A stretch of 63,927 nt of DNA, the filler included, from Candidatus Methanoxibalbensis ujae (GTDB lineage Archaea; Halobacteriota; Syntropharchaeia; Alkanophagales; Methanospirareceae): the NCBI GenBank assembly GCA_026134085.1. It is 4 parts of 4 records of this genome, joined end to end, with 100 filler letters (N's around TTAATTAATTAA, not from the genome) between each part and the next. Parts side by side here need not be neighbours in the genome. Positions count along the whole stretch, not along the records: positions 20,374 to 40,212 come from JAOQIN010000034.1; 3 more parts are not named here. The stretch is one strand, 5' to 3'. Shown here piece after piece: positions 1-63,927 of the stretch (within the stretch, counting starts at the first letter, position 1; every line of letters starts with the position of its first letter). Below the pieces are notes generated by a model. That model was not told the DNA's origin and made no database searches. It worked only from the letters and a program-made list of their open reading frames with translations. The position numbers and the translations under genes are program-made.

Positions 1-60
1 AGAACAGACAATTTTTTATGTTTTACCAGAGCAGTATTGAGTTGCAAAAATTATCTGCAA

Positions 61-137
61 AAATTATCAGAGTTTGCTCACCCAAATGCTCGGCTTCGCC
101 TCGCACTTCGCATACCTGCAAACCGTTAAGTGAAATG
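61..137 (+). repeat. degenerate attC-like (integron cassette) hairpin site
   Basis: Imperfect inverted repeat CAGAGTTTGC...GCATACCTG around GGCTTCGCC, ending in GTTAAGTGAAATG. The tail TTAAGTGAAATG recurs at 4464-4475. Confidence 0.3.
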
Positions 138-349
138 CCCAAGCCCACTTTTGAAAAAGGAATTTTTATAAACAAATTTAAAAAGGAGGTGAAACTATGA
201 AGCAAAAACAAAAAACTACATCGGTGGCGTTGAAAGGACAATTTTATGGCTTCGGAGCGGGACGCTTCGACACTTCACTCCTCGCCATCATCCACATTTG
301 GAAAAGAAACATTTTTATATAGATTTAAATTCATAAACAGGGCGAAACC

Positions 350-1093
350 ATGAAGAAAACATCTCTATGGATATATATAAGTCTTATCATAACCCTTGCT
401 ATCTTAGCAGCGATCAATGTTTTCTTACCTCAGGGTTCTTTCCTACTAACTCCGCCACAAGAACTTCCAGCTTCCAAGCCAGTACTTGCCTTTGTGATTG
501 CAGCCATTGTGCTTATTCTCTATGGTGGCTTGGGCTTTATTGGATTAAAGCTCTCACAAGAACTCGGCTTTGCTGATATCTGGGATTCGAGAGTTACAAA
601 TAAACAGAGATTTTTGATTCCTGCACTTGTTGGGACAGCCATCGGCGTGTTTTTCATCTTCGCCGATATCATTTTGAGCCAATTTCACACCTTAGGACCG
701 CTTCCTCATCCGCCGTTTCCCGCTTCTCTCGTTGCTTCGGCTGTTGCTGGTATTGGAGAGGAAATAATATTTCGCCTGTTCTTCATCTCGTTTTGGGTGT
801 GGCTCGTTTCTTTTGTGATCTTAAAGAGGAGATGGCAAAATCAGATTTTCTGGATTATAGCGATTTTATCAGCTCTTGCATTTGCTCTTGGGCATATCCC
901 CTCGGTGATGATTATTTTGGGGTTGAATGCTGTTGATGAATTTCCACCTGCCCTTCTGAGCGAGATTATCCTTCTCAATGGAGTTCTTTCAATTTTTGCT
1001 GCCTATTATTTCAGGAAATTTGGATTTCTTGCTGCAGTTGGCATACATTTCTGGACAGATGTTATATGGCATGTTATCTGGGGGTTGATATGA
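350..1093 (+). CDS. CPBP (CAAX protease/Abi) family intramembrane metalloprotease
   Basis: Multi-TM protein with EEIIFR, FALGH and a C-terminal HFWTD motif. Confidence 0.85.
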   Translation: MKKTSLWIYISLIITLAILAAINVFLPQGSFLLTPPQELPASKPVLAFVIAAIVLILYGGLGFIGLKLSQELGFADIWDSRVTNKQRFLIPALVGTAIGVFFIFADIILSQFHTLGPLPHPPFPASLVASAVAGIGEEIIFRLFFISFWVWLVSFVILKRRWQNQIFWIIAILSALAFALGHIPSVMIILGLNAVDEFPPALLSEIILLNGVLSIFAAYYFRKFGFLAAVGIHFWTDVIWHVIWGLI

Positions 1094-1199
1094 GCGTAAT
1101 GATTGGGAGTTTTAACCGGACCAAGAAATAATCCGACGGAAGTGGAAGACCTCTGTATTCAGGTGAATAACTACCACAGAAGGATATGCTTTAGTTTAA

Positions 1200-2150
1200 T
1201 TCGCACAGATGAAGAAGTCGAGAGACTTCACGAAATCATTGGTCTGCTCACAGAAACCCCGGGTTTCTATGGAAGACTCAGCACAGGAGAGAATCTGCTA
1301 TATTTTGCAAGATTTTACGATATAGATGCGGATTCTCAGGTTGATAAAGAAGATGGGCTTATGGGAAAGAAGGAATGATAAAGAGGGAACCTAATGAATC
1401 ATGATGAATCAGCGGCTTGCACTTGCCAGATGCCTCGTCCACGAACCTGATGCGAACCTGATGCGAACCTGATGTATTGTTCTCAGATGAACCCACTTCG
1501 GGGCTTGACCCTGAATCTGCAAATGAGGTGCGTGAGCTCATAATGAGACTCAGGGAGGAAGGGCGCACAATTGTCAACCCATAACATAATCTGGATGAAA
1601 AAGATTATCAGTGCGGTAAAGAGCCCTGATTCTGTTCTGGATGTAGAGGAAGATGAAAGGTAACTCTCGAACTGAAAATCGCCCGGAACTTGTATGCATT
1701 GTGGAAGGAAGAGGCAACATAACAAGAGTGTTTGACAAGAGTGTTTGAAAAGAGACATTCGCTGGAAGAAATCTATTTTTCTCCGGTCAGAGAGGAGGAG
1801 GAGATGAGAGCATGAACGGAAGAATAAAATTATCGTAAGGGAATGGAAAGCTACTTTTGGCACCGCTTAAACTGCACATTTCTTATCTATCCGGTCATGA
1901 ATTTTACAGGTCAGATGTGCTGATCAAAACCACACTTGGAAAGGGGTTCTGTTATGATTGCAATAAGCTTTGCCTCATTCAGTATAATTGAGGAAAAACA
2001 GGAAAGAACCTCAGAACCGTTGTTTGCAACACCTGTGGGGACATGGGAATCACATGGATGGGCTCCGCTCATCTGTCTTTGGCTGAACTTTTTGTCTTCT
2101 CAGGTGTAATGATGATTGATTTTTGCTTCATGTTGCTAAGCTTTTTTAAC
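1200..2150 (+). pseudogene. degraded ABC transporter ATPase and permease
   Basis: Fragments in shifting frames: [69 protein letters not shown]. Boundaries are approximate. Confidence 0.65.
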
Positions 2151-2181
2151 GCGAATCAATTGTGGTGGAGGGGGAGATGAA

Positions 2182-3027
2182 ATGATAAAAATTGCACTGA
2201 TCATTTTGGGTGCAATTGTTGCTCTAATGGCCTCAGTTTGTGTTATGGGAAACATTGCATTCACTAAAAGGGTGAAGGAGGAGGCAAAGAGACTTTTTGG
2301 AGATGGGAGGGAAATAACACCAGAAATTGTTACCGATGAAGATATAGAGGGATTGCCTGAACCTGTTCAAAGGTATTTGAAATATACGCAAATCATAGGC
2401 AAGGAAAAGATTAAGACAGTGAGGCTGAAACAGGGCGGATATTTCAGGATGAAAGAGAATCAAAAGTGGATGCCAATAAAGGCAGAACAATACTTCAATG
2501 TGGATTCCGTTGAGTTTATTTGGATAGCAAAAGTAAGAGTTGCGCCTTTTATTTCAATATACGCAAAAGACGAATTTATTGAGGGCGAAGGAAATTTAGT
2601 GGTAAAGCTGCTTGGACTCATCAAGGTTGCTGATGCGAAGGGATATGAGGTTGATCACGGAGAAATTTTGAGATTTCTGGCTGAATGTATATGGTTTCCG
2701 TCAGCGTTTTTGAGCGATTATATAATGTGGGAAGCTATTGACAACAGTTCAGCAAAAGCAACGATCGGTTATGAAGGAATCAACGCTTCAGCTATTTTTC
2801 ATTTTAATGAAAAAGGAGAAGTAACAAAGATAACAGCAAAGCGATATAGAGAAGTGAATGGAAATGTACTTGAGGATTGGGAAGGGCAGATCGTTGAATA
2901 CAAGGAGTTTAATGGCGTTTTTATTCCAAACAAGGCGAATATTATCTGGAAATTAAAAACCGGAGATTTTTGCTACGATAGAATTGAGATTGTTGATATT
3001 GAATACAATAAACATTCGGTGTATTAA
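2182..3027 (+). CDS. DUF6544/DUF6920-like membrane-anchored protein
   Basis: N-terminal TM helix, LPEPVQRYL and RFLAECIWFPSA motifs, GGGGGAG RBS. Confidence 0.7.
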   Translation: MIKIALIILGAIVALMASVCVMGNIAFTKRVKEEAKRLFGDGREITPEIVTDEDIEGLPEPVQRYLKYTQIIGKEKIKTVRLKQGGYFRMKENQKWMPIKAEQYFNVDSVEFIWIAKVRVAPFISIYAKDEFIEGEGNLVVKLLGLIKVADAKGYEVDHGEILRFLAECIWFPSAFLSDYIMWEAIDNSSAKATIGYEGINASAIFHFNEKGEVTKITAKRYREVNGNVLEDWEGQIVEYKEFNGVFIPNKANIIWKLKTGDFCYDRIEIVDIEYNKHSVY

Positions 3028-3129
3028 GCGTATGAAGAAGGATATTTTGGCGGGCTTAGGAACTCTGCGGTGCTTTGCACATTGCCCGGGGTCACTTAAG
3101 GATATGTTTATGTATAAGTATAATATCAT

Positions 3130-4329
3130 ATGAAACTATTTTTTCGCAAAGTGCTCCGAGTAGTGCTTATTGGCTTCGTTCTGCTTGCGCTGTTCCTTGT
3201 GAGCTGGCTGGGCTATTGCTAGCTATTGCTATTATCTCACAACACAGGAGGACGGAGCTTGTGGAGAACCGATCATCACGATCAAGAAAAGCAACCATAC
3301 AGAAAAAGATGAAGAGCTTCAGCGTGTGCTGGACAATTACAGTGCTAAAAAAGCAGGGGTTGGACTGCAGGCCACCGTTATTTTTCCTGACGGCACCGTA
3401 TGGAGCGGAGTTTCCGGCTACGCAAGCCATGAGAAGAAGTGTCCCTTAACGCTGGATCACCATCTATACATCGGGAGCATGACAAAACTCTACACAGCGA
3501 CTTTGGTTATGGAGCAGGTGGAGAACGGGACGATTGCCTTGGATGATCCACTGAGCAAGTGGATAGATCTTCCTTATGCGGAGGAAATCACGGTAGGTTC
3601 TGAATCACACCAGTGGTATTCCCAGTTACACGGAAGACCTCTGGTTTCTTGTGCGGTGGTTTGGTTTTCCAGGAAAGCAATGGCAACCAGATGAACTCGT
3701 GGCGGTGATTCGCAGTAAGGGGCTAAAGTTTGAGCCGGGCTCGCGGCACGAGTACTCTAACTCCAATTATCTGCTCATCGGGATGATCTTAGAAAAGACG
3801 ACGGGCAAGTCCTATGGCTCATTGTTGCAGGAGCTTGCGAACAAGCTTGGATTAGAAAACACCTATTATCTCAACTACTCCAACAATATTCTCATCGCCA
3901 ACGGCTACGACGAAACGCTCCTTCATCTCGGCAGAAGGAATCTGGCAGGATTTCGCAGGTCATTGGAGACAGGGGCTTTCTCCGCGGGTGGAATCCTGTT
4001 CAGAGGATGTCGCCATCTTCGTCCACTCGTTGTTCACAGGAAGGATTTTAGACGGCTCGACCCTTGCCCAGATGAAGGCATTTATCAAGGCTCCCGATGA
4101 GGACATACCCTCGCAGATAGGATATGGGCTTGGCATAAGGAATTTAATCATAGGCGGAGAGAACCTCATAGGTCATACGGGTACTATTCCGGGGTACTCT
4201 GGCATTGCCATGCATAACGAGGAGAAGCACTACACCATTGTGATCTTGAGCGACCTGTCGGTCATTGAGCAAACACAACTCTTTGAAGAAGTTCAGAATA
4301 TAGTCATAGATAGTCAAATGCGAGGGTAA
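3130..4329 (+). pseudogene. frameshifted serine hydrolase (beta-lactamase/AmpC-like family)
   Basis: SxxK (GSMTK), YSN and GHTG motifs are split over ORFs 3326-3694, 3651-4100 and 3988-4329. Confidence 0.8.
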
Positions 4330-4382
4330 CAAAATATACAACACCTTCCCAACATAAAATGACAATCAAGAATGTCCATCTC

Positions 4383-4475
4383 GTATAACAGCGGGTATGC
4401 GGTTCGCCGTTGCTCACCTCTTCGCTCGCCGGAATATTCAGCCGGAATATTCATACCCGGACATTAAGTGAAATG
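4383..4475 (+). repeat. degenerate attC-like hairpin site
   Basis: GTATAAC-AG-CGGGTATG...CATACCCG-GAC-ATTAAGT. It lies just after a gene end and contains a 13-bp duplication, GCCGGAATATTCA x2. Confidence 0.35.
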
Positions 4476-4589
4476 GCCAATTCCTCAAGAATAATAAAAA
4501 AAGAGTTATGGGGAGGTGGATAAATGAGGCAATTGCAGCAGTAATAATTGCAGCAGCAGTAGTTGCTAGCATTGGAGTGATGAATCACT

Positions 4590-4907
4590 TTGGCCATCAC
4601 CGCACTTTTCATAGATGAATATCACGGCAGAATTGCTGAAAGACCTATAAAAGCAAAAAACCTGCTGCCAGAGGATCAAATTAACATTCATGCTGAATAT
4701 TTCAGGGAAATAACTGAAGAGTTCAGTTTAGGTAAAGGTCGGGTAAAAATAAAGGTTGAATGGGAGGAGGATGGTCAAAGAAAGGTCAAGATTTTACTCC
4801 CAGCTAAATCATCCAAACAACTACCAGTATTAGTTGAATTCTATGAGCACATAGGCAGATACAATGACCGTTTCTTTTTAGATTCCCACCAAAAAAGGAG
4901 ATTATGA
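4590..4907 (+). CDS. hypothetical protein (possibly a truncated or frameshifted exported protein)
   Basis: ORF preceded by a GGAGGTG RBS and a hydrophobic leader at about 4512-4580 in another frame. Confidence 0.35.
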   Translation: MAITALFIDEYHGRIAERPIKAKNLLPEDQINIHAEYFREITEEFSLGKGRVKIKVEWEEDGQRKVKILLPAKSSKQLPVLVEFYEHIGRYNDRFFLDSHQKRRL

Positions 4908-5606
4908 GGTGATCTATCAGTTCAAAGAGAACGGAAAAACTGTTAAGTGTGGAGATCTTCTACAACATGAGCGATGAGAATCCTTTTCAGTTTTCATGCA
5001 AATGAGACCTCATACATTGAATATCATGCAGTTTGGTCAGGACTGGATGCTCCTGTATGAATCCACCGCCCCGTCTTCTATGGGAGGTGAGTTTTGATTT
5101 TGATTTTGATTTGTCACCATCATAATAAATGCCAAACCTCCTGTCCTGGCTCCACTTCAGAACATGGGCTTTAGTGTTTTGTCATTGTTGTTGCTGCAAC
5201 GGCAATATTCCACTCTCCTGAATCCGCGCAAACTGTAATAATTTTAATAAAAATCCAACTTTTTTATCACGAAGCATACCATCCTCCTCGTTTTACAAAC
5301 GGTGCTAATTCCTACACTGCCTCCTATACTTTTAAACAGTTCAATACCCTCCTATACCCTTTCCTGCCAAAACATCCTTCTGTTCGGTCTGCTGAACTTC
5401 CCCCTTCATTGGGACTTCTCCTGTAAAGTTTACAGCGGACCCCTCAGTGTAGCCCTCGGTGTGGGATAATGAAACAGCGTGTTCGCAGCAACATCCATGT
5501 CTGCCGCCGCAGTCATGATTATTTCACGCACCATTTTCTTATTATGATGTTGATATCACTGACAGGGAGGTGATCGGGGGCGCGTAGAAGCAGCCGCCCG
5601 TCCGCC

Positions 5607-5897
5607 ATGGAATGGATGACGCTTGGCATTGTTATCATCTTTATTGGTTTCATCCTGATATTCGCGGGAATGCTCTGCGTGTTTTATCAGGCGTGGGAGG
5701 AAGCAGCAAAGCAGCATCCGCCACCTCAAAACAGTGAGGGGCACGGCGTGAGAGGCGGAGGAATCGTGATGATAGGTCCTTTCCCAATAATCTTCGGCAC
5801 AGATGCCACCTCTGTCAAAGTTCTGATGATTCTCGCTATAGTCCTTATGTTGATTGCATTCGCCCTCATTCTTCTCGGAAGCGGGATATTATATTAA
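5607..5897 (+). CDS. DUF131 (TIGR00304-type) small membrane protein
   Basis: GGIVMIGPFPIIFGTD motif between two TM helices. Confidence 0.8.
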   Translation: MEWMTLGIVIIFIGFILIFAGMLCVFYQAWEEAAKQHPPPQNSEGHGVRGGGIVMIGPFPIIFGTDATSVKVLMILAIVLMLIAFALILLGSGILY

Positions 5898-5979
5898 TCT
5901 TGTCTGTTGATCTGCGATATTTCACTTTCATACGGCTCCTGCGTCCGTGTGCTTTTTCCGCCTGAGTGTATGTCTGATG

Positions 5980-6088
<109 letters not shown>

Positions 6089-6093
6089 AGCAG

Positions 6094-7845
6094 ATGAAAG
6101 GAAGCGCTGGAATACTGATGAGAAAGCATGAGATAAAGGAGTTGTTGAGTGTTGCGAGTGGCGAAAAGCGAGCGGAGCTCGTGATAAAAGGTGTGAATGT
6201 AGTGAATGTGTGCTCATCTGAGATTTACGAGGCGGACATTGCAGTTCATAAGGGGATTATAGTTGGAGTTGACAGAGGTTATGAGGGCATAAGGGAGGAG
6301 GATGAGCGTGAGAAGTTTGCGGTTCCGGGTCTCATAGATGCGCACACGCATTTGGAGATGAGCATGTTATCCGCGAGTGAGTTCGCACGTGTTGTTGTTC
6401 CGAGGGGGACGACTGCTGTGGTTGCGGATCCGCATGAGATTGCGAATGTTCTCGGTGTTGAAGGTGTGCGTGCGATGATTGAAGATGCAAGTAGGACGCC
6501 ACTCAAGCTGTTTTTCACAGCTCCTCCCTGCGTGCCATCCACACGCACCGGACTTGAGACGGGTGGTGCAAGCATATCAGTAGCTGATGTGGAAGAGATG
6601 CTGAGAGATGAGAGATGCGTGGGTATCGCGGAGGTCATGGATGTGAATGCTGTGATAAGCGGTGAAGAAGAGATTTTTGCGAAGATTCTTGCTGCGAAGC
6701 ACGCCAAAAAGGCTGTTGACGGACATGCACCCATGCTGAGCGGGAAATTACTTAACGCATATGTTCTCGGAGGCGCATGCTCGGATCATGAATGCGTATC
6801 TGCAGATGAAGCGCTTGAGAAGATTCGCAAGGGAATGCATGTGATGGTCAGAGAAGGCACGGCAGCGAGAAACTTGCGTGCAATCGCACCTCTGCTGAGA
6901 TCTCAGTGCACCGAAAGATTCATGCTCGTGACAGACGGCGACAGAGCTACAGGCGATCTTTGGGAGAATGGATGCGCTGATTTCCTTGTCAGAAGAGCGA
7001 TTGAGGAGGGCATAGATCCCGTTAAAGCTGTGCAGATGTGCACAATAAACCCCGCAATGTTCTTCAATCTTAAAAACATTGGCAGCATAACACCGGGAAA
7101 AATCGCTGATATCGTCATAGTTGAAAGCATGGAGCGGTTTGAAGTGCGTAAGGTGTTTGTGAATGGTGTTGAAATAAAAGAAGAGGATTTTCCAGAACAC
7201 CCTTTCAACTATCCAAAATATGGAAAGAGCGTGAATGCAATTCCAGTTTCAGCTGAGAAACTCGTTCTCGCAGAGGAAAAAGCATGCAGGCTCACAGGTG
7301 AAAGAAGGAAAGCAAGAATAATACAGTTAGTTGAGAATGAGATAATTACAGAGGAGAAAAAAGCGGAAATAAGCGGTGTTAATGTGGAAAAAGATATTCT
7401 CAAGGTTGCTGTTATAGAGCGACACAATCGCACGGGCAATGTGGGCATAGGATTTGTGAGAGGATTTGGACTGAAAAGCGGCGCAATTGCATCTTCCGTC
7501 TCACATGATTCTCATAATATTGTTGTTGTAGGAACAAATGAGGGAGATATGGCGCTTGCATGCAACAGGCTGACTGATATAGGCGGCGGCATCGTCATGT
7601 GCGATAGGAGCTCGGTGATATGCGAGATTCCGCTGCCCATCGCGGGATTGATGAGTGATGAGCGTGTTGAGCGTGTGATTGAGCGCTGCAATCGCGTTGA
7701 TGAGGAGATGAGGGTGAGAGGATGTGGTATGAATGCGCTGTATGCGCTCTCTTTCATAGCACTTCCTGTAATTCCCTCTCTGAGAATCACAGATAAGGGG
7801 CTCGTGGATGTCAGAAAAGGAGAAATTGTGCCTGTGTTCTGCTGA
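6094..7845 (+). CDS. ade: adenine deaminase
   Basis: PGLIDAHTHLEMSM, DPHEIANV, DGHAP, SDHEC, REG and SHDSHN motifs. Start placed after the A-rich tract (6118 is an alternative). Confidence 0.92.
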   Translation: MKGSAGILMRKHEIKELLSVASGEKRAELVIKGVNVVNVCSSEIYEADIAVHKGIIVGVDRGYEGIREEDEREKFAVPGLIDAHTHLEMSMLSASEFARVVVPRGTTAVVADPHEIANVLGVEGVRAMIEDASRTPLKLFFTAPPCVPSTRTGLETGGASISVADVEEMLRDERCVGIAEVMDVNAVISGEEEIFAKILAAKHAKKAVDGHAPMLSGKLLNAYVLGGACSDHECVSADEALEKIRKGMHVMVREGTAARNLRAIAPLLRSQCTERFMLVTDGDRATGDLWENGCADFLVRRAIEEGIDPVKAVQMCTINPAMFFNLKNIGSITPGKIADIVIVESMERFEVRKVFVNGVEIKEEDFPEHPFNYPKYGKSVNAIPVSAEKLVLAEEKACRLTGERRKARIIQLVENEIITEEKKAEISGVNVEKDILKVAVIERHNRTGNVGIGFVRGFGLKSGAIASSVSHDSHNIVVVGTNEGDMALACNRLTDIGGGIVMCDRSSVICEIPLPIAGLMSDERVERVIERCNRVDEEMRVRGCGMNALYALSFIALPVIPSLRITDKGLVDVRKGEIVPVFC

Positions 7846-7877
7846 CTTACGCCTGTTCTGCTGATTTAAGATGCCTG

Positions 7878-8867
7878 TCATCTCGCATCAGTGACGCGCT
7901 CCTCAATTATATGGGAGAACTCATCTGCATCTCTCATCCGCTCAAGTTCGTCCCTGCGAATGAGCGCTGTTCTGTCTATCTGCACCCTTTTTATCTTTCC
8001 GTTCACAACGAACACGGACTTTGTGCCCGTTACTTCTGATATACTGCTCACCATCTTAGCACGCTTTATCAATTTGGATGTGCACTTGCTTATACCGGTG
8101 AGGATTCTATCTGCTTCCTGCATTTTTGGCATGCTTGCAGCATTTTCTCCGATAATCGCCACATCTTCGTCCTTTGGCATTGAAACTGCGTTGAATGGTG
8201 CGAATGCTGTTGTGAATATCTCAAATCCGATGCGTGCAATCATTCCCAGAACTCGCTTTTCAAGACTTGATAGCATCCTTTCAACAGACGGGACGCTGTC
8301 CACTGTTTTGAGAAAGTCTATCTGGCGTATTAAACTTGTTTCAAGAATCTCCTCAAGCTTCAGTGCTATCTCTATGGTTGTGCTTGCTCCCTGCTCGTAT
8401 TTTCTCACACTTTTTCTTGAGATGCCGAGCGCTGATGCAATATCTCCAAGCGATAAATTCTTTCGTTCCCTGGCGTTCTGCATGGCTTCACTATCTATAC
8501 TCACGAATATTCCGCCAGATGTTGAGTATGCGCATGGAGGCATGTCCTCAACGAAGCAATCATAGAGCGTCTGCGTGTTGACTGCCGGAATGCCGTATCT
8601 GTAATACACAACATCTGACTCAAGAGGATATCCTCCCCTCCTCTCACCAACAATGAGAGGCGCCGCCACAAGGAAGAAAGCCGCTCGCCTCATGCTCCTC
8701 GCAACCTCTTCACTCACAGCATCAATGTTCTGCAAAACCTTCACAAGTATCGTGATATCCTCCCTGGAAGCTGCAAAATCAAAACTGCGGGCATCACATA
8801 CACCCGACACAAGAAAACCTGCATCCCTCAGTATGCTGATAACCTCCGAAATCAGATGCCCCCTCAT
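7878..8867 (-). CDS. archaeal HTH-type transcriptional regulator (COG1395 family)
   Basis: Central Xre-type HTH (LSLGDIASALGISRKSVRKYEQG), with N-terminal SFDFAA/KVLQNID and GGIFVSID motifs. Confidence 0.85.
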   Translation of the reverse strand: MRGHLISEVISILRDAGFLVSGVCDARSFDFAASREDITILVKVLQNIDAVSEEVARSMRRAAFFLVAAPLIVGERRGGYPLESDVVYYRYGIPAVNTQTLYDCFVEDMPPCAYSTSGGIFVSIDSEAMQNARERKNLSLGDIASALGISRKSVRKYEQGASTTIEIALKLEEILETSLIRQIDFLKTVDSVPSVERMLSSLEKRVLGMIARIGFEIFTTAFAPFNAVSMPKDEDVAIIGENAASMPKMQEADRILTGISKCTSKLIKRAKMVSSISEVTGTKSVFVVNGKIKRVQIDRTALIRRDELERMRDADEFSHIIEERVTDAR

Positions 8868-9658
8868 CTCCGTAACTTTTATAATGTTTATTGATTATTT
8901 ATAATAGTGTCGGTATAATGTCGGTAATATCAGATGTTAATGTCGGTAATATCGGATGTCGGACTGTCGGAAACAGTGGAGGTTCTCTCGCTCCCCATGG
9001 CTTCCAACACGGGTTGAACAGGCTCCCTCCATTGAATCCTCAACATCAATGTGTTTCACAGTCTGCTATCAGATCGCAGCATAAGCAGCATACCATAACT
9101 GACAGTGCCTGTTCTTGTCTGTTTTGTGTTTTGTGTTTTGACAAACAGGCAGATGATGTTCTGCTTTGACATAATAAACACTCAAACAATCTTATTCAGC
9201 TATGTGGCTTTCTCATGTGCTCTTTCTCCCCTACAATTGCGCATTATCATTATTTTCTGATCTTATCCGCTCTTATGCAAATCACACCACTATGCCTGTG
9301 CCTTTAGCAGTGTGTTTGCAGACCATTCCCCTCCAATTGCCTCGCAACTGAACGAGATGCGTTCTCATCAAAAACTTCGGGGAACAGGAGAACGCTTCAC
9401 CACTGCGACGGGAACTCATCGCCTGAACAGCGCTTCCGCAGTCTCTGCGAATTAAAGCAGGATATATCGCATAAAATGTCAATCGGCATCACCTCAGGCT
9501 CTAAAATGTTGCAGATCGCACTGTTTAAGACGATGTTCGCAAACGCCTATGAGGATTTATTCAGGGTAGCGGGAAGCATGCTTCGCTGCTGCTGCTGCAT
9601 ATATCGCATACAGCCTCGGCAGCGGATATGTCGACACCTGAATCGTGGCTCCATGCAC

Positions 9659-9982
9659 TCAATCCTTTTCTGCACAAACCTCCTTCCTCAAAGCCTCAAG
9701 CTCCTTCTCCAGTTCCTCCAGCGAAATCACTTTCGTCTCTTTCTCAGGGACGCCTGCGAGTGCCCAGAAGAGTCTTGCTGTGATGAGCATGAGCTTCCCG
9801 GCGTAGCCAGGAGCGTAAGGCAGAAGATTTCCAGCAGCATCCCCGCACTTCTCAAGCGTCTCCTTCTCCAGTTCCGCAGCCCTCTCCGCAGCATACCCCA
9901 GGATTGAAATGCCACTTCCAAGAACCCGCTCACGAGCCGCATAAGCCTTCGCAGCCTCACTCGTGATGCGATGCACTCCCAT
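9659..9982 (-). CDS. hypothetical protein downstream of glnA
   Basis: Plausible globular composition, GAGGTG RBS before MGVHRIT, co-oriented with glnA. Confidence 0.6.
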   Translation of the reverse strand: MGVHRITSEAAKAYAARERVLGSGISILGYAAERAAELEKETLEKCGDAAGNLLPYAPGYAGKLMLITARLFWALAGVPEKETKVISLEELEKELEALRKEVCAEKD

Positions 9983-10036
9983 ATTTTCACCACCTCTCAC
10001 CACTCACACTCACAGTCATCTCCGAGAACCTCTCGT

Positions 10037-11509
10037 CTAATAATCAAGATACTTCATTATCTCCCAGGGGGTCACATAAAGGCAATACTGACTCCATTCG
10101 TCTATTTTCAGGCTCACGAAAGCCTCGTAGATATGATTTCCGAGTGTCTCCTGAAGCACTTCATCCGTTGTGAGGTGGTCTATTGCATCTCTCAGTGTTG
10201 TGGGCAGTTCCCCAATACCGTATTTCTCCCTCTCAGCAGGAGAAAGCTCATACATATCCATCCTCAGTGGTTCGCCGGGCTCTATCTTCTTTTTAATGCC
10301 GTCAAGACCCGCAGCAAGCAGGCAGGAGAACGCCAAATAAGGATTACAACTCGGATCAACCGCTCTATATTCACATCTCATCGCATTTGGACTCTTAAAG
10401 TAAGTGGGAACTCTCACCAGTGCACTTCTGTTTCGTGGCGACCAGCTGATGTTTATCGGCGCCTCAAATCCCGGAACGAGACGCTTGTAGCTGTTCACTG
10501 TCGGACAGCATATAGCGGTGAGCGCCTTTGAATGCTCAATCAGCCCGCCTATGAAATATCTTGCGGTCTGCGACAATCCGAACTCATCGTCTGCATCAAA
10601 AAAAACATTCTCCCCTCTGAAAGGCTCCCCCCTCCAGAGACTTATGTGCGTGTGCACCCCAGATGCACTGTCCAAATACAAAGGCTTCGGCATGAAAGTC
10701 GCAACCCATCCAAACCTCTTTGCGATGTTCTTCGCCACAAATTTGTATATGTAGAAGGCATCTCCGCACGGTATTAACTCCATGGGCTTGTAGTCAATCT
10801 CAATTTGTCCGGCAGTTGCAACTTCATGGTGGTGGCATTCTACCTTTACGCCCATTTTTTTGAGGTAATATGCGACTTCATTCCTGTATTCATTCGTTGT
10901 GTCCTCTGGTGGAGCCCTGAAATATGCCTCCTTCGGTCTTAAGATCAGTCCTCCGGGTCTGATTTCGGGAGATGAGGGCACCACACGAGGAGGGCCCCAG
11001 GAGTCTCCTTTGCCTCCTGCGGGAGACGCCCAAAGGTCATAAACGAGCTTCGTGGGGTCTATGCTCTCAAACACAAAATACTCGATCTCAGGCCCGAATA
11101 CCGCTCTGAATCCCATTCTCTTCGCCTTAAGCATAGCCCTGCGAGCAACATAACCGCGAGGGTCAACCTCCGAAATGACGCCTCCTCCTCGCTCTCCGAA
11201 TGCCTCGTATATGTCGCCGAAGATTATTGCTGATTTCTGAATGGTTTCTTCAATCCAAGGAACAACTCTCGTTGTGCCTGCATCAGGCACCCAGACCATG
11301 TCGCTCATTTCAATTGTCCTGAACCCTCTGATTGAAGAGCCGTCAAAGCCTATTCCCCTGTCAAACGCATCTCCCTCAATGAATTCCTCCGCAGGAATCG
11401 TGAAACTCTGGAGAATCCCCCTGAGGTCGCTGAACATGCATAGCACATTCTTCACCTCTCCATCCCTCAACCTCCTCCTCGCAGACTCCTTTTCTTCCTG
11501 TCCCGCCAT
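10037..11509 (-). CDS. glnA: glutamine synthetase type I
   Basis: FDGSSIRGF, HHEVATAGQIEI, FMPKP, NSYKRLVPGFEAP and NRSALVRVP motifs. Confidence 0.97.
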   Translation of the reverse strand: MAGQEEKESARRRLRDGEVKNVLCMFSDLRGILQSFTIPAEEFIEGDAFDRGIGFDGSSIRGFRTIEMSDMVWVPDAGTTRVVPWIEETIQKSAIIFGDIYEAFGERGGGVISEVDPRGYVARRAMLKAKRMGFRAVFGPEIEYFVFESIDPTKLVYDLWASPAGGKGDSWGPPRVVPSSPEIRPGGLILRPKEAYFRAPPEDTTNEYRNEVAYYLKKMGVKVECHHHEVATAGQIEIDYKPMELIPCGDAFYIYKFVAKNIAKRFGWVATFMPKPLYLDSASGVHTHISLWRGEPFRGENVFFDADDEFGLSQTARYFIGGLIEHSKALTAICCPTVNSYKRLVPGFEAPINISWSPRNRSALVRVPTYFKSPNAMRCEYRAVDPSCNPYLAFSCLLAAGLDGIKKKIEPGEPLRMDMYELSPAEREKYGIGELPTTLRDAIDHLTTDEVLQETLGNHIYEAFVSLKIDEWSQYCLYVTPWEIMKYLDY

Positions 11510-11794
11510 TCTCTATCCCTCCTTTATCATCCTACCCTCCTACCTCCTACCGCCGCCGCATACTCATTTCTGCCGCCGCATACTCATTTCGCATCTCCTC
11601 TTTTCCACTTTCCTCTCACCTCCCCTTTCTCGTCCTTCTCGTCTTCGTCCTTCTCGTCTTTCACTTCCTTCTCGTCCTTCACTTTGTAGTGAAGTCCGAA
11701 TTCAAAGTGATAGATACATTTTTTCTTGATCATAAGAAACTTTCACAAAAATCATAAGATGGAAAGGAGAATGAGCTGGTTAAGCAAAATGAAA

Positions 11795-12535
11795 TTATGG
11801 CACGAAAACAGGCGGTTTCTCCCGCTTATGCCTCGTTCTTTCAATCATTTTCTTCACTTTCTCGACTTCTTCCATGTTGCAATTTGTGAAATTCCAGGAT
11901 TCAATAGCTTTCAAAATTCTGTCCAGGTCATCATAGGACATTCCTATTTCAGATTCGTCTGTCTGACCTCTCCAGAGACCTGCTGAAGGCTTCTTCCTCA
12001 ATATCTCATCGGGAATTCCGAGGAATTCAGCCAGTCTTCGCACTTCTGTTTTGTATAGATTTCCCAACGGAAATATATCAGCGCCGCCGTCCCCGTATTT
12101 TGTGAAATATCCTATCATCAACTCACTTTTGTTAGCAGTTCCTACGACCAGATATCTCAATTTATTTGCGAAATAGTATAAAGTGAGCATGCGCAGTCTC
12201 GGTTTTATGTTTGCAATTGCGATTTCAGCAGGTGGATAAGAGCGAGGGAGGGGCTCAAGCGTTCTCAGTAGCATATCAAAAACATGGGACAGGTCAATTT
12301 CCGTTGTTTTTATTTCAAACATTGAAGCGACGAGGCGGGCATGATCAATATCAATAGGATCGCTCTCGCAGGGCAATATCAATCCCAGAGATGCATCAGG
12401 AAGTGCACGCTTGCATAAAACGGCAGCGACTGAGGAATCCAGGCCGCCGCTCATCCCTATGACAACGCCTTTCGCATCTGCGGATTCCACCTGCTCACTT
12501 ATCCAATCGCTTATCTCATCCGCCAAAACGCCCAT
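11795..12535 (-). CDS. nadE: NH3-dependent NAD+ synthetase
   Basis: SGGLDS, NIKPRLRM, GYFTKYGDGG and PSAGLWRGQTDE motifs. Confidence 0.95.
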   Translation of the reverse strand: MGVLADEISDWISEQVESADAKGVVIGMSGGLDSSVAAVLCKRALPDASLGLILPCESDPIDIDHARLVASMFEIKTTEIDLSHVFDMLLRTLEPLPRSYPPAEIAIANIKPRLRMLTLYYFANKLRYLVVGTANKSELMIGYFTKYGDGGADIFPLGNLYKTEVRRLAEFLGIPDEILRKKPSAGLWRGQTDESEIGMSYDDLDRILKAIESWNFTNCNMEEVEKVKKMIERTRHKREKPPVFVP

Positions 12536-12647
12536 GTCCTTGCCTCTTCCACGCATCTCTCACCCAACACCTCCTCACACAATCACATGAACATGAACAC
12601 TTCAGCACGCCATTCGCCCGTCCCGACACAGCAATTGCATTCGCAAG

Positions 12648-13991
12648 TTATTTCGCAGCCTGCTGAAGGAACCGCAGGAATGCCTTTTCATTTCCGAGAG
12701 CGTGTATGTGAGTGTAAGATGCGAGGGCGTTTCCTCTGAATATCCCATCTCTTCCCCTGTCTATTCCCACACCTTTAATCAATTTATAAGCGAAATCTGC
12801 CGATGCGACATTTACAGTGGAGTAATGGAACTCATGCCCTTTGAACCTCTCACCTTTTTTGAAAAGCAAGCAGTCTTTAACGCAGGCAGCCTCAACATAT
12901 CCGATGGCTTGAAGCCTTTTCATGAGTTTCGCCTCTCCTTTGAAAATTCCGAGCATTTTCCTGCCTGCGAGGCGTTCCACGCAGTAGAGCAATCCTCCAC
13001 ACTCCGCATACAGAGGAGCGCCTCTATTCACGGCGAGAACGAGCTCCTCACGCAGAGATGCGTTCTCTTCAAGATGCGATGCATAAAGCTCCGGGTAGCC
13101 ACCGCCCAGGTAAAATGCATCAGCATCCGGCAGCGCATCACGAATCGGAGAGAACACAACAATTTCAGCACCAAAATCCTGCATCACCTCTAAATTCTCC
13201 GGATAGTAAAAGCAGAACGACTCGTCCATCGCAACACCCACTCTGACGCCCTCAACCTCAACGCCCTCAACAACGCCCTCAACAACCGCTCCTCCGCTTT
13301 CCCTCGCAGCTTCCTTTTCTTCCACACTTATTGCCTCAAGCAAAGCATCAATATCCAAGTTCTCCTCAACGAGATTTGAGAGAGCGTCAAGAACAGAGCG
13401 ATCAATCTCGTGAGACATGTGCAGGCCAAGATGTCTCTCTTCAATTCTCACAGCATCCTCACGAGGAACAGCACCGAACACCCTCGCAACGCCTCTCAAC
13501 GACGCTTCAAGCATCTCTCCATGCTTCTTGCTACCGACATTGTTCAAAATAACGCCTGCAAAACGCAGAGATGGGTCAAAAGTCTTGAATCCGTGAACCA
13601 ATGCGGCGACACTGCCCGCCATTTTTGATGCATCAACAACGAGCACAACGGGAATATTCAACATCTTTGCGATGTGTGCTGTGCTTCCCTTGCCACCAGC
13701 AGCCGAAGAAGCACCATCAAAAAGCCCCATTACACCCTCAACAACATTCACCTCCGATGAATTCTCGCTGAAAGAGCGGATGACCGCATGCTCAGGCATC
13801 ATGAAAGTGTCAAGGTTTCTTGCACTCACTCCCGCAGAAAGCATAAGAAGTGAAGCGTCTATGAAGTCAGGACCCACCTTGAAAGGCTGAACTTCGTAGC
13901 CTCTGCGACGAAAAGCGGAGATGAGACCCATAGATACCGTTGTTTTCCCCACTCCGCTCTCCGTTCCTGCGACGACGCATGCGAATTTCAT
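12648..13991 (-). CDS. cbiA: cobyrinate a,c-diamide synthase family (CbiA/CobB, or CfbB-like)
   Basis: SGVGKTT, FKVGPDFID, EGVMGLFDG, ERHLGL, GGGYPE, AECGG and GHEFHYS motifs. CbiA cannot be separated from CfbB by eye. Confidence 0.85.
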   Translation of the reverse strand: MKFACVVAGTESGVGKTTVSMGLISAFRRRGYEVQPFKVGPDFIDASLLMLSAGVSARNLDTFMMPEHAVIRSFSENSSEVNVVEGVMGLFDGASSAAGGKGSTAHIAKMLNIPVVLVVDASKMAGSVAALVHGFKTFDPSLRFAGVILNNVGSKKHGEMLEASLRGVARVFGAVPREDAVRIEERHLGLHMSHEIDRSVLDALSNLVEENLDIDALLEAISVEEKEAARESGGAVVEGVVEGVEVEGVRVGVAMDESFCFYYPENLEVMQDFGAEIVVFSPIRDALPDADAFYLGGGYPELYASHLEENASLREELVLAVNRGAPLYAECGGLLYCVERLAGRKMLGIFKGEAKLMKRLQAIGYVEAACVKDCLLFKKGERFKGHEFHYSTVNVASADFAYKLIKGVGIDRGRDGIFRGNALASYTHIHALGNEKAFLRFLQQAAK

Positions 13992-14199
13992 CGCAAATAT
14001 ATTATATTTCATCAGTTTTCCGTCTGCAGATATGTGCCCGCGCTCCTTTGGTCGGGCATATGCTCATTTTCTCTTGATCCCTGTATCCATAAGCTCTCCC
14101 CATATCCACAAGCCCAATCAGAAAACAGAATATAGGGCGATGCAGAATATAGGGCGATGCACATACTTTCGTGTAAAAAGAGAATCCTGACTCTTATCG

Positions 14200-14440
14200 C
14201 ATTCTCCACATACACCACAGATATTCACCACAAATATCTTTCCGTCGCCGAATCTTCCTGCAGCCCTCATTATTGCATCTACCACCGCATCAACACTTTC
14301 ATCGCTCACAACTATTTCAATATTTCGGCAGCCTGTCTATCAAACGACCTCTGATGCCTTTCTGCTCCCCTCTTCCTTTCACTTCCCTGTCATTGCGGCG
14401 CATCCCTACCTCATTTCTTCACCTGCTCAAGCCTCTCAGG
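14200..14440 (-). pseudogene. glnK: degraded P-II nitrogen regulatory protein
   Basis: Remnants EVKGRGEQKGI and VDAVVDAIMRAAGRFGDGKIFV, with stops and frameshifts. Boundaries are approximate. Confidence 0.75.
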
Positions 14441-14569
14441 ACGGATTATCGCCTCCTCCTCCCACCTGCTCCTGCACCACTCTACTGCTCCACCGCTTCA
14501 TCACCGCTTCATCACACCTCCCCGCTTCTCCATGCTGCACTGCCTCTCACGCCCACTCCACCTCTTTCC

Positions 14570-14850
14570 TCATGAATAAGCTTCTTCACCGTGCTGTGAG
14601 AAGACCGACACCTCCTCTTCAGAGACACGCAGTCCAACAGTTGCGTCAGTGAGCTCTGCAGGGATGAATGACATGGAAGGCATAAGAAACAGCAGAGGCG
14701 GCGAGCAGTTGAATTGCGAACTGCTGAACGTTGCCATATCATTCACGGCGGTAGTTGCGAATATGCGCCTGCAACGAAGCCTATTAACGAAGCCTATTGT
14801 GATTGAAGAAAGAGGGTCAACGAATCCCGCGACTGCACCGCTCACCATGC
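14570..14850 (-). pseudogene. amt: remnant of ammonium transporter
   Basis: SGAVAG, VDPLSSITIG and C-terminal GLRVSEEEV...SQHGEEAY remnants, directly upstream of the P-II remnant. Confidence 0.7.
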
Positions 14851-14948
14851 AAACCTGAGCAAACGCTATTTCAATTTATTTGAGAACTCAAGAATTCGCA
14901 TTGGGAATGGAAAATATAGGAAGAGAGAAATGAATGTGTGAGTGCGGG

Positions 14949-15548
14949 ATGAACGGAGAAGAAGAGGCGGGAATAGATAGAATCACGAAGGCACCAGAGC
15001 GAATAACGATAGCAATGGACGAGGAAACATTCAACATATTCAAGAAATTGCGCTCAACTCTCAGACTTTCGCAGAGCGGTCTCATGCGAGAGGCTCTTAA
15101 ATTCTATAATAAGAACAGAAAATTATTTGAATCCGTTGAGGAGGATAAAATTCGCACTTATATAGAGATGCTTTCCGCGGGAGAACACATCATTTTGGAC
15201 ATTGACCACTGGCTTTTGTTCTTGAAATTCGTGGAAACTCACCCGGAGCGTGAGAAATTCTGGGAAGCTCACCGGGAGATATGCAGGTCACATGCGGAAC
15301 AGTTCTCGCAGAAGTCCGCGGAGGAGATATTAAGGCGTCTGGAGACGTGTAACTTCTTCAAGCTGAGCAAGATTTCAGAAGCGGAGTTCACACTCGTTTT
15401 GAGCTCTGATGTGCCGAAGAATTTTATAAAGACGGAGATAGAGGGGATATTCACTGCGATGGGCATTCGTGCTGTGGTGAGGGAGGACATTGCGAAGCTT
15501 CGGGTGAGATTGCATGGGAAGAAGGAGAGAGGGGAAGGTGTGAGATAG
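14949..15548 (+). CDS. CopG/ribbon-helix-helix transcriptional regulator with C-terminal domain
   Basis: N-terminal RITIAMDEE...SQSGLMREAL RHH pattern. Divergent from amt-glnK. Confidence 0.75.
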   Translation: MNGEEEAGIDRITKAPERITIAMDEETFNIFKKLRSTLRLSQSGLMREALKFYNKNRKLFESVEEDKIRTYIEMLSAGEHIILDIDHWLLFLKFVETHPEREKFWEAHREICRSHAEQFSQKSAEEILRRLETCNFFKLSKISEAEFTLVLSSDVPKNFIKTEIEGIFTAMGIRAVVREDIAKLRVRLHGKKERGEGVR

Positions 15549-16056
15549 GCCGGATTTTGGTGGGCAATACTCACATTTTACTGACACTTAACAGTGAGAA
15601 GATGCCGCAATAGATGCCACAATATGCGAAGATGCCGTGAGCTGGGCGTGTATGCGGAGCTTTTGATCCGTTGAAGAGCTGAAGAAGGATGTCCGTGAGA
15701 ATTTGGGGAATGTGGGGGAAAGGGATAATCATGCAGACGACGATGATTCTCCGAAATGCTCTTCTGCGGTGCTTAACTCAGGCATTCCCGTGCTCTGCGC
15801 TCAGTTTATTGTCCACATGCGGGCGTGTCCGGAGAGCCTTCAAGAAATTTCGCCTGAGAGGACTTATGGCTATCGCTTTCGCATTCAGTCGCGGCTCCAT
15901 CTCCAACACGCACCATCTCCTTGCCAGCATCAATGAACACACTGGAAAGAAGCATCATTTCCCGAATGACTCCATCAGACACCGATCACAATGGTCCATC
16001 ATCCCTGAGTCAACTGACGCAGACCTCTATCCCCTCGCATCGCCGCGATGAAGCGT

Positions 16057-16899
16057 TCACTGTGTGATGTCATCATCAGCACGCCCTCTGCCGCGAAGAA
16101 TCGCCTTCTCCAATGTGCGTATCATAGCATCAGAGGATGCCACTTCCTCTCTCACATTCAATTTGAACTTTTTTGCAAATTTTTCAACAATCTCAGAATA
16201 TTTCTCATCTTCATAATGAGGATAGACCACTTTCACCACCTGCTTGTAATGTTTTTGCAGTATTTTCAAGACTGCTGCGGTTTCTTCTGCTTTGGAATTT
16301 CCTTCAAGTATAACATGCGGCTCTCCGATTGTTAAAGCACCTGCTGGTATCATGAAGAATGTGCCCCGCTCCTCATCAAGAATGCGCCTCACTTTGTCCC
16401 GTCCGAGAACAATTTCTATGCAGTTGTTGAAATATCCCTCACCGTCTGACGGCATATAAACAGGAATTTTCGCATTGTGTTCCATTCTCTTCAGCGCATC
16501 CCGAATTTCTCTTTCGCTGTTTCCGCACAATCCATAGCCGAGAATGATGAAATCCACAAAATCCTTGATCTCATATACACTCTCCTCTATCTCCTTAAGC
16601 AGTAGATACGGCCTATCATGCGCCCTGATCTCAGTTATGCGAAGTATTGCAACATTATCTCCTCTCACATGCCGTCGTAACTCTGATGATTTTATCACTC
16701 GTGCATTAACACTGAGATTGACATTGAGAAATGACCGCAGCACATTCAGGAAGCGATTGCTCACAAACATCATTCTCATATGAGATGCCCCGTCATCGCC
16801 TGATGGTATGATTATGAACACATCACGTATGCCTGTGTGCCGCAGCATATCCGCAATCTCCGTGCTGAGTATCTCACATGAGATTATTCCCAGGCGCAT
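16057..16899 (-). CDS. DUF1638-like protein
   Basis: GIISCEIL, GYGLCGN and NCIEIVLG motifs. Confidence 0.7.
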   Translation of the reverse strand: MRLGIISCEILSTEIADMLRHTGIRDVFIIIPSGDDGASHMRMMFVSNRFLNVLRSFLNVNLSVNARVIKSSELRRHVRGDNVAILRITEIRAHDRPYLLLKEIEESVYEIKDFVDFIILGYGLCGNSEREIRDALKRMEHNAKIPVYMPSDGEGYFNNCIEIVLGRDKVRRILDEERGTFFMIPAGALTIGEPHVILEGNSKAEETAAVLKILQKHYKQVVKVVYPHYEDEKYSEIVEKFAKKFKLNVREEVASSDAMIRTLEKAILRGRGRADDDITQ

Positions 16900-16929
16900 T
16901 TCTCCGCTAACAGCATTACCTGTTCATCT

Positions 16930-18357
16930 TTACCGGTTCATCTGCAGCATTCTCACTATCTCCTTATCGGTGTCTGCCATTGATCGTGCTATTTCGCCTA
17001 CACGATTCAATGTGACAGTTGCATCCGCGGCGCAACCGATCCCACCGAATTCAACACCTTTCAGCGCGAGCAGCGCACTCTTCGCCGCAGATATCACGGC
17101 AGTTGAGGCCTTAAGCGCACATTTCCGCGATGCACCCTCGCATATTATACCTGTTACATCCGATGCCATGTTGTTTATTGCTGTTTTCACAACATCAGCC
17201 ACTCCGGATGCATCTTCCGCATGATCAACCACTCCCGCCAGATAATATGCGATGCCCGCAGCTACGCCTATTCCCGCTTTTATCGCACAGCCGCATGTGG
17301 CAGATATGTATCCCGATTTCACACACACAAAGTTCGCGATGAGATGAGCCAATGCAAATGCACGCAGAAGCACATCTTCATCATCACCATATGCTCTCTC
17401 CTTTTTCTTCGCCCTTTCCTTCTCTCCCCTCGCTTCTTCCATTGCAGATACATGCCTGTGTAACGCGATAAGCGGAAGACTTGCTGTGAGACCCATGTTT
17501 CCGGAGCCCGCACATGTCATCACTTCCATCGTCTCTCCGGACATCCTGCACTCAACAGCTGTGTGAACCATCTTTGCTGCTTCACCCACCCAGCCACCGA
17601 TGACACCGATGACACCGACGCCGCGCGCACATCCGGCATCTCTCGCAATCTCATACGCGGAAATGTTTGTCTTAAGTGCCTCCTTCAACTTCACCTTCGC
17701 ATTTTCTGGCAGTTTCTCCACAACATGTATGAAATCATCAACACACATTCCCTCAAGTATTCTGAGGTCTTCATCCATCATTGCTATGTCAGAGGCAAAT
17801 ATGGGGTTCCCGTTCACAGATACCGAAACGATTCCCGTGTGCAGATGTTTTGTGACGCATTCGCTCACAGTGCCATCAGACAGTCGCACTCTCGTTCGTA
17901 TGAATATATGATCTTTATCCTCATAAGAAATATGAATTCTGCTGAGAATAGACATCGCCGCTCTCACAATTTCATCATTCAGATAATTGAAGAGCATCAA
18001 TTCAAATTCCGGATCGCAGAAAACGCCGAGTGCAGCAGCGAGGTCTGCGCCGGACTTTCCATCAGTGTGCGGAATCACAGCGTTCATCGCATTCTTGAAA
18101 GTTCCACTGTCCATTAAAACAGATATTTCCTCAATCAAAGCCGCTCTTTCTGCCACGTCTGTTGATCGCGCTGTCTCATCCATCACCGGCATGCTGCGCT
18201 GTGCAGCCCCACCGATGCCGTCAACATTCAGCGATTTTGGCAGCTTTCCGAATATCGCATTGAACGCAACCGATGATGAAAGCGCAATCGCCGCTGGTTC
18301 AGTGCATCCAACTGATTTCTCCATGTGCCTCTCAAAGAATCTCGCTGTGTCAAACAT
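16930..18357 (-). CDS. UPF0597/CyuA (YhaM)-type L-cysteine desulfidase / serine dehydratase alpha-like Fe-S protein
   Basis: GCTEPAAIAL, AGSGNMG, SATCGC and GIICEGASRKCALK motifs. Confidence 0.85.
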   Translation of the reverse strand: MFDTARFFERHMEKSVGCTEPAAIALSSSVAFNAIFGKLPKSLNVDGIGGAAQRSMPVMDETARSTDVAERAALIEEISVLMDSGTFKNAMNAVIPHTDGKSGADLAAALGVFCDPEFELMLFNYLNDEIVRAAMSILSRIHISYEDKDHIFIRTRVRLSDGTVSECVTKHLHTGIVSVSVNGNPIFASDIAMMDEDLRILEGMCVDDFIHVVEKLPENAKVKLKEALKTNISAYEIARDAGCARGVGVIGVIGGWVGEAAKMVHTAVECRMSGETMEVMTCAGSGNMGLTASLPLIALHRHVSAMEEARGEKERAKKKERAYGDDEDVLLRAFALAHLIANFVCVKSGYISATCGCAIKAGIGVAAGIAYYLAGVVDHAEDASGVADVVKTAINNMASDVTGIICEGASRKCALKASTAVISAAKSALLALKGVEFGGIGCAADATVTLNRVGEIARSMADTDKEIVRMLQMNR

Positions 18358-18516
18358 AATCTACAATTGATATCTCATTATAGACTCTGTTCGCCCTTCA
18401 TTTCTCTCTTACAGACGCTCACAGCGCTACAAACGCTCACAACGCCAACGCTCCCGGGCTCGCACAAACAAAGAGCCGAGATTGATTTTGGTCAATGGAG
18501 TATTTATGAACAGAAA

Positions 18517-20016
18517 ATGAATAATGAAAAGAGGGAGCAGGCGAAAAGATATGCGATAATTGCAGCGATATGCGTGTTCAGCACGCAGTTCGGCGTTACA
18601 ATAATTGCACCACTCCTCGGCATATTCGTCTCAGCATCGGAAAATCCATATATCGCATCATCTCTCATATTCGCCGCCTTCACGCTCGTCAGCATGCCGC
18701 TTCAGATTCCCTCGGGTATCCTCTCAGACAGGTTCGGTCGCAGAAAATTCATTGTTGCGGGCCTCATGCTGTATGCCATCGCATCCGCCATTTTCATGTT
18801 TTTCGCTCAGACTTCCGCTCAGATTTCAGCTCAGACTTCCGCTCAGATTTCAGCCCGGACTCTTTCACAAACTCCTGCTAAACTGCCTCAACCGCCTCAA
18901 CTGCACACACATTTGAGCGGATTGATACTTGCGAGAGCGCTTCAGGGAGCGGGTGCGGGATTGTTCTTCCCCGCGATCACAGCATTGCTGACAGAGAAAA
19001 CAAGCGAAAGTGAGAGAGAGGATGTCTTCAGCATATTCAACATCGGACTCGGCGCAGGTCTCACACTCGGCCCCATCGCTGGCGGATACCTCACAAACAC
19101 ACTCGGCATCGCATCTCCCTTCATGCTCTGCATCGCACTCGCAGCCTCAAGCACAGCACTATCCTTACGCTTCTTCACAGATTCCCGTGACAGCAGGGCA
19201 GCAGACAACAGCAGAAAAGAAGGAGGAAAGCATCACAGAAACTGTGATGAAGAAGCCCACAGAGACAGGACATCAGATGAAAAAGAAAATCCACAGGCAA
19301 AGCAGAGGACAATGATGATCTCATGCATCATTATCTTTTTTGGCATAGGCGTCGCTGCGATAATGAGCAGCGTGTTCTCGCCTTTCGCAAAGGAGTATCT
19401 GAATTTCTCAGAAACCTTCATAGGTATCTGCCTGTCGGCAATGCTCGCCGTTTTCTCAATAATGCAACACGCTTTCAGCATGCTGCTCAGAGTGATGGAG
19501 GAAACTCATCTTGCAGAACTCGGCATCATATTATGCGCATCAGGACTTGCAGCCATTGCGTTCATATCAGATCCTCCGCACATCATAGCAGCATCACTCG
19601 TCATTGGTGCGGGCCTCGGCGCAATATCGCTGAGCACACTCACACTCGCTTCAAAAGCTGCAACACAACTGCACCAGTTCACCACAGCAAATGGCGAATG
19701 TGGGAGCGGAGATTATAAGAGCGAAGATCGCAATTCCGGCAGGGATACGCCCCATCGGAAGGAAGACCGCAGCGGAGATTATAAGAGCGAAGATCGCAAT
19801 GAGAAAGGGGATCGCAATCCCGAAAGGAGCGTGGGCGGTGCAATGGGTGTTTATTACACAATGTTCTACGCCGGTCTTGGAATTATTCCTCTTATCTGCG
19901 GCTATATTTCCGAGATTTTCTCTGCAAAAATTGTGTTTCTGCTTTATTCTGCCGTTCTTTTTGCCATCACACCTTCTTTATGGCTCGCTGGGAGGACATG
20001 CTCACGGAGTGCGTGA
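18517..20016 (+). CDS. MFS transporter
   Basis: Motif A (GILSDRFGRR), ARALQGAGAG, about 12 TM helices, with repeat-derived loop insertions. Confidence 0.88.
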   Translation: MNNEKREQAKRYAIIAAICVFSTQFGVTIIAPLLGIFVSASENPYIASSLIFAAFTLVSMPLQIPSGILSDRFGRRKFIVAGLMLYAIASAIFMFFAQTSAQISAQTSAQISARTLSQTPAKLPQPPQLHTHLSGLILARALQGAGAGLFFPAITALLTEKTSESEREDVFSIFNIGLGAGLTLGPIAGGYLTNTLGIASPFMLCIALAASSTALSLRFFTDSRDSRAADNSRKEGGKHHRNCDEEAHRDRTSDEKENPQAKQRTMMISCIIIFFGIGVAAIMSSVFSPFAKEYLNFSETFIGICLSAMLAVFSIMQHAFSMLLRVMEETHLAELGIILCASGLAAIAFISDPPHIIAASLVIGAGLGAISLSTLTLASKAATQLHQFTTANGECGSGDYKSEDRNSGRDTPHRKEDRSGDYKSEDRNEKGDRNPERSVGGAMGVYYTMFYAGLGIIPLICGYISEIFSAKIVFLLYSAVLFAITPSLWLAGRTCSRSA

Positions 20017-20273
20017 TTTTTTGATCGCATGGCATGGTGATTCCTGATACAAATTCACGACGCAACTTTCTCACATAAACAGCGAGGCGTTTAATGCATT
20101 CATCTTTAGCCAAGAAGATAATACTAACACGCACACTTACATCCACTTACATCCACACTGATGCTCACTTTTACGCCCTTTGAATTTCGGCCAGCAGGGG
20201 GAGGATGGCGGGAATTGAACGGAATTGAACCCGAACGACCCACCGCATATTCATTCCTTCTTCGCGGCGGGTG

Positions 20274-20373
20274 NNNNNNNNNNNNNNNNNNNNNNNNNNN
20301 NNNNNNNNNNNNNNNNNTTAATTAATTAANNNNNNNNNNNNNNNNNNNNNNNNNNNNNNNNNNNNNNNNNNNN
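20274..20373. other. artificial contig linker (N-TTAATTAATTAA-N)
   Basis: N-run with a six-frame stop cassette, repeated at 40213 and 60111. Confidence 0.98.
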
Positions 20374-20416
20374 CCGTTCTAATAATAAAAAAGATGCTTT
20401 TTTTTTATTAGAACGG
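20374..20416. repeat. fold-back hairpin at contig end (20-bp stem, one mismatch, 3-nt loop)
   Basis: CCGTTCTAATAATAAAAAAG-ATG-CTTTTTTTTTATTAGAACGG. Confidence 0.9.
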
Positions 20417-20449
20417 TTAAAGATTTAGGTATGTTTTAGGTTTTTAACG

Positions 20450-20484
20450 AAAGCGGAAGAAAAATGACGGATATGTGTGTATAA
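20450..20484 (+). repeat. degenerate half-copy of the 54-bp viral repeat arm
   Basis: AAAGCGGAAGAAAAATGACGGATATGTGTGTATA compared with AAAGCGGAACAAAAATCACGGACATGTGTATATA at 26052. Confidence 0.7.
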
Positions 20485-20658
20485 CGGATAAAGGCATGGA
20501 TTTTATGGCAGATTTTGGGGTTGATAAGAAAGTAAAAAATTAAGATTTATTTAAACTTAATATTTAAAGCTTTATGGTTTTTGAAAAATAGAAAGGTTTT
20601 TTAAATGCTTAAAGGAATAGGGTTATTGTAAAGCGGTAAACGGATAGAGGGGTGATGT

Positions 20659-20988
20659 GTGATGAAGGTGTCGGAAATAGCCGAACGGATAAGAGAAGTA
20701 GTGGAAGTGGATAAGGCATATGTGGAGACGGCACTGGTTGTATTGAGGAAGGTGGAGGAAGTGCTTGACATCAATAATGAAGCGGAGAAGGTGGCAAAGG
20801 AAGTGATGCGCTTGGTGGAAAAAGGTGTGCTTAACGAGAAGGAGGCAAAGGCAATTCTTGCACGGAATAAAAAGATAAACGGTGAAAAAAAGAGAATAGA
20901 GGTAAATCCAGAGGAAGTCAGATCTATCCAGTTCGTGCGAGGAATGGTGAGGAAGACAACAGAGCTATTGGAGGAGTTGAAGAGGTGA
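20659..20988 (+). CDS. viral hypothetical protein (helical, charged)
   Basis: First ORF after an AT-rich promoter region, with GGGGTGA RBS. Confidence 0.75.
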   Translation: MMKVSEIAERIREVVEVDKAYVETALVVLRKVEEVLDINNEAEKVAKEVMRLVEKGVLNEKEAKAILARNKKINGEKKRIEVNPEEVRSIQFVRGMVRKTTELLEELKR

Positions 20989-21019
20989 GCTTATTATAAG
21001 CTCACTTCCTTATTTTTTT
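20985..21019 (+). terminator. hairpin plus T-tract
   Basis: GTGAGCTTAT-T-ATAAGCTCAC followed by TTCCTTATTTTTTT. Confidence 0.45.
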
Positions 21020-21041
21020 ATTAGTAGGAGGTGAGTGATAT

Positions 21042-21350
21042 ATGTTAATAACAGGTAAGACAGGACAGTTTCTAACGCTGGAGTATGCAGATGATGTCGG
21101 TATTATAATGTATATAACAATATCTACAAAGAAGGGAGAGAAAGATAAAATAACTATAATGATGCGCACAATATCTACAATTGAAACAGAAGTTATAGTG
21201 GCGGAGAAATTAATAAAAGAAGACGATGATGAAATAGTGATTTCTGTGAAGAATATTCGGAGATTGTTAAGAGCACTCAAAAAGTTTCAGAATGAGGATG
21301 ATGTGATGAGAGGCTATGAGATAATGCGCCTGATCCTAAAAGGGAGGTGA
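21042..21350 (+). CDS. viral hypothetical protein
   Basis: GGAGGTGA RBS, in operon. Confidence 0.75.
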   Translation: MLITGKTGQFLTLEYADDVGIIMYITISTKKGEKDKITIMMRTISTIETEVIVAEKLIKEDDDEIVISVKNIRRLLRALKKFQNEDDVMRGYEIMRLILKGR

Positions 21351-21356
21351 TGAGAA

Positions 21357-21644
21357 ATGGCGTGGCTGTTGGTTAGAGAATGGAGTGGACTGTGTGCGTA
21401 TAGAGTGGATAGAGCAGATAAAATAGGAGTGGTGATAAAGCGGGCAACAGAGGAGGAACTGAGTATATGCCTGAAGATAAAATTCTGCGATACAGAGGAT
21501 TGCGTGGAGATCGGAACAGTGAGAGATGAAGAAGCAGACATAACGGATGAGAAGCAGGAATTTCTGATGAAATATCTGCTATACTATCAGGATGGTGTAA
21601 TAGAAGCGGAGAAGTTGGTAAGTGCATTTATTAAGAAGAAGTGA
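21357..21644 (+). CDS. viral hypothetical protein
   Basis: GGAGGTGA RBS, in operon. Confidence 0.75.
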   Translation: MAWLLVREWSGLCAYRVDRADKIGVVIKRATEEELSICLKIKFCDTEDCVEIGTVRDEEADITDEKQEFLMKYLLYYQDGVIEAEKLVSAFIKKK

Positions 21645-21655
21645 GGTGATGTGAA

Positions 21656-22294
21656 GTGGCGAGAAAGAAAGGAATAAAGGAGGTTTTAGATGAAATTCTG
21701 GCAGAAGAGGCAAAGGTGGATATAAGTGATTTAACGGAGGAAGAAACGGAAGAAGAAACGGAGGAAGAAGCGGAAGAAGAAACGGAGGAAGAAACGAGGA
21801 AAGAGGAAAGTATAGTGCTTAAAAGGAGATCGCAGCGAGAGTATAACGGAGAAGCCGATAAAAATAGGATTGATGAGTATAACGGAAAAACTGATGAAGA
21901 AACTGAGGAAGAAGATGAAGGCATTGAACTTGAGGTTAGAGATGGTAGGGAGTTGGAAGACGGACTTTATGAAGCAGTGTTGAAGGCAGTTGAACTCATA
22001 CATACGAGATTCGGAGAAGCATTGAGGTGGGTCTTTGAACTCACAGATGAAGGAGTGGAAGGTGTAAATGTCACGGGACTGACTACATTGAGAGTATCAC
22101 GGCTGTCAAAAGCGGGAAAGTGGATTGAGTCGTTGGAGAAAGGAGCGCTAAATGGGTCAAGGAAGATAAACACGAGAAAGTTGATCGGCAAGAAGTGCAT
22201 CGTTGAGATAATGATGCGTGAAACAGAATATGGAGTGAAGCTGGCAAACGTAGTAGATGTTAAACCAGTGAGACATTCGCAAGTGAGGAGGTGA
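21656..22294 (+). CDS. acidic N-terminus plus DUF669-like OB-fold, putative ssDNA-binding protein
   Basis: E/T-rich repeats, then LEDGLYEAVL...LRWVFEL...KLIGKKCIVEI...ANVVDVKP, the pattern of DUF669-type phage proteins. Confidence 0.6.
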   Translation: MARKKGIKEVLDEILAEEAKVDISDLTEEETEEETEEEAEEETEEETRKEESIVLKRRSQREYNGEADKNRIDEYNGKTDEETEEEDEGIELEVRDGRELEDGLYEAVLKAVELIHTRFGEALRWVFELTDEGVEGVNVTGLTTLRVSRLSKAGKWIESLEKGALNGSRKINTRKLIGKKCIVEIMMRETEYGVKLANVVDVKPVRHSQVRR

Positions 22295-22479
22295 GCTTAA
22301 TGAAAGGAGAGAAGAAAATCGTGTCTATAAGGAAGATAGTGGGGACAGGGGTTCTACCACTGTCAAAGGAGTTAACAGAGATAAAAGTGGATGTCGGTGA
22401 TTATGTGGTGATATATAGAGATGGAGAAAGGTTAGTGATAGAAAAGCTGGAGCTTAAAAATGGAGGGAGGGAGGAGTAA
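22291..22479 (+). CDS. AbrB/SpoVT-type DNA-binding protein
   Basis: IRKIVGTGVLPLSKE...VDVGDYVVIYRDGERLVIEK swapped-hairpin pattern. Confidence 0.7.
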   Translation: MSLMKGEKKIVSIRKIVGTGVLPLSKELTEIKVDVGDYVVIYRDGERLVIEKLELKNGGREE

Positions 22480-22499
22480 TCCTCCCTCATATTTTTTTC
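22467..22499 (+). terminator. hairpin plus T-tract
   Basis: GAGGGAGGA-GTAA-TCCTCCCTC followed by ATATTTTTTT. Confidence 0.45.
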
Positions 22500-22530
22500 A
22501 ATTGTAATATTGAGAGGAGGTGAGAGAGAT

Positions 22531-23574
22531 ATGGATAATGATGTTGTATTATATCTTATAAATATATCTCTATGCACTCCTTCATTAAAAATACATTATG
22601 ATAAAATTAAGGTGCGTGGTGCGTTAAACATATACATTGATGCACCGATCTCGTTTGGGAAATCAACAATAATAAGAGAGATTGAGGCAAATAATCTATG
22701 TGTCGTCATTAGAGAGCTTACGCCTGCATCAGTGCTTGGCACAATAAAGAGGGATGGAACATTCCTTGCAGGAGTAGTTGAGAAGTTTAACAATAATAGT
22801 GTTATAATTGATGAGTTTCAATCAGTGAGGAAGGATGTAAAGGAGATATTATTGGGCTTGATGGAGGAATCCAAATATGAGAAGGCACTTGCTTATCATG
22901 TTACATATCCTTATCGTTCTGATTGTGTGACTGTGGATAAAAATTTTATAAAGGTAAAGGTGAATTCATCATTTATCGTTACGAGTATGCTCTCAAACAA
23001 AACTCAATTACTCAGTGCGATTATATCAAGATGCTTACCTCTATTTGTATATGACAGACGAGTTGATGTCTTTGAGAAGTTTTTATATCCATCTTCTGTC
23101 ATTGACTCAGGCAATATTAAGGTTGGAGAGATTGAAAGAGCAAGGAAAGAGTTAAAGGATGTATATGTTAATAGAAATGAAAGAGCTCTCGTTATAAGTT
23201 CTTTTATCAATTCAAATATACCGCAGAGTTATATGTTGAGAGCCATGAATGATTTTGTTCGTGTTTGTGTTGTAGAATCATTTATGAGAGGATATAATGA
23301 GATAACAAGAGATATTGTTGAGGATTTAAAATTTGTGGTTAAGATTCAGGAGATGGGTTATCAGTTTTCTCATATGTCAAGAGCATCATTGATGCTTTAT
23401 TCTTTAATATGTAAAGCAGAGAAGGATGAAGACGGACTTGTGTCAGTTGATTATCTGTGTAAAAAAATGAATAAAACAGATAGATATATCAGAGCATTGA
23501 TCAGTGAGTTAAAACAGAACTCTATGATTACTGTTGTCACAAAAAGAAAGAAGAAGTATGTTCGTCCGTTGTGA
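22531..23574 (+). CDS. AAA+ ATPase, MCM-like putative helicase with C-terminal winged HTH
   Basis: Walker A APISFGKS, TPASVLGT, Walker B VIIDEF, Arg-finger-like AIISRC, and a C-terminal wHTH-like segment. Confidence 0.65.
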   Translation: MDNDVVLYLINISLCTPSLKIHYDKIKVRGALNIYIDAPISFGKSTIIREIEANNLCVVIRELTPASVLGTIKRDGTFLAGVVEKFNNNSVIIDEFQSVRKDVKEILLGLMEESKYEKALAYHVTYPYRSDCVTVDKNFIKVKVNSSFIVTSMLSNKTQLLSAIISRCLPLFVYDRRVDVFEKFLYPSSVIDSGNIKVGEIERARKELKDVYVNRNERALVISSFINSNIPQSYMLRAMNDFVRVCVVESFMRGYNEITRDIVEDLKFVVKIQEMGYQFSHMSRASLMLYSLICKAEKDEDGLVSVDYLCKKMNKTDRYIRALISELKQNSMITVVTKRKKKYVRPL

Positions 23575-23608
23575 TTAAAAATGTGATTAAAAAGGAGGTG
23601 ATGTCAAA

Positions 23609-24790
23609 GTGGATTATCACAAAATAAAGTTAAGAATGCTCGGACTGACTGAGGAGGAGTTTCAGATATTGCCGAGATTTGAACGAGTTGAGAGATTGAA
23701 TCGTCTGATGTCAGACCTCGCGGAGACTGAAGTAAGTATAAATGATGAAATAAGGAGGATAGAACGCGAATTAAGGGAAAAGAGAAGAGCCTATGAGAGA
23801 ATAATATCTGCAAGAGCAAGACTGAGAGCAAGACTGAGACATGTAAGGCGATTGAGGATAAGATTTGATATAATATATGCAGAATACAGAAGAGCACTGG
23901 GAAGAGTTGGCTCATACACAAGACTGCTGAACATAGCAATAAGAAGAGGATGGAGGGAGAGAGAAGAAAGATATAGAGAGTTACTGTTGAGGGCAAGAGA
24001 AGAATTACAAAGAATATCAGAACGATTAATTGATGTATCAGCAAGGATAAGAGCACATCCGCCTGTTGAAGAAATTGAAAGACGAATGAGGTCATGGGAG
24101 AGTGTTCTATCAAGAATAAGAGATGAGATTGAAAGAGAAACGAATGAGTTGGAATTAATGAGATCAAGAATAACAATTATAAGAGGAGTTACTGGTGACA
24201 TATTGAAGGAGATTGAGATACCTGTAACAATACTTCACAGATATACCACATTTGAAATAACAATACATGCAGGAATACAGTATGAGTCAGCGAAGAGAGG
24301 CAGTGATATAGATGTGGACATATTTGTAACATTTAGACTGAGGACATTAATTCCTCAGCATAGGGAGATGGACATTGACACATTTATAAGAGATATATCT
24401 GATATACTGACGAATAGTTCATGTCGTTTAATCAGTCTTTGTCATAATATGACTTATTTCGTTCTGCCGATTGAATCAGATATAAGATGTTCAATTATTG
24501 ATGTTGAGGTGCAAAGAGATGAAGTAAAAGATGTCACATTGAGGTATGTTGAAAAAGAAATGATGGACATATCAAGAGTATTGGAGGAGGAGTTAAGAGA
24601 TGAAATGAATTTGGTTGTGCTCCAGGTAAGATACTGGAGATGTAATACTATGGGGGAGGAGAAATCAAGGAACACTTATGCTGAGATAAATATGCTGAGA
24701 TGTATGGAGCAGAATTCTGATATAATTCTTGATGAGGTAAAGGAGAAGGTGAAGAGAGATGAACTGGCAATATTGAGTGAGGAGGTGTAA
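23609..24790 (+). CDS. Arg/Glu-rich coiled-coil protein with C-terminal alpha/beta domain
   Basis: GGAGGTGA RBS. The N-terminal ~190 aa are heptad-like and R/E-rich. Confidence 0.75.
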   Translation: MDYHKIKLRMLGLTEEEFQILPRFERVERLNRLMSDLAETEVSINDEIRRIERELREKRRAYERIISARARLRARLRHVRRLRIRFDIIYAEYRRALGRVGSYTRLLNIAIRRGWREREERYRELLLRAREELQRISERLIDVSARIRAHPPVEEIERRMRSWESVLSRIRDEIERETNELELMRSRITIIRGVTGDILKEIEIPVTILHRYTTFEITIHAGIQYESAKRGSDIDVDIFVTFRLRTLIPQHREMDIDTFIRDISDILTNSSCRLISLCHNMTYFVLPIESDIRCSIIDVEVQRDEVKDVTLRYVEKEMMDISRVLEEELRDEMNLVVLQVRYWRCNTMGEEKSRNTYAEINMLRCMEQNSDIILDEVKEKVKRDELAILSEEV

Positions 24791-24794
24791 GAGA

Positions 24795-25283
24795 ATGAGT
24801 AAGAGAATAAATGAGTATGACATCAAAGTGGATTTGGATATAAGCAAATGTGAAGGTGATGTGGTGAAAACAGCTGAAGAAATATGCAGGAGGATGTATT
24901 TCATTGAGATATATACTCCAGTCAGATTTGGTGATATTAAGGTATATGAGACAAAAAGGGGATTCCACTTATATATTGATCTGAAGGAACCTGCTTATTT
25001 GAAGAAGAATAAAGCATTTATAGTCATCCTTCAGTTATTGCTCATGTCTGACTGGAAGAGAGAAGTGTTTAACCTCTCAAGAGTTATGAGTATGTTCTTT
25101 TTGAATGTGGAATATGAGAACTGGAATATACTCTTTTACTGTAAGAGAGACACCAAAGGAAATTACTCAATAGAAAGGAGGACTTATCTCTCAATTATGT
25201 TTGAGAAGATATTACAGAATTACGAGAAAATAGGTGAGACAATTTTTGATCAAAATGAGAAGGAGGTGATAATAGACAAATGA
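24795..25283 (+). CDS. small AEP-superfamily (primase-like) protein
   Basis: DxD (VDLD), ETKRGFHLYI (motif II-like) and a later D (MSDW). GGAGGTG RBS before ATG 24795. Confidence 0.5.
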   Translation: MSKRINEYDIKVDLDISKCEGDVVKTAEEICRRMYFIEIYTPVRFGDIKVYETKRGFHLYIDLKEPAYLKKNKAFIVILQLLLMSDWKREVFNLSRVMSMFFLNVEYENWNILFYCKRDTKGNYSIERRTYLSIMFEKILQNYEKIGETIFDQNEKEVIIDK

Positions 25284-26041
25284 ATTATGAGATAGAGAGA
25301 GGAGATAACTTTGTGCTGATAAAGGGAGATTTCTTTGAGATAATGGATGAGTTAAGAGATAATCTAAGAGGGAAGGTGGGAGCAGTTATAACTGATCCGC
25401 CTTATGGAAGAGCACAATACTCTAATAAGTTCAATAAGTATTTAATACCTCTATCAGATGATAAGAGGAGGAAGTTTGTGGAGTTTGTAAGTGATGTTTT
25501 GATGAGTAGAAGTTATGCTTTCGTGTGCACAAACTGTTTTGAGTATGCCAAATATGTTATTGATTTTGAAAGGAGAGGTTTTGAACTCTATGGAGATGTG
25601 GTAATAGTATATGGGCAAGGTGCTCCTAAGAAATATAGGTTAAGGGATTCTCATGAACATTTACTGATTTTCACGAGAGATATAAGGAAGGATGTGGACA
25701 TAAACTCATTTAAAAATGTCTATCATACAATAAGAGCAAGAGGAATAAACAGATGTCATCCTGTTGAATTCAAAAATGCTCCATATGAGAAAATAGGGGT
25801 CACAGTTAAACCTCTTATGCTTCTCAGGAAAATAGTGAGGACATTCACTCGGCAGAATGAACTGATAGTAGATATGTTTGCTGGGAGTGCTTCAATCGGA
25901 GAGAGTGCATTATTGGAAGGAAGACGATATTTGGGAGTAGAGATAAGAGATTATGTGTTTGAGTTTGCACTTGAGCGATTGAGGAAGGTGGAACGAGATA
26001 TAAAAGAGCAGAGGGTTATTTTTTATAATTATAAAAAATAA
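25280..26041 (+). CDS. N4-C/N6-A DNA methyltransferase (beta class)
   Basis: ITDPPY precedes TVKP and VDMFAGSAS...EGRRYLGVEI. Confidence 0.9.
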   Translation: MNYEIERGDNFVLIKGDFFEIMDELRDNLRGKVGAVITDPPYGRAQYSNKFNKYLIPLSDDKRRKFVEFVSDVLMSRSYAFVCTNCFEYAKYVIDFERRGFELYGDVVIVYGQGAPKKYRLRDSHEHLLIFTRDIRKDVDINSFKNVYHTIRARGINRCHPVEFKNAPYEKIGVTVKPLMLLRKIVRTFTRQNELIVDMFAGSASIGESALLEGRRYLGVEIRDYVFEFALERLRKVERDIKEQRVIFYNYKK

Positions 26042-26345
26042 GAATTTTTGAAAAGCGGAACAAAAATCACGGACATGTGTATATACACATGTCTGCGGAA
26101 GTTGTTCCGTTTTTCAATTTTTCTTATTTTGTATAATCATAAAAAAGCGGAATTTTTGAAAAACGGAACAAAAAGCACGGGAATGTGTATATACACATGT
26201 CTGCGGAAGTTGTTCCGTTTTTCAATTTTTCTTTGTTTTTATGATTATAAAAAAACGGAAATCTTTAAAAGCGGAACAAAAATCACGGACATGTGTATAT
26301 ACACATGTCTGCGGAAGTTGTTCCGTTTTTAAAAATTATAAAAAA
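26019..26345. repeat. three 108-bp palindromic repeats built from 54-bp arms in alternating orientation
   Basis: Core (GAC)ATGTGTATATACACAT(GTC) centred at 26082/3, 26190/1 and 26298/9, alternating with TTTTATAATTATAAAA-type palindromes. Confidence 0.95.
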
Positions 26346-26378
26346 TAAGGAAAAATAAAAAGATAGGGGGGAGTATGC

Positions 26379-26660
26379 TTACTCCTTATTTATGCTCTCC
26401 CTCATCTCCTTAGAAGAGCTCTCTGTTGACTTGATTGATACCTCTGCAATGTATGAAGATGGCTGTTCAAAGATAAATCGTTCCTTTGACTCAGAGAAGA
26501 GGGAGGATATGACTCCTGCTGTGATACCTGATATTAATAGGAGTATGTTTTTTGCGTATTCTGCCTGAGCAGGTGCTGTCAATACTGCGATAAGTGAGCA
26601 TACTGTTATAATTGAGAGGAGGGAGAGCATGACATATGCAGCAGCAGTCTGTGCCTTCAT
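26379..26660 (-). CDS. viral small membrane protein (2 TM)
   Basis: Two hydrophobic segments, GGAGGTGA RBS. Confidence 0.7.
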   Translation of the reverse strand: MKAQTAAAYVMLSLLSIITVCSLIAVLTAPAQAEYAKNILLLISGITAGVISSLFSESKERFIFEQPSSYIAEVSIKSTESSSKEMRESINKE

Positions 26661-26664
26661 TATA

Positions 26665-26847
26665 TCACCTCCCTTTCACTCTTCCTTTTGGTATATTATT
26701 GTTTTTCCTCATATATAAGAATGTCGGGATAATTACTCCCAAAATGGAGAATGCGAGGAAGTGATAAAAAGAGAATCGTGTAGAGAGGAGGAGTATTATA
26801 AGGATTGTGTGATTGAGTATAATTATGTTCTTCATGTCTCTGAGCAT
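26665..26847 (-). CDS. viral small membrane protein
   Basis: Hydrophobic. The frame stays open upstream to an RBS near 26970, so the start may be earlier and non-ATG. Confidence 0.55.
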   Translation of the reverse strand: MLRDMKNIIILNHTILIILLLSTRFSFYHFLAFSILGVIIPTFLYMRKNNNIPKGRVKGR

Positions 26848-26975
26848 TGAGTGAATTGAAATGATGTAATAGAGTGTGGTATCACTCTGATATGGAGTGC
26901 TCTCTGGAGGTGGTTTATCGCTTCTGTCGTCTGCCTCATTATAAGTGTTGTGCGCGATGAGTATATCACCTCCTT

Positions 26976-27461
26976 TTAGTCAATATAAGGAATTAATCCC
27001 GCTCTTCGTCTTCTATATCGTGGAGTGTATTGAGGAGTGTATCGTGGAGTGTATCGTGGAGTATATCTCAGAGAATAAGAGCATCTTACGAGCATTGATT
27101 TGAGCATTGATATTATGGTAGAAATCTCATCACATAAGTCATATCTGTTGATCTCACATAATGTGCGTTGAGTATCTAATGCATGGTTTATAAGTTCTCT
27201 TATTGCGCTTTCACATAGATATTGAGAATCTGGTATTGTTGTCCTTTCAGGTGCTGGCAGTGGAGGTAGTTCCTCACTCAGTTCTTCTCCATATCCTTCC
27301 TCGTCAATGTAAGTAAGCTCCTCTTCACCTTCTTCTTCTTCTCTGTATTCAGGAATTTCTTCAGCTATTTCCTCAGGGATTTCTTCAGGTCTTTCCTCCG
27401 AAAGAAGTGAAGATAAGATTGCTCTTGTCATACTGTTGACTAATGCGTCCTCATTCATCAT
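26976..27461 (-). CDS. acidic protein with Cys-flanked helical hairpin and (RYTP)n basic tail
   Basis: EEIPEE repeats, LCES...DLCDEI...VRC, and RYTPRYTPRYTPQYTPRYRRRR. Confidence 0.75.
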   Translation of the reverse strand: MMNEDALVNSMTRAILSSLLSEERPEEIPEEIAEEIPEYREEEEGEEELTYIDEEGYGEELSEELPPLPAPERTTIPDSQYLCESAIRELINHALDTQRTLCEINRYDLCDEISTIISMLKSMLVRCSYSLRYTPRYTPRYTPQYTPRYRRRRAGLIPYID

Positions 27462-27464
27462 ACA

Positions 27465-27776
27465 TCACCTCCTCCTTCTTTTGTGTGATTTATTGGGTTT
27501 GTATAAATATAAATATTTTCCTTTGAGTGTGAAGGTAATACGATGAACAATCTCAATGGATAAATCAAGATATAATGAGAGAATGGAGTTGTCGGCAGAT
27601 GATATTGAGTGAGTATGCTTTGATAGATAGTGGGATAAGAGGGATATAAGGGATAATATTTCAGCATCTTTCATCCTTCTGGGATTTATGTCACCCTTGC
27701 TCTTTATTGAGAGGATTATATTGTTCTCGCTATCATGAGGGATTGAGGAGGATTTCCATATTTTTGGCTGTATCAT
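27465..27776 (-). CDS. viral hypothetical protein
   Basis: GGAGGTGA RBS, fits the operon. Confidence 0.6.
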   Translation of the reverse strand: MIQPKIWKSSSIPHDSENNIILSIKSKGDINPRRMKDAEILSLISLLSHYLSKHTHSISSADNSILSLYLDLSIEIVHRITFTLKGKYLYLYKPNKSHKRRRR

Positions 27777-27794
27777 TTGAATGCGGTCACCTCC

Positions 27795-28466
27795 TTATGA
27801 CATATACCATCTTATATATTCATCCGCAAACTGAGGAGGTATTGTCTCAAGTGTTTCTGGTATTAACTCTTCAGGGAATGTGCTTGATTCAATAAGGGAT
27901 ACTCTGAAACATCTCTCCCTGAATTCATTGCCCAATACTTCAACCTTTTCAGCATATCTCTCTGCTTCTTCTGAAAAGGTTATATATGCTGATTCATCAC
28001 CTCTCTCCCTGGCGATTAAAGCTTTCTTCATTGTAATTAAGTGCTTCTTATAATTTGCACTTATCTCAGAAATCATCCTTTTGCATATGTGAGTGAGAGG
28101 TCTTAACTTCTCATAATATATGGCTGCTTTATCTCTACTTTCAACACATATAACGCCAATGCCATCTATCTGATGAAACTGGTATGAGTAAATGAGGTCA
28201 ATTAATGATGCAAAAGGATTAACAATATGTGTGTGCCATAATGCATAATGAAGGTCAGGCTCATACTCCACATGTTCAAGATTTACTCTTGTTGCTTCTC
28301 CCTCTTCAAATGATATGTATAAAATATCTCCAGTTGAGGGGTCTATTGCACATATCCAGCAGTGCTGTGCACTTGATAATATTGAACGAATATATAAACC
28401 GAATGTTGTAAGTCTTTCTGTTACGCATATCTCTTTTAATGAGGTGTATGCATACTGCTTTGACAT
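27795..28466 (-). CDS. JAB/MPN-like domain protein (paralog 1)
   Basis: ALWHTHIVNPFASLID (HxH-x6-S-x2-D), DGIGVI, YYE. Confidence 0.6.
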   Translation of the reverse strand: MSKQYAYTSLKEICVTERLTTFGLYIRSILSSAQHCWICAIDPSTGDILYISFEEGEATRVNLEHVEYEPDLHYALWHTHIVNPFASLIDLIYSYQFHQIDGIGVICVESRDKAAIYYEKLRPLTHICKRMISEISANYKKHLITMKKALIARERGDESAYITFSEEAERYAEKVEVLGNEFRERCFRVSLIESSTFPEELIPETLETIPPQFADEYIRWYMS

Positions 28467-28467
28467 A

Positions 28468-29157
28468 TCAGTATATCACCTCCTCTCTCATTATCTTTAT
28501 AAGTGTTCTCCTTAATAAATGAGATGGGAAAGAGGCAGTCTCCTCAAATGCCTTATATATACATCCTTCCGCATGAGTAAATAATTTGTTCTTATATTCA
28601 AATAATAATTTGGACATCTCAGTTTTTAACTTATCAGCTTCATCATATCTCCCTTGCTGTATGAGTGTATCTATTTCATCCTTTAATCTCAATATGTTGA
28701 GCATTTCTTTTCTCATTAACTGGGAGATTTTTATACATTTCGGGAAGATTTCATAATATTCTGCTTTTACTCCTTCATTTGAAAGATATATAACACCAAT
28801 ACCATCAAGATTAAAAATTGCCTTCTCAAGGAGGAACGCCTTATCAATTGAGGATATACTGTCTTCAAACATAATGGATTCAGAATCATTGTGAATGTGA
28901 CCATAGATGTGAGTATGCCATAACGCTTTAATTCCATAATCCATAAAGAAGGAATCAGGTATTTCAACATAGTCTATTGTGCCTCTTATAATTTTGAACT
29001 CTGTGATAAAGTCATCAATTAAACGATATGCGAAACCAATTTCTCTTTCTTCTATATATGACTGAAAGTATATTCCCAATACTGTAACTCCAAGTCTTGT
29101 GGTTAAATCATATAATGTTCTATATGCAATATCAACAGACATCATTATCACCTTCAT
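28468..29157 (-). CDS. JAB/MPN-like domain protein (paralog 2)
   Basis: EREIG...ALWHTH...ISSID, DGIGVI, YYE. Confidence 0.6.
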   Translation of the reverse strand: MKVIMMSVDIAYRTLYDLTTRLGVTVLGIYFQSYIEEREIGFAYRLIDDFITEFKIIRGTIDYVEIPDSFFMDYGIKALWHTHIYGHIHNDSESIMFEDSISSIDKAFLLEKAIFNLDGIGVIYLSNEGVKAEYYEIFPKCIKISQLMRKEMLNILRLKDEIDTLIQQGRYDEADKLKTEMSKLLFEYKNKLFTHAEGCIYKAFEETASFPSHLLRRTLIKIMREEVIY

Positions 29158-29163
29158 TTCTTA

Positions 29164-29934
29164 TCATATCTCACTATGTATTACAGGACGGCATTGCTCA
29201 GATGCTCTATACCTCAACACAATCTTCATACATTGGCGAGATGCAGTCCTCAGTTTGTCTATGTAAGTTGTTGTCAACGATGATAGTCTTCTCATATGCT
29301 CATCCAATCTTTCAGAATATCTTGAAGCGAGTTCAATAATCCCTTCTTCTCTCGCTATTCGTATGTGTGCTCTCAATGATTTAATGTGATCAGCAATATC
29401 ACAGAGTTCATCATTAAGTTCCTTTAACTCCTTAATGATAGTTTCACATCTGACTTTTGTCTCATCAATGATTACACTTCTTTTTGGTCTGTATTCATAA
29501 TATTGAGCAACAATTGTCTCTTCTGTTACAGGAAATGATTGAGGAGAAATTATTGCGATACCATCTAAACCAAACATAACTCTCTCCAGAGCATACATTA
29601 GAGAGATGGTGGACATTCTCCATACATGAGGGTCTATTATAATCAGAACTTTCGGTCCTGGTGCATCATACGCTTCATGAGGAATATAAAGAGTTATCCT
29701 TTCACCAAAACGAGCATAATCACTTGCAATTGGTGTCGCATAAGTGGGAGTTGCTCTGTATAAATGAGCACTTTTAATGCTTGATGCCTGATGAAAACGC
29801 CATATCGCATAAAACGGTCTATATGATATGTCATCAAAATGAGTCAGATAAAAGTCCCATGCATACTCATCAATCTGTCTTATAAAATCCCTGCAGAATC
29901 TCTTTAACGCTACATCGCCAATCTCCTTACTCAT
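29164..29934 (-). CDS. degenerate JAB-like paralog 3
   Basis: LIIIDP replaces WHTH. Retains LDGIAII, YYE and the Cys-flanked hairpin. Confidence 0.55.
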   Translation of the reverse strand: MSKEIGDVALKRFCRDFIRQIDEYAWDFYLTHFDDISYRPFYAIWRFHQASSIKSAHLYRATPTYATPIASDYARFGERITLYIPHEAYDAPGPKVLIIIDPHVWRMSTISLMYALERVMFGLDGIAIISPQSFPVTEETIVAQYYEYRPKRSVIIDETKVRCETIIKELKELNDELCDIADHIKSLRAHIRIAREEGIIELASRYSERLDEHMRRLSSLTTTYIDKLRTASRQCMKIVLRYRASEQCRPVIHSEI

Positions 29935-29949
29935 TCATAATTCAACCTC

Positions 29950-30744
29950 CTATATTCTCTGTAATGTCATCCCCTCTATTCTCCACTCCTCTCTACATTG
30001 ATATCCTGCCCTATACCTCAGCACGACCTTCATACATTCACGAGACGCAGTCCTCAATCTGTTTATATAAACTGTTGTCAGCGATGATAGTCTTCTCATT
30101 AACGCATCCCTCATCGCTCTGAAATGTTCAGCAATTTCAATATCACCTTCCTCTATTGAGACACTCTCCTCTCTACTATATACTGCTATCGCATCAAGTA
30201 TATCACATAACTCAGTTTTAAGTGCTTCAAGCTCTTCAATGAATGATTCACATCTCACTGTAAATCCATTTACTCTTACAGTTTTTGTTGGACTGTATTC
30301 GTAATACTGTGCGATTATTGTGTCTTCTGTTACAGGATAAGATTGAGGAGCAATTATCCCTATTCCGTCTAAACCTAAACTGACTCTCTCTAGAGCATAC
30401 ATCAGAGAGATTGTGGGCATAGTGCGTGTTCGTGGATCAATTATTATTAAAACTTTGCTCCCTGGAAGTTCAAAATATTCTTGCGGTATATGTAGAGTTA
30501 TCCTCTCACCGAGTCGTGCATAATCACTTACAAAATCAGTTACATCACCATCCTCCACAATATATAAGTGAGCACTCTTAATGTCCATTTCAGCATGAAA
30601 CTGCCATATTGCATAAAAAGGCATAAATAACACAGTATCAGTATGCTGTTGATAGAATTCCTCATATTGATGACGAAATGCGATCTCTGTTATTAAGTTA
30701 TTACAGAATCTCTCCATAGCTATATGTCCGATCTCTTTACTCAT
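29950..30744 (-). CDS. degenerate JAB-like paralog 4 (close paralog of 29164-29934)
   Basis: Shares MSKEIG, PFYAIW, IKSAHLY, SDYAR, TISLMYALERV and MRRLSSLTT with paralog 3. Confidence 0.55.
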   Translation of the reverse strand: MSKEIGHIAMERFCNNLITEIAFRHQYEEFYQQHTDTVLFMPFYAIWQFHAEMDIKSAHLYIVEDGDVTDFVSDYARLGERITLHIPQEYFELPGSKVLIIIDPRTRTMPTISLMYALERVSLGLDGIGIIAPQSYPVTEDTIIAQYYEYSPTKTVRVNGFTVRCESFIEELEALKTELCDILDAIAVYSREESVSIEEGDIEIAEHFRAMRDALMRRLSSLTTVYINRLRTASRECMKVVLRYRAGYQCREEWRIEGMTLQRI

Positions 30745-30760
30745 TCATAAAATCACCTCT

Positions 30761-31900
30761 TTATGTGCGTTCAACCACTTTTAACTCACTCTTATCTGTC
30801 ATCAATGATATATTATCAGGTTTACTTCCTGCCTTCTCATCACCTCCCTCTTTTATCTTATATTCCATCTTCAGTATATGAGATAATCCAAACGCATTAA
30901 ATAGAGACTTCAATGCAGATATGACAAATGACTGATTCTTCTCCTGCCTTTTTATTGAGTCCTTACTCATCCTTATGTATTGCTCTCTGCTTAACTGTAA
31001 TACTGATAAGACCTTGTCAACAAACTCATTCACAGAGTAATCATACCACATCCACATTAACGCAGTATGTGGTCTTGTTCCTCTGTGTTCCGCTTTCACC
31101 TTTATTGAGCCTGTGTTGATGTAACATGGTAAGTCTGTAACAACAGTCGGAAGTCCTATATATTCCGATTCATATACTGGCATATTTACTCCGTCTCCGT
31201 GAGATGCTGATATTAGATATTTGGAGGATGCATATATTGAGTATAACTCATTGTGATGGAGTGTAAACTCCTGGTAAAAATCAATATTGACCTTTCCTCT
31301 TGCTCTCTTTAAAACACTCGGTAAAATTGACGGTCTCCGTGTGCTTATTACACATATACTTATTTGAGAGTCAATGCTTTTGGTTATCTCATTAATGAGA
31401 GGAGATAAGACTGATATTCCCTTTCTGTCAAGTGGGTCATATGCTCCCAGCATAATGATGTCATATCTGAATACTCCATTTGATATGTTCAAGTCATGAA
31501 TTGCTCTATATCTTGTCAATTCAGGAGATAATGCTCTTGGCACTATACCAGAAATTGATGCTCCCAGTTCATCTGACCATTGTTTTAAGACATTCTCTGA
31601 GAATGGAGATGCGACCCATATTACATCATAATTAAAGTCAGTGTTCTTGATGTAAATATCCCTTACACGACGAGTTGGTATGCAGAAGTCATCAAACCAC
31701 AGTAATTGAGCTCTTGTCCTCTTCTCAAGGAAGGCTGATGATGAATCCGTTAATATGTTAAACTTGTCATTCTCATAGTGATTCGCGAGTGAAATTTCTG
31801 CGTTTGTTATTGATGTTAAAAGAGAGTATGTGTGCTTTGATGCATAATGGATTGAATGCTCTTCTGGAGTCTTATATGGGAATATGTTTATTCCACTCAT
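30761..31900 (-). CDS. glycosyltransferase, GT-B/GT4-like
   Basis: DRKG and SHGDGVNMPVYESEYIGLPTVVTD (GT4 ExFG...EA-like motif). Confidence 0.75.
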   Translation of the reverse strand: MSGINIFPYKTPEEHSIHYASKHTYSLLTSITNAEISLANHYENDKFNILTDSSSAFLEKRTRAQLLWFDDFCIPTRRVRDIYIKNTDFNYDVIWVASPFSENVLKQWSDELGASISGIVPRALSPELTRYRAIHDLNISNGVFRYDIIMLGAYDPLDRKGISVLSPLINEITKSIDSQISICVISTRRPSILPSVLKRARGKVNIDFYQEFTLHHNELYSIYASSKYLISASHGDGVNMPVYESEYIGLPTVVTDLPCYINTGSIKVKAEHRGTRPHTALMWMWYDYSVNEFVDKVLSVLQLSREQYIRMSKDSIKRQEKNQSFVISALKSLFNAFGLSHILKMEYKIKEGGDEKAGSKPDNISLMTDKSELKVVERT

Positions 31901-31917
31901 CTGTGAAGTGCACCTCC

Positions 31918-32550
31918 TTATGCAGTCACTTTAAACTTGTATTCTGCAGTTATTGTGTCATATTGCTCCAGTGTTGTGTCTGATATTCTGTCTCTGGCTA
32001 TCATAAAATCATGATCACCAGTGCCATGTCTTGATAGAACTGTAAATCCCACTTCCCTCACTGTTATAGGGTCAGTATGCTTGTTTTCCGCAGATTTCGT
32101 TGCAGTGAAGTATGCTGTATTTCCGTCTATTATAACCTGTGAGTATGTGCCTGCGTAATAATAGAGTTGTCCAGATGATGTCCCATGTGGTATATGATTC
32201 TCAAAACCATAGTCAGATGCTTCAACACCTTTGAATCCTGAACCGAAGCATATACCATATTGGTGTCTTCCTTCTTCAGTATGCCAGTATGCATTGAGAA
32301 ATCTACTGTTATCTGCATCAACAGTTCTATTAGCCCCTCCCCAATCCTTTATGCAGCATGAATCGCGAGCTGGATAATCTTTACCCATCTGCTTGAAATG
32401 AGCAAGCATCGCTATGATGAATGACCTTGATTTACCACTGTAAATTATCTCTGTGTCACCATTCCTCCTTCTCACTATCACTCTTAAATCAGCACCTATC
32501 ATGTCCTTATTTCCATCCTTCCATATCCTCTTATTAATATTATCTCTCAT
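31918..32550 (-). CDS. putative virion structural protein (beta-rich paralog A)
   Basis: YGICFGSG...SDYGFENHIPHGTSSGQLYY...ITVREVG...MIARD. Confidence 0.65.
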   Translation of the reverse strand: MRDNINKRIWKDGNKDMIGADLRVIVRRRNGDTEIIYSGKSRSFIIAMLAHFKQMGKDYPARDSCCIKDWGGANRTVDADNSRFLNAYWHTEEGRHQYGICFGSGFKGVEASDYGFENHIPHGTSSGQLYYYAGTYSQVIIDGNTAYFTATKSAENKHTDPITVREVGFTVLSRHGTGDHDFMIARDRISDTTLEQYDTITAEYKFKVTA

Positions 32551-32582
32551 GTGTGTTCAATCACCTCCCTCATTCACATATT

Positions 32583-33191
32583 CTATACTTCTATCCAGAA
32601 TAAAACCTCCACTTCTATTGTGCGACCTGCCTGTATCGTCAGAGGAGCTGTTAATACATCTCTCAATATCATTACTGTGTAATCCGTGTCATCACTGTAT
32701 CCATATTTTACAGCATATATTCCGACTTCATTTGCAGTTATATCTGATGTGGTTCTGTTTTCAATTATCCTCTTAACAGGCCACTCAACTTTCATCGGAG
32801 ATACTATGAAGTCATCAAATTTATCCTTTTCTCCTACAATATGACGACCATACCACAGTTTTCCAGATTCCTCACCATGTTCAATTATTGACTCAAGCTT
32901 ATAGTCTGTCACTGAAACTGGAGTCGTTCCTGTCCCCAATACAATACCTCTTAACTCCTCTTCTCCATCCCACCACCATTCAAGGTATGGATGATCGCAA
33001 CGAGTATCTGGAGCATCTATCTCTGTCCCATCTATTGTCTTCAGTGTATCATGTCCTGTCTCAGTGTTGAACTGTGATACTAATGACGCTCTCATCATCC
33101 TCAGAAAATTGTCCACTAAGGAGTTCAATGGTTCATCTCTTATACAATGTCCTCTCTCATATATCCGTAATCTCCCCTTCACATCACTCAC
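32583..33191 (-). CDS. putative virion structural protein (beta-rich paralog B)
   Basis: GIVLGTGTTPVSVTDYKLESIIEHG...ITANEVG...MILRD. Confidence 0.65.
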   Translation of the reverse strand: MSDVKGRLRIYERGHCIRDEPLNSLVDNFLRMMRASLVSQFNTETGHDTLKTIDGTEIDAPDTRCDHPYLEWWWDGEEELRGIVLGTGTTPVSVTDYKLESIIEHGEESGKLWYGRHIVGEKDKFDDFIVSPMKVEWPVKRIIENRTTSDITANEVGIYAVKYGYSDDTDYTVMILRDVLTAPLTIQAGRTIEVEVLFWIEV

Positions 33192-34347
33192 CTCCTGTTT
33201 CTATTTCAGATTCATCTCTTATATATCCTTCACCATATATGTGGAATCCTACCTTATATGATGGGAGTTCCTCCTCCATCAAAACACATTCAGACATACT
33301 CAAACTCATATATGGCAATTCCACCTCTCTCTTTATATCAGCTTCCGTTTTAACCTTTATCTCATCAAATATCTCATGCTTATCTTTAAATCCTGAAATA
33401 CTCGCTCCATCTCTCAACTTAACCTTCATATCCACATAACCATGAACTATCTCAACATTTACACTCTCATCACTTACATTATCAACACATGTTGAGTATT
33501 CTCCCAACACATCAAGTTTAATCTCCGACATAACTTCATCATAAACAGGATGCGTATATGATAACCTGCACCAGTCCGATATATGTCCTTCTCCATATAT
33601 ATGGAATCCTACCTTATATGATGGGAGTTCCTCCTCCAATAATAGAGTTTCATACATACTCAAACTCATATATGGTAACTCAAGCTCCTTCTCACATTCA
33701 TGCACTGTTCTTATTCTTATCTCATCAAATATCTCATGCTTATCCTTTAATCCTGAAAGACTCGCTCCATCTCTCAAATACTCCTCCTGATATATATGAC
33801 CATGAACAATATACCTGTATGAGTATTCATCATCAATATATGATGTTCCTCTCATTTTTATCAATATCTCAACACTTGATGTCGTTGTATCTTTAATCTT
33901 ATCTATTATACCAATTGACTGTGGAGCAACATACTCATATGATGTTGTATCCTTAACTTTATCAATAATACTTATATGTTGTGCCGATATATACTGCATA
34001 ACTAACTCATGCTTTACTCTATCAGTGCTCTCAATAGATTTTGACTCAACAGTTATAAATGATAAAGCGTCATCCACCTTATTTATGCTCTCAATTGAGT
34101 GAGATTCAACAGTCCTCATTGTGATGTCTTCATCAATATCTTCCTCACTTTTTACACTTCCCCATGCGATTAACTTTGTTTTATCTTTCAATGATTCTGA
34201 TATGACAATAGACCTGTCAATAGCTCTTGCTGCATGTGCCAATATAAATGCGAAACCACCATATACTGATGCTATCTCATTCATCAGTCCATATATTGAT
34301 GAATATCCTTCCAGAAACTCTATCGTGGCTGGCTCATCAAATATCAC
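33184..34347 (-). CDS. putative structural/fibre protein with internal repeats
   Basis: A ~63-aa unit is duplicated (DNA 33227-33417 and 33587-33777), plus four ~20-aa S-I-x-x-D-K-V repeats. Confidence 0.7.
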   Translation of the reverse strand: MIFDEPATIEFLEGYSSIYGLMNEIASVYGGFAFILAHAARAIDRSIVISESLKDKTKLIAWGSVKSEEDIDEDITMRTVESHSIESINKVDDALSFITVESKSIESTDRVKHELVMQYISAQHISIIDKVKDTTSYEYVAPQSIGIIDKIKDTTTSSVEILIKMRGTSYIDDEYSYRYIVHGHIYQEEYLRDGASLSGLKDKHEIFDEIRIRTVHECEKELELPYMSLSMYETLLLEEELPSYKVGFHIYGEGHISDWCRLSYTHPVYDEVMSEIKLDVLGEYSTCVDNVSDESVNVEIVHGYVDMKVKLRDGASISGFKDKHEIFDEIKVKTEADIKREVELPYMSLSMSECVLMEEELPSYKVGFHIYGEGYIRDESEIETGGE

Positions 34348-34372
34348 TTACTTAATCACCTCCCTTTTATTC

Positions 34373-34759
34373 TTATTCCACTATCATCTCCACTTTATCC
34401 TTCACACCATCTCCATATATAATCCTTTCATTTCTCACAGTCTCAATTATGACAATATCCCTCATCAGATTAAGTGATATTGCAGACATATTCCTCTTCA
34501 CGATATTATAACTCTTATCAAATAATCTCGTCCATCTCTTGACCTTATACCATATTGTTGAACCTCTCGTCGTCTCTATTACTCTAATTGAAGGTGAACC
34601 TCTTAACGATGATCCCTTAAACCCAACTGTCATACCAACAGGAGGTGGCTCTGGTCTTGCTTCTATTACAGGCATCGTCAATAGAGGTATCTCAATAGGA
34701 GGTATCGTCATCCTGCTTACATATACTATCTCCTTCTCCTCATCTCCATTATCACTCAT
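34373..34759 (-). CDS. viral hypothetical protein
   Basis: GAGGTGA RBS, Pro-rich N-terminal part. Confidence 0.7.
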   Translation of the reverse strand: MSDNGDEEKEIVYVSRMTIPPIEIPLLTMPVIEARPEPPPVGMTVGFKGSSLRGSPSIRVIETTRGSTIWYKVKRWTRLFDKSYNIVKRNMSAISLNLMRDIVIIETVRNERIIYGDGVKDKVEMIVE

Positions 34760-34773
34760 TTAATATCACCTCT

Positions 34774-36024
34774 TTATGCTATCTCAAAGACAGCTTCATC
34801 ATTTATTGATTCCTCATCATGAATGTATGCATTCTCCACAGTTTCCAACTCCACAGATACTCCAATACTCTGCTCAGTCTCATATTGAGGAGATGTTATT
34901 GAATGTATGACACTCAATCCTCTTATATCACTTTCACCTTCTATCCTCGCTGGCAACATAACTGATAACATAGAGTTATCTGTGAGCTCATTTAATATTA
35001 AGACTTTAATTCCACTTTCAATCTTGAGCATTCCTTCATCTCTGACACCACTCACAATATCCTGCTTAGGTTTAAACAGTCTAAATTCTGAAGTGGTAGC
35101 TGGGAATGACTCCAACCGTCTTGGAATGTTCCTTATCTGAGTGAATGAAGGTGCTTCTCCGACACTCATCTGAGGTAATCCTAATGGCATTAAGAATGAT
35201 AACGCTTTTGTCTTAGGAGTTTCAATTATCCTGTCAATTATTTCAGCAACAGCATAACTGACTATCGGCAAGGCAATACATCCTCCCATTATCCCCAACA
35301 GTTTAGTGATGTCAAATCCATTTGACATCACATCTGGCAGTCTCTTTAATAATGATGCTGTCGCAGGTATGGTGACTGCTGCTATAAACATATTCTTAAA
35401 CTTATGTCTCAAATCCTCAAATAACTGAGTTATTTGCACATTAAACTGAGATATAAAGTCCTCAGCTATACTACATAATGCGTTCCACATTCCTTCAAAT
35501 ACTGATGCGAGCCATGTGAATATTGATGATAGTGCTCCTATTAACCAGTTTAATCCATTAACAATAGATGTATATATCCACTCACCGAATGAGTATATAG
35601 CCTCACCTATAACTGATAACGCAGAACCTATCCACTGTAATCCTCCCCATAACCACTCACCGAATCCGAGAAATGCATTCCACAACCACTCACCGAATCC
35701 TGCAATTGCCTTACCAATTTCACACAGACCATTCCACAACCACTCACCGACTGCCGACAATCCCTTATACATCCACTCAAAGGCTGAATAAACCCAAGAG
35801 CCAAATGTCTCCAATGCTGAAGCGATTGCTGATATTGCATTTCCCAGATACTCACCGAGAGATGATAATCCCTTATAAATCCATTCAAATGCACTGACTA
35901 AGAAATCTCCGAGTGCTGTGAGACCATCTAATATCGCTGAAAAAGCTTCATCTATCCATGACCCCAATGTGTCAAATGCTCCCTGTAATGCTTCAAATAT
36001 CGCTTCAAATATGTCCTCAAACAT
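34774..36024 (-). CDS. Trp-repeat amphipathic helical protein (tape-measure-like pattern) with TM segments
   Basis: Repeated GEWLW/GSWVY/FEWIY units at about 11- and 18-residue spacing. Confidence 0.7.
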   Translation of the reverse strand: MFEDIFEAIFEALQGAFDTLGSWIDEAFSAILDGLTALGDFLVSAFEWIYKGLSSLGEYLGNAISAIASALETFGSWVYSAFEWMYKGLSAVGEWLWNGLCEIGKAIAGFGEWLWNAFLGFGEWLWGGLQWIGSALSVIGEAIYSFGEWIYTSIVNGLNWLIGALSSIFTWLASVFEGMWNALCSIAEDFISQFNVQITQLFEDLRHKFKNMFIAAVTIPATASLLKRLPDVMSNGFDITKLLGIMGGCIALPIVSYAVAEIIDRIIETPKTKALSFLMPLGLPQMSVGEAPSFTQIRNIPRRLESFPATTSEFRLFKPKQDIVSGVRDEGMLKIESGIKVLILNELTDNSMLSVMLPARIEGESDIRGLSVIHSITSPQYETEQSIGVSVELETVENAYIHDEESINDEAVFEIA

Positions 36025-36047
36025 TTCTCCCTTCTCTTATATTATTA

Positions 36048-36254
36048 TCAGACGATCTGTATCATTATTTTAACTCCTCCATTCTCACACTTCACTGTTG
36101 TGGCTTTCTTGAGGTCATCTGGCGAATCCCTAACGAGTATATCTCTCAAATCTGACTCTGGTATGAATATCTCAAGTATATTTCCATTTACATTAACTCT
36201 TGCATTTGGCGTCAGTCCTTTTATTGATGAGAGTAATGGCATTATCTCAATCAC
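36048..36254 (-). CDS. viral hypothetical protein
   Basis: Short ORF with GGAGGTGA RBS. Confidence 0.65.
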   Translation of the reverse strand: MIEIMPLLSSIKGLTPNARVNVNGNILEIFIPESDLRDILVRDSPDDLKKATTVKCENGGVKIMIQIV

Positions 36255-36346
36255 CTCCTTTTTATCATCCTATTAACCACTATCATACATAAAAAGGATA
36301 TCCCACCCATCCCTCCTCCTCCCTTCATCAACCTTCCACTACTTCT

Positions 36347-36574
36347 TCATGACAGCATACACCACAGCATCGCTGAAAATGTGAGCATCTTAACTGGATC
36401 ATCATACCACATCACCCACAGTCTCTGTAAAAATGACTGGACATATGAGAATGCCACCTTCAAATGTGATAACACTGATGCTATCACTGAATATATCTCT
36501 GTCTTAAATGTCTCAATTGCCACTCCTATTGACTGCGCAATTCCTGTCACATCCTCTAAGTCCATTGAAAACAT
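36347..36574 (-). CDS. small amphipathic/membrane protein
   Basis: Helical and hydrophobic, in the structural operon. Confidence 0.65.
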   Translation of the reverse strand: MFSMDLEDVTGIAQSIGVAIETFKTEIYSVIASVLSHLKVAFSYVQSFLQRLWVMWYDDPVKMLTFSAMLWCMLS

Positions 36575-36585
36575 TTTCCCTCACA

Positions 36586-37206
36586 TCACGGTGGATTCAC
36601 ATATACATAGTATGTTGAAATAAGTCTCGCTCCATCTCCCACTGTAGTGGCTGCTGGAGTATCCCTCAACATCATCACATAATACTGCGAACCGCCAACA
36701 GTCACCATTATAAACCATCCCACTTCCCTGACTGTTATTGACCCTCCACTGTCATTATCAAACTTCCTCTCAAGCGTTATCTTTGCTGGTGCTCCTGAAT
36801 CTTCAGATGACTTAATCTCCGTCTCATGATATACGAGTTCACCGCTTCCCGTTCCATGATTAATCTTTGACCTCAAATTATAATCAGTCCATGTTGTTCC
36901 AGTTCCATTAGTGCCCACTATGAGACCATACTTATCCTCATTTGCAGGAGCATTTGCCCCATACTTATTGGCATCATTCTGCTCATCCCATGACACTGTT
37001 CTTGATGTTCCATCCACATCCACAACATCAAACTGTGGTTTACCTGCTATGTCATTTGCGAGAGCTGTGTTGAGCAATGAATATCCATTCTTCACAAATG
37101 AATGACACTTGTGCCACTCATCACTTATCAGTTTATCTTCTATCAGCACTCTCATCCGCAGCCATATATCAAATGATGCACCTCCAGACTGTCTTATTTT
37201 CTTCAT
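36586..37206 (-). CDS. putative virion structural protein (beta-rich paralog C)
   Basis: YGLIVGTNGT...TDYNLRSKINHGTGSGELVY...ITVREVG...MMLRD. Confidence 0.65.
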   Translation of the reverse strand: MKKIRQSGGASFDIWLRMRVLIEDKLISDEWHKCHSFVKNGYSLLNTALANDIAGKPQFDVVDVDGTSRTVSWDEQNDANKYGANAPANEDKYGLIVGTNGTGTTWTDYNLRSKINHGTGSGELVYHETEIKSSEDSGAPAKITLERKFDNDSGGSITVREVGWFIMVTVGGSQYYVMMLRDTPAATTVGDGARLISTYYVYVNPP

Positions 37207-37245
37207 TTCCTCTTCTCATTCACCTCCTTACCTTTTCTTGTAAGA

Positions 37246-37281
37246 AATGAGAAGGTGCGCTCTTATAGCGCACCTCTCATT
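37246..37281 (-). terminator. stem-loop downstream of the 67-aa gene
   Basis: AATGAG(A)AGGTGCGCT-CTTAT-AGCGCACCTCTCATT. Confidence 0.4.
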
Positions 37282-37319
37282 CATCCATTCTCAATACTGA
37301 GACCACTTACCTCCCACTA

Positions 37320-37523
37320 TCAGAATATGCCCCTGAACCATGCTGTCATACCTCTGAACATCCTTGAACCATATCTCCAGACAAGCAGAGTAAGTCCACC
37401 CAGGACGACCACTGTCGCTATGATTGACGCATTATCAGCAATCGCATCTGCTATGTAGTAAAGGACATCCTGCAATCCCTGCAGCACTCTATTCAGCACA
37501 TCAACGAGCTCATATCCCGCCAT
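37320..37523 (-). CDS. small single-TM protein, candidate envelope/coat protein
   Basis: Acidic amphipathic N-terminus, TM helix and basic C-terminus. GGAGGTG RBS and TTTATATA box upstream. Confidence 0.7.
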   Translation of the reverse strand: MAGYELVDVLNRVLQGLQDVLYYIADAIADNASIIATVVVLGGLTLLVWRYGSRMFRGMTAWFRGIF

Positions 37524-37610
37524 AACACCACCTCCTATCTCATACTATCATTCACCTTATATAAATACCTTATCCTCTCATGCTCCCACATATCTTTATC
37601 CTCTTATAAC

Positions 37611-38201
37611 TTATTGCTTCATCATTTCCCTCTTCTCTATTATCTCCCTTATCTCATCCCTCACTTTATCCTTATCCACAACCACATCATCCTCAGATGT
37701 TATCGCTTCCTCCTCCCTCGCATATATTCCTTCAATCCTCCTCCTCTTCCTTTCCTCCTTCTCCCTTATCATAGATGCAACACTCTCCACCAACCAGTTC
37801 ATACTCTCACCATGCGATGACTTCTTCACTCTTCTCACAACTCCTATACATGCTCTCTTAACCGATATATACCTCTTCACCACATTTATTGCCCATATCA
37901 CATCATTCAACTCAATATCACTATTCACATTATCAAGAGCATCCACATCCACTTCCACATTTTCAGTCTTTCTTACTTCTATCAACCTCCTCATAATATC
38001 CTGAGGACTCATCCTCCAACTGTTCATCCCATCTCCACTGCTCAATGATGCTATCACATCATCTATTATAATTGATGCTTCTATCCACTCATTTATTATC
38101 TTCACCGCTTTCACCACATCCTTCACTCCAACCCTCAAATCACTTCTTCCATTATACCTCCTCACACTCCCATTATCCTCTCTTCCTCCTCCAACATTCA
38201 A
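37611..38201 (-). CDS. viral helical hypothetical protein with internal duplication
   Basis: KDVVKAVKIINEWI compared with NDVIWAINVVKRYI. Confidence 0.7.
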   Translation of the reverse strand: MNVGGGREDNGSVRRYNGRSDLRVGVKDVVKAVKIINEWIEASIIIDDVIASLSSGDGMNSWRMSPQDIMRRLIEVRKTENVEVDVDALDNVNSDIELNDVIWAINVVKRYISVKRACIGVVRRVKKSSHGESMNWLVESVASMIREKEERKRRRIEGIYAREEEAITSEDDVVVDKDKVRDEIREIIEKREMMKQ

Positions 38202-38222
38202 CTTGCCATCATCCTCCTTACT

Positions 38223-38621
38223 TTATCTGCTTTTCTTCTCAATCCTCAAAACCACATAATCCCTTTCACGAACACATACAATTGAAAGACCACTTTCCAC
38301 CTTCTCTTTTACACGCTTCATAACCAGACTACCTATGACATTAATTAAGTCATCCACATTAAACAGAATATAGCATATCCTTCCTCCATCAGACCACTCC
38401 AGATCAACACTCTTCAACCCCAACTTCCTTAACGCTTCAACTGATGCAGTTACTCCTTCCACAACCTTCCTCTGCGTTCTCTCATACTTCTTTAAACCAT
38501 AAATCCCTCTTACTTTATTATCCCCTCTATCATTCACAACATCACATACTCTATCATTAACATCATTATCCATTATTAAAATCCCTCCTACCTCCTCCTG
38601 TTCTATTATCACATAAATCAA
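38223..38621 (-). CDS. viral hypothetical protein
   Basis: ORF in operon. The true start may be the internal MDND after the GGAGG RBS. Confidence 0.6.
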   Translation of the reverse strand: MIYVIIEQEEVGGILIMDNDVNDRVCDVVNDRGDNKVRGIYGLKKYERTQRKVVEGVTASVEALRKLGLKSVDLEWSDGGRICYILFNVDDLINVIGSLVMKRVKEKVESGLSIVCVRERDYVVLRIEKKSR

Positions 38622-38709
38622 TTATATCCCCAAATTAATAAAATATGTGGAGGAGGCTCTTCTCCCCTCCTCCATCATCAGTCATCCATACTCACTTATC
38701 CACCGAAAT

Positions 38710-39141
38710 CTATGCACTCGTTCCTCTCTCCTCAGGTCTTGTCGTCTCTGACGGAGTTCTGCCAAGTCCGAACTCATCCATTATTGCTCTCAGGACATCC
38801 TCATTAAGCTCAGGTGACTTATTCATGAACTCTGTGAGAACATCCTCTGGGTCAACTTCATGCTTCACAAGACAGACACGATGCAGTTTCTGTGCAAATG
38901 CATAATACGGTGCTCTGAACATTGGCGACACATATGTCTCTTCTGCGTTCAGTATTCTCCTGACTCTCATCCTGACACGATGATAAAGTCCACCACCAGC
39001 AGCGAATTCCATCGTCTGCATCTTTGCCACAGTCTGTGCAAGTTCATCAGGTATTCCCTGTGCCTTAGCTATCTTATAGACCTTCTGCTCATATCTCATA
39101 AGTGTTGTTCCACTCCACACCTTCTTTCGAGACGCCATCAC
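38710..39141 (-). CDS. putative SIRV2-type major capsid protein (Adnaviria)
   Basis: 143 aa with a basic N-terminus. VRRIL...RAPYYAFAQKLHR and LNEDVLRAI align by eye with rudiviral MCP VSAVL...RAIYQGFGLKVAR and ANPQVLDAV (recalled sequence). Has its own TATA-like promoter, RBS and downstream hairpin (38648-38674). Confidence 0.72.
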   Translation of the reverse strand: MMASRKKVWSGTTLMRYEQKVYKIAKAQGIPDELAQTVAKMQTMEFAAGGGLYHRVRMRVRRILNAEETYVSPMFRAPYYAFAQKLHRVCLVKHEVDPEDVLTEFMNKSPELNEDVLRAIMDEFGLGRTPSETTRPEERGTSA

Positions 39142-39226
39142 GCATCACCTCCTTCACCTTCTCTCTATTACATCATATCTCTATTACATAAATATATTTA
39201 TACTATCCCATATTATCAATCACCAG

Positions 39227-39670
39227 ATGAAGCACATAATCATCCTCACGGAAGGCGTAACACGACACTCCATACCCGCAGAACTGATCTCATCCATATC
39301 CTCCGACCTTAATGTGACTGCGATGCGTATAATAACCCTCGTCCGCTTCTCCGACAACATATCCTCTTATGAGTTATCCTCTATAACTGACTACTCTCTA
39401 ATCACAGAGACAATCAGAAGATTCATTATGGATAGAAGACCACTCAGTCCAATAGAAGCAACTCGTGCTGCTGCTGAATACATCAGAACATATATAGAGG
39501 ACAACTTTTACTCTATTACATCAACATTATCATCTCAGATATTCAGTCGTTATTATGAGTCAAAACTGAGCACTGATACTGAGATATCCGTTTTTGATAT
39601 AAACCAATTCCTCCTCTCCAGAGCAACATCTGATATTCAGACTATAATAATACGAGAAACATCACGATGA
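39227..39670 (+). CDS. viral hypothetical protein (Ser/Thr/Ile-rich), divergent from MCP
   Basis: 147-aa ORF sharing the AT-rich divergent promoter region 39150-39225. Confidence 0.6.
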   Translation: MKHIIILTEGVTRHSIPAELISSISSDLNVTAMRIITLVRFSDNISSYELSSITDYSLITETIRRFIMDRRPLSPIEATRAAAEYIRTYIEDNFYSITSTLSSQIFSRYYESKLSTDTEISVFDINQFLLSRATSDIQTIIIRETSR

Positions 39671-39688
39671 TCCCCCTCACCTCCCCCC

Positions 39689-39862
39689 TCACTTCTTCTT
39701 TTTATTCTCATCTACCACCTCATCTACCACCTCATCCATAATCACATCTACAACCTCATCTACAACCACATCCATAATCACATCTACCACCTCATCCATA
39801 ATCTCATCCATAATCTCATCTACAACCTCATCCACAATCTCATCTACAACCACATTCCCCAT
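39689..39862 (-). CDS. 57-aa acidic tetrapeptide-repeat ORF / 12-bp tandem repeat
   Basis: Translates as MGNVVVDEIVDEVVDEIMDEIMDEVVDVIMDVVVDEVVDVIMDEVVDEVVDENKKKK, with GGGGGGAG before the ATG. Confidence 0.5.
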   Translation of the reverse strand: MGNVVVDEIVDEVVDEIMDEIMDEVVDVIMDVVVDEVVDVIMDEVVDEVVDENKKKK

Positions 39863-40045
39863 ACTCCCCCCTTATATTTTTATAATTATAAAAAATAAGA
39901 AATTTTGAAAAACGGAACAAAAGTCACGGGAATGTGTATATACACATGTCCGTGATTTTACTTCCGTTTTTCAATTTTTCTTTACTTTTATAATTATAAA
40001 AATTAAGAAAAAATTAAAAACGGAACAAAACCCGCATACATAAAC
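39860..40045. repeat. fourth copy (plus a degenerate half) of the 108-bp palindromic repeat
   Basis: ATGTGTATATACACAT at 39932-39947, flanked 54 bp either side by TTTTATAATTATAAAA centres at 39885/6 and 39993/4. Confidence 0.95.
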
Positions 40046-40212
40046 ATCATCAGGAGTATTCCTCGCTTTTTCTCCTCTCTTTCACCTCCTCATCCACCTC
40101 ACCATCCACCTCCCCTTTCACCTCAACACTCACCTCCTACATAGGTGTCATGATAATGGCAGTTGGAATTTTCATGTTGAGAAGCAGGAAGCACAAATTC
40201 TCATGGAGAAAG

Positions 40213-40312
40213 NNNNNNNNNNNNNNNNNNNNNNNNNNNNNNNNNNNNNNNNNNNNTTAATTAATTAANNNNNNNNNNNNNNNNNNNNNNNNNNNNNNNN
40301 NNNNNNNNNNNN
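40213..40312. other. artificial contig linker
   Basis: N-TTAATTAATTAA-N. Confidence 0.98.
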
Positions 40313-40817
40313 AACCTCCCCCGCTGTCCCCGCCGTCTCCGCCACTTCTCCACCACGCTCTTTCTCATTTCCCCGCTTTTTCACTGCGCTCCGCTAGCAC
40401 ATAAAGGAGCACATAAAGAATGCCGTTGAAGGCACACCTTAAGCCCTTAGTCACCCTGTCCCTGGCTTCTACGGCGGAAAATTTTCCCATAGTTCATCTT
40501 CTCCCTAAATGCTATATTTTTTATATTAAGTTTATTTATATTTTAAAATAACATCTTGAGGAAATGGTCAACTGGATATTCGCCATTTTGAAATTTGAAC
40601 TCAATCCGAATAAAGATATCAGACAGCAGTTTCTTGTGAAAATTCATAAAAATTGATGAAGAAGTTGCAGATAAGTTAAAGAATTTTTTGATAGAGGAGG
40701 TGGATGAATCTTTCAAAAAGCAGTTGTTATGTGATGGGAGACGGAGCGTTGGCTCGGATATGTTCTACGCTCGATAGGGACGAGGAATGCGAAGCAATCC
40801 TATTCGGCGCGCCATAC

Positions 40818-41003
40818 TTATTTTCTTTTACGGGACCAGTTGATGAAAATTATCCAATACAGAAACAGTAATGCAACAATGCTGATCCAGTATGGTCTCT
40901 CAAAAACTGGTTTCGGTAGCGTATTGAGATATGCTATCACACTTACTGTTACTATTACTGAGAGCATAGCAACAACAATTTTTCGCAGTTTGTCTTTCTC
41001 CAT
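40818..41003 (-). CDS. small 2-TM membrane protein
   Basis: GGAGGT RBS and two hydrophobic helices. Confidence 0.55.
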   Translation of the reverse strand: MEKDKLRKIVVAMLSVIVTVSVIAYLNTLPKPVFERPYWISIVALLFLYWIIFINWSRKRK

Positions 41004-41562
41004 TTTATTACCTCCTTCCCCGAATTAACTATTGTTTCTTTTAATATCTTTCTGTTTCAGGCGTTCCGACCGATTGCATATACATTTTGCGGATAATTCC
41101 GAAGGCAATTCTGGCTTTGATTTTCTTTTCTTTGATTTTCCTTTTATCCTCTGTTAAGTGACTGAGCAGAGCGAGGCAGGGCAACGCTGCAGAGTGGGCG
41201 GTGACATCATTTTCATCACTTTGCTGTTCATCCCGGAAACCTCATCTTGCATTTTACACATGATTTTTACCAGAATTTTTCCTGAACAAACATGCTGCTG
41301 ATTTCCCTCCATTCAGCACGCAAACTTCCCCCATAATAATGTGCATAGATGTTTTCTCAAACGAAAATCAACATTATACCCAGATGTAAATGATTGAAAC
41401 TGTAGGGGGGGTTGTTGATTTGCATGAAGGACATTCCAATGAAGGCAACAGCACTTGCTGAAGGATATTTTTCTATACAGAGGATCGCTGAGGAATTGTG
41501 AAACAGAAGAATAAGAAACATCCCATGAGGCACACGATTGCGGCTGAGGACGGTGGAGGATA

Positions 41563-42600
41563 TCACAGCCAATCGCTTATCCTCGCCTGCTCAGAGCTCT
41601 TCTTCCTCCTTTTTTCGCTGTCCCTGCTGCTTCTATCGTCATCATCTCGCTCACGGACGATCCTGCTCAGAGCCCTCCTGACACGAGCTTCAGAGAACTC
41701 ATGCTCATCGCAAAGGAATGAGAGAACTTTGCTTTCATCTGGAGGGTTCCATTTTATCTCGTAATTCTCATAAACATCAGGATGCAGGAACATCTCACGG
41801 ATGATCTGGTAATCCTCAATGCCCTCCGTATCAATTTTTTTTGCAGCGATTATTTTCTCAATACAGCCATATTTTTTTATGAGCTTAAGTGCTTTTTTCG
41901 GACCTATGCCTCTTATGCCATCGTTGTAATCTGTGCCGATGAGTATGGCGACATCTATAAGATTCTCTCTTGTGATATTGTGCGTTTTCAAAGTCTCATG
42001 AAGAGATATGATTGTATAATGACGGTGGCTGATGCTCATATTACGGATGAGCGAGGGTGCGCCGAAGAGGAGTGAATCGTAATCCTGAGATGCGACATGA
42101 TGTGCGTCTCCGCGAGCTGCGATGAACGCTGCCTGTGCTTCCCCCTCAGAAGGCGACTGAACGATGGGAACTCCCAGATATGACAGCAGTTTTTTCGCAC
42201 TCTCCACAATCTCTTCATCCACATATGCAGAAGCCTTTGCGTATTTCAATGCAAGTTCGGGGGATATCTCTCGCAGGTATTCCCACTGCATCCTCGCATA
42301 TTCCCTGCTCTCCTTCCTGCGCTTGAGCGTTTTCATCTTCAGCTCGGGAGGAGAGCCGTCAAACACAAATATAAACAGAATACCACACGCCATCAAATTC
42401 GTCACACGATATATAATGCCTGATAAGTGTGATGTGATTCTTCCGTTGGAATCCATGAGAGGCGTGCCGTCAGGCTGCCGTATCGTGCTCAGGAACTGAT
42501 ACAGCATGTTATATGCATCAACAGCTATTATGCTGCCTGAGAGATTCTCCACACCCACATAATGCTTGGGCAGTATTTCGCCTATATCCCCGCCTCCCAT
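41563..42600 (-). CDS. fen: flap endonuclease-1
   Basis: YQFLSTIRQPDGTPLMD, SEGEAQAA, SQDYDSLLFGAP, GTDYN, and C-terminal PIP box QARISDWL. Confidence 0.96.
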   Translation of the reverse strand: MGGGDIGEILPKHYVGVENLSGSIIAVDAYNMLYQFLSTIRQPDGTPLMDSNGRITSHLSGIIYRVTNLMACGILFIFVFDGSPPELKMKTLKRRKESREYARMQWEYLREISPELALKYAKASAYVDEEIVESAKKLLSYLGVPIVQSPSEGEAQAAFIAARGDAHHVASQDYDSLLFGAPSLIRNMSISHRHYTIISLHETLKTHNITRENLIDVAILIGTDYNDGIRGIGPKKALKLIKKYGCIEKIIAAKKIDTEGIEDYQIIREMFLHPDVYENYEIKWNPPDESKVLSFLCDEHEFSEARVRRALSRIVRERDDDDRSSRDSEKRRKKSSEQARISDWL

Positions 42601-43238
42601 ATCTGTTCATAGAACTCTGATGATATTATTGATATTATAGCTATTATTGCTATCATAGCTTATAGCAGCGACAGACAGATGCGCATGCTCGGAGCAGCAG
42701 CACGCAGTGCCCACACAGCTACAGCAAGCGCAGCTCCTCCCATGGTGACTCTCTCCACTGCCAAACTCCACAATCATCGGGGCTTTGAGAGGAATTTTCG
42801 TTGAGAAAGTCCAACACCATGGCTCGTTTCAGTTTTAATTATAGTCTGTATTCAGCTCTACTTTCAGCTCTACTTCACATACTGGACATGCAAATAATCC
42901 ATCTCAAACCTTGAGAGCCACAACAGGAGCATAGTTGTCGTTAGTAATGATTTTTGATGGATGATATAAATAATATAAACGATAATACGCGAGTTTGGCT
43001 CTCTGCTGAACTTCCCCGTCACCTATCTCTCTCAAACTCCTGTGCAAATTATCAACTGCTCTTCTCCCATTCCAGGACATAGAGGTATTTGTGCATGAGT
43101 ACGTTTGTGCATGAGGACGAGGCGGGAGATAAGAAGGAGCCCGCTTTGCTCGCAGAAAAATGGGCAAAAGCACACTTTATCAAACTGCTTTTCCGAAGAA
43201 TTGATGAAAATGGAAAAAATAAAACAGATACTTTCCGT

Positions 43239-45374
43239 TTAATTCCACAATCCCTCTGCCGCCATATCTTCCAAAGTGGAGAAGGGTGAGGCGGTAGCTT
43301 TTCCTTTGTATGTGAAAGTGCAAGAGTCTCTGGCGATTATCTTGTCTGTTTTCGTGTCTACGAAAGCCACATGCCATGAGTAAGTCCCCCCTCTCGGACA
43401 GGGCAGCGGTCTTGGCAGGACGAAAGATGCTATGTTCGGGTTATTCCACTCAATTCCCGCAGGGATACGGATGTTGCATTTGCATCCGAGAATATAAACG
43501 GGAACTCCTGCTGAGTTCTCAAGCCATATACACACATCTGCGTTTTTACTGGTTCCAGAGTTCAGGACTTTCAACCCCACTTTCATCACATCCCCTTCCC
43601 TGTAGCTCGCTTTGTCCGTGTAAATTTCGCAATCAACGCCTCTGAAGAAGTAGACATATTGACCATACCAGTTCCATATATCATTCGCTTCCACACTGAT
43701 GCTTAAATATTCTTTATATTTTCCGTCAGTAAGCGGTTCCGTGCCTATGTATGTGAGCTTTGCTCTTATAGTCTTGCTCTCACCTGGCTTCAGATAGAAA
43801 TAGTTATCGCTGAAACTCCATACAAAGTCACTGCTTCCCTTAAAACTTTCCCACCAGCACATTGTTTCATTGAACCTGTGGACATAAGCATAGCTGTCCA
43901 GACTGACATATATTTCATCGTCAAATATGTTTTCCACAGTCACATTGTAACTCACACTTGTATCCAATGCGGTGTCAATAGGCTCAATTGTAATCCTTGC
44001 AATCGGCGTGTAGTTTCCATATAAATTTACGATGATCCCCACTCCCGATGTCACATTAACAGAACTTGTCGGTGTGGAGAAATATTCTGAATATGCATAA
44101 ATATACCACTGTCCGGGTGGCACTTTGAATGCGTATCTGCCATTCTGGTCTGTGACCGTGTATAAATTCAGCCCACAGCGACATGGAGGTGGAGGAACGG
44201 GAGAAGGCACAGGAACGACTGTGGTATTGTTCTTTATTGGTATTATTGTCCATTCTGATTGATTATATGCATAAACGGTTGCATACGGCACCACATTGCC
44301 CCATTTGTCATAAACTTTCCCTGTGATTATGCCATATTTGTCACCGGGATTCACTGGATTCAGACTTTGATAGTGCCATATATCTATGTCTGCGTATTGC
44401 CAGAGTGAGTGTGGAATGCTCACATCAATGACTTTTACATTTTCTCCTGTATATTTGTCAAAGTGCATCCATATGCTGACATCCACTTCGTCACAGTCGT
44501 TCCTGACGCTGAAGTTTGCTGAATGTGCTGGTAGTGAGCTCACATCGTAACTGCACCAGTGTGCATATGCATAACTGTGGCAGTCACCACAGTAGCAATA
44601 GGTGTCGTTGTGAGACAAAGTCCAGTCTGCAGTTGGCATTGTGCTGACAACACTTATATTTTTGACATCATATACCTCATACTCTACATCCACATAGTCG
44701 TAAATGCCATCCAAGTTCACCTCACCGATGCTCACATTCACATATCCACTGCTATTTGGACCGAAGTCCGCAGGTGTTATTATCAGTTTTGGATTATTTG
44801 TTATCGGATATAGCGCTGGCGAAAACTTCTCAAGTTCAAAATCCGCCCATATGTAATCTTCGCATTCTGGAATATCCGTGAAATTCACATACATTATGCC
44901 TGTGCTATCGTCATATTTGTATTCCACAGGAACATCTGACCCTGAAAGAACTGGATTGATTCCCCTCGGCAGTTTAAGTTTCAGCAAGATTTCATTCACA
45001 TCACCGAAATTTGACACATATATATGGAAAGAGGGTGTGTATTTCAGCGTTCCTCCAAGGTTGTAGTCATACCATTCGTAGATGCTCACATAAGCGATGC
45101 CGGCTTGAATTTTTCCGCTTTTGTTCAGCTCCTCAAAACGCTGTTTCTCCTTTTCTATCCTTATTTTCCGCAGAATCTCCTCCTCCGCCTTTATTTTCTC
45201 CTGTTGGTTCGCATAATGCTTCTCTTCAACCTGCTTCAGCATGGCTGTCAGGTCCTCGTTTCCACAGGCACAACAGGCGTTGTATGTGTTTTTGTCGGCT
45301 GTCGCAACGCCTGACAGCATCACGAACAGCAGCACCCCTAACACCGCGGCACCCCTCACATCACATACTTTCAT
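43239..45374 (-). CDS. secreted/cell-surface protein with carboxypeptidase-regulatory-like and Ig-like domains
   Basis: Signal peptide, GIITGKVYD...TDQNGRYAFKVPPGQW, and IYTDKASYREGD. Confidence 0.8.
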   Translation of the reverse strand: MKVCDVRGAAVLGVLLFVMLSGVATADKNTYNACCACGNEDLTAMLKQVEEKHYANQQEKIKAEEEILRKIRIEKEKQRFEELNKSGKIQAGIAYVSIYEWYDYNLGGTLKYTPSFHIYVSNFGDVNEILLKLKLPRGINPVLSGSDVPVEYKYDDSTGIMYVNFTDIPECEDYIWADFELEKFSPALYPITNNPKLIITPADFGPNSSGYVNVSIGEVNLDGIYDYVDVEYEVYDVKNISVVSTMPTADWTLSHNDTYCYCGDCHSYAYAHWCSYDVSSLPAHSANFSVRNDCDEVDVSIWMHFDKYTGENVKVIDVSIPHSLWQYADIDIWHYQSLNPVNPGDKYGIITGKVYDKWGNVVPYATVYAYNQSEWTIIPIKNNTTVVPVPSPVPPPPCRCGLNLYTVTDQNGRYAFKVPPGQWYIYAYSEYFSTPTSSVNVTSGVGIIVNLYGNYTPIARITIEPIDTALDTSVSYNVTVENIFDDEIYVSLDSYAYVHRFNETMCWWESFKGSSDFVWSFSDNYFYLKPGESKTIRAKLTYIGTEPLTDGKYKEYLSISVEANDIWNWYGQYVYFFRGVDCEIYTDKASYREGDVMKVGLKVLNSGTSKNADVCIWLENSAGVPVYILGCKCNIRIPAGIEWNNPNIASFVLPRPLPCPRGGTYSWHVAFVDTKTDKIIARDSCTFTYKGKATASPFSTLEDMAAEGLWN

Positions 45375-45469
45375 TCCTTATCACCTCCCTTTTGACACTA
45401 AGCATGGCATTTAAATATTTGTTTCAGCAGAGAGAGGGTGAGAGGAGAAGAAAAATGTGCGAACACAAG

Positions 45470-45790
45470 GAAGAGAAAGAAGCAAGTTACATCACATGCG
45501 AGTGCAGAAGAGGAGCAGCAGGAGGAGGAGGAAATCAGGCCCGGCTTCGTCGTCTCCGAATTTCATACCTTGGGCAGGGAGCACGCATCGTTTTTGGACG
45601 CTAAGGTCATCCTCACTTTCTATGTGCCTGGCGTATTTGATCTCGCTGTTAAGATTCTTCTCGAGCTCCGTGATCAAGATGGGAATCAGTGCTGTTGTGA
45701 CGCTTGGAGTGATTGAAGGAGCCACAGAACATGATGAGATTGTCGCACAGCACGCTGCGAGAAAAATAATGTATCGCCCGAAGTGAAAGC
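45470..45790 (+). pseudogene. ribH: degraded lumazine synthase
   Basis: GFVVSEF...VPGVFDLAVKILL, then after a frameshift ISAVVTLGVIEGATEHDEIVAQHAARKIM. Truncated. Confidence 0.7.
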
Positions 45791-46008
45791 GAGGAAAGCG
45801 AGATCAAGCATGATGTTGTAGATGCTCATTTAATTTCACATTGATTTCGCCACTTTCATTTTCGGGCGGTATCAGCAGCGGTCACAGCATTTTGTATATT
45901 TGTGATATAATGAATGTGCATGCTCGCCTGATTATGCCTTAACCTCGACGTCTCCTTAAAAATGAGGCTGTCTGAGGCGTAAATTTGTGCCTTATGTGGC
46001 GTAAATTT

Positions 46009-47182
46009 GTGAACTGCCCGCAGCTATCGCAGGGGGCTGCCTGCTTCACTGAGAAGACTTGCCCTCCAACAGCATCCATCGCAGAGATTGTGCGGGGTAT
46101 AGGTCTCCTCTTCACATGAGGGTCGGGACGACCACAAACTCAACATGCTGAGATGTAACCTAAGGTTTGTCCATTGTCAATCCTTCAGATGTGCTTCACC
46201 ACTCTCCAGCTCTTTCAGACTTGAAGCCTTCTCCCTGTTCTTCAATCCTCTCTTCTTCTTTGATAATGTGAAGAAATCCTATCCCCTCATGCGCTCTCTC
46301 GTGGAATCTCGGGTTCTCTATCTGGATGCCTTCGCTGTCCGTGAGGAAGTGTTTTATTCCGTCATCTTCTTGAGTTCTCTCTCAACTTTGACCTCTCTCA
46401 ACATGCAAGTGAACCATTTGGCAAGTGAACCATTTAAGTTATTTGATAGTTATTTATCCTTCTGTCTTACTTTTGTCTTACTGGTATTGGTATGTCCCCA
46501 TGGTATGTCCCCAATGATGTGTAGGTCAAGCCTCCTGCTTTATCTGTTTGAAACCGCTCTGGTTATAAAATGAACCATCCCCTCTCAGTCAACATTCTTA
46601 CTGTTCCTCTTCAGCTGTGATAAAGCTTTCAAGTTTGAGTATAGCTTACATCTGACCTGGAGTGAACTTCAGTTCAGGCCTTAGTTTAGGAAGTTGAGCT
46701 TGAGTTCAAGTCCGCTTGGAATTCTATCTCTCCATAGGGAGATTGTAGTTTTGCCTGCACTCTCCATTAGCCCTTCTTCCTGTCTTTTCTTTGAATACAG
46801 TCCTGCCAAGCATGTCCTTGATCCTCCACATACTTCAGAACATCGTTACCTGCCCCATAGTGGCGAGATGCAGGGACCAAAAGACGTCTTTCCACAATTT
46901 TGTTTTCACTTCAGTTTCTTTGGATTTCTCCCTATGTTATTTTCATTGTATTGATGTATTTAGGTATGGTGTGAGCTTGGCTTTGAATGTGAAAATGATC
47001 TCTCGCACTCAAAGAACATTTATCTCAAATCCCTCACAATACTTACTTGAACAAAATGATACTGAAGAGCATAAACCGAATGAGCCCTTTTGTCTTCATA
47101 TTCTTCATATAATTTCTTCATATAATTCTGCAACTGATTATTGGCTCTCATCCCAACCATCACGGATTGAGCGCCGACAAGG
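46009..47182 (-). mobile_element. decayed IS200/IS605 element (tnpA and tnpB remnants)
   Basis: TnpA remnants AHSVYALQYHFVQV and KTKLWKDVFWS. TnpB remnants NQSGFK and GIKHFLTDSEGIQIENPRF. Right end ...GAAGCAGGCAGCCCC...GGGCAGTTCAC. Confidence 0.8.
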
Positions 47183-47330
47183 TTAAAGAGAGAGGAAACA
47201 TATGAGCGACATTGAGGAGAGGATATTGCATGCCTCCATATACACATATTCACAGATACACAACTGGTGGGAGAGATAACCCATCATATTCATCACTCAT
47301 CATATTCCTTTTTCATGCGGATTAAATAGC

Positions 47331-48098
47331 ATGGACTGTCTTAAGAACTTTTTGAAAGGCGTTTTGATGGGGATGGTTGATATAATACCGGGCGTTTCAG
47401 GAGGCACGATCGCATTCATCACAGGCGTATATGAGAGGTTAGTTCGCAATTTGAGCATGTTCCATCCAAAGAATTTTAAGGAAATTGAATTCAAATTTTT
47501 GATTGCGATAGGTCTTGGCGTCTCGGTTGGGATCGCGATCATGTCAAAAATACTCAAATTTCTGCTTGAAAATTCTCCAGATTTCACATATGCGTTCTTT
47601 CTCGGCTTGATATGCGGCTCTGCGTTCTTTCTGATGGTAAACATGAAAAAGGACAGACGATTTTGTTATGTTATTCCGGGTGCAATGCTATCGCTGCTCA
47701 TCGTTGAGATAAATGTGCTCAACATCTCAAATTCGGCGCTCTCACTTTTCATATCAGGATTTCTCGCAACATGCGCAATGACACTTCCGGGAATCTCAGG
47801 TGCAATGGTGCTTGTCATACTCGGTCAATACGAATATATTCTGCATCTGATAGCAGAATTACGCTTCTTTGAGCTTCTTATATTCGCATCAGGCGCTGTT
47901 TTATCGCTGCTGACATTTGTGAAGTTCTTAAATTATCTCATTTCAAATCACAGAATGTCGCTTTTTCCATTTCTCATTGGAATGATAATGGGCGGAGCAA
48001 GTGCGATTTACAACAAAATAAGCATGGATTTCGTATATGTTCCTGTATTCTTTTCGCTGGGATTCATCGCATCTTATGTTTTATACAGGTTTCAATGA
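47331..48098 (+). CDS. DUF368 family membrane protein
   Basis: PGVSGGTIAFITGVYE and LPGISG motifs. Confidence 0.9.
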   Translation: MDCLKNFLKGVLMGMVDIIPGVSGGTIAFITGVYERLVRNLSMFHPKNFKEIEFKFLIAIGLGVSVGIAIMSKILKFLLENSPDFTYAFFLGLICGSAFFLMVNMKKDRRFCYVIPGAMLSLLIVEINVLNISNSALSLFISGFLATCAMTLPGISGAMVLVILGQYEYILHLIAELRFFELLIFASGAVLSLLTFVKFLNYLISNHRMSLFPFLIGMIMGGASAIYNKISMDFVYVPVFFSLGFIASYVLYRFQ

Positions 48099-48382
48099 TC
48101 AGATAAACAATCAGATGTCAGCTTCTTCCGTCAGTCTCTTCAGATATGGGCACATCAGTTCCATTCCGCTATGCAACGGCTGAATTTGGCGAATTTTCTC
48201 TGTGGCAGCCGTATGAGGCTTGGTCCGCAGAGAGTAAGCGCTCCATTACGGGATATCGCCTGTGTCTGGTGATCTGACGTTTTTAAAAACGCCGAGCGCG
48301 CAGTCAAGCGCATCAGCTATGAGGTGTGAGGTGCCCGCATCGCCTATGGGAGGAGGTGTGGTTGAGATTTGAGTTGAGCAGC

Positions 48383-48775
48383 TCACACTTTCAGATCCAT
48401 TTTGTATTTGCCCTCGTAATGCAGAAATGGCACTTCCCTGCCCGGCTCTATAAGACCGCGCTCAAGCACTTCAGGTGGAATTTTGAGCTCAATTGTCTCG
48501 TAGGTCTCAAGGTCCATCACCTGTGCGGTGTCCCCCATCACCGAGAGGACCTGCCCTGTCCTGCGCTCAATGATTGGCACATATATTTTAGCGGTGACAG
48601 GCAGTATAGCAGTCCGCTTCTGACTGTCAAAAACACCTATGCCCTCTATGCGAGCCTTGGCCGCTCCATGCTTGCCGGGCTTTGAAGTTGTCATGCTCAC
48701 TATCGTGCACGGCTCATCATCTATAAGCACATACTTGCCCTCCTTCAACATACGGACTTCCGTCATCTCCTTCAT
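48383..48775 (-). CDS. eif5a: translation factor aIF5A
   Basis: Hypusine loop SKPGKHGAAKAR. Confidence 0.96.
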   Translation of the reverse strand: MKEMTEVRMLKEGKYVLIDDEPCTIVSMTTSKPGKHGAAKARIEGIGVFDSQKRTAILPVTAKIYVPIIERRTGQVLSVMGDTAQVMDLETYETIELKIPPEVLERGLIEPGREVPFLHYEGKYKMDLKV

Positions 48776-48884
48776 CGCAATCCTCCTCTCCTATATTCAT
48801 CGCATCTATTTCTGTTTTTCTGTTTCTTCCGCCTGCTCATTGCCAAGATATATCATTCCTCTTTAAGAAAGATAGGAAAGATAG

Positions 48885-50144
48885 ATGCCCGAGTTTCTGT
48901 CGGAGTATATAAGGGAACTGAGTGCAGTTGTGGATCGCATAGGGGCATACGACAGGGACATACTGAATGATGTCTTCAGAAGATACTGGCTGCCCTTCCC
49001 TTTCGGAAGCATGACTGTGGACGGAGAAGTGCTGGCTGTTGACAGCAGCTCTGCAAAGCATGCGACAGAGGAAGGCGGTGTGTTTTATGTTGTGCGTGCG
49101 ATGGCTCTCTCAAATCAGCGCAGATACAGAAAAGTGAGCGTCGGATACGATTTCTCGCCGAATTTTCATGATCTCCCACTCATAAGCAGGATCATGGAGC
49201 ATCTTGAGCATGCGGTTGCGAAGGACGCCATTGAGGACGGTTTTGATGACATCATACTGATGGATGGCTCTCTATACGGGAGGATGTCCCATCTTCTCAA
49301 GGAGACTGATTTTGTTGAGAGGCGTGCGCTCATGGTGGATTATTTTGAGATGCTGCATTCCTTTCTGGATGCGTGCAGGCGCAACGGGATAACAGTTGTG
49401 AGCATAAGCAAGGAGAGCAGAACATCTTTCTTCAGGACATTCCTCGTCGGAAAGGCGATTGAGGAGATGGGCGTGGATGATTCGCTGCGCGATTTCATAA
49501 TGCAATCGGCTATTGAACGAACGAACATCTCAAATGTGCTGGGACTTGCTGAGAGCAGAGGAATTGCGGAGCTCGTCATGGAGCTTATACGCAGACAGCC
49601 CGACTTTCAGATGATATTGAGATATGCACGCGGCATAAAAAAAACAGGATGCACGACGCCCCTGCTTCTAGGCGCAACAGCGAGATGGCACCGTGAATAC
49701 AATTTGATAAAAAATGACGCTGAAAATTTCATACGAAGGCGATTTCCCGTTTCTTCAGCAACTGATGATGGTTTTGTGGAGCGTGTGTTGAATGTCATGA
49801 GCGCTGTTGAGAACCTTCCGGCAGTTGTCTCATTTCATGTGCTTCCCGCGCTCAACGACACACCTATGAGAGTGGATGTCCCGGCATGGATGTTCAACAT
49901 AAACAAGCGGATGTGCGATGTGCGCATGCCTGAAAGCATAAGCGGATACGATAAGTTGAAGGAGATAATTGAGCTTATCTCAGCAGGCTACTGCGATCTG
50001 AGAAATTACAACATATGGCTTTCGGCGGTTGACAGCGCTGTGAAGCTGCGCAAAGATGTTTTTGAGAATGTGTATCTCAGGAAATTTGAGGAATTCATCG
50101 GAATATACTCGGCAAGAGGTGATAGGCGTGCAAGATTCCCGTGA
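48885..50144 (+). CDS. nurA: NurA-family nuclease
   Basis: LAVDSS, ILMDGSL, VSISKES and GY...L..VD..VKL motifs. Overlaps herA. Confidence 0.8.
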   Translation: MPEFLSEYIRELSAVVDRIGAYDRDILNDVFRRYWLPFPFGSMTVDGEVLAVDSSSAKHATEEGGVFYVVRAMALSNQRRYRKVSVGYDFSPNFHDLPLISRIMEHLEHAVAKDAIEDGFDDIILMDGSLYGRMSHLLKETDFVERRALMVDYFEMLHSFLDACRRNGITVVSISKESRTSFFRTFLVGKAIEEMGVDDSLRDFIMQSAIERTNISNVLGLAESRGIAELVMELIRRQPDFQMILRYARGIKKTGCTTPLLLGATARWHREYNLIKNDAENFIRRRFPVSSATDDGFVERVLNVMSAVENLPAVVSFHVLPALNDTPMRVDVPAWMFNINKRMCDVRMPESISGYDKLKEIIELISAGYCDLRNYNIWLSAVDSAVKLRKDVFENVYLRKFEEFIGIYSARGDRRARFP

Positions 50145-51723
50145 CGATGAGAGAGATGGCATCCGTGACGATGAGAGAGTTGGCATAGTCATAGGCAGTG
50201 CAAGTGCATCTGAATTCCTTTTTGTCGCGGAGAGAGAAGTGCCACGATGGGAATATGTGAGCGTGCGGTCATTTGAGCACACTGAAGACGGCAAAAAAGA
50301 GGTTGAGGTGATCGCTCAGGTGCACAATATAATTGCTGAATCTCCTGCACTCCGCGCTGACATATCATTTGAGTCGGCTCATCGCATCGTTCAGGCAGGT
50401 CTGACGGGAAACAGAACTGTCGCAGAGGCAAGAGTGCTCGGATACATACACAATGATGTCGTGTATCAGCCAAGAATGGCTGTTCAGCCGGGAAAGGAGG
50501 TGTTCCTCGCATCTGAACAGACACTGCGAACTTTCTACTCTTTCACAGATGACTGCGGTCTCCATATAGGATACCTCGTCACAAGAAAAAATGTGCCCGT
50601 CAGCATATCCGTTGACGGATTCAGAAGACATGTCGCAATTATAGCTCAGACAGGAGCGGGAAAAAGCTACACAGCGGGCGTTTTGATAGAGGAACTGCTC
50701 AAAAAAGGTGCCACAATTGTGGTGCTTGATCCTCATGCAGACCATGTTTTCATATCTCAAAATCGCAAGGGAGGAAGATTCTCAGACAGAGTGAGCGTTT
50801 TTCGCACGAAAGAGAGCACATCAAGATATGAATGGGAGATTGGCATAAAAAAATACGAAGTCAGATTCGCTGACATGGGTATTGACGAGATTTTCAGGAT
50901 ATGCAGGATTTCTGAAAGCTATACAAACATAAGAAAGGCAGTTAAAAACGCAGTTGAGATGCTGAATTATGACTGTTCTGTCGAGAACCTCATAGAAACA
51001 CTGCGCTCACAGAGTGAGAAAAGCGGCAGGGAGGATGCACTGAAGGCGTTGAAATATGTTGAAGTGCTGCGCGATTTCAGTGGGATTTTCGGCACATCAA
51101 CAACTGTCGCAGATGATTACCTGAAGCCCAAACACATCTCGGTATTTGACCTCTCAGGATTGAACGACAGGGTGGCCAACTATGTCGCCTGGCGCATTCT
51201 GAATGAGATATACGAGAAAAAAACGAAAAATGAATACAAATATCCTGTCTTCGTATTCATTGAAGAGGCACACAGGTTCGTACCTAACGGAGAAGAGACA
51301 TTTGCAAAGAGAATATTGAAGAGATTGGCTGCTGAAGGTCGTAAATTCGGTATATTTCTGACGCTTATAACACAAAGACCTTTCAAAGTGGATGCTGATG
51401 CTCTGAGTCAGTGCAATTCTCAGATAATCATGCGCATCACAAACCCGGAGGACCAGAATGCTGTGCGGAGAAGCTCTGAGCGTATGAGCGAGAGCCTGCT
51501 GAACGACCTTCCCGGTCTGAACATAGGCGAGGCTATAATCGTCGGTGAGGTGTCAAGAGCGCCTGTGATCGCACGCATAAGACAGCGTGAAACAAAAGAA
51601 GGTGGTGCAGACATAGACACTGTTGCATTGCTTAAAGAGGCTTCCCGCGAGGCAGATACAGAAAAGACTGAAACGGAAATCTCAAAAGAAATAAAACAGA
51701 TAAGAAGCATAATGGAATTCTGA
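50128..51723 (+). CDS. herA: HerA-family ATPase/helicase (HAS barrel plus P-loop)
   Basis: RHVAIIAQTGAGKS, LDPH, IEEAHRF, EGRKFG and TQRP motifs. GTG start after GAGGTGA. Confidence 0.88.
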   Translation: MQDSRDDERDGIRDDERVGIVIGSASASEFLFVAEREVPRWEYVSVRSFEHTEDGKKEVEVIAQVHNIIAESPALRADISFESAHRIVQAGLTGNRTVAEARVLGYIHNDVVYQPRMAVQPGKEVFLASEQTLRTFYSFTDDCGLHIGYLVTRKNVPVSISVDGFRRHVAIIAQTGAGKSYTAGVLIEELLKKGATIVVLDPHADHVFISQNRKGGRFSDRVSVFRTKESTSRYEWEIGIKKYEVRFADMGIDEIFRICRISESYTNIRKAVKNAVEMLNYDCSVENLIETLRSQSEKSGREDALKALKYVEVLRDFSGIFGTSTTVADDYLKPKHISVFDLSGLNDRVANYVAWRILNEIYEKKTKNEYKYPVFVFIEEAHRFVPNGEETFAKRILKRLAAEGRKFGIFLTLITQRPFKVDADALSQCNSQIIMRITNPEDQNAVRRSSERMSESLLNDLPGLNIGEAIIVGEVSRAPVIARIRQRETKEGGADIDTVALLKEASREADTEKTETEISKEIKQIRSIMEF

Positions 51724-52041
51724 TCTCGTCTCCAATTGTAATTCATACGGCAACTCTTACTTCGTCTCGCCATTCTGCTGACGGGAATGGTTACAGAGCC
51801 CAAATTTCGCAATGCAAAATTTTGCATTCCCAAAAAGAACAGACATGATTGTCAGGGGGCTGAGGTTTTCAGATGGTCGGTTCGTGCATATGCTGAGAAG
51901 GAGGTGGAGATCAGGCGGGAATACAACAATATCATGGCAACTGATTGGGAATCGCCAGTCGTCTCCACTGCTGATATGAGACATGGGAAGAATAAAGGTG
52001 GGAGTTCATATAAGAGAAGAGAAAGGAGGGAAGAGTGGCTG

Positions 52042-53133
52042 ATGCACAGGATGATGCACAGGATATCAGACACCAGCGCAGGCAGCAGATCCGCATCACA
52101 GCGTGTCAGCAGCGGAAGCAGCGGAAATGGAGGAGAGGAGCGCCTGACAGAGGCAGAAGCGGCGGCAGATGCCACATCGGCAAATGCCACGACAGCGGAT
52201 AACTCCCCCGAAAAAATAAGAGAGCTGTTCAGGGAGGTGAACACGAAGTTTTACGAGCGATACACGCGCATAGACAACAGCGATGATTTCTTCATGTCCA
52301 TGTATAAGCCGATAAGGAGCAGCATACGCGTGAACACGCTTAAAGCTGATCTGGAAGATGTCGTTGCGAGATTGAGAGAGGATTTTCATCTTGAGAGTGT
52401 GCCATGGTGCGAAGAAGGCTTTTTCATAAACACTGAAAGCTTCGGAAGCATTCCTGAGCACAGACTCGGTGTCATTTTCACACAGGAATCCGCATCAATG
52501 ATCCCTCCTGTTTTGATGGAGCTCTCACCAAAGATGAATGTTCTTGACATCGCCGCTGCTCCCGGTGCCAAAACAACGCAAATAGCTCAATATATGTGCA
52601 ACGATGGGTGCATAATCGCGAATGATGTGAAGATGAAGCGATTGAACATACTGATATCAAACCTGCAGCGCTGTGGGGTCCTGATAGCACATGTCACGAT
52701 GAAAGATGGGCGTTTCTTCGGAAAGTTTGAGGAGAGATTTGACGCTGTTCTCGTAGATGTTCCGTGTAGCAATGTCGGGATGATCCGTAAAAACTTCAAA
52801 TACCTCAAATATTGGCGTGCTTCTGAGATAAAAAGGCTTTCAAAACTGCAGAAAGGTCTTATTCTCGCAGGATATAAGGCTCTGAAGGAGGGTGGAGTCC
52901 TCGTCTACTCAACCTGCACGCTTGACCCCGTTGAAAATGAGGGGGTTGTTGATTTCCTTATCCGTGAGACTGAGGCGGAAATTGAGAATATAAAACTGCC
53001 TGTAAACAGACATCCTCCTTTTCTTGAATTTGACGGCGTCTCATTCAACGAAGATCTGCGGAAATGCCTGCGTATCCATCCTCAGGACAACGACACCGAA
53101 GGTTTCTTCGTCGCAAAGATAAGAAAACCGTGA
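52042..53133 (+). CDS. RsmB/NOP2-family RNA m5C methyltransferase
   Basis: SIRVNTLK, QESASMIPP, AAAPGAKTT, DVPCS and VYSTCT motifs. Start uncertain. Confidence 0.9.
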   Translation: MHRMMHRISDTSAGSRSASQRVSSGSSGNGGEERLTEAEAAADATSANATTADNSPEKIRELFREVNTKFYERYTRIDNSDDFFMSMYKPIRSSIRVNTLKADLEDVVARLREDFHLESVPWCEEGFFINTESFGSIPEHRLGVIFTQESASMIPPVLMELSPKMNVLDIAAAPGAKTTQIAQYMCNDGCIIANDVKMKRLNILISNLQRCGVLIAHVTMKDGRFFGKFEERFDAVLVDVPCSNVGMIRKNFKYLKYWRASEIKRLSKLQKGLILAGYKALKEGGVLVYSTCTLDPVENEGVVDFLIRETEAEIENIKLPVNRHPPFLEFDGVSFNEDLRKCLRIHPQDNDTEGFFVAKIRKP

Positions 53134-53233
53134 TTATGCAAAAAAGCGCTCACAAAGCATAGCGCTCACGCACAGCCCCAACCGAGACAACCGAGACAAC
53201 CGAGAGTTAACCGAGAGCTGCATCACTGCATGA

Positions 53234-53737
53234 TCAGGGCATGAAAACATATTGCGTTGCCGTCCTAAGTATGCGTCGCAATTTTCGCAGATCTGCTCTG
53301 TGTATGAACATGCACTGCTCCCGCTCGCTATGCCTGTCATCCTCATATTCCAGATCATCAGCATGCGTTTGTTCCTCTTTACCAATGATTTTACGCACAA
53401 CTTTGCACGATAATTCCCCCTGAATTCTTGCCATTCCGTGATATTTTGGAGTAAGTTCAATATATATTGGAATTTTTAATCGCTTTTTCTCGTCTTCATT
53501 GAGCATGTCTGCTATCATTATGAGTTCCTCCTTCAGTATGCGGTGCATTGAACCGTCCCTGCCGGTGAGTGCTGGTTTTTCCTCATTCAACAGTTCTGCG
53601 AGTGTCTTACGAGAGATCGGCAGGTGTTTGTTGAGCAGACGGATGAGATCTGCATATTTGCGCTCGTCAAACATGGTCACCATATTTTTCTCTTTATTTT
53701 TATGGGTGGCATTTTTTTCATCTTCTTCATTTTTCAT
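53234..53737 (-). CDS. UPF0216/DUF61 family protein
   Basis: LNKHLP..RKTLAELLNEEKP...RDG..H and LRTATQY motifs. Confidence 0.8.
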   Translation of the reverse strand: MKNEEDEKNATHKNKEKNMVTMFDERKYADLIRLLNKHLPISRKTLAELLNEEKPALTGRDGSMHRILKEELIMIADMLNEDEKKRLKIPIYIELTPKYHGMARIQGELSCKVVRKIIGKEEQTHADDLEYEDDRHSEREQCMFIHRADLRKLRRILRTATQYVFMP

Positions 53738-53842
53738 TTTTCATTTTTCATTTTTTTCACAGGTGGCAGGCCGCGACTGCTGACTGTCCGGAGAGGCGTC
53801 AGGCTGCAACATATATTATGGGGAGATCCAATTTCAGAGGAA

Positions 53843-54883
53843 ATGGCATGTATTGGTATAAACGGTTTTGGGAGAATGGGCAAGATATTTCTGCGGGTTT
53901 TGCTGAAGTATGCGCCTGAACTTGAAGTTGCGGCGGTCAACAGCCTTGCAGATGCGAAGACGACAGCACACATATTCAAATATGACTCAGTGCACGGTCG
54001 TTTTGATGGAGAGGTGCGTGTGCGAAGCGACAATGAGATTGAGATCGATGGTGCATCCATATATGTGCTTTCTGAGAGAGAGCCGGAGAGGCTTCCGTGG
54101 TCTGAGATCGGCGTGGATATTGTGGTGGAAGCAACTGGCGCATTTAGGAGTGGTGAAGAAGCTGCTCGTCACCTGAAGGCAGGATGCAGGAAGGTCATAA
54201 TCACAGCACCTGCAAAGCGTGTTGATGCGACAATCGTGCCGGGTGTCAATGAAAACATTTATGATGCTGAAAAACACAACATCATATCTCTCGCATCATG
54301 CACAACGAACTGCCTTGCGCCTGTTGTGAAGGTGCTGAACGAGAACTTCATCATAAACAGAGGGTTCATGACAACAGTCCACGCATACACGAACGACCAG
54401 AACATACTTGACAAAAAACACAGAGACCTGCGAAGAGCCAGAGCGGCAGCACTTTCAATCATACCGACAACGACAGGCGCAGCAGTCTCAATAGGTGAGG
54501 TGATGCCGGATCTCGCAGGTAAAATGGACGGAATCGCACTTCGTGTTCCCACAGCTGATGTGAGCATCGTGGACCTCGTTGTTGAGGTTGAGAGGGAAGT
54601 GCATGACGCCGAACAGGTGAATGATGTGTTTGAGCATGCAGCTTCAAACACGCTTAAGGGCATCCTCGCGGTTGAGAGGGAGCCACTCGTGTCGGCTGAT
54701 TTCGTAGGCAGCACTTATTCGGCAATCGTGGACGCACCACTCACAAATGTCATCTCAAACAGCGCGAGCAGCACAGACAATGGCGAAGGCAGCCTGATAA
54801 AGGTGCTCGCATGGTACGACAACGAATGGGGCTACTGCTGCAGAGTGCTTGATATGGTGAAAATTATAAGCGGTAAGTTATGA
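53843..54883 (+). CDS. gap: type I (bacterial-like) glyceraldehyde-3-phosphate dehydrogenase
   Basis: INGFGRMG, YDSVHG, ASCTTNCL, HAYTNDQ, PTTTGAA and WYDNEWGY motifs. Confidence 0.95.
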   Translation: MACIGINGFGRMGKIFLRVLLKYAPELEVAAVNSLADAKTTAHIFKYDSVHGRFDGEVRVRSDNEIEIDGASIYVLSEREPERLPWSEIGVDIVVEATGAFRSGEEAARHLKAGCRKVIITAPAKRVDATIVPGVNENIYDAEKHNIISLASCTTNCLAPVVKVLNENFIINRGFMTTVHAYTNDQNILDKKHRDLRRARAAALSIIPTTTGAAVSIGEVMPDLAGKMDGIALRVPTADVSIVDLVVEVEREVHDAEQVNDVFEHAASNTLKGILAVEREPLVSADFVGSTYSAIVDAPLTNVISNSASSTDNGEGSLIKVLAWYDNEWGYCCRVLDMVKIISGKL

Positions 54884-54949
54884 CTAATATAATAGCCAAA
54901 CAAAAAATCTTTAAAAGAAAAAAGCGAGAAAAACAGAGGGAGCGGTTGT

Positions 54950-55912
54950 GTGGTGATGGAGAAGGATGATATCTGCATAATAATACCGACTCTGAATGAG
55001 GAAAGATCCATAAGAGATGTCATTGAGGGTTTCAGGAAACAGGGTTTTCACAACATACTCGTGATTGACGGTCACAGCACAGACAGAACAAGGGAGATAG
55101 CGGCAGAAGCAGGCGCAAATGTTGTTGTTCAGGAGGGTCGTGGCAAAGGTGCAGCTGTCAGGCAGGCGTTCAATATCGCGGATGGCGAGGTTTTTGTCCT
55201 GATAGATGGAGACGGCACTTATGATCCCAATGATGTTCACAGGCTGATCACTCCCATTGTAAAAGGCAATGCAGACCATGTCATAGGCAACAGATTTGCA
55301 TATGGCGGCACTTTCACATTTCTCCACCGCATAGGGAACTGGGCAATAAACAAACTGTTTTCCTTGGGCTACGGCGTCCAGCTCAACGACATCCTCTCAG
55401 GATACCGCGCGCTTCGCAGAGAACTTGCGAGGGGGATGGAACTCGCGAAGGAGGGATTTGAGATAGAGGCGGAAATGGTGGTTGAAACAGTGAAAAAAGG
55501 CTTTCGTATATGTGAAGTTCCCATAACATATGGAAAACGCGCTGGAAAATCAAAACTTAACACTTTCAGAGATGGATCAAAAATTGCATTCACCCTGTAT
55601 ACTCTCGTGAAAACACATAACCCCGTCTTCTACTTCGGCACTATCGGATTTATATTCCTCATCGCAGGCATAATCTCCGGCATATATGTTGTGATTGAGT
55701 GGTTGCATGGCGTCTCTCACACATTGCTCACTGTTTTTACATCGCTTATGATCATTTCAGGAGTTCAGATAGCGATATTTGGTCTGCTCGCCGATCTGAT
55801 TGTTGGATTTCAAAACAGAATGATGGAAGAGATGCGAAGATATAGAGAAAGACTGGACAGATATGATGAGATGCGGCGCAATATGCAATATAAACATGAT
55901 AATGAAAAATGA
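54950..55912 (+). CDS. aglJ: GT2 glycosyltransferase, AglJ-like
   Basis: IPTLNEE, IDGHSTD, GKGAA, IDGDGTY, DILSGYR motifs and two C-terminal TM helices. Confidence 0.75.
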   Translation: MVMEKDDICIIIPTLNEERSIRDVIEGFRKQGFHNILVIDGHSTDRTREIAAEAGANVVVQEGRGKGAAVRQAFNIADGEVFVLIDGDGTYDPNDVHRLITPIVKGNADHVIGNRFAYGGTFTFLHRIGNWAINKLFSLGYGVQLNDILSGYRALRRELARGMELAKEGFEIEAEMVVETVKKGFRICEVPITYGKRAGKSKLNTFRDGSKIAFTLYTLVKTHNPVFYFGTIGFIFLIAGIISGIYVVIEWLHGVSHTLLTVFTSLMIISGVQIAIFGLLADLIVGFQNRMMEEMRRYRERLDRYDEMRRNMQYKHDNEK

Positions 55913-55935
55913 TAATAAAAGTCAGGTGATGGCGC

Positions 55936-56412
55936 ATGTATAATAAGCATCATGAGCATCCTAAATATCACAAACATCATAAAGATGAAGATGAGGAGAT
56001 TGCAGGCGGCATGAGCGAAGAATCCGCGCATGATACGGAAGCGTATGAGACGGACAACAGAGGAGAGGAGCTCATGCATGCTATTGCTCAGGATTACAGG
56101 ACAGGTGAGGTTCTCATGCTCGCCCATATGAACAGGGAGGCGCTTGAACTCACGATTAAGACGGGGAGAGCGCACTACTGGAGCAGGTCACGGCGGAAAA
56201 TATGGCGAAAAGGGGAGGAATCTGGAAATGAGCAGATAATCAAGGACATACTTGTTGACTGCGACAACGACACAATACTTCTGAAAGTTGAACAGATAGG
56301 GGGTGCATGCCATACTGGATACCGTTCATGCTTCTATCGCAGGCTGCTTAGCGGTGAAATTGTCTCTGAAAAGGTTTTTGAACCGGAAAAAGTATATAAA
56401 AAGCATAGCTGA
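55936..56412 (+). CDS. hisI: phosphoribosyl-AMP cyclohydrolase
   Basis: YWSRSR, KGEESG, DCDND and [10 protein letters not shown] motifs. The start may be 56011. Confidence 0.93.
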
Positions 56413-56419
56413 CGCTTGA

Positions 56420-56866
56420 TTAAATATTTTCCGCCGTCTCAGCTGTCATGTTGTGCCTTCTCTCTTCAGCCGTCATTGATCTGACGAGCCTGTATTTTCG
56501 TTGTGCCCTACTGCCACGCCTTTCAAGGACGCCCTCCTCATGCAGCTGTGCGAGGTATGTGGATATTGTGCTCAATTTCACACTTTCTTCATACACTTCT
56601 TCATATATTCGTTTAAGGTCTGAAGAAGTGAACCAGTCGGGAGGTGCTCTCTCGTCGTATTTCAGGAACTTCAATATGCGCTCTTTGATTGTGAGTTCCT
56701 CCATTTCGCGCTCATAAACATCTTTTATTGAGGAGAGATGCTCATCAAGAAAACGCACAACAGCTCTTATCGTGAGTATCCTCATATCCTCATTCAAAAG
56801 GTCACCTTCCCTTTCAAACACCGTTCTTATGCCGTTCTCCCCCTCTATCTCCACGCGCACCCTCAT
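56420..56866 (-). CDS. winged-HTH protein
   Basis: KLSTISTYLAQLHEEGVLERRGSRAQRKYRL. Confidence 0.75.
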   Translation of the reverse strand: MRVRVEIEGENGIRTVFEREGDLLNEDMRILTIRAVVRFLDEHLSSIKDVYEREMEELTIKERILKFLKYDERAPPDWFTSSDLKRIYEEVYEESVKLSTISTYLAQLHEEGVLERRGSRAQRKYRLVRSMTAEERRHNMTAETAENI

Positions 56867-57075
56867 TGTTTCACTCCTTCATTATTTCAACAATTATATA
56901 AAAAAAGAAGGTGCTTCTGTGCCCGGAGATTGTGAGGCATATCGCGCATTGACCTGAATTTCAAATGGAGAGAAGTGATGAACAAATGAACATCGCAGCG
57001 TGAGCAGCGTGAAAGAGAGTGCGTGACTGTGTGAGGAGCGAGGTTTTTTGTGGTTTTGATTTTATTGAGAGAGAG

Positions 57076-58266
57076 ATGAGAGATACCGCGATCATAGGTA
57101 TAGGGCACACGAAATTTGGTAATGCAGGTGATCGGACGGCGTTAGAGCTTTTTTCGGAGGCTGCGCTGAATGCTGTTGATGATGCGGGGATAGGATTGAA
57201 TGACATAGAGGCGTTGTTTCAGGGTGCTGCGCTCATAGGATTTGAGGAGGGTCAGGTCATGTCTGCGGTGTTTTCAGCCGCAGATCTGAGTTTGGGAGAG
57301 ATTCCCGCAACGCGCTTTGAAGGGGCATGTGCATCTGCATCAGTTGCGATAAGGGATGCGGTGATGTGGGTGTCGTCAGGCGCGTATGAAATCGTGCTTG
57401 CTGGTGGCGTTGAGAAGGCGCTGACCATGGGGACTCTTTTTGCAACGCGCACATTTGCTATGGCATGTCATGCGCAGTCCGAAAGTGCCGCGGGAATAAC
57501 ATTCCCCGGAGTTTTTGCGATGGCTGCACGCCTGTATGCACATCGCTATGGCATCTCGCTTGATAAACTGAGGGAGAAAATGGCATGCGTGTCCGTGAAA
57601 AATCACGCTCATGGCGCTCGCAACCCTGTTGCGCACTTCTACAAAAAATATGAAAATCTGAGGGTTGAGGATGTGCTCAATGCGAAAATGGTGTGTGATC
57701 CTCTTACGCTCCTGGACTGCTGTCCCTTCTCGGATGGGGCAGCTGCTGTTGTGATATGTGATGCTTCAACGGCACGAAAATACACAGACACTCCTGTTTA
57801 CATACTCGGAACGGGTCAGGGCACAGGCAGGCCTCTCTCAAAGATTGAGGACATGACCAAGCCAACAGCCAGGGTTGAATCTGCGAGAATGGCTTTCAAG
57901 CAGGCAGGTCTTGAGCCCAAGGATATAAAAGTGGCTGAAATACACGACTGCTTTTCAATAGCTGAGATAATCGCGATAGAGGCACTCGGATTCTATGATT
58001 GGGGAACGGCTGCTGATGCAACTGAAGATGGTCAGACGGATATAGGAGGAAAGATTCCGGTGAATGTGTCCGGAGGTCTCATGGGCAAGGGACATCCAAT
58101 AGGAGCGACAGGCGCATCCCAGATATGTTCAATCGTTGAACAGATGCGTGGAGAGGCACCAAGAGGAAATCAGGTGGATCCCGTGCCTGAATATGGAATC
58201 ACAGACACGCTTGGCGGAGATTTCGGAACCCTCTGCAACATCATACTCGGGAGAACACGGCGCTGA
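57076..58266 (+). CDS. thiolase (archaeal/SCP2-type)
   Basis: EGACAS, EIHDCF and GHPIGATG motifs. Confidence 0.92.
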   Translation: MRDTAIIGIGHTKFGNAGDRTALELFSEAALNAVDDAGIGLNDIEALFQGAALIGFEEGQVMSAVFSAADLSLGEIPATRFEGACASASVAIRDAVMWVSSGAYEIVLAGGVEKALTMGTLFATRTFAMACHAQSESAAGITFPGVFAMAARLYAHRYGISLDKLREKMACVSVKNHAHGARNPVAHFYKKYENLRVEDVLNAKMVCDPLTLLDCCPFSDGAAAVVICDASTARKYTDTPVYILGTGQGTGRPLSKIEDMTKPTARVESARMAFKQAGLEPKDIKVAEIHDCFSIAEIIAIEALGFYDWGTAADATEDGQTDIGGKIPVNVSGGLMGKGHPIGATGASQICSIVEQMRGEAPRGNQVDPVPEYGITDTLGGDFGTLCNIILGRTRR

Positions 58267-58362
58267 TATATTGCGCTCACACTCACAAGCAGCGGACGGA
58301 GCAAGCAAAGCTTGGGCGGAGAGAGGCAGGCGAAAATCATTTTTACAGGTGAAACCGTGGAT

Positions 58363-58788
58363 ATGAACATGGAATGCGTGTTTTGTAAGATTGTGCGTGG
58401 CGAATTGCCGTCAGCGAAGATATATGAGACGGAGATGTCAGTTGCTTTCCTTGATATAAATCCGATATCTCCGGGTCACACGCTCGTAATACCGAAGACC
58501 CATGTTTCAAGTATGATTGAACTTGATGAAAATATGACAGCGGACCTTTTCAATGCTGTGCGCATGGTAATGCGGCTTCTGAATGAAGCGCTACATCCTG
58601 ATGGGTTCAACATAGGCATAAATGATGGAAAGGAAGCCGGTCAGGAGATCATGCATCTGCATGTCAATGTGATACCGCGATTCAAAGGCGATGGCGGAAA
58701 GTCAATACATGCGATCGTGAACAATCCGCCAAGCGAGAGCGTTGAAGACATTGCGAGGAAAATTGTTAGGCGTGATCAGGAGGCGTGA
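58363..58788 (+). CDS. HIT family protein
   Basis: CVFCKI, FLDINP, GHTLVIPK and AGQEIMHLHVNVIPR motifs. Confidence 0.9.
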   Translation: MNMECVFCKIVRGELPSAKIYETEMSVAFLDINPISPGHTLVIPKTHVSSMIELDENMTADLFNAVRMVMRLLNEALHPDGFNIGINDGKEAGQEIMHLHVNVIPRFKGDGGKSIHAIVNNPPSESVEDIARKIVRRDQEA

Positions 58789-58849
58789 TCAGCACTGACT
58801 TGTATGTGCCTGCAAGCCTTTACAACGGAATCCCACCAGCTCCTGATTT

Positions 58850-59960
58850 TCTGATACGACGCCGCAGCGATGCTCCAGAAAGTTGAGCTCCCTGCAGTGC
58901 AGATGGAACTCCCTGAATTCCGTGACAGAAAGCTCTCTCCCGAATGGTGATGGACTGCACCATCCCATCGCCCTCTCATCGCATTCGGGAATGCGAAATG
59001 GAGGTATGGGAGGGTATGCATTGGATTTAGCCAACGATGGCTTATTGCGGGATCATACGCAATGTTGTACTGTGGTGAAGGCAACTTGAAATAAAATGAG
59101 ACAGCAGACAGATACCATTGGTTATATGGACGATGATGGAATGGGCGAAGCGGTTGCTGTTTCAGACAGGGTTTATGTGCTTCCAAATGATGGAAAAGTG
59201 AAGCTATATCTGAAGGGTGGAGTTGCATACGTTGCCGATTTGGGAAAGGATGAGATGGATAGTGGCACAACTGTTTATGCTTTCGCTTCCTTTTCTTACA
59301 ACCCCGATTGCCTCTTCCTACAACCCGATTGTGGCGAAATAAAGGAATACCGGTGGACAGTGTGTTATACTCAAAACACACCCTCACAAATCTTGGCAAT
59401 GCTGCAAGGATGATGAGGGAGATACCAACAGCACAGTAAAATGGACGGACGCAGCTCCCTCTCCTTCTGATATCCTTCTGATATTCATCTGATATTCATC
59501 CAATATTTGAAGACTATTTCAGCTATTTCAGCGAGCTCAACCTTCATGAACTTCAGTTCTCCCTCCCACGCCGGCATCTGTAGAGGGAGGAGATGGCGTC
59601 TTTGACAGGCCTTTGACAACAATGGAGATAGCTGGTGCAAGCGGTGTTTTCTCAAAAAAGAACTTCTCCCAAACGGCTTTACAATGGAGTCTGAGTACCT
59701 GTGTCGCTGGGTGCTGCACCGGCAAACAAGGCAGAATACGCCTACGGGATGTATGCCCCACAGAGGCAATGGGCGTTATATCTGGCATGGAGTGGTGATG
59801 GTGATGGTGAATTGGGCGACTCCACCAGAAAAGAGAAGGCATGCATAATATGGGGCTCTATACTGAAGATGGAACTTGGGAAGGCGTTAGCTGGCTTAAT
59901 GCAGATAGTTATACAGATGCATGGCATAATTGTGGGAGGTGATGGAATTGTTCTATGTTG
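58850..59960 (+). pseudogene. degraded remnant of a repeat-containing (FG-GAP/beta-propeller-like) exported protein
   Basis: Fragments such as IGYMDDDGMGEAVAVSDRVYVL, with multiple frameshifts. Family call is weak. Confidence 0.3.
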
Positions 59961-60110
59961 ACAGGGATTTGACTTCTGAAAAGAGAATTATAGTTAGGTG
60001 CATAACACTTTAAACTTATTATGAATTTCTCAATCCAACTTTCTGCAAAGGATATTGATTTTGTCGGTTTCCTGATTTGCAATTACCTTGAACCTCTCCA
60101 TTCAATGGAG

Positions 60111-60210
60111 NNNNNNNNNNNNNNNNNNNNNNNNNNNNNNNNNNNNNNNNNNNNTTAATTAATTAANNNNNNNNNNNNNNNNNNNNNNNNNNNNNNNNNN
60201 NNNNNNNNNN
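60111..60210. other. artificial contig linker
   Basis: N-TTAATTAATTAA-N. Confidence 0.98.
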
Positions 60211-60824
60211 GTCATGTCATCCGCAGTAAGAGGCAGTGAAATCAGGTTCCATCCCTCAACGAGCTCCTTGCTGAATGTCTCCTGCGGCGCTATGCATGTG
60301 TACGTGCCGTTATGAAATTTATGACCGCCCGTTATCTCATCGCCCATTTCGTTGTTTGCTTCACTGAAGCCTTGTAACAGGTCAGAAGAGCACCCCGAAC
60401 TGCAATTGCAGTGCAGCGTTAAGACGCAAAGCGTATAGTTACCCGCAGATATAGGACCCTGTGGATTATCCCACTGTATGCGGACACAAGTATGGGTTGG
60501 GCTCAGCCAGGGCCACCAATTGTCTCCGTGGTAGCTGTCGTTAAACCAGTTGTGGGTGTTCCAGCTAAATGGACTCATGCTCTGGTCTATCGTCACTATA
60601 TTCACACAGTTTTTATCATAGTAAATATCCATCTCCCCGCTTACCGTCTCACCAACGCTCTCTGTCATGTTAATATACACAAGTATATCTGTTTCACCGT
60701 ATACACCAGTACTATTTTCTGGAACAAACCATGTTTCCATTCCATATGCCATCGCAGGTGCTGTAAGTACTGCTAATACTGCCAGTACTATTCCTATTCC
60801 GAATGCTATTCCCCTTCTATTCAT
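60211..60824 (-). CDS. secreted cohesin-like domain protein (3-prime truncated)
   Basis: Signal peptide, DIYYDKNCVNI, AGNYTLCVLTLHC and ELVEGWNLISLPL. Confidence 0.7.
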
Positions 60825-60986
60825 CCTCTCTCACCTCCTAACATAGACTTTTTTCTTTCCATCTCTAAATCACCTCCTTTTCCTTCCTTTTTCCTATCTT
60901 ATTCCGTTCCTTTTTGCATATCCCCCCAAAAAAGAAAAAAGGGGAAATTTTCAACTTTTTAGTGGCTCTTTCTTCGCTTCTCTGCG

Positions 60987-62397
60987 TTAACTTGGACAAT
61001 CGCACTTGCAACAGGTCAGTTNNNNNNNNNNNNNNNNNNNNNNNNNNNNNNNNNNNNNNNNNNNNNNNNNNNNNNNNNNNNNNNNNNNNNNNNNNNNNNN
61101 NNNNNNNNNNNNNNNNNNNNNGATAGCTTGGATGGGACACACGCCAGCGTACCTTAGTCGCATCAGCCGATGTTACTCCATTTTTGCAATCCACATCAGC
61201 AGCCCACAGATTTGTCAGTTGATAGCTTGGATGGGACACACGCCAGCGTACCTTAGTCGCATCAGCCGATGTTACTCCATTTTTGCAATCCACATCACCG
61301 CACTCGCAAGCCAATAGTTTCACTTCACTGTCCGAACATACAAAAACCTGGAGCCCGGGTATATCTGGCTTTACACTCTGATTTACCCATGGAAGCCATT
61401 CCACATCCACCGGATTGCCCTGGTAACTAAAGGACATATCATAGAATGTTGCCTCCCCCGGAACATCGGTAACATCGTGAACATGGTAACCCTCCAGAGT
61501 TGTGAAAATATCAAGATTGACCGCACCCGCAACCAAAGGCCATGTATAAATGTATGTAACATCACCTGTGTCTATGTTCTTTATCTCTATATACCAGCGT
61601 GTCTGCAATACTTGATATGTTAATTTTCCCCGAAGCTTGTCGCCTACGTCCACATTTATAGGTTCACTTGAATGATAGTCTCCTTCTGCATCAGGACCCC
61701 ACTGGGCGTAAGCTATCCAATCCCCATTTGGGGTATACCAAAGTAGAATCGGATGCATAATTACTGTCCCTCCAGAATACTCCTGAATGGCATTGAAAAG
61801 CAAATCCGCTGTATTCCACTCCGGCGATGATGGAACACATGGACAATCCCAGTATGCTGTAAACTCAAAAAGGTCCAAATCTTGACCTATGTCTCTTGCA
61901 CATTCTATCCAGCCAGTGTGCTCACCCATTATTCCTCCCGTTTTCTCTCCTTCTCCTGTTGCACTCTTTTCACTTTTTATGGTTATCAAAAGTGTCCCAT
62001 CCGGTGCATAGTACTTAGTTGCATTTCCCGTTATTTTGCCTCTATCCTCAGTATAAAATTCAATCTGCTCACGAATGCCATATGACCCAGATGGATACAC
62101 ATGAACTCTGGTTGCCGGTATCATTCCAGATGGCGTCGGAATCTTGGCTGCATCAGAATCTCTCGCTTTTAATATTGGTTTCCCATCCGGTGCGTAAACC
62201 GTTGTTATACCATCAGCGGAATGGTAAATGACCGAACCAGGAGGAATAGAATAAATATACTCACCTTCCATGGGACTGAGCGGAGCATCAATCACTGTAT
62301 ATTCCTCGCTCCCTTCGTCTGCTGTGACCAATCCAATACTGCATGCCAGCAGCGACAACGCTATTATTCCTATACCAATTGCCAGTATCTTTTTCAT
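60987..62397 (-). CDS. secreted protein with ConA/peptidase-G1-like beta domain and C-terminal dockerin-like repeats (spans N gap)
   Basis: CGDVDCKNGVTSADA and ADVDCKNGVTSADA. After the gap it ends LTCCKCDCPS with a stop at 60987. Confidence 0.7.
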
Positions 62398-62418
62398 CTT
62401 TCCATATCATCTCCTAAA

Positions 62419-63633
62419 TCACACCACATTTACGGTAAGCCAGCGGTTGCTCAGTCCTCCTACTCCTGATATATCCATACACAACACGTATTTACCTGGA
62501 GAAAGCTCAGGGCTTGTTTCTATCCTTATCTTTGAAGTGTAGCTCTGATGAGTTCGCACGAAGAATTTGGAAGGTTCTATACTGACCTCCAGACCTTCTG
62601 GCATCGCCATTTCTTCTTTTTCGCCCACTGCGGCCACCCTGTAAATTTTATAGCTAACTTCCCCCGGACCACCTTCTCCCGTATGCAACGTGTAATAAGT
62701 TTCTTTTGTCTCTCCCGGTTTTAACGTTATAGAAGAATTCTCAAAAGATCCACATGGTTGATAAACCATTGGTGGTGAAATAAGTATTAGTACTTCCTCT
62801 CCAGTTCCAGATACCCGTGACACTATTCTTCTTGGTTCTACAAAAACTCTGAGCCAATCATCGCCAATTGTTTCGTTTTCGCCTTCAAAAATCACTTGCA
62901 AGTAAAACACATATTGCCTTGTAGGAGCACGACCGCCAGTTTTTGATAGATTTACTTCATTCGGAAGAAGCTCGGGACTTGTTTTTACCGTAATCTTTGA
63001 TGTGTATTTCTTATGTGGTTGTGCGATAAATTTAGAAGGTTCTATACTGACCTCCAGACCTTCTGGCATCGCCATTTCTTCTTTTTCGCCCACTGCGGCC
63101 ACCCTGTAAATTTTATAGCTAACTTCCCCCGGACCCCCATTTCTGGTATAAAGCGTATAATATGTTTCCCCCGTTTCCCCTGGATTTAATCGCATAAAAT
63201 TTCCGTGAATACCACCAATAGGAACTGTAAGCAGTATTTTGGTTGAGACCGATTCTTGTTGGACTGACGGGTATCCACCTGTGGAAATGATTAGTTTTTC
63301 ATCCTCTTTCTTAACGTGAAAGAATCTTCCTTCTTCTATATTGACAACTGTCCATTCGTAATCGTTTTCTTTCTTGATAAGGACGTTTTCAGAAAGTGAA
63401 AATCCTTGGGTTTTGAACGCGTTCCTCAATCTTTCTGAGATAATTCCCTTGTTCAAGTCATCTTCTAATCCCGTATCTACATTCATGCTAAACAAATACT
63501 TCCCTTCTGGACTAAGCGGTGCATCTATTACCGTATATTCCTCACCTTTATCTTCGAGCGTGATTAACCCAGCACTGCATACCAGCAGCGACAACGCTAT
63601 TATTCCTATACCTATTGCCAGTATCTTTATCAT
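62419..63633 (-). CDS. secreted protein with duplicated Ig-like domain
   Basis: Signal peptide shared with 62397, and an identical 101-bp duplication at 62570-62670 and 63035-63135. Confidence 0.75.
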   Translation of the reverse strand: MIKILAIGIGIIALSLLVCSAGLITLEDKGEEYTVIDAPLSPEGKYLFSMNVDTGLEDDLNKGIISERLRNAFKTQGFSLSENVLIKKENDYEWTVVNIEEGRFFHVKKEDEKLIISTGGYPSVQQESVSTKILLTVPIGGIHGNFMRLNPGETGETYYTLYTRNGGPGEVSYKIYRVAAVGEKEEMAMPEGLEVSIEPSKFIAQPHKKYTSKITVKTSPELLPNEVNLSKTGGRAPTRQYVFYLQVIFEGENETIGDDWLRVFVEPRRIVSRVSGTGEEVLILISPPMVYQPCGSFENSSITLKPGETKETYYTLHTGEGGPGEVSYKIYRVAAVGEKEEMAMPEGLEVSIEPSKFFVRTHQSYTSKIRIETSPELSPGKYVLCMDISGVGGLSNRWLTVNVV

Positions 63634-63806
63634 CTTACTTTTCTCACCTCCTAAAACTTTCTGCGAAAGAAACTTTTATCCATCTATTTCCTATCCTCGT
63701 CTCTCATTCCGTTCTTTTTTGCATAACCCTCTCACAAAAAAGAAAAAAAGGGGAAAATTTTTCACCTTTCTCTTTTACACTGTTTTTTTCTCATGCGAAT
63801 TGCGTT

Positions 63807-63927
63807 GTTAGCAGCTTGCGGTCAGTGTATCGCCGGTCTTCATGCTTATGAAGTAGCCCACGCCTCGCTCCATCGTGTTGAAATCGTTGAACACCGATGG
63901 TGCACCCGGCACATACACCTCAAACTC
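63807..63927 (-). CDS. 3-prime end of a cell-surface protein (partial)
   Basis: EFEVYVPGAPSVFNDFNTMERGVGYFISMKTGDTLTASC-stop, typical of the C-terminal part of GWNLISLP domains. Confidence 0.55.

Follow-up and report, generated by a model that had tools for sequence, protein, structure and literature searches.

A probable filamentous virus of the methane-oxidizing, deep-sea ANME-1 archaea, found in the 63,927-nucleotide window analyzed here (four parts of the assembly of Candidatus Methanoxibalbensis ujae, filler included), carries four tandem genes, J1 to J4 (Table 1), whose products are likely to have the JAB/MPN fold and to descend from zinc proteases that trim ubiquitin. Judged by their motifs, the array is divided into one complete copy (J2), one Glu-to-Gln copy (J1) and two metal-less copies (J3 and J4). 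J2 is a dispensable gene, and the other three are under purifying selection, as are their neighbor genes. The keeping of copies predicted to be inactive suggests that they serve as decoys or binders against host protein tagging, and we tentatively propose, as a possibility that falls short of a probability, that the array combines an optional deSAMPylase (J2) with three non-catalytic binders directed against host SAMP tagging.

Table 1. Features of the viral DNA, in window coordinates
Feature	Coordinates	Strand	Remarks
Viral DNA	20387..40135		Filler-delimited contig C28 (bin G000; window 20374-40212) minus artefactual ends
Protospacer	22158..22192	+	35 nt
J1, JAB-like paralog	27795..28466	-	223 aa; conserved; Q34 / H78-x-H80-x6-S87-x2-D90
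J2, accessory gene	28468..29157	-	229 aa; E34, H76-x-H78, S97, D100, numbered from Met at 29142
J3, metal-less paralog	29164..29934	-	256 aa; conserved; IIIDP...STIS replaces WHTH...SxxD
J4, metal-less paralog	29950..30744	-	264 aa; conserved; 57% identical to J3
GT4-type glycosyltransferase	30761..31900	-	Directly upstream of J4, 16 nt gap
Probable virion block (putative role)	31918..37523	-	Same direction as array
Probable major capsid protein, Adnaviria-type	38710..39141	-	Match to phrog_18994; sub-cut-off match to PF21660

The viral contig and its host

The GC content of the viral DNA is 0.38, versus about 0.46 for the host, and the tetranucleotide profile of C28 is the least host-like among all contigs over 10 kb. 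An adapter at 20387 in run X1 and a G-rich extension there in runs X3 and X4 suggest that the left end of the viral contig is a natural end of the molecule. The right end of C28 is chimeric, with 40136-40212 being DNA of host contig C48. Integration into the host was considered because C28 shares 77 nt with host contigs C48 and C49, and was rejected; these overlaps are probably chimeric, since 50 of the 172 contig ends match sequence inside another contig and since, at 40136, the host and the viral sequence each exist in an uninterrupted version.

The ~19.7-kb contig is probably a linear, Adnaviria-like filamentous virus. Its capsid protein candidate matched phrog_18994 in a PHROGs profile search (E 1.9e-7) and the PF21660 family "Filamentous archaeal viruses coat protein" at E 1.5e-4 and 22 bits, which is below the 27-bit cut-off. 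The glycosyltransferase matched PF13692 (E 7e-6) and phrog_4356 (E 5e-20), and the probable virion block, to which spike and tape-measure profiles match weakly, encodes three related proteins of 202-210 aa (mutual similarity scores of 125-152), a 416-aa amphipathic repeat protein and small membrane proteins. A promoter scan gave a result at chance level.

A CRISPR spacer ties the virus to ANME-1 archaea as host: contigs of run X1 match the protospacer and then run on both sides into the CRISPR repeat of G000, a repeat type that is present in 18 of 65 genomes of the same family and in 0 of 13 other genomes of the class. None of the 129 spacers extracted from G000 matched the virus or its sister virus L092 over the full length. 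According to the part of its description available to us (PMC9894754), the Ahmunviridae virus PBV300 shares with this virus an ANME-1 host, an Adnaviria-type capsid protein, a glycosyltransferase and a DNA methyltransferase, but differs in its size of 41.5 kb, its two capsid proteins and its rudivirus-type minor proteins, in a comparison based on the PBV300 table.

Layout and paralogy of the array

The initial annotation had described four tandem open reading frames taking up about 15% of a small viral genome, and this was borne out on the minus strand at the same positions, with 14.9% of the viral DNA measured. The motifs it listed were also found: DGI(G/A)(V/I)I and YYE are common to all four proteins, WHTH...SxxD is present in J1 and J2, LIIIDP...TISL takes its place in J3 and J4, and in each protein a Cys pair flanks a C-terminal hairpin (J1 C128/C186, J2 C136/C194, J3 C163/C235, J4 C165/C237). 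The proteins are stand-alone and without a hydrophobic segment. J2 has the lowest GC of the four genes (0.32), and its start is likely the sixth codon, at 29142, behind a GGTGA site. That the copies are paralogs was supported by comparison with 500 shuffles, in which J1-J2, J2-J3, J2-J4 and J3-J4 each gave 0/500 and J1-J3 gave 4/500; J1-J4 (39/500) is not significant alone, and J1 and J4 are linked through J2. On their sequences, J3 and J4 are the latest duplication of the array. A loose end at 30744 (runs X2-X4), which at first sight had a J-like start, was discarded as a fifth paralog; the 30-mer there lies where a cellular Cdc48-type ATPase gene begins, in two Thermococci-labelled bins without viral DNA.

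Catalytic-site state of each copy

The pattern [WFYLIV]H[ST]H.{5,20}S..D has two occurrences in the viral contig, one each in J1 and J2, and one among 2241 host open stretches of at least 150 aa, in the host's own JAMM. The metal ligands H-x-H and S-x2-D are present in order in J1 and J2 and missing from J3 and J4. The canonical E-xn-HxH-x7-S-x2-D invoked in the initial annotation was not recovered, the HxH-to-S spacing being x6 in J1 and x18 in J2, as against 7-8 in JAB segments of the host's class (29 of 31 scoreable by pattern). The 18-residue loop between HxH and SxxD in J2 could obstruct the groove for a Ubl tail, which would speak against a SAMP-directed enzyme. The Glu-to-His distance is 42 in J2 versus 46 in most JAMMs of the class.

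The upstream Glu of J2 was confirmed as E34. J1 has Q34 at the same index with no gap needed, in a register that comes from a sequence alignment at 24-29% identity and not from structure, and this Gln is found in all three J1 orthologs, P0004 and P0008 included. In JAMM enzymes, this Glu serves as the general base. Because J1 has Q34, only J2 has the full E/H/H/S/D set, and J1 is predicted to bind metal without the catalytic Glu; the previously annotated mix of active and inactive copies is supported, with one complete copy and not two. It is decidedly improbable that J1 is active as well through His35 or another Glu, in which case the array would hold an enzyme with two pseudo-enzyme partners in the manner of MPN+/MPN-, and J2 would be a second enzyme of other specificity. 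The gap-free alignment of its Gln with the general base of J2 opposes such activity, while the invariance of WHTH, S and D in 3/3 J1 orthologs would agree with it, as would the Borg active-site variants that, in the available part of PMC12660748, are still predicted to bind zinc.

Evidence for a JAB/MPN fold

In secondary-structure order, a Glu precedes the first core strand and is followed by the WHTH strand, the SxxD helix and two further strands, which we take to be the same order of elements as in the JAB topology. The top structure rows for the ESM Atlas model of J2 (pLDDT 0.75) were unnamed NCLDV and phage clusters, MuF/VG15 fusions, DUF4329 and RadC. For 5 of 10 Atlas rows the aligned part was DUF4329, RadC, NPL4 (twice) or Prok-JAB, under the naming bar, with TM-scores to the JAB/MPN-named rows of 0.44-0.48 (by query) and at most 0.55 (by target). 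For J4 the Atlas gave no usable match. The AlphaFold models of J1 and J2 had a pLDDT of 48, with the hairpin as the sole confident part in both, and Foldseek found no match for them; these blanks weigh little because the models reached only that pLDDT. Foldseek rows to 26S proteasome chains (E 0.2-0.3, TM 0.2) were too weak and were left out of the count.

Searches of Pfam, PHROGs, NCBIfam, PADLOC and PDB sequences gave no match to the array proteins. Recent capture of the array from a host JAMM was also considered and set aside, as there is no sign of it: 31 JAB segments of the class to which the host belongs show no profile similarity to the array. The JAB/MPN-like assignment of the initial annotation is likely but supported indirectly, by motif order, motif rarity and the Atlas neighbors, and not by significant profile or Foldseek matches. 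If the proteins instead formed an unrelated alpha/beta metal-binding family whose motif is a look-alike, this would explain the lack of significant sequence, profile or Foldseek matches and the non-canonical metal-motif spacing, but we regard such a family as quite improbable in view of that same motif order and rarity and of an independent Atlas model whose named neighbors are JAB/MPN families.

The Atlas neighbors also bear on what J2 might do. DUF4329 and RadC, in the nearest named class, are proposed nucleases and not Ubl peptidases (PMC3482391, in the part available), which speaks against a SAMP reading. J2 could be a Tox-JAB-2/RadC-like nuclease or host-shutoff effector that hits nucleic acid or another host target, with the dead paralogs regulating or guarding it. 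J2 has the E, H[ST]H, S and D that the same source lists for Tox-JAB-2/DUF4329, a group present in NCLDVs and phages; the top Atlas rows of J2 also favor this reading, as does the lack of similarity to the host JAMM peptidases. We nevertheless consider a nuclease improbable, since PF14220 and PF04002 were without score in a Pfam scan up to E 1, J2 is acidic (pI 5.2), and guards would be unlikely to stay selected in the J2-less virus L092. Across 151 genomes of the phylum, PF14220 gave one match, which was sub-threshold. Unlike Tox-JAB-2/DUF4329 as described in PMC3482391, the array shows no visible toxin-delivery domain, signal peptide or immunity gene, and has tandem dead paralogs.

Presence of J2 and selection on the other copies

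J2 is absent from sister virus L092, and a joint from 28483 to 29161, with J2 cleanly missing, was found in runs X2, X3 and X4; in one sample J2 was missing in about 40% of the contig depth. Such a presence/absence pattern would be typical of conflict genes. The dN/dS was 0.19 for J1 against L092, 0.16 for J3 (ortholog P0006, 83% identical) and 0.22 for J4 (ortholog P0005, 80% identical). A homolog search with J2 alone returned only J2 itself, and a search with profile A1 returned 5 proteins, all of them J1, J3, J4 or their orthologs; shorter forms gave no matches. Array homologs were found in 0 of 78 other class genomes and were absent from the viral contig collection, the GenBank phages yielded none that was significant, and the one match in the metagenome contig collection was L093, a contig apparently identical with L092.

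These results need to be weighed against a part in virion assembly or egress, in which the JAB fold would have been put to structural use and J1, J3 and J4 would join via their hairpins into a terminal structure or scaffold, with J2 as an optional maturation protease. A JAB domain acts in lambda tail assembly, the conserved copies here are the three catalytically incomplete ones, and their conserved Cys pairs could be disulfides. Furthermore, the capsid, fibre-like and glycosyltransferase genes precede the array on its own strand, with 1-21 nt between genes, but small non-structural-looking ORFs prolong the same gene run. We consider a virion role unlikely: the dN/dS of the array is above that of the membrane and repeat protein genes (0.00-0.08), and the 52-row table of the rod-shaped PBV300, in the part of that source available, has no JAB-like protein, so the array is not a morphogenetic part shared with PBV300.

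The host SAMP system and a possible anti-SAMP module

The initial annotation had pointed to Ubl and Bil systems in the host as a check. A Ubl system was found, with three free GG-ended Ubls, one E1 and one JAMM (SAMP-type genes); these are unlinked, being spread over five contigs, and the bin showed no Bil-type operon. Prok-JAB is present in 73 of 79 class genomes. An E2 search gave no match, and neither did its control. A lambda gpK/gpI-like pair would have no visible Ubl partner in the virus, because no viral ORF ends in GG. No antiviral role of archaeal SAMPylation emerged from the literature searched, apart from one that is proposed as a hypothesis in PMC12660748 (in the part available).

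In the anti-SAMP proposal, the array would be co-transcribed late in infection, J2 would be a zinc isopeptidase removing SAMP, and J1, J3 and J4, predicted to be non-catalytic, would act by binding, so as to shield or sequester either proteins that carry SAMP or the machinery that attaches it. Because viruses without J2 exist, the binding role would be essential, and catalysis an add-on of a value that differs between host strains. We further speculate, as a rather unlikely elaboration, that the three dead JAB/MPN pseudo-enzymes sponge up or shield SAMP-tagged virion proteins, possibly in MPN+/MPN- complexes, while a live deSAMPylase is swapped in and out.

Comparison with known systems

Eukaryotic MPN+/MPN- pairs (Rpn11-Rpn8, CSN5-CSN6 and BRCC36-Abraxas) join active and metal-less paralogs with C-terminal helices, and the array likewise mixes complete and metal-less paralogs with such helices; unlike those pairs, it is viral and tandem, and its complete copy is dispensable. 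Archaeal JAMM1/Prok-JAB proteins (PF14464), including the host's G000:C25, have E...HxH...SxxD in the same order at a similar Glu-to-His distance, but are about 140 aa versus 223-264 aa in the array, have a spacing of x7-8 versus x6 and x18, and show no detectable profile similarity to it.

A close parallel in description is that of the Borgs (PMC12660748, limited to the part available). Their JAMM-fold genes, a fold that is likely for the array too, resemble the array in being multicopy and clustered on a mobile element of methanotrophic archaea, in having Cys pairs at a distance from the active site and a host with SAMP and E1, and in their proposed counter-defence role. Each Borg genome has about 18 JAMM-like putative deSAMPylases, often clustered and with distant disulfides, which have been proposed as an answer to SAMP-based defence. 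The Borgs are giant Methanoperedens elements, whereas ours is a ~20-kb ANME-1 virus, and most of the 315 Borg JAMM copies keep the active site, while here three of four copies are incomplete and each has a long helical hairpin, features that set the array apart from the Borg JAMMs as described.

Implications

The contig looks like an undescribed lineage of ~20-kb filamentous viruses of ANME-1. Our literature and database searches found no precedent for a mostly dead JAB array on a small virus, and the selection on its dead copies points to a non-catalytic JAB function, which to our knowledge is known only from eukaryotic complexes. That archaeal SAMPylation acts as a defence against viruses is a proposal of the Borg paper (PMC12660748, in the part available). 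With four small soluble proteins, three SAMPs and an E1 in the same bin, and viral variants with and without J2, this proposal becomes testable. If the pseudo-enzyme elaboration given above is true, it would be evidence that housekeeping SAMPylation serves as antiviral immunity in ANME-1 and that viruses counter it mainly by non-catalytic means.

The four-gene array and its motif states

Behind a glycosyltransferase gene and probable virion genes, on one strand and with gaps of 16, 15, 21, 1 and 18 nt, contig C28 carries four tandem JAB-like paralogs (J1 to J4). As the initial annotation described, there are four ORFs that share DGI(G/A)(V/I)I and YYE, each have a Cys pair and fall into two motif states, and its estimate that about 15% of the viral DNA is devoted to the array agrees with the 14.9% calculated here. 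Its count of two copies with the metal-binding motif and two degenerate copies holds for J3 and J4, which lack the ligands, and is revised for J1, which lacks the Glu, so that only J2 is complete. Numbered from the aligned start Met, residue 34 is Glu in J2 (E34) and Gln in J1 (Q34); the three J1 orthologs all share the Gln. Taken with the motif states, this makes J2 the one complete copy, J1 a copy that has its metal ligands and lacks the Glu, and J3 and J4 copies devoid of ligands; J1, J3 and J4, predicted to be inactive, are referred to below as the dead copies. The Glu-to-Gln state of J1 resembles substrate-trap mutants of such enzymes. That J1, with its metal ligands in place and a conserved Gln at position 34, is itself active and has pseudo-enzyme partners seems unlikely to us.

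Paralogy was assessed with 500 shuffles: four of the six pairs beat all 500, J1-J3 was marginal (4/500) and J1-J4 was not significant (39/500). J3 and J4 are 57% identical, and the scores of the array proteins against 12 other C28 proteins (24-54) fell in the shuffle range.

A probable filamentous virus

In our reading C28, one of the separate contigs joined by artificial linkers in the window, covers most of the genome of a ~20-kb filamentous virus that probably belongs to the realm Adnaviria. Its GC is 0.38 versus about 0.46 for the bin, G000 (Candidatus Methanoxibalbensis ujae), its tetranucleotide profile is the least host-like among all contigs >10 kb, and profile searches identified an MCM-like ATPase, a DNA methyltransferase and a GT4 glycosyltransferase. 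At position 20387 one run carries what we take to be a sequencing adapter and two runs carry a G-rich extension, as would be seen where a linear molecule terminates. The final 77 nt of C28 are host DNA. The overlaps with host contigs do not argue for integration, since 50 of the 172 contig ends match the interiors of other contigs, which indicates that many ends in this bin are chimeric. Among the other features of C28, the ~108-nt palindromic element is a candidate origin, terminator or packaging signal.

Features of the viral contig and related host loci (window coordinates unless a host contig is named)
Feature	Coordinates	Observation
C28	20374-40212	19,839 bp
J1	27795-28466 (minus)	metal ligands, Q34
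J2	28468-29157 (minus)	complete predicted site
J3	29164-29934 (minus)	no ligands
J4	29950-30744 (minus)	no ligands
Palindromic element, about 108 nt	26016-26337	three tandem copies between two converging gene blocks; one copy retained at the internal site in the sister-virus fragment L092
Palindromic element, right	39877-40041	near right end
Palindromic element, left	20450-20483	partial, near left end
12-nt tandem repeat array	39679-39882	near right end; differs between runs
168-aa protein	24777-25283	near the MCM-like ATPase; ETKRGFHLY, which we take to resemble an AEP primase motif; 0 library matches
Second paralog family	31918-33191, 36586-37206	three mutually similar proteins of 202-210 aa, one with a weak PRD1 spike match; probable fibre or receptor-binding proteins
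387-aa protein	33184-34347	120-residue internal repeat
Variable stretches	32978-34033	parts skipped or replaced in variants in 4/4 runs
416-aa protein	34774-36024	Trp/Phe/Gly-rich amphipathic repeats, 11-residue-type; tape-measure profile matches, which composition probably explains; atypical of a filamentous virus
Filamentous archaeal virus coat protein-like	38710-39141	PF21660 E 1.5e-4 (under cut-off), phrog_18994 E 1.9e-7
L088, host fusion protein	G000:C18:3753-3950	CxxxCxxC domain, presumably radical-SAM-like; C-terminal GG-ended ubiquitin-like domain
L090, host fusion protein	G000:C60:4249-4446	same architecture

J2, the complete copy, is dispensable

The dispensable member of the array is J2. 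L092 (QMNJ01000026.1), a 14-kb fragment syntenic with C28 and matching it at 82-87% DNA identity along most of its length, has the gene order J4-J3-J1, without J2. This fragment is filed in a Coatesbacteria-labelled bacterial bin, which we infer to be mis-binning. In runs X2, X3 and X4, all from one sample, a contig with only 30 nt on each side of the joint connects 28483 to 29161, retaining the J3 stop codon and the J1 ribosome-binding site. Depths of the J2-less versus J2-bearing contigs were 8.8 versus 13.7 (X2), 16.9 versus 25.5 (X3) and 16.6 versus 20.2 (X4), the J2-less form making up 39-45% of contig depth, a figure that does not translate into a proportion of genomes. In run X1, J2 was present throughout. 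The GC of J2 (0.32 versus 0.36-0.38 for the other three) weakly favours its gain over its loss.

By Nei-Gojobori counting on one genome pair, dN/dS was 0.19 for J1, 0.16 for J3 and 0.22 for J4, inside the range of all 21 gene pairs compared (0.00-0.30), which argues that the dead copies are maintained rather than decaying. In searches dependent on shared words, relatives outside the C28 virus were confined to the orthologs in L092 and to P0004, an additional variant of J1; no homologs were found in 78 other genomes of the class or in viral collections.

Evidence for a JAB/MPN fold

The pattern [WFYLIV]H[ST]H.{5,20}S..D matched twice in C28 and in 1 of 2241 host open stretches, a real JAMM; as the pattern was written after J1 and J2 had been seen, the host count is the informative part. 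For the ESM Atlas model of J2 (pLDDT 0.75, pTM 0.74), the aligned part was DUF4329, RadC, NPL4 (twice) or Prok-JAB in five of the ten structural matches listed; of the other five, two were MuF/VG15 fusions and three were viral clusters without a name. The TM-score by query was 0.44-0.48, and every match lay under the tool's naming bar. In the Atlas feature search the scores were 0.90 for unnamed viral clusters and 0.87 for a cluster in which Prok-JAB makes up 13%. J4 had no Atlas match, and the predicted fold of J3 and J4 comes solely via paralogy. The array proteins had no matches in Pfam, PHROGs, NCBIfam, PADLOC or PDB sequences and did not resemble a profile built from 31 JAB segments of the class. 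Our own AlphaFold models (alignments of 4 and 8 rows) reached pLDDT 48, with confidence limited to the hairpin, and Foldseek found nothing with them, a blank that weighs little given model quality. We consider a JAB/MPN fold likely for the array, and an array of some other fold quite improbable. RadC stands beside NPL4 and Prok-JAB among the J2 matches, and viral Tox-JAB-2 proteins have been described, with nuclease activity argued, in PMC3482391. A Tox-JAB-2/RadC-like nuclease appears improbable here.

Host and ubiquitin-like system

Bin G000 is, as judged from sequence, an ANME-1-type archaeon, since the two best matches of a flap-endonuclease-like protein on the next contig (66% and 58%) are both in Methanophagales genomes. 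The virus is linked to this host by contigs from X1, a run that may be the source of the window: they match 22158-22192 and continue on both sides as the exact CRISPR repeat of G000, a type found, in a search within this class, in 18 of 65 same-family genomes and 0 of 13 others; the corresponding spacer was absent from the 129 extracted from G000. Further low-GC G000 contigs with atypical tetranucleotide profiles (C37, C38, C86 and others) are possibly additional mobile elements.

A host ubiquitin-like (Ubl) system, raised in the initial annotation, was found in its components and not as a locus: G000 encodes three free ThiS/MoaD-type proteins with a GG end and another two that follow a larger domain in a fusion, together with a single ThiF-family E1 and a single JAMM, in unlinked genes. 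Such free proteins, E1 and JAMM are the usual archaeal SAMP set. An E2 search was empty and uninformative.

Possible role of the array

We tentatively propose, as the most probable of several readings, that the array is a counter-defence against host SAMP tagging. J2 would strip SAMP, with J1, J3 and J4 binding to SAMP conjugates or to the enzymes of tagging, probably late in infection and around virion proteins; the steps from JAB fold to SAMP substrate are putative. Such a counter-defence would account for three things: the array lies behind virion genes, its dead copies are retained, and J2 comes and goes. A structural role of the array in the virion is rather unlikely. The underlying logic comes from bacteria, in which a system described in 10.1101/2023.09.04.556158 attaches a Ubl to the tail fibre of a phage.

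According to PMC12660748, 17 Borgs encode 315 JAMM-fold proteins, mostly with intact sites, often clustered and with disulfides; SAMP binding is predicted for some of them, and the paper suggests that they answer a defence based on SAMP; multicopy JAMMs on a methanotroph mobile element are thus a known idea. One Borg Prok-JAB is mentioned in 10.1101/2023.08.01.549754. The available text, supplement and 52 table rows of PMC9894754 give no JAB annotation for ANME-1 viruses, the words 'JAB' and 'JAMM' are absent from the main texts of PMC12934983 and PMC13700489, and the accessible part of PMC7824862 holds no relevant passage. In the literature covered, mostly outside subscription papers, we found no report of a filamentous archaeal virus with a JAB array, or of an array made up mostly of pseudo-enzymes. 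The array is a real, selected and variable paralog set, probably JAB/MPN. Its novelty is an inversion: the copies predicted to be inactive form the core and the one predicted to be active is optional, while 15% of the viral DNA goes into the set.

Follow-up and report, generated by a model that had tools for sequence, protein, structure and literature searches.

An AFV1-like adnaviral major capsid protein, lone on its contig, in a virus with a likely ANME-1 host

The capsid gene and its contig

The window, the whole stretch of 63,927 nucleotides that was analysed, consists of contigs joined by N-linkers. The gene studied here lies on contig C28 (20374-40212, 19,839 nt, GC 0.379), about 1 kb downstream of the point where the contig is cut, and encodes a protein with the fold of Adnaviria major capsid proteins (MCPs). 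The features of the contig are as follows.

20374-20386: fold-back artefact
20387-40136: viral part of the contig, about 19.75 kb, GC 0.379 against about 0.46 in the host
22158-22192, plus strand: protospacer; in run X1 the match is flanked on both sides by the CRISPR repeat of the host genome
22510-26041, plus strand: replication block (MCM-like, coiled-coil, primase-like, DNA methyltransferase)
22510-23574, plus strand: MCM-like P-loop protein with C-terminal HTH
within 22510-26041, plus strand: coiled-coil protein of the replication block
24777-25283, plus strand: primase-like small protein, with weak database support
25280-26041, plus strand: DNA methyltransferase
26020-26340: three tandem 108-bp (9 x 12) imperfect palindromes between convergent gene blocks
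30761-31900, minus strand: glycosyltransferase (group 1)
34774-36024, minus strand: 416-aa protein with Trp repeats and a single predicted membrane helix; AFV7 ORF542 / AFV2 ORF554 family (phrog_37712), E 7e-15
36586-37206, minus strand: 206-aa protein, candidate adhesin; weak match to the C-terminus of PRD1 spike P5, E 0.0084
37320-37523, minus strand: 67-aa protein predicted to have one membrane helix, its gene equipped with a TATA-like element and a hairpin of its own; AFV7 ORF71 family (phrog_9875), E 1.3e-4; candidate envelope protein
37611-38201, minus strand: conserved all-helical protein of at most 196 aa with an internal repeat, without profile similarity to the MCP
38223-38573, minus strand: conserved 116-aa protein directly 3' of the MCP; its family profile matches AFV7 ORF178, E 1.5e-4
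38649-38670, minus strand: terminator-like hairpin 3' of the MCP gene, from terminator scan and folding
38710-39138, minus strand: Adnaviria-fold MCP, AFV1-like, 142 aa from ATG (143 aa from GTG at 39141)
39188-39202, minus strand: AT-rich TATA-like element 5' of the MCP gene; palindromic look-alike that could also serve the divergent ORF
39679-39870: array of repeats with a 12-bp period, 0.55 kb 5' of the MCP gene
40137-40212: host DNA joined by chimera

The MCP frame occupies 38710-39141 on the minus strand, where a preliminary description had placed it, and opens with GTG to give 143 aa. Its second codon is an ATG 6 nt after the GGAGGTGA ribosome site, and relatives of the protein start at this same position; the protein is therefore more likely 142 aa long (38710-39138). 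The basic N-terminal arm reported earlier was confirmed, residues 1-25 containing seven K/R and one D/E. The letters of the MCP motif quoted with it are present, but V..IL and R are separated by 12 residues instead of 3; R76-A-P-Y-Y80 is the same in 9/9 family members. As for the promoter that the gene was said to possess, a TATA-like element does lie at about 39202-39188 and is identical in the related locus L005, but it is a look-alike only, and a sigma-70 scan gave 3 sites versus 2.8 in shuffles, which is chance level. The downstream hairpin (38670-38649) fared better: two overlapping terminator-like sites were found versus 0.2 in shuffles, with a folding z of only -1.79 for the 93-nt region (9/200 shuffles equally good). 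It is genuine but modest, and its role as a terminator is predicted.

Identity of the capsid protein

The structure model of the MCP, built from the single sequence (pLDDT 73.9, pTM 0.50), contains helices at residues 11-27, 32-47, 52-66, 73-92, 98-108 and 114-123. When it was compared with 48,161 chains by an exhaustive structural aligner, adnaviral MCPs took the first seven places (Z from 10.9 down to 7.1, with 71-77 residues aligned at rmsd 2.0-2.9), namely 3f2e (Z 10.9, rmsd 2.9, 75 aligned), 6wq0 (Z 10.8, rmsd 2.4, 77 aligned), 3fbl (Z 10.3, rmsd 2.3, 71 aligned) and four more at Z 9.9, 9.5, 9.4 and 7.1, followed by the first unrelated chain at Z 6.9. The best of these values falls below the caution level of the aligner for helical bundles (Z about 13). 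Foldseek with the same model returned nothing at E <= 0.001, adnaviral MCPs being first in rank (best E 0.015 and 0.027), and the tristromaviral chain 6v7b aligned at Z 5.2.

The single sequence searched against solved structures had AFV1 ORF132 as its best match (E 1.7e-6). Pfam PF21660 scored 22.1 bits on it, below the cut-off of 27, and was found in 6/9 members of the MCP family. Eight further MCP clusters were found at 31-36% identity, and a 9-member profile matched AFV1 ORF132 (E 5.8e-9) and AFV1 ORF140 (E 5e-5) but no SIRV2 chain at E <= 1; SIRV2 ORF134, scored directly, gave 1.5 bits. The reach of the family as found is a lower bound. No relative was found in a first genome scan or in IMG/VR scans, the ESM Atlas gave nothing usable for the MCP, 0/78 other genomes of the class matched the protein, and tblastn of the MCP against a phage collection did not recover even AFV1.

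We regard it as virtually certain that the ORF encodes an adnaviral MCP. The helix-bundle assignment of the preliminary description held up, and the structural comparison that it had suggested as a check recovered SIRV2/SSRV1-type bundles at Z 10.8-10.9. By structural Z, SIRV/SSRV1 and AFV1 chains tie. The N-terminal arm of the model is a helix-turn-helix (H11-27, H32-47), the form that the accessible part of PMC5517147 gives for AFV1, the SIRV2 arm being one kinked helix. With an AFV1-like sequence and an AFV1-type two-helix arm, the earlier label 'SIRV2-type' is thus true at the fold level only.

Copy number of the MCP

A broader, 15-member profile that reaches AFV1 ORF132 (1e-16), ORF140 (6e-13), AFV7 ORF165 (1e-6) and ORF204 (2e-5), and SIRV2 (0.012), detected no second MCP among the 383 six-frame segments of C28, the next hit being a low-complexity ORF at E 1.8. 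Profile-profile comparison (hhalign) of the MCP with three neighbours gave probabilities of at most 0.2%. A model of the 196-aa ORF, too poor (pLDDT 59) to weigh on either side, had no adnaviral MCP in its 50 best matches (best Z 5.5). The assembled DNA holds a single MCP copy. The earlier observation that no second MCP adjoins the first is upheld for the assembled contig, and the profile search of neighbouring ORFs proposed with it found no diverged one. The 9-member profile detected the tandem MCP pair of L044; since it misses SIRV2, and the broad one reaches it at E 0.012, a paralog more distant than SIRV2 (e.g. tristromavirus-like) could be missed. At least 296 nt beyond 40136 lie outside the assembled C28 at its right end.

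Eleven related loci (L006, L007 and L036-L044, all partial contigs, five of them built into the 15-member profile) carry one MCP in seven cases, two in one (L044, tandem genes at 767-1587) and none in three, of which L036 begins behind the gene and L038 and L041 are short. In the MCP tree (20 rows, none dropped), one L044 copy groups with the lone MCP of L042 (98/95) and not with its tandem neighbour. Because only one MCP gene was found on the contig, the coat is likely made from one protein, and a single copy acting as a homodimer is probable.

Neighbouring genes

Relatives of the 116-aa protein match phrog_12956 (E 0.002-0.012), which the window protein itself does not, and AFV7 ORF178 is annotated 'structural protein' and lies directly behind the two MCP genes of AFV7. 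Three families (ORF178, ORF71 and ORF542) are common to C28 and the enveloped betalipothrixvirus AFV7; none of the three was detectable in AFV1. With at least 50 sequence clusters marked by the 67-aa protein, the lineage appears sizeable; in the ESM Atlas the best cluster for this protein (0.91) has 14 labelled members, most of them Taleaviricota, a lead only. The 206-aa protein is one of three paralogs, the others being encoded at 32583-33191 and 31918-32550.

Gene order from the MCP to the Trp-repeat protein is conserved in L006, where the products in between are, in sequence, one of 96-116 aa, one of about 190 aa, the 67-aa membrane protein, the 206-aa protein and one of 70-75 aa; in L007 the first four genes are conserved in this order, and several other loci are rearranged. 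The primase-like gene stands directly before the MCP gene in L039 (2128-2520) and L040 (13-438). Its product was named by a motif that we take to be that of primases, and the L039 copy matches a phrog primase at E 0.051. Three of the 32 viral proteins match SIRV2 at E <= 0.05 (the glycosyltransferase at 0.0015, others at 0.012 and 0.022), and a Pfam/PHROG-type profile search of the 32 found no integrase family. Kinship with the globulovirus PSV was rejected, no match being better than E 0.028.

Four paralogs lie at 27795-30744 (minus strand), two with and two without an HxH...S..D motif that we take to be JAB/MPN metalloprotease-like, with no Pfam or PHROG support; one of the four is absent in L036 and in some contigs of X2-X4. 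An acidic 387-aa protein (33184-34347, minus strand) has a 360-bp internal duplication, and a form shorter by one unit occurs in all four runs holding the virus.

A twelve-base step

The period-12 ratio of C28 (3.6) is the highest of the 55 contigs longer than 10 kb, the next being 1.9, and is still raised with four arrays masked; the ratio is 1.6 in AFV1, 1.0 in SIRV2 and 1.0 in the part of AFV7 compared. Much of the signal consists of four-codon repeats inside ORFs. The 12-bp arrays at 39689-39862 (minus strand) and 40068-40136 read as four-residue acidic repeats, with a form 36 nt longer in X3 and X4. The offsets between C28 and L036 are 12, 6, 60, 684, 24, -24 and 24 (6/7 multiples of 12), that between C28 and L005 is 12 (1/1), and those between L006 and L007 are -9 and +180 (1/2). 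As 12-bp indels have been described for rudi- and lipothrixviruses (available portion of PMC4390879) and one MCP dimer covers 12 bp of DNA (available portion of PMC5517147), the step speaks for adnaviral packaging but is no novelty on its own.

In addition to the three tandem 108-bp palindromes, a fourth is centred at 39940 (39877-40041) near the right end, and a partial one lies at 20450-20483. The 108-bp palindromes are candidate origins, resolution sites or two-way terminators.

Contig ends and the join to host DNA

The virus is present in four runs (X1-X4) from two studies, one of them possibly the source of the assembly; no RNA run was listed among those holding the virus. The last 77 nt of C28 derive from the host, from within a gene on C48, and the first 77 nt of C49 match inside a viral ORF of C28, but 77-nt end-to-interior overlaps are common across the assembly. 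Viral and host contigs go separate ways at 40136, each with sequence of its own, and no piece among the 32 listed from Logan bridges the point; the join is therefore a chimera and not an integration. A single-cell origin of the assembly, considered on account of the 77-nt overlaps, was dropped because the best-matching run is a metagenome.

At the left, contigs of X2 and X3 reach 14-16 nt beyond 20387 and open there with a G-run, as AFV1 does at both its ends. The idea of a covalently closed hairpin at 20374-20416 was discarded, the end being different in other runs. At the right, one X1 contig extends 296 nt past 40136. The genome is likely linear and non-integrated; should the X1 contig stop at the terminus, the genome would measure about 20.06 kb. 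Adnaviria have linear dsDNA of 17.6-41.5 kb with terminal inverted repeats.

Host

C28 belongs to bin G000 (1.99 Mb), the McrA of which has 3sqg as its best match (979 bits versus 740 for the next), presumably the ANME-1 enzyme. Host sequence occurs in all four runs holding the virus, and viral DNA compared with 79 genomes of the class gave only short low-complexity matches outside G000. The 129 spacers of the G000 assembly gave no match to the virus (best 10 mismatches). In X1, the G000 repeat is present on two loose ends around 22158-22192, where the viral contigs break, as expected for a shared 31-mer. This repeat was found in 1/401 genomes sampled within the phylum, G000 itself. The X1 spacer is divergent at the 5' end and is not accompanied by the CC motif that precedes the six C86 protospacers listed, and may thus come from a related strain. 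Binning is uninformative on the host, because L036, a virus 84-87% identical, was binned in a bacterial MAG. The loci L036-L044 are filed in public MAGs labelled bacteria and several archaeal groups, likely by mis-binning.

C86 (45,912 nt, ends overlapping), a second mobile element in G000, is matched by 7/129 spacers with 0-1 mismatches. In the same bin, C82 (2,335 nt) is a small circle that encodes a membrane protein, and C84 (2,033 nt), on which a ParB-like ORF was recognised by eye, resembles an insertion in C52.

Proposed virion and alternative readings

We consider it likely that the adnaviral MCP, lone on its contig, acts as a homodimer that wraps the probably linear genome of a filamentous, possibly enveloped virus of ANME-1. 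Two MCP copies would pair through the C-terminal helix bundle (residues 50-127; fold by model comparison), and by homology with AFV1 and SIRV2 each dimer would grip 12 bp of DNA with its basic helix-turn-helix arms (residues 1-47) and keep it in A-form, a state to which the 12-bp offsets and period point only indirectly. Coiling of the dimers would then give a helical filament, the co-oriented genes behind the MCP could supply its end structures, and the 67-aa and 416-aa membrane proteins, common to lipothrixviruses, could give it a lipid envelope. Judging by hydropathy and family matches at E about 1e-4, an enveloped virion is slightly favoured, at nearly even odds.

The main competitor of an enveloped filament is a naked, rigid, rudivirus-like rod, the membrane proteins serving egress or host functions. 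All solved single-MCP adnaviruses are non-enveloped (PMC12282232), SIRV/SSRV1 chains equal AFV1 chains by Z, and the envelope place of AFV7 ORF71/ORF542 is deduced from hydropathy. Against these points, the SIRV2 matches comprise a glycosyltransferase and two weak hits, and affinities with the enveloped Ungulaviridae and Lipothrixviridae show in the MCP, in three accessory families and at the left end; we hold the rod to be rather unlikely. The preliminary description had by implication tied a single MCP to the SIRV2/rudivirus type, a link that fails here, since sequence and arm are AFV1-like and the neighbouring genes belong to lipothrixvirus families; it had also been broken before, by a single MCP outside Rudiviridae in the Baiyanviruses (available portion of PMC13700489). 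A heterodimer of AFV1 kind would follow if a second MCP existed beyond the broken right end or had diverged too far, e.g. as the 196-aa helical ORF or a 147-aa divergent ORF. The missing right end, the tandem MCPs of L044 and the two MCPs that the ICTV gives to adnaviruses other than rudiviruses (PMC12282232) speak for it; but such pairs lie side by side in AFV1, AFV7 and L044, whereas the flanks here are fully assembled and not MCP-like, the X1 contig running on adds less than one MCP gene, and depth drops toward the right end (261, 133, 57) as it does toward the left (232, 88). This makes a hidden partner decidedly improbable, and we retain the homodimer.

The host, too, could be another vent archaeon, with the virus simply mis-binned with an ANME-1 genome, as the chimeric joins to host contigs, the spread of relatives over MAGs of many unrelated taxa and the lack of a matching G000 assembly spacer would allow. 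The repeat-flanked X1 match, with a repeat unique to G000 among the 401 sampled phylum genomes, and the co-occurrence of virus and host in two studies argue against this reading, which appears unlikely; an ANME-1 archaeon is the probable host. Least credible of all is an integrated provirus, or else a capsid-fold gene domesticated by the cell, an explanation of very low probability: the two 77-nt joins between C28 and host contigs would suit it, but both lie inside genes in an assembly where such overlaps are common, no listed Logan piece bridges 40136, the 32 proteins include no integrase family, and the 78 other genomes of the class that were searched have no match to the MCP.

Beyond this virus, we tentatively, and with considerable doubt, propose a family-level lineage of vent adnaviruses whose enveloped filament would be built from an AFV1-type MCP homodimer, a missing state between naked homodimeric rudiviruses and enveloped heterodimeric lipothrix-/ungulaviruses; it would include one- and two-MCP members (L044), infect a methanotroph and keep the 12-bp dimer step in its indels and repeats. 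If true, an AFV1-type single MCP beside lipothrixvirus accessory genes would uncouple MCP number from the envelope and make possible a direct test of why heterodimers arose. It would also give ANME-1, the main marine methane sink, a second, unrelated type of filamentous virus.

Comparison with known adnaviruses

The best sequence match of the MCP is AFV1 (Captovirus, Ungulaviridae; MCPs ORF132/ORF140; 5W7G, 3FBL, 3FBZ), with which the virus shares a helix-turn-helix N-arm, a G-run genome end (one end here) and a size of about 20-21 kb. Unlike AFV1, it has one MCP found versus two, almost no other common genes, MCM-like and primase-like replication genes, and a likely ANME-1 host versus Sulfolobales. 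Of the Ungulaviridae traits, the AFV1-like MCP and the G-run end were thus found, and two paralogous MCPs were not found in the assembled DNA. With the beta- and deltalipothrixviruses AFV7 and AFV2 it has in common the ORF178, ORF71 and ORF542/ORF554 families, a glycosyltransferase and 12-bp indels, but it differs in its one MCP, which matches AFV7 by broad profile only (1e-6, 2e-5), and in a genome of about 20 kb versus 32-37 kb. Lipothrixviridae accessory genes are therefore present (two families at E about 1e-4; parts of AFV7 and AFV2 compared), whereas the two MCPs are not. Tristromaviridae have two MCPs and the envelope protein VP3.

The C-terminal bundle (Z 10.8-10.9) and the single MCP within 19.75 kb resemble Rudiviridae (SIRV2 ORF134, SSRV1), from which the virus is set apart by no useful sequence match, nearly absent core genes, and another arm shape and genome end. 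In the ICTV summary, one MCP without an envelope is confined to rudiviruses, and every enveloped member uses two paralogs (PMC12282232). The literature search, outside which most subscription papers lay, found no report of a single AFV1-like MCP with lipothrixvirus accessory genes.

Several sources were available in part, and the following comparisons are limited to those parts. Chiyouvirus encodes two MCPs (PMC10541130), a SIRV2-like character is reported for Demeterviridae and Gaiaviridae (10.1101/2025.08.23.671958), and PMC7189273 gives the background on PFV2. Baiyanviruses are rudivirus-like and have a single MCP (PMC13700489), and in the single MCP they are like the virus described here; they and Ahmunviridae infect ANME-1 or Asgard archaea. 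The Ahmunviridae member Methanophagales virus PBV300 is an ANME-1 adnavirus of 41.5 kb in which the MCPs are SIRV2-like and the minor proteins those of rudiviruses (PMC9894754), and differs from C28 in size and gene list, a separation made by annotation alone. Samediviridae, a candidate family from a preprint, comprises widespread vent adnaviruses of Thermococcales (PMC12934983) and may be the lineage of the C28 virus.
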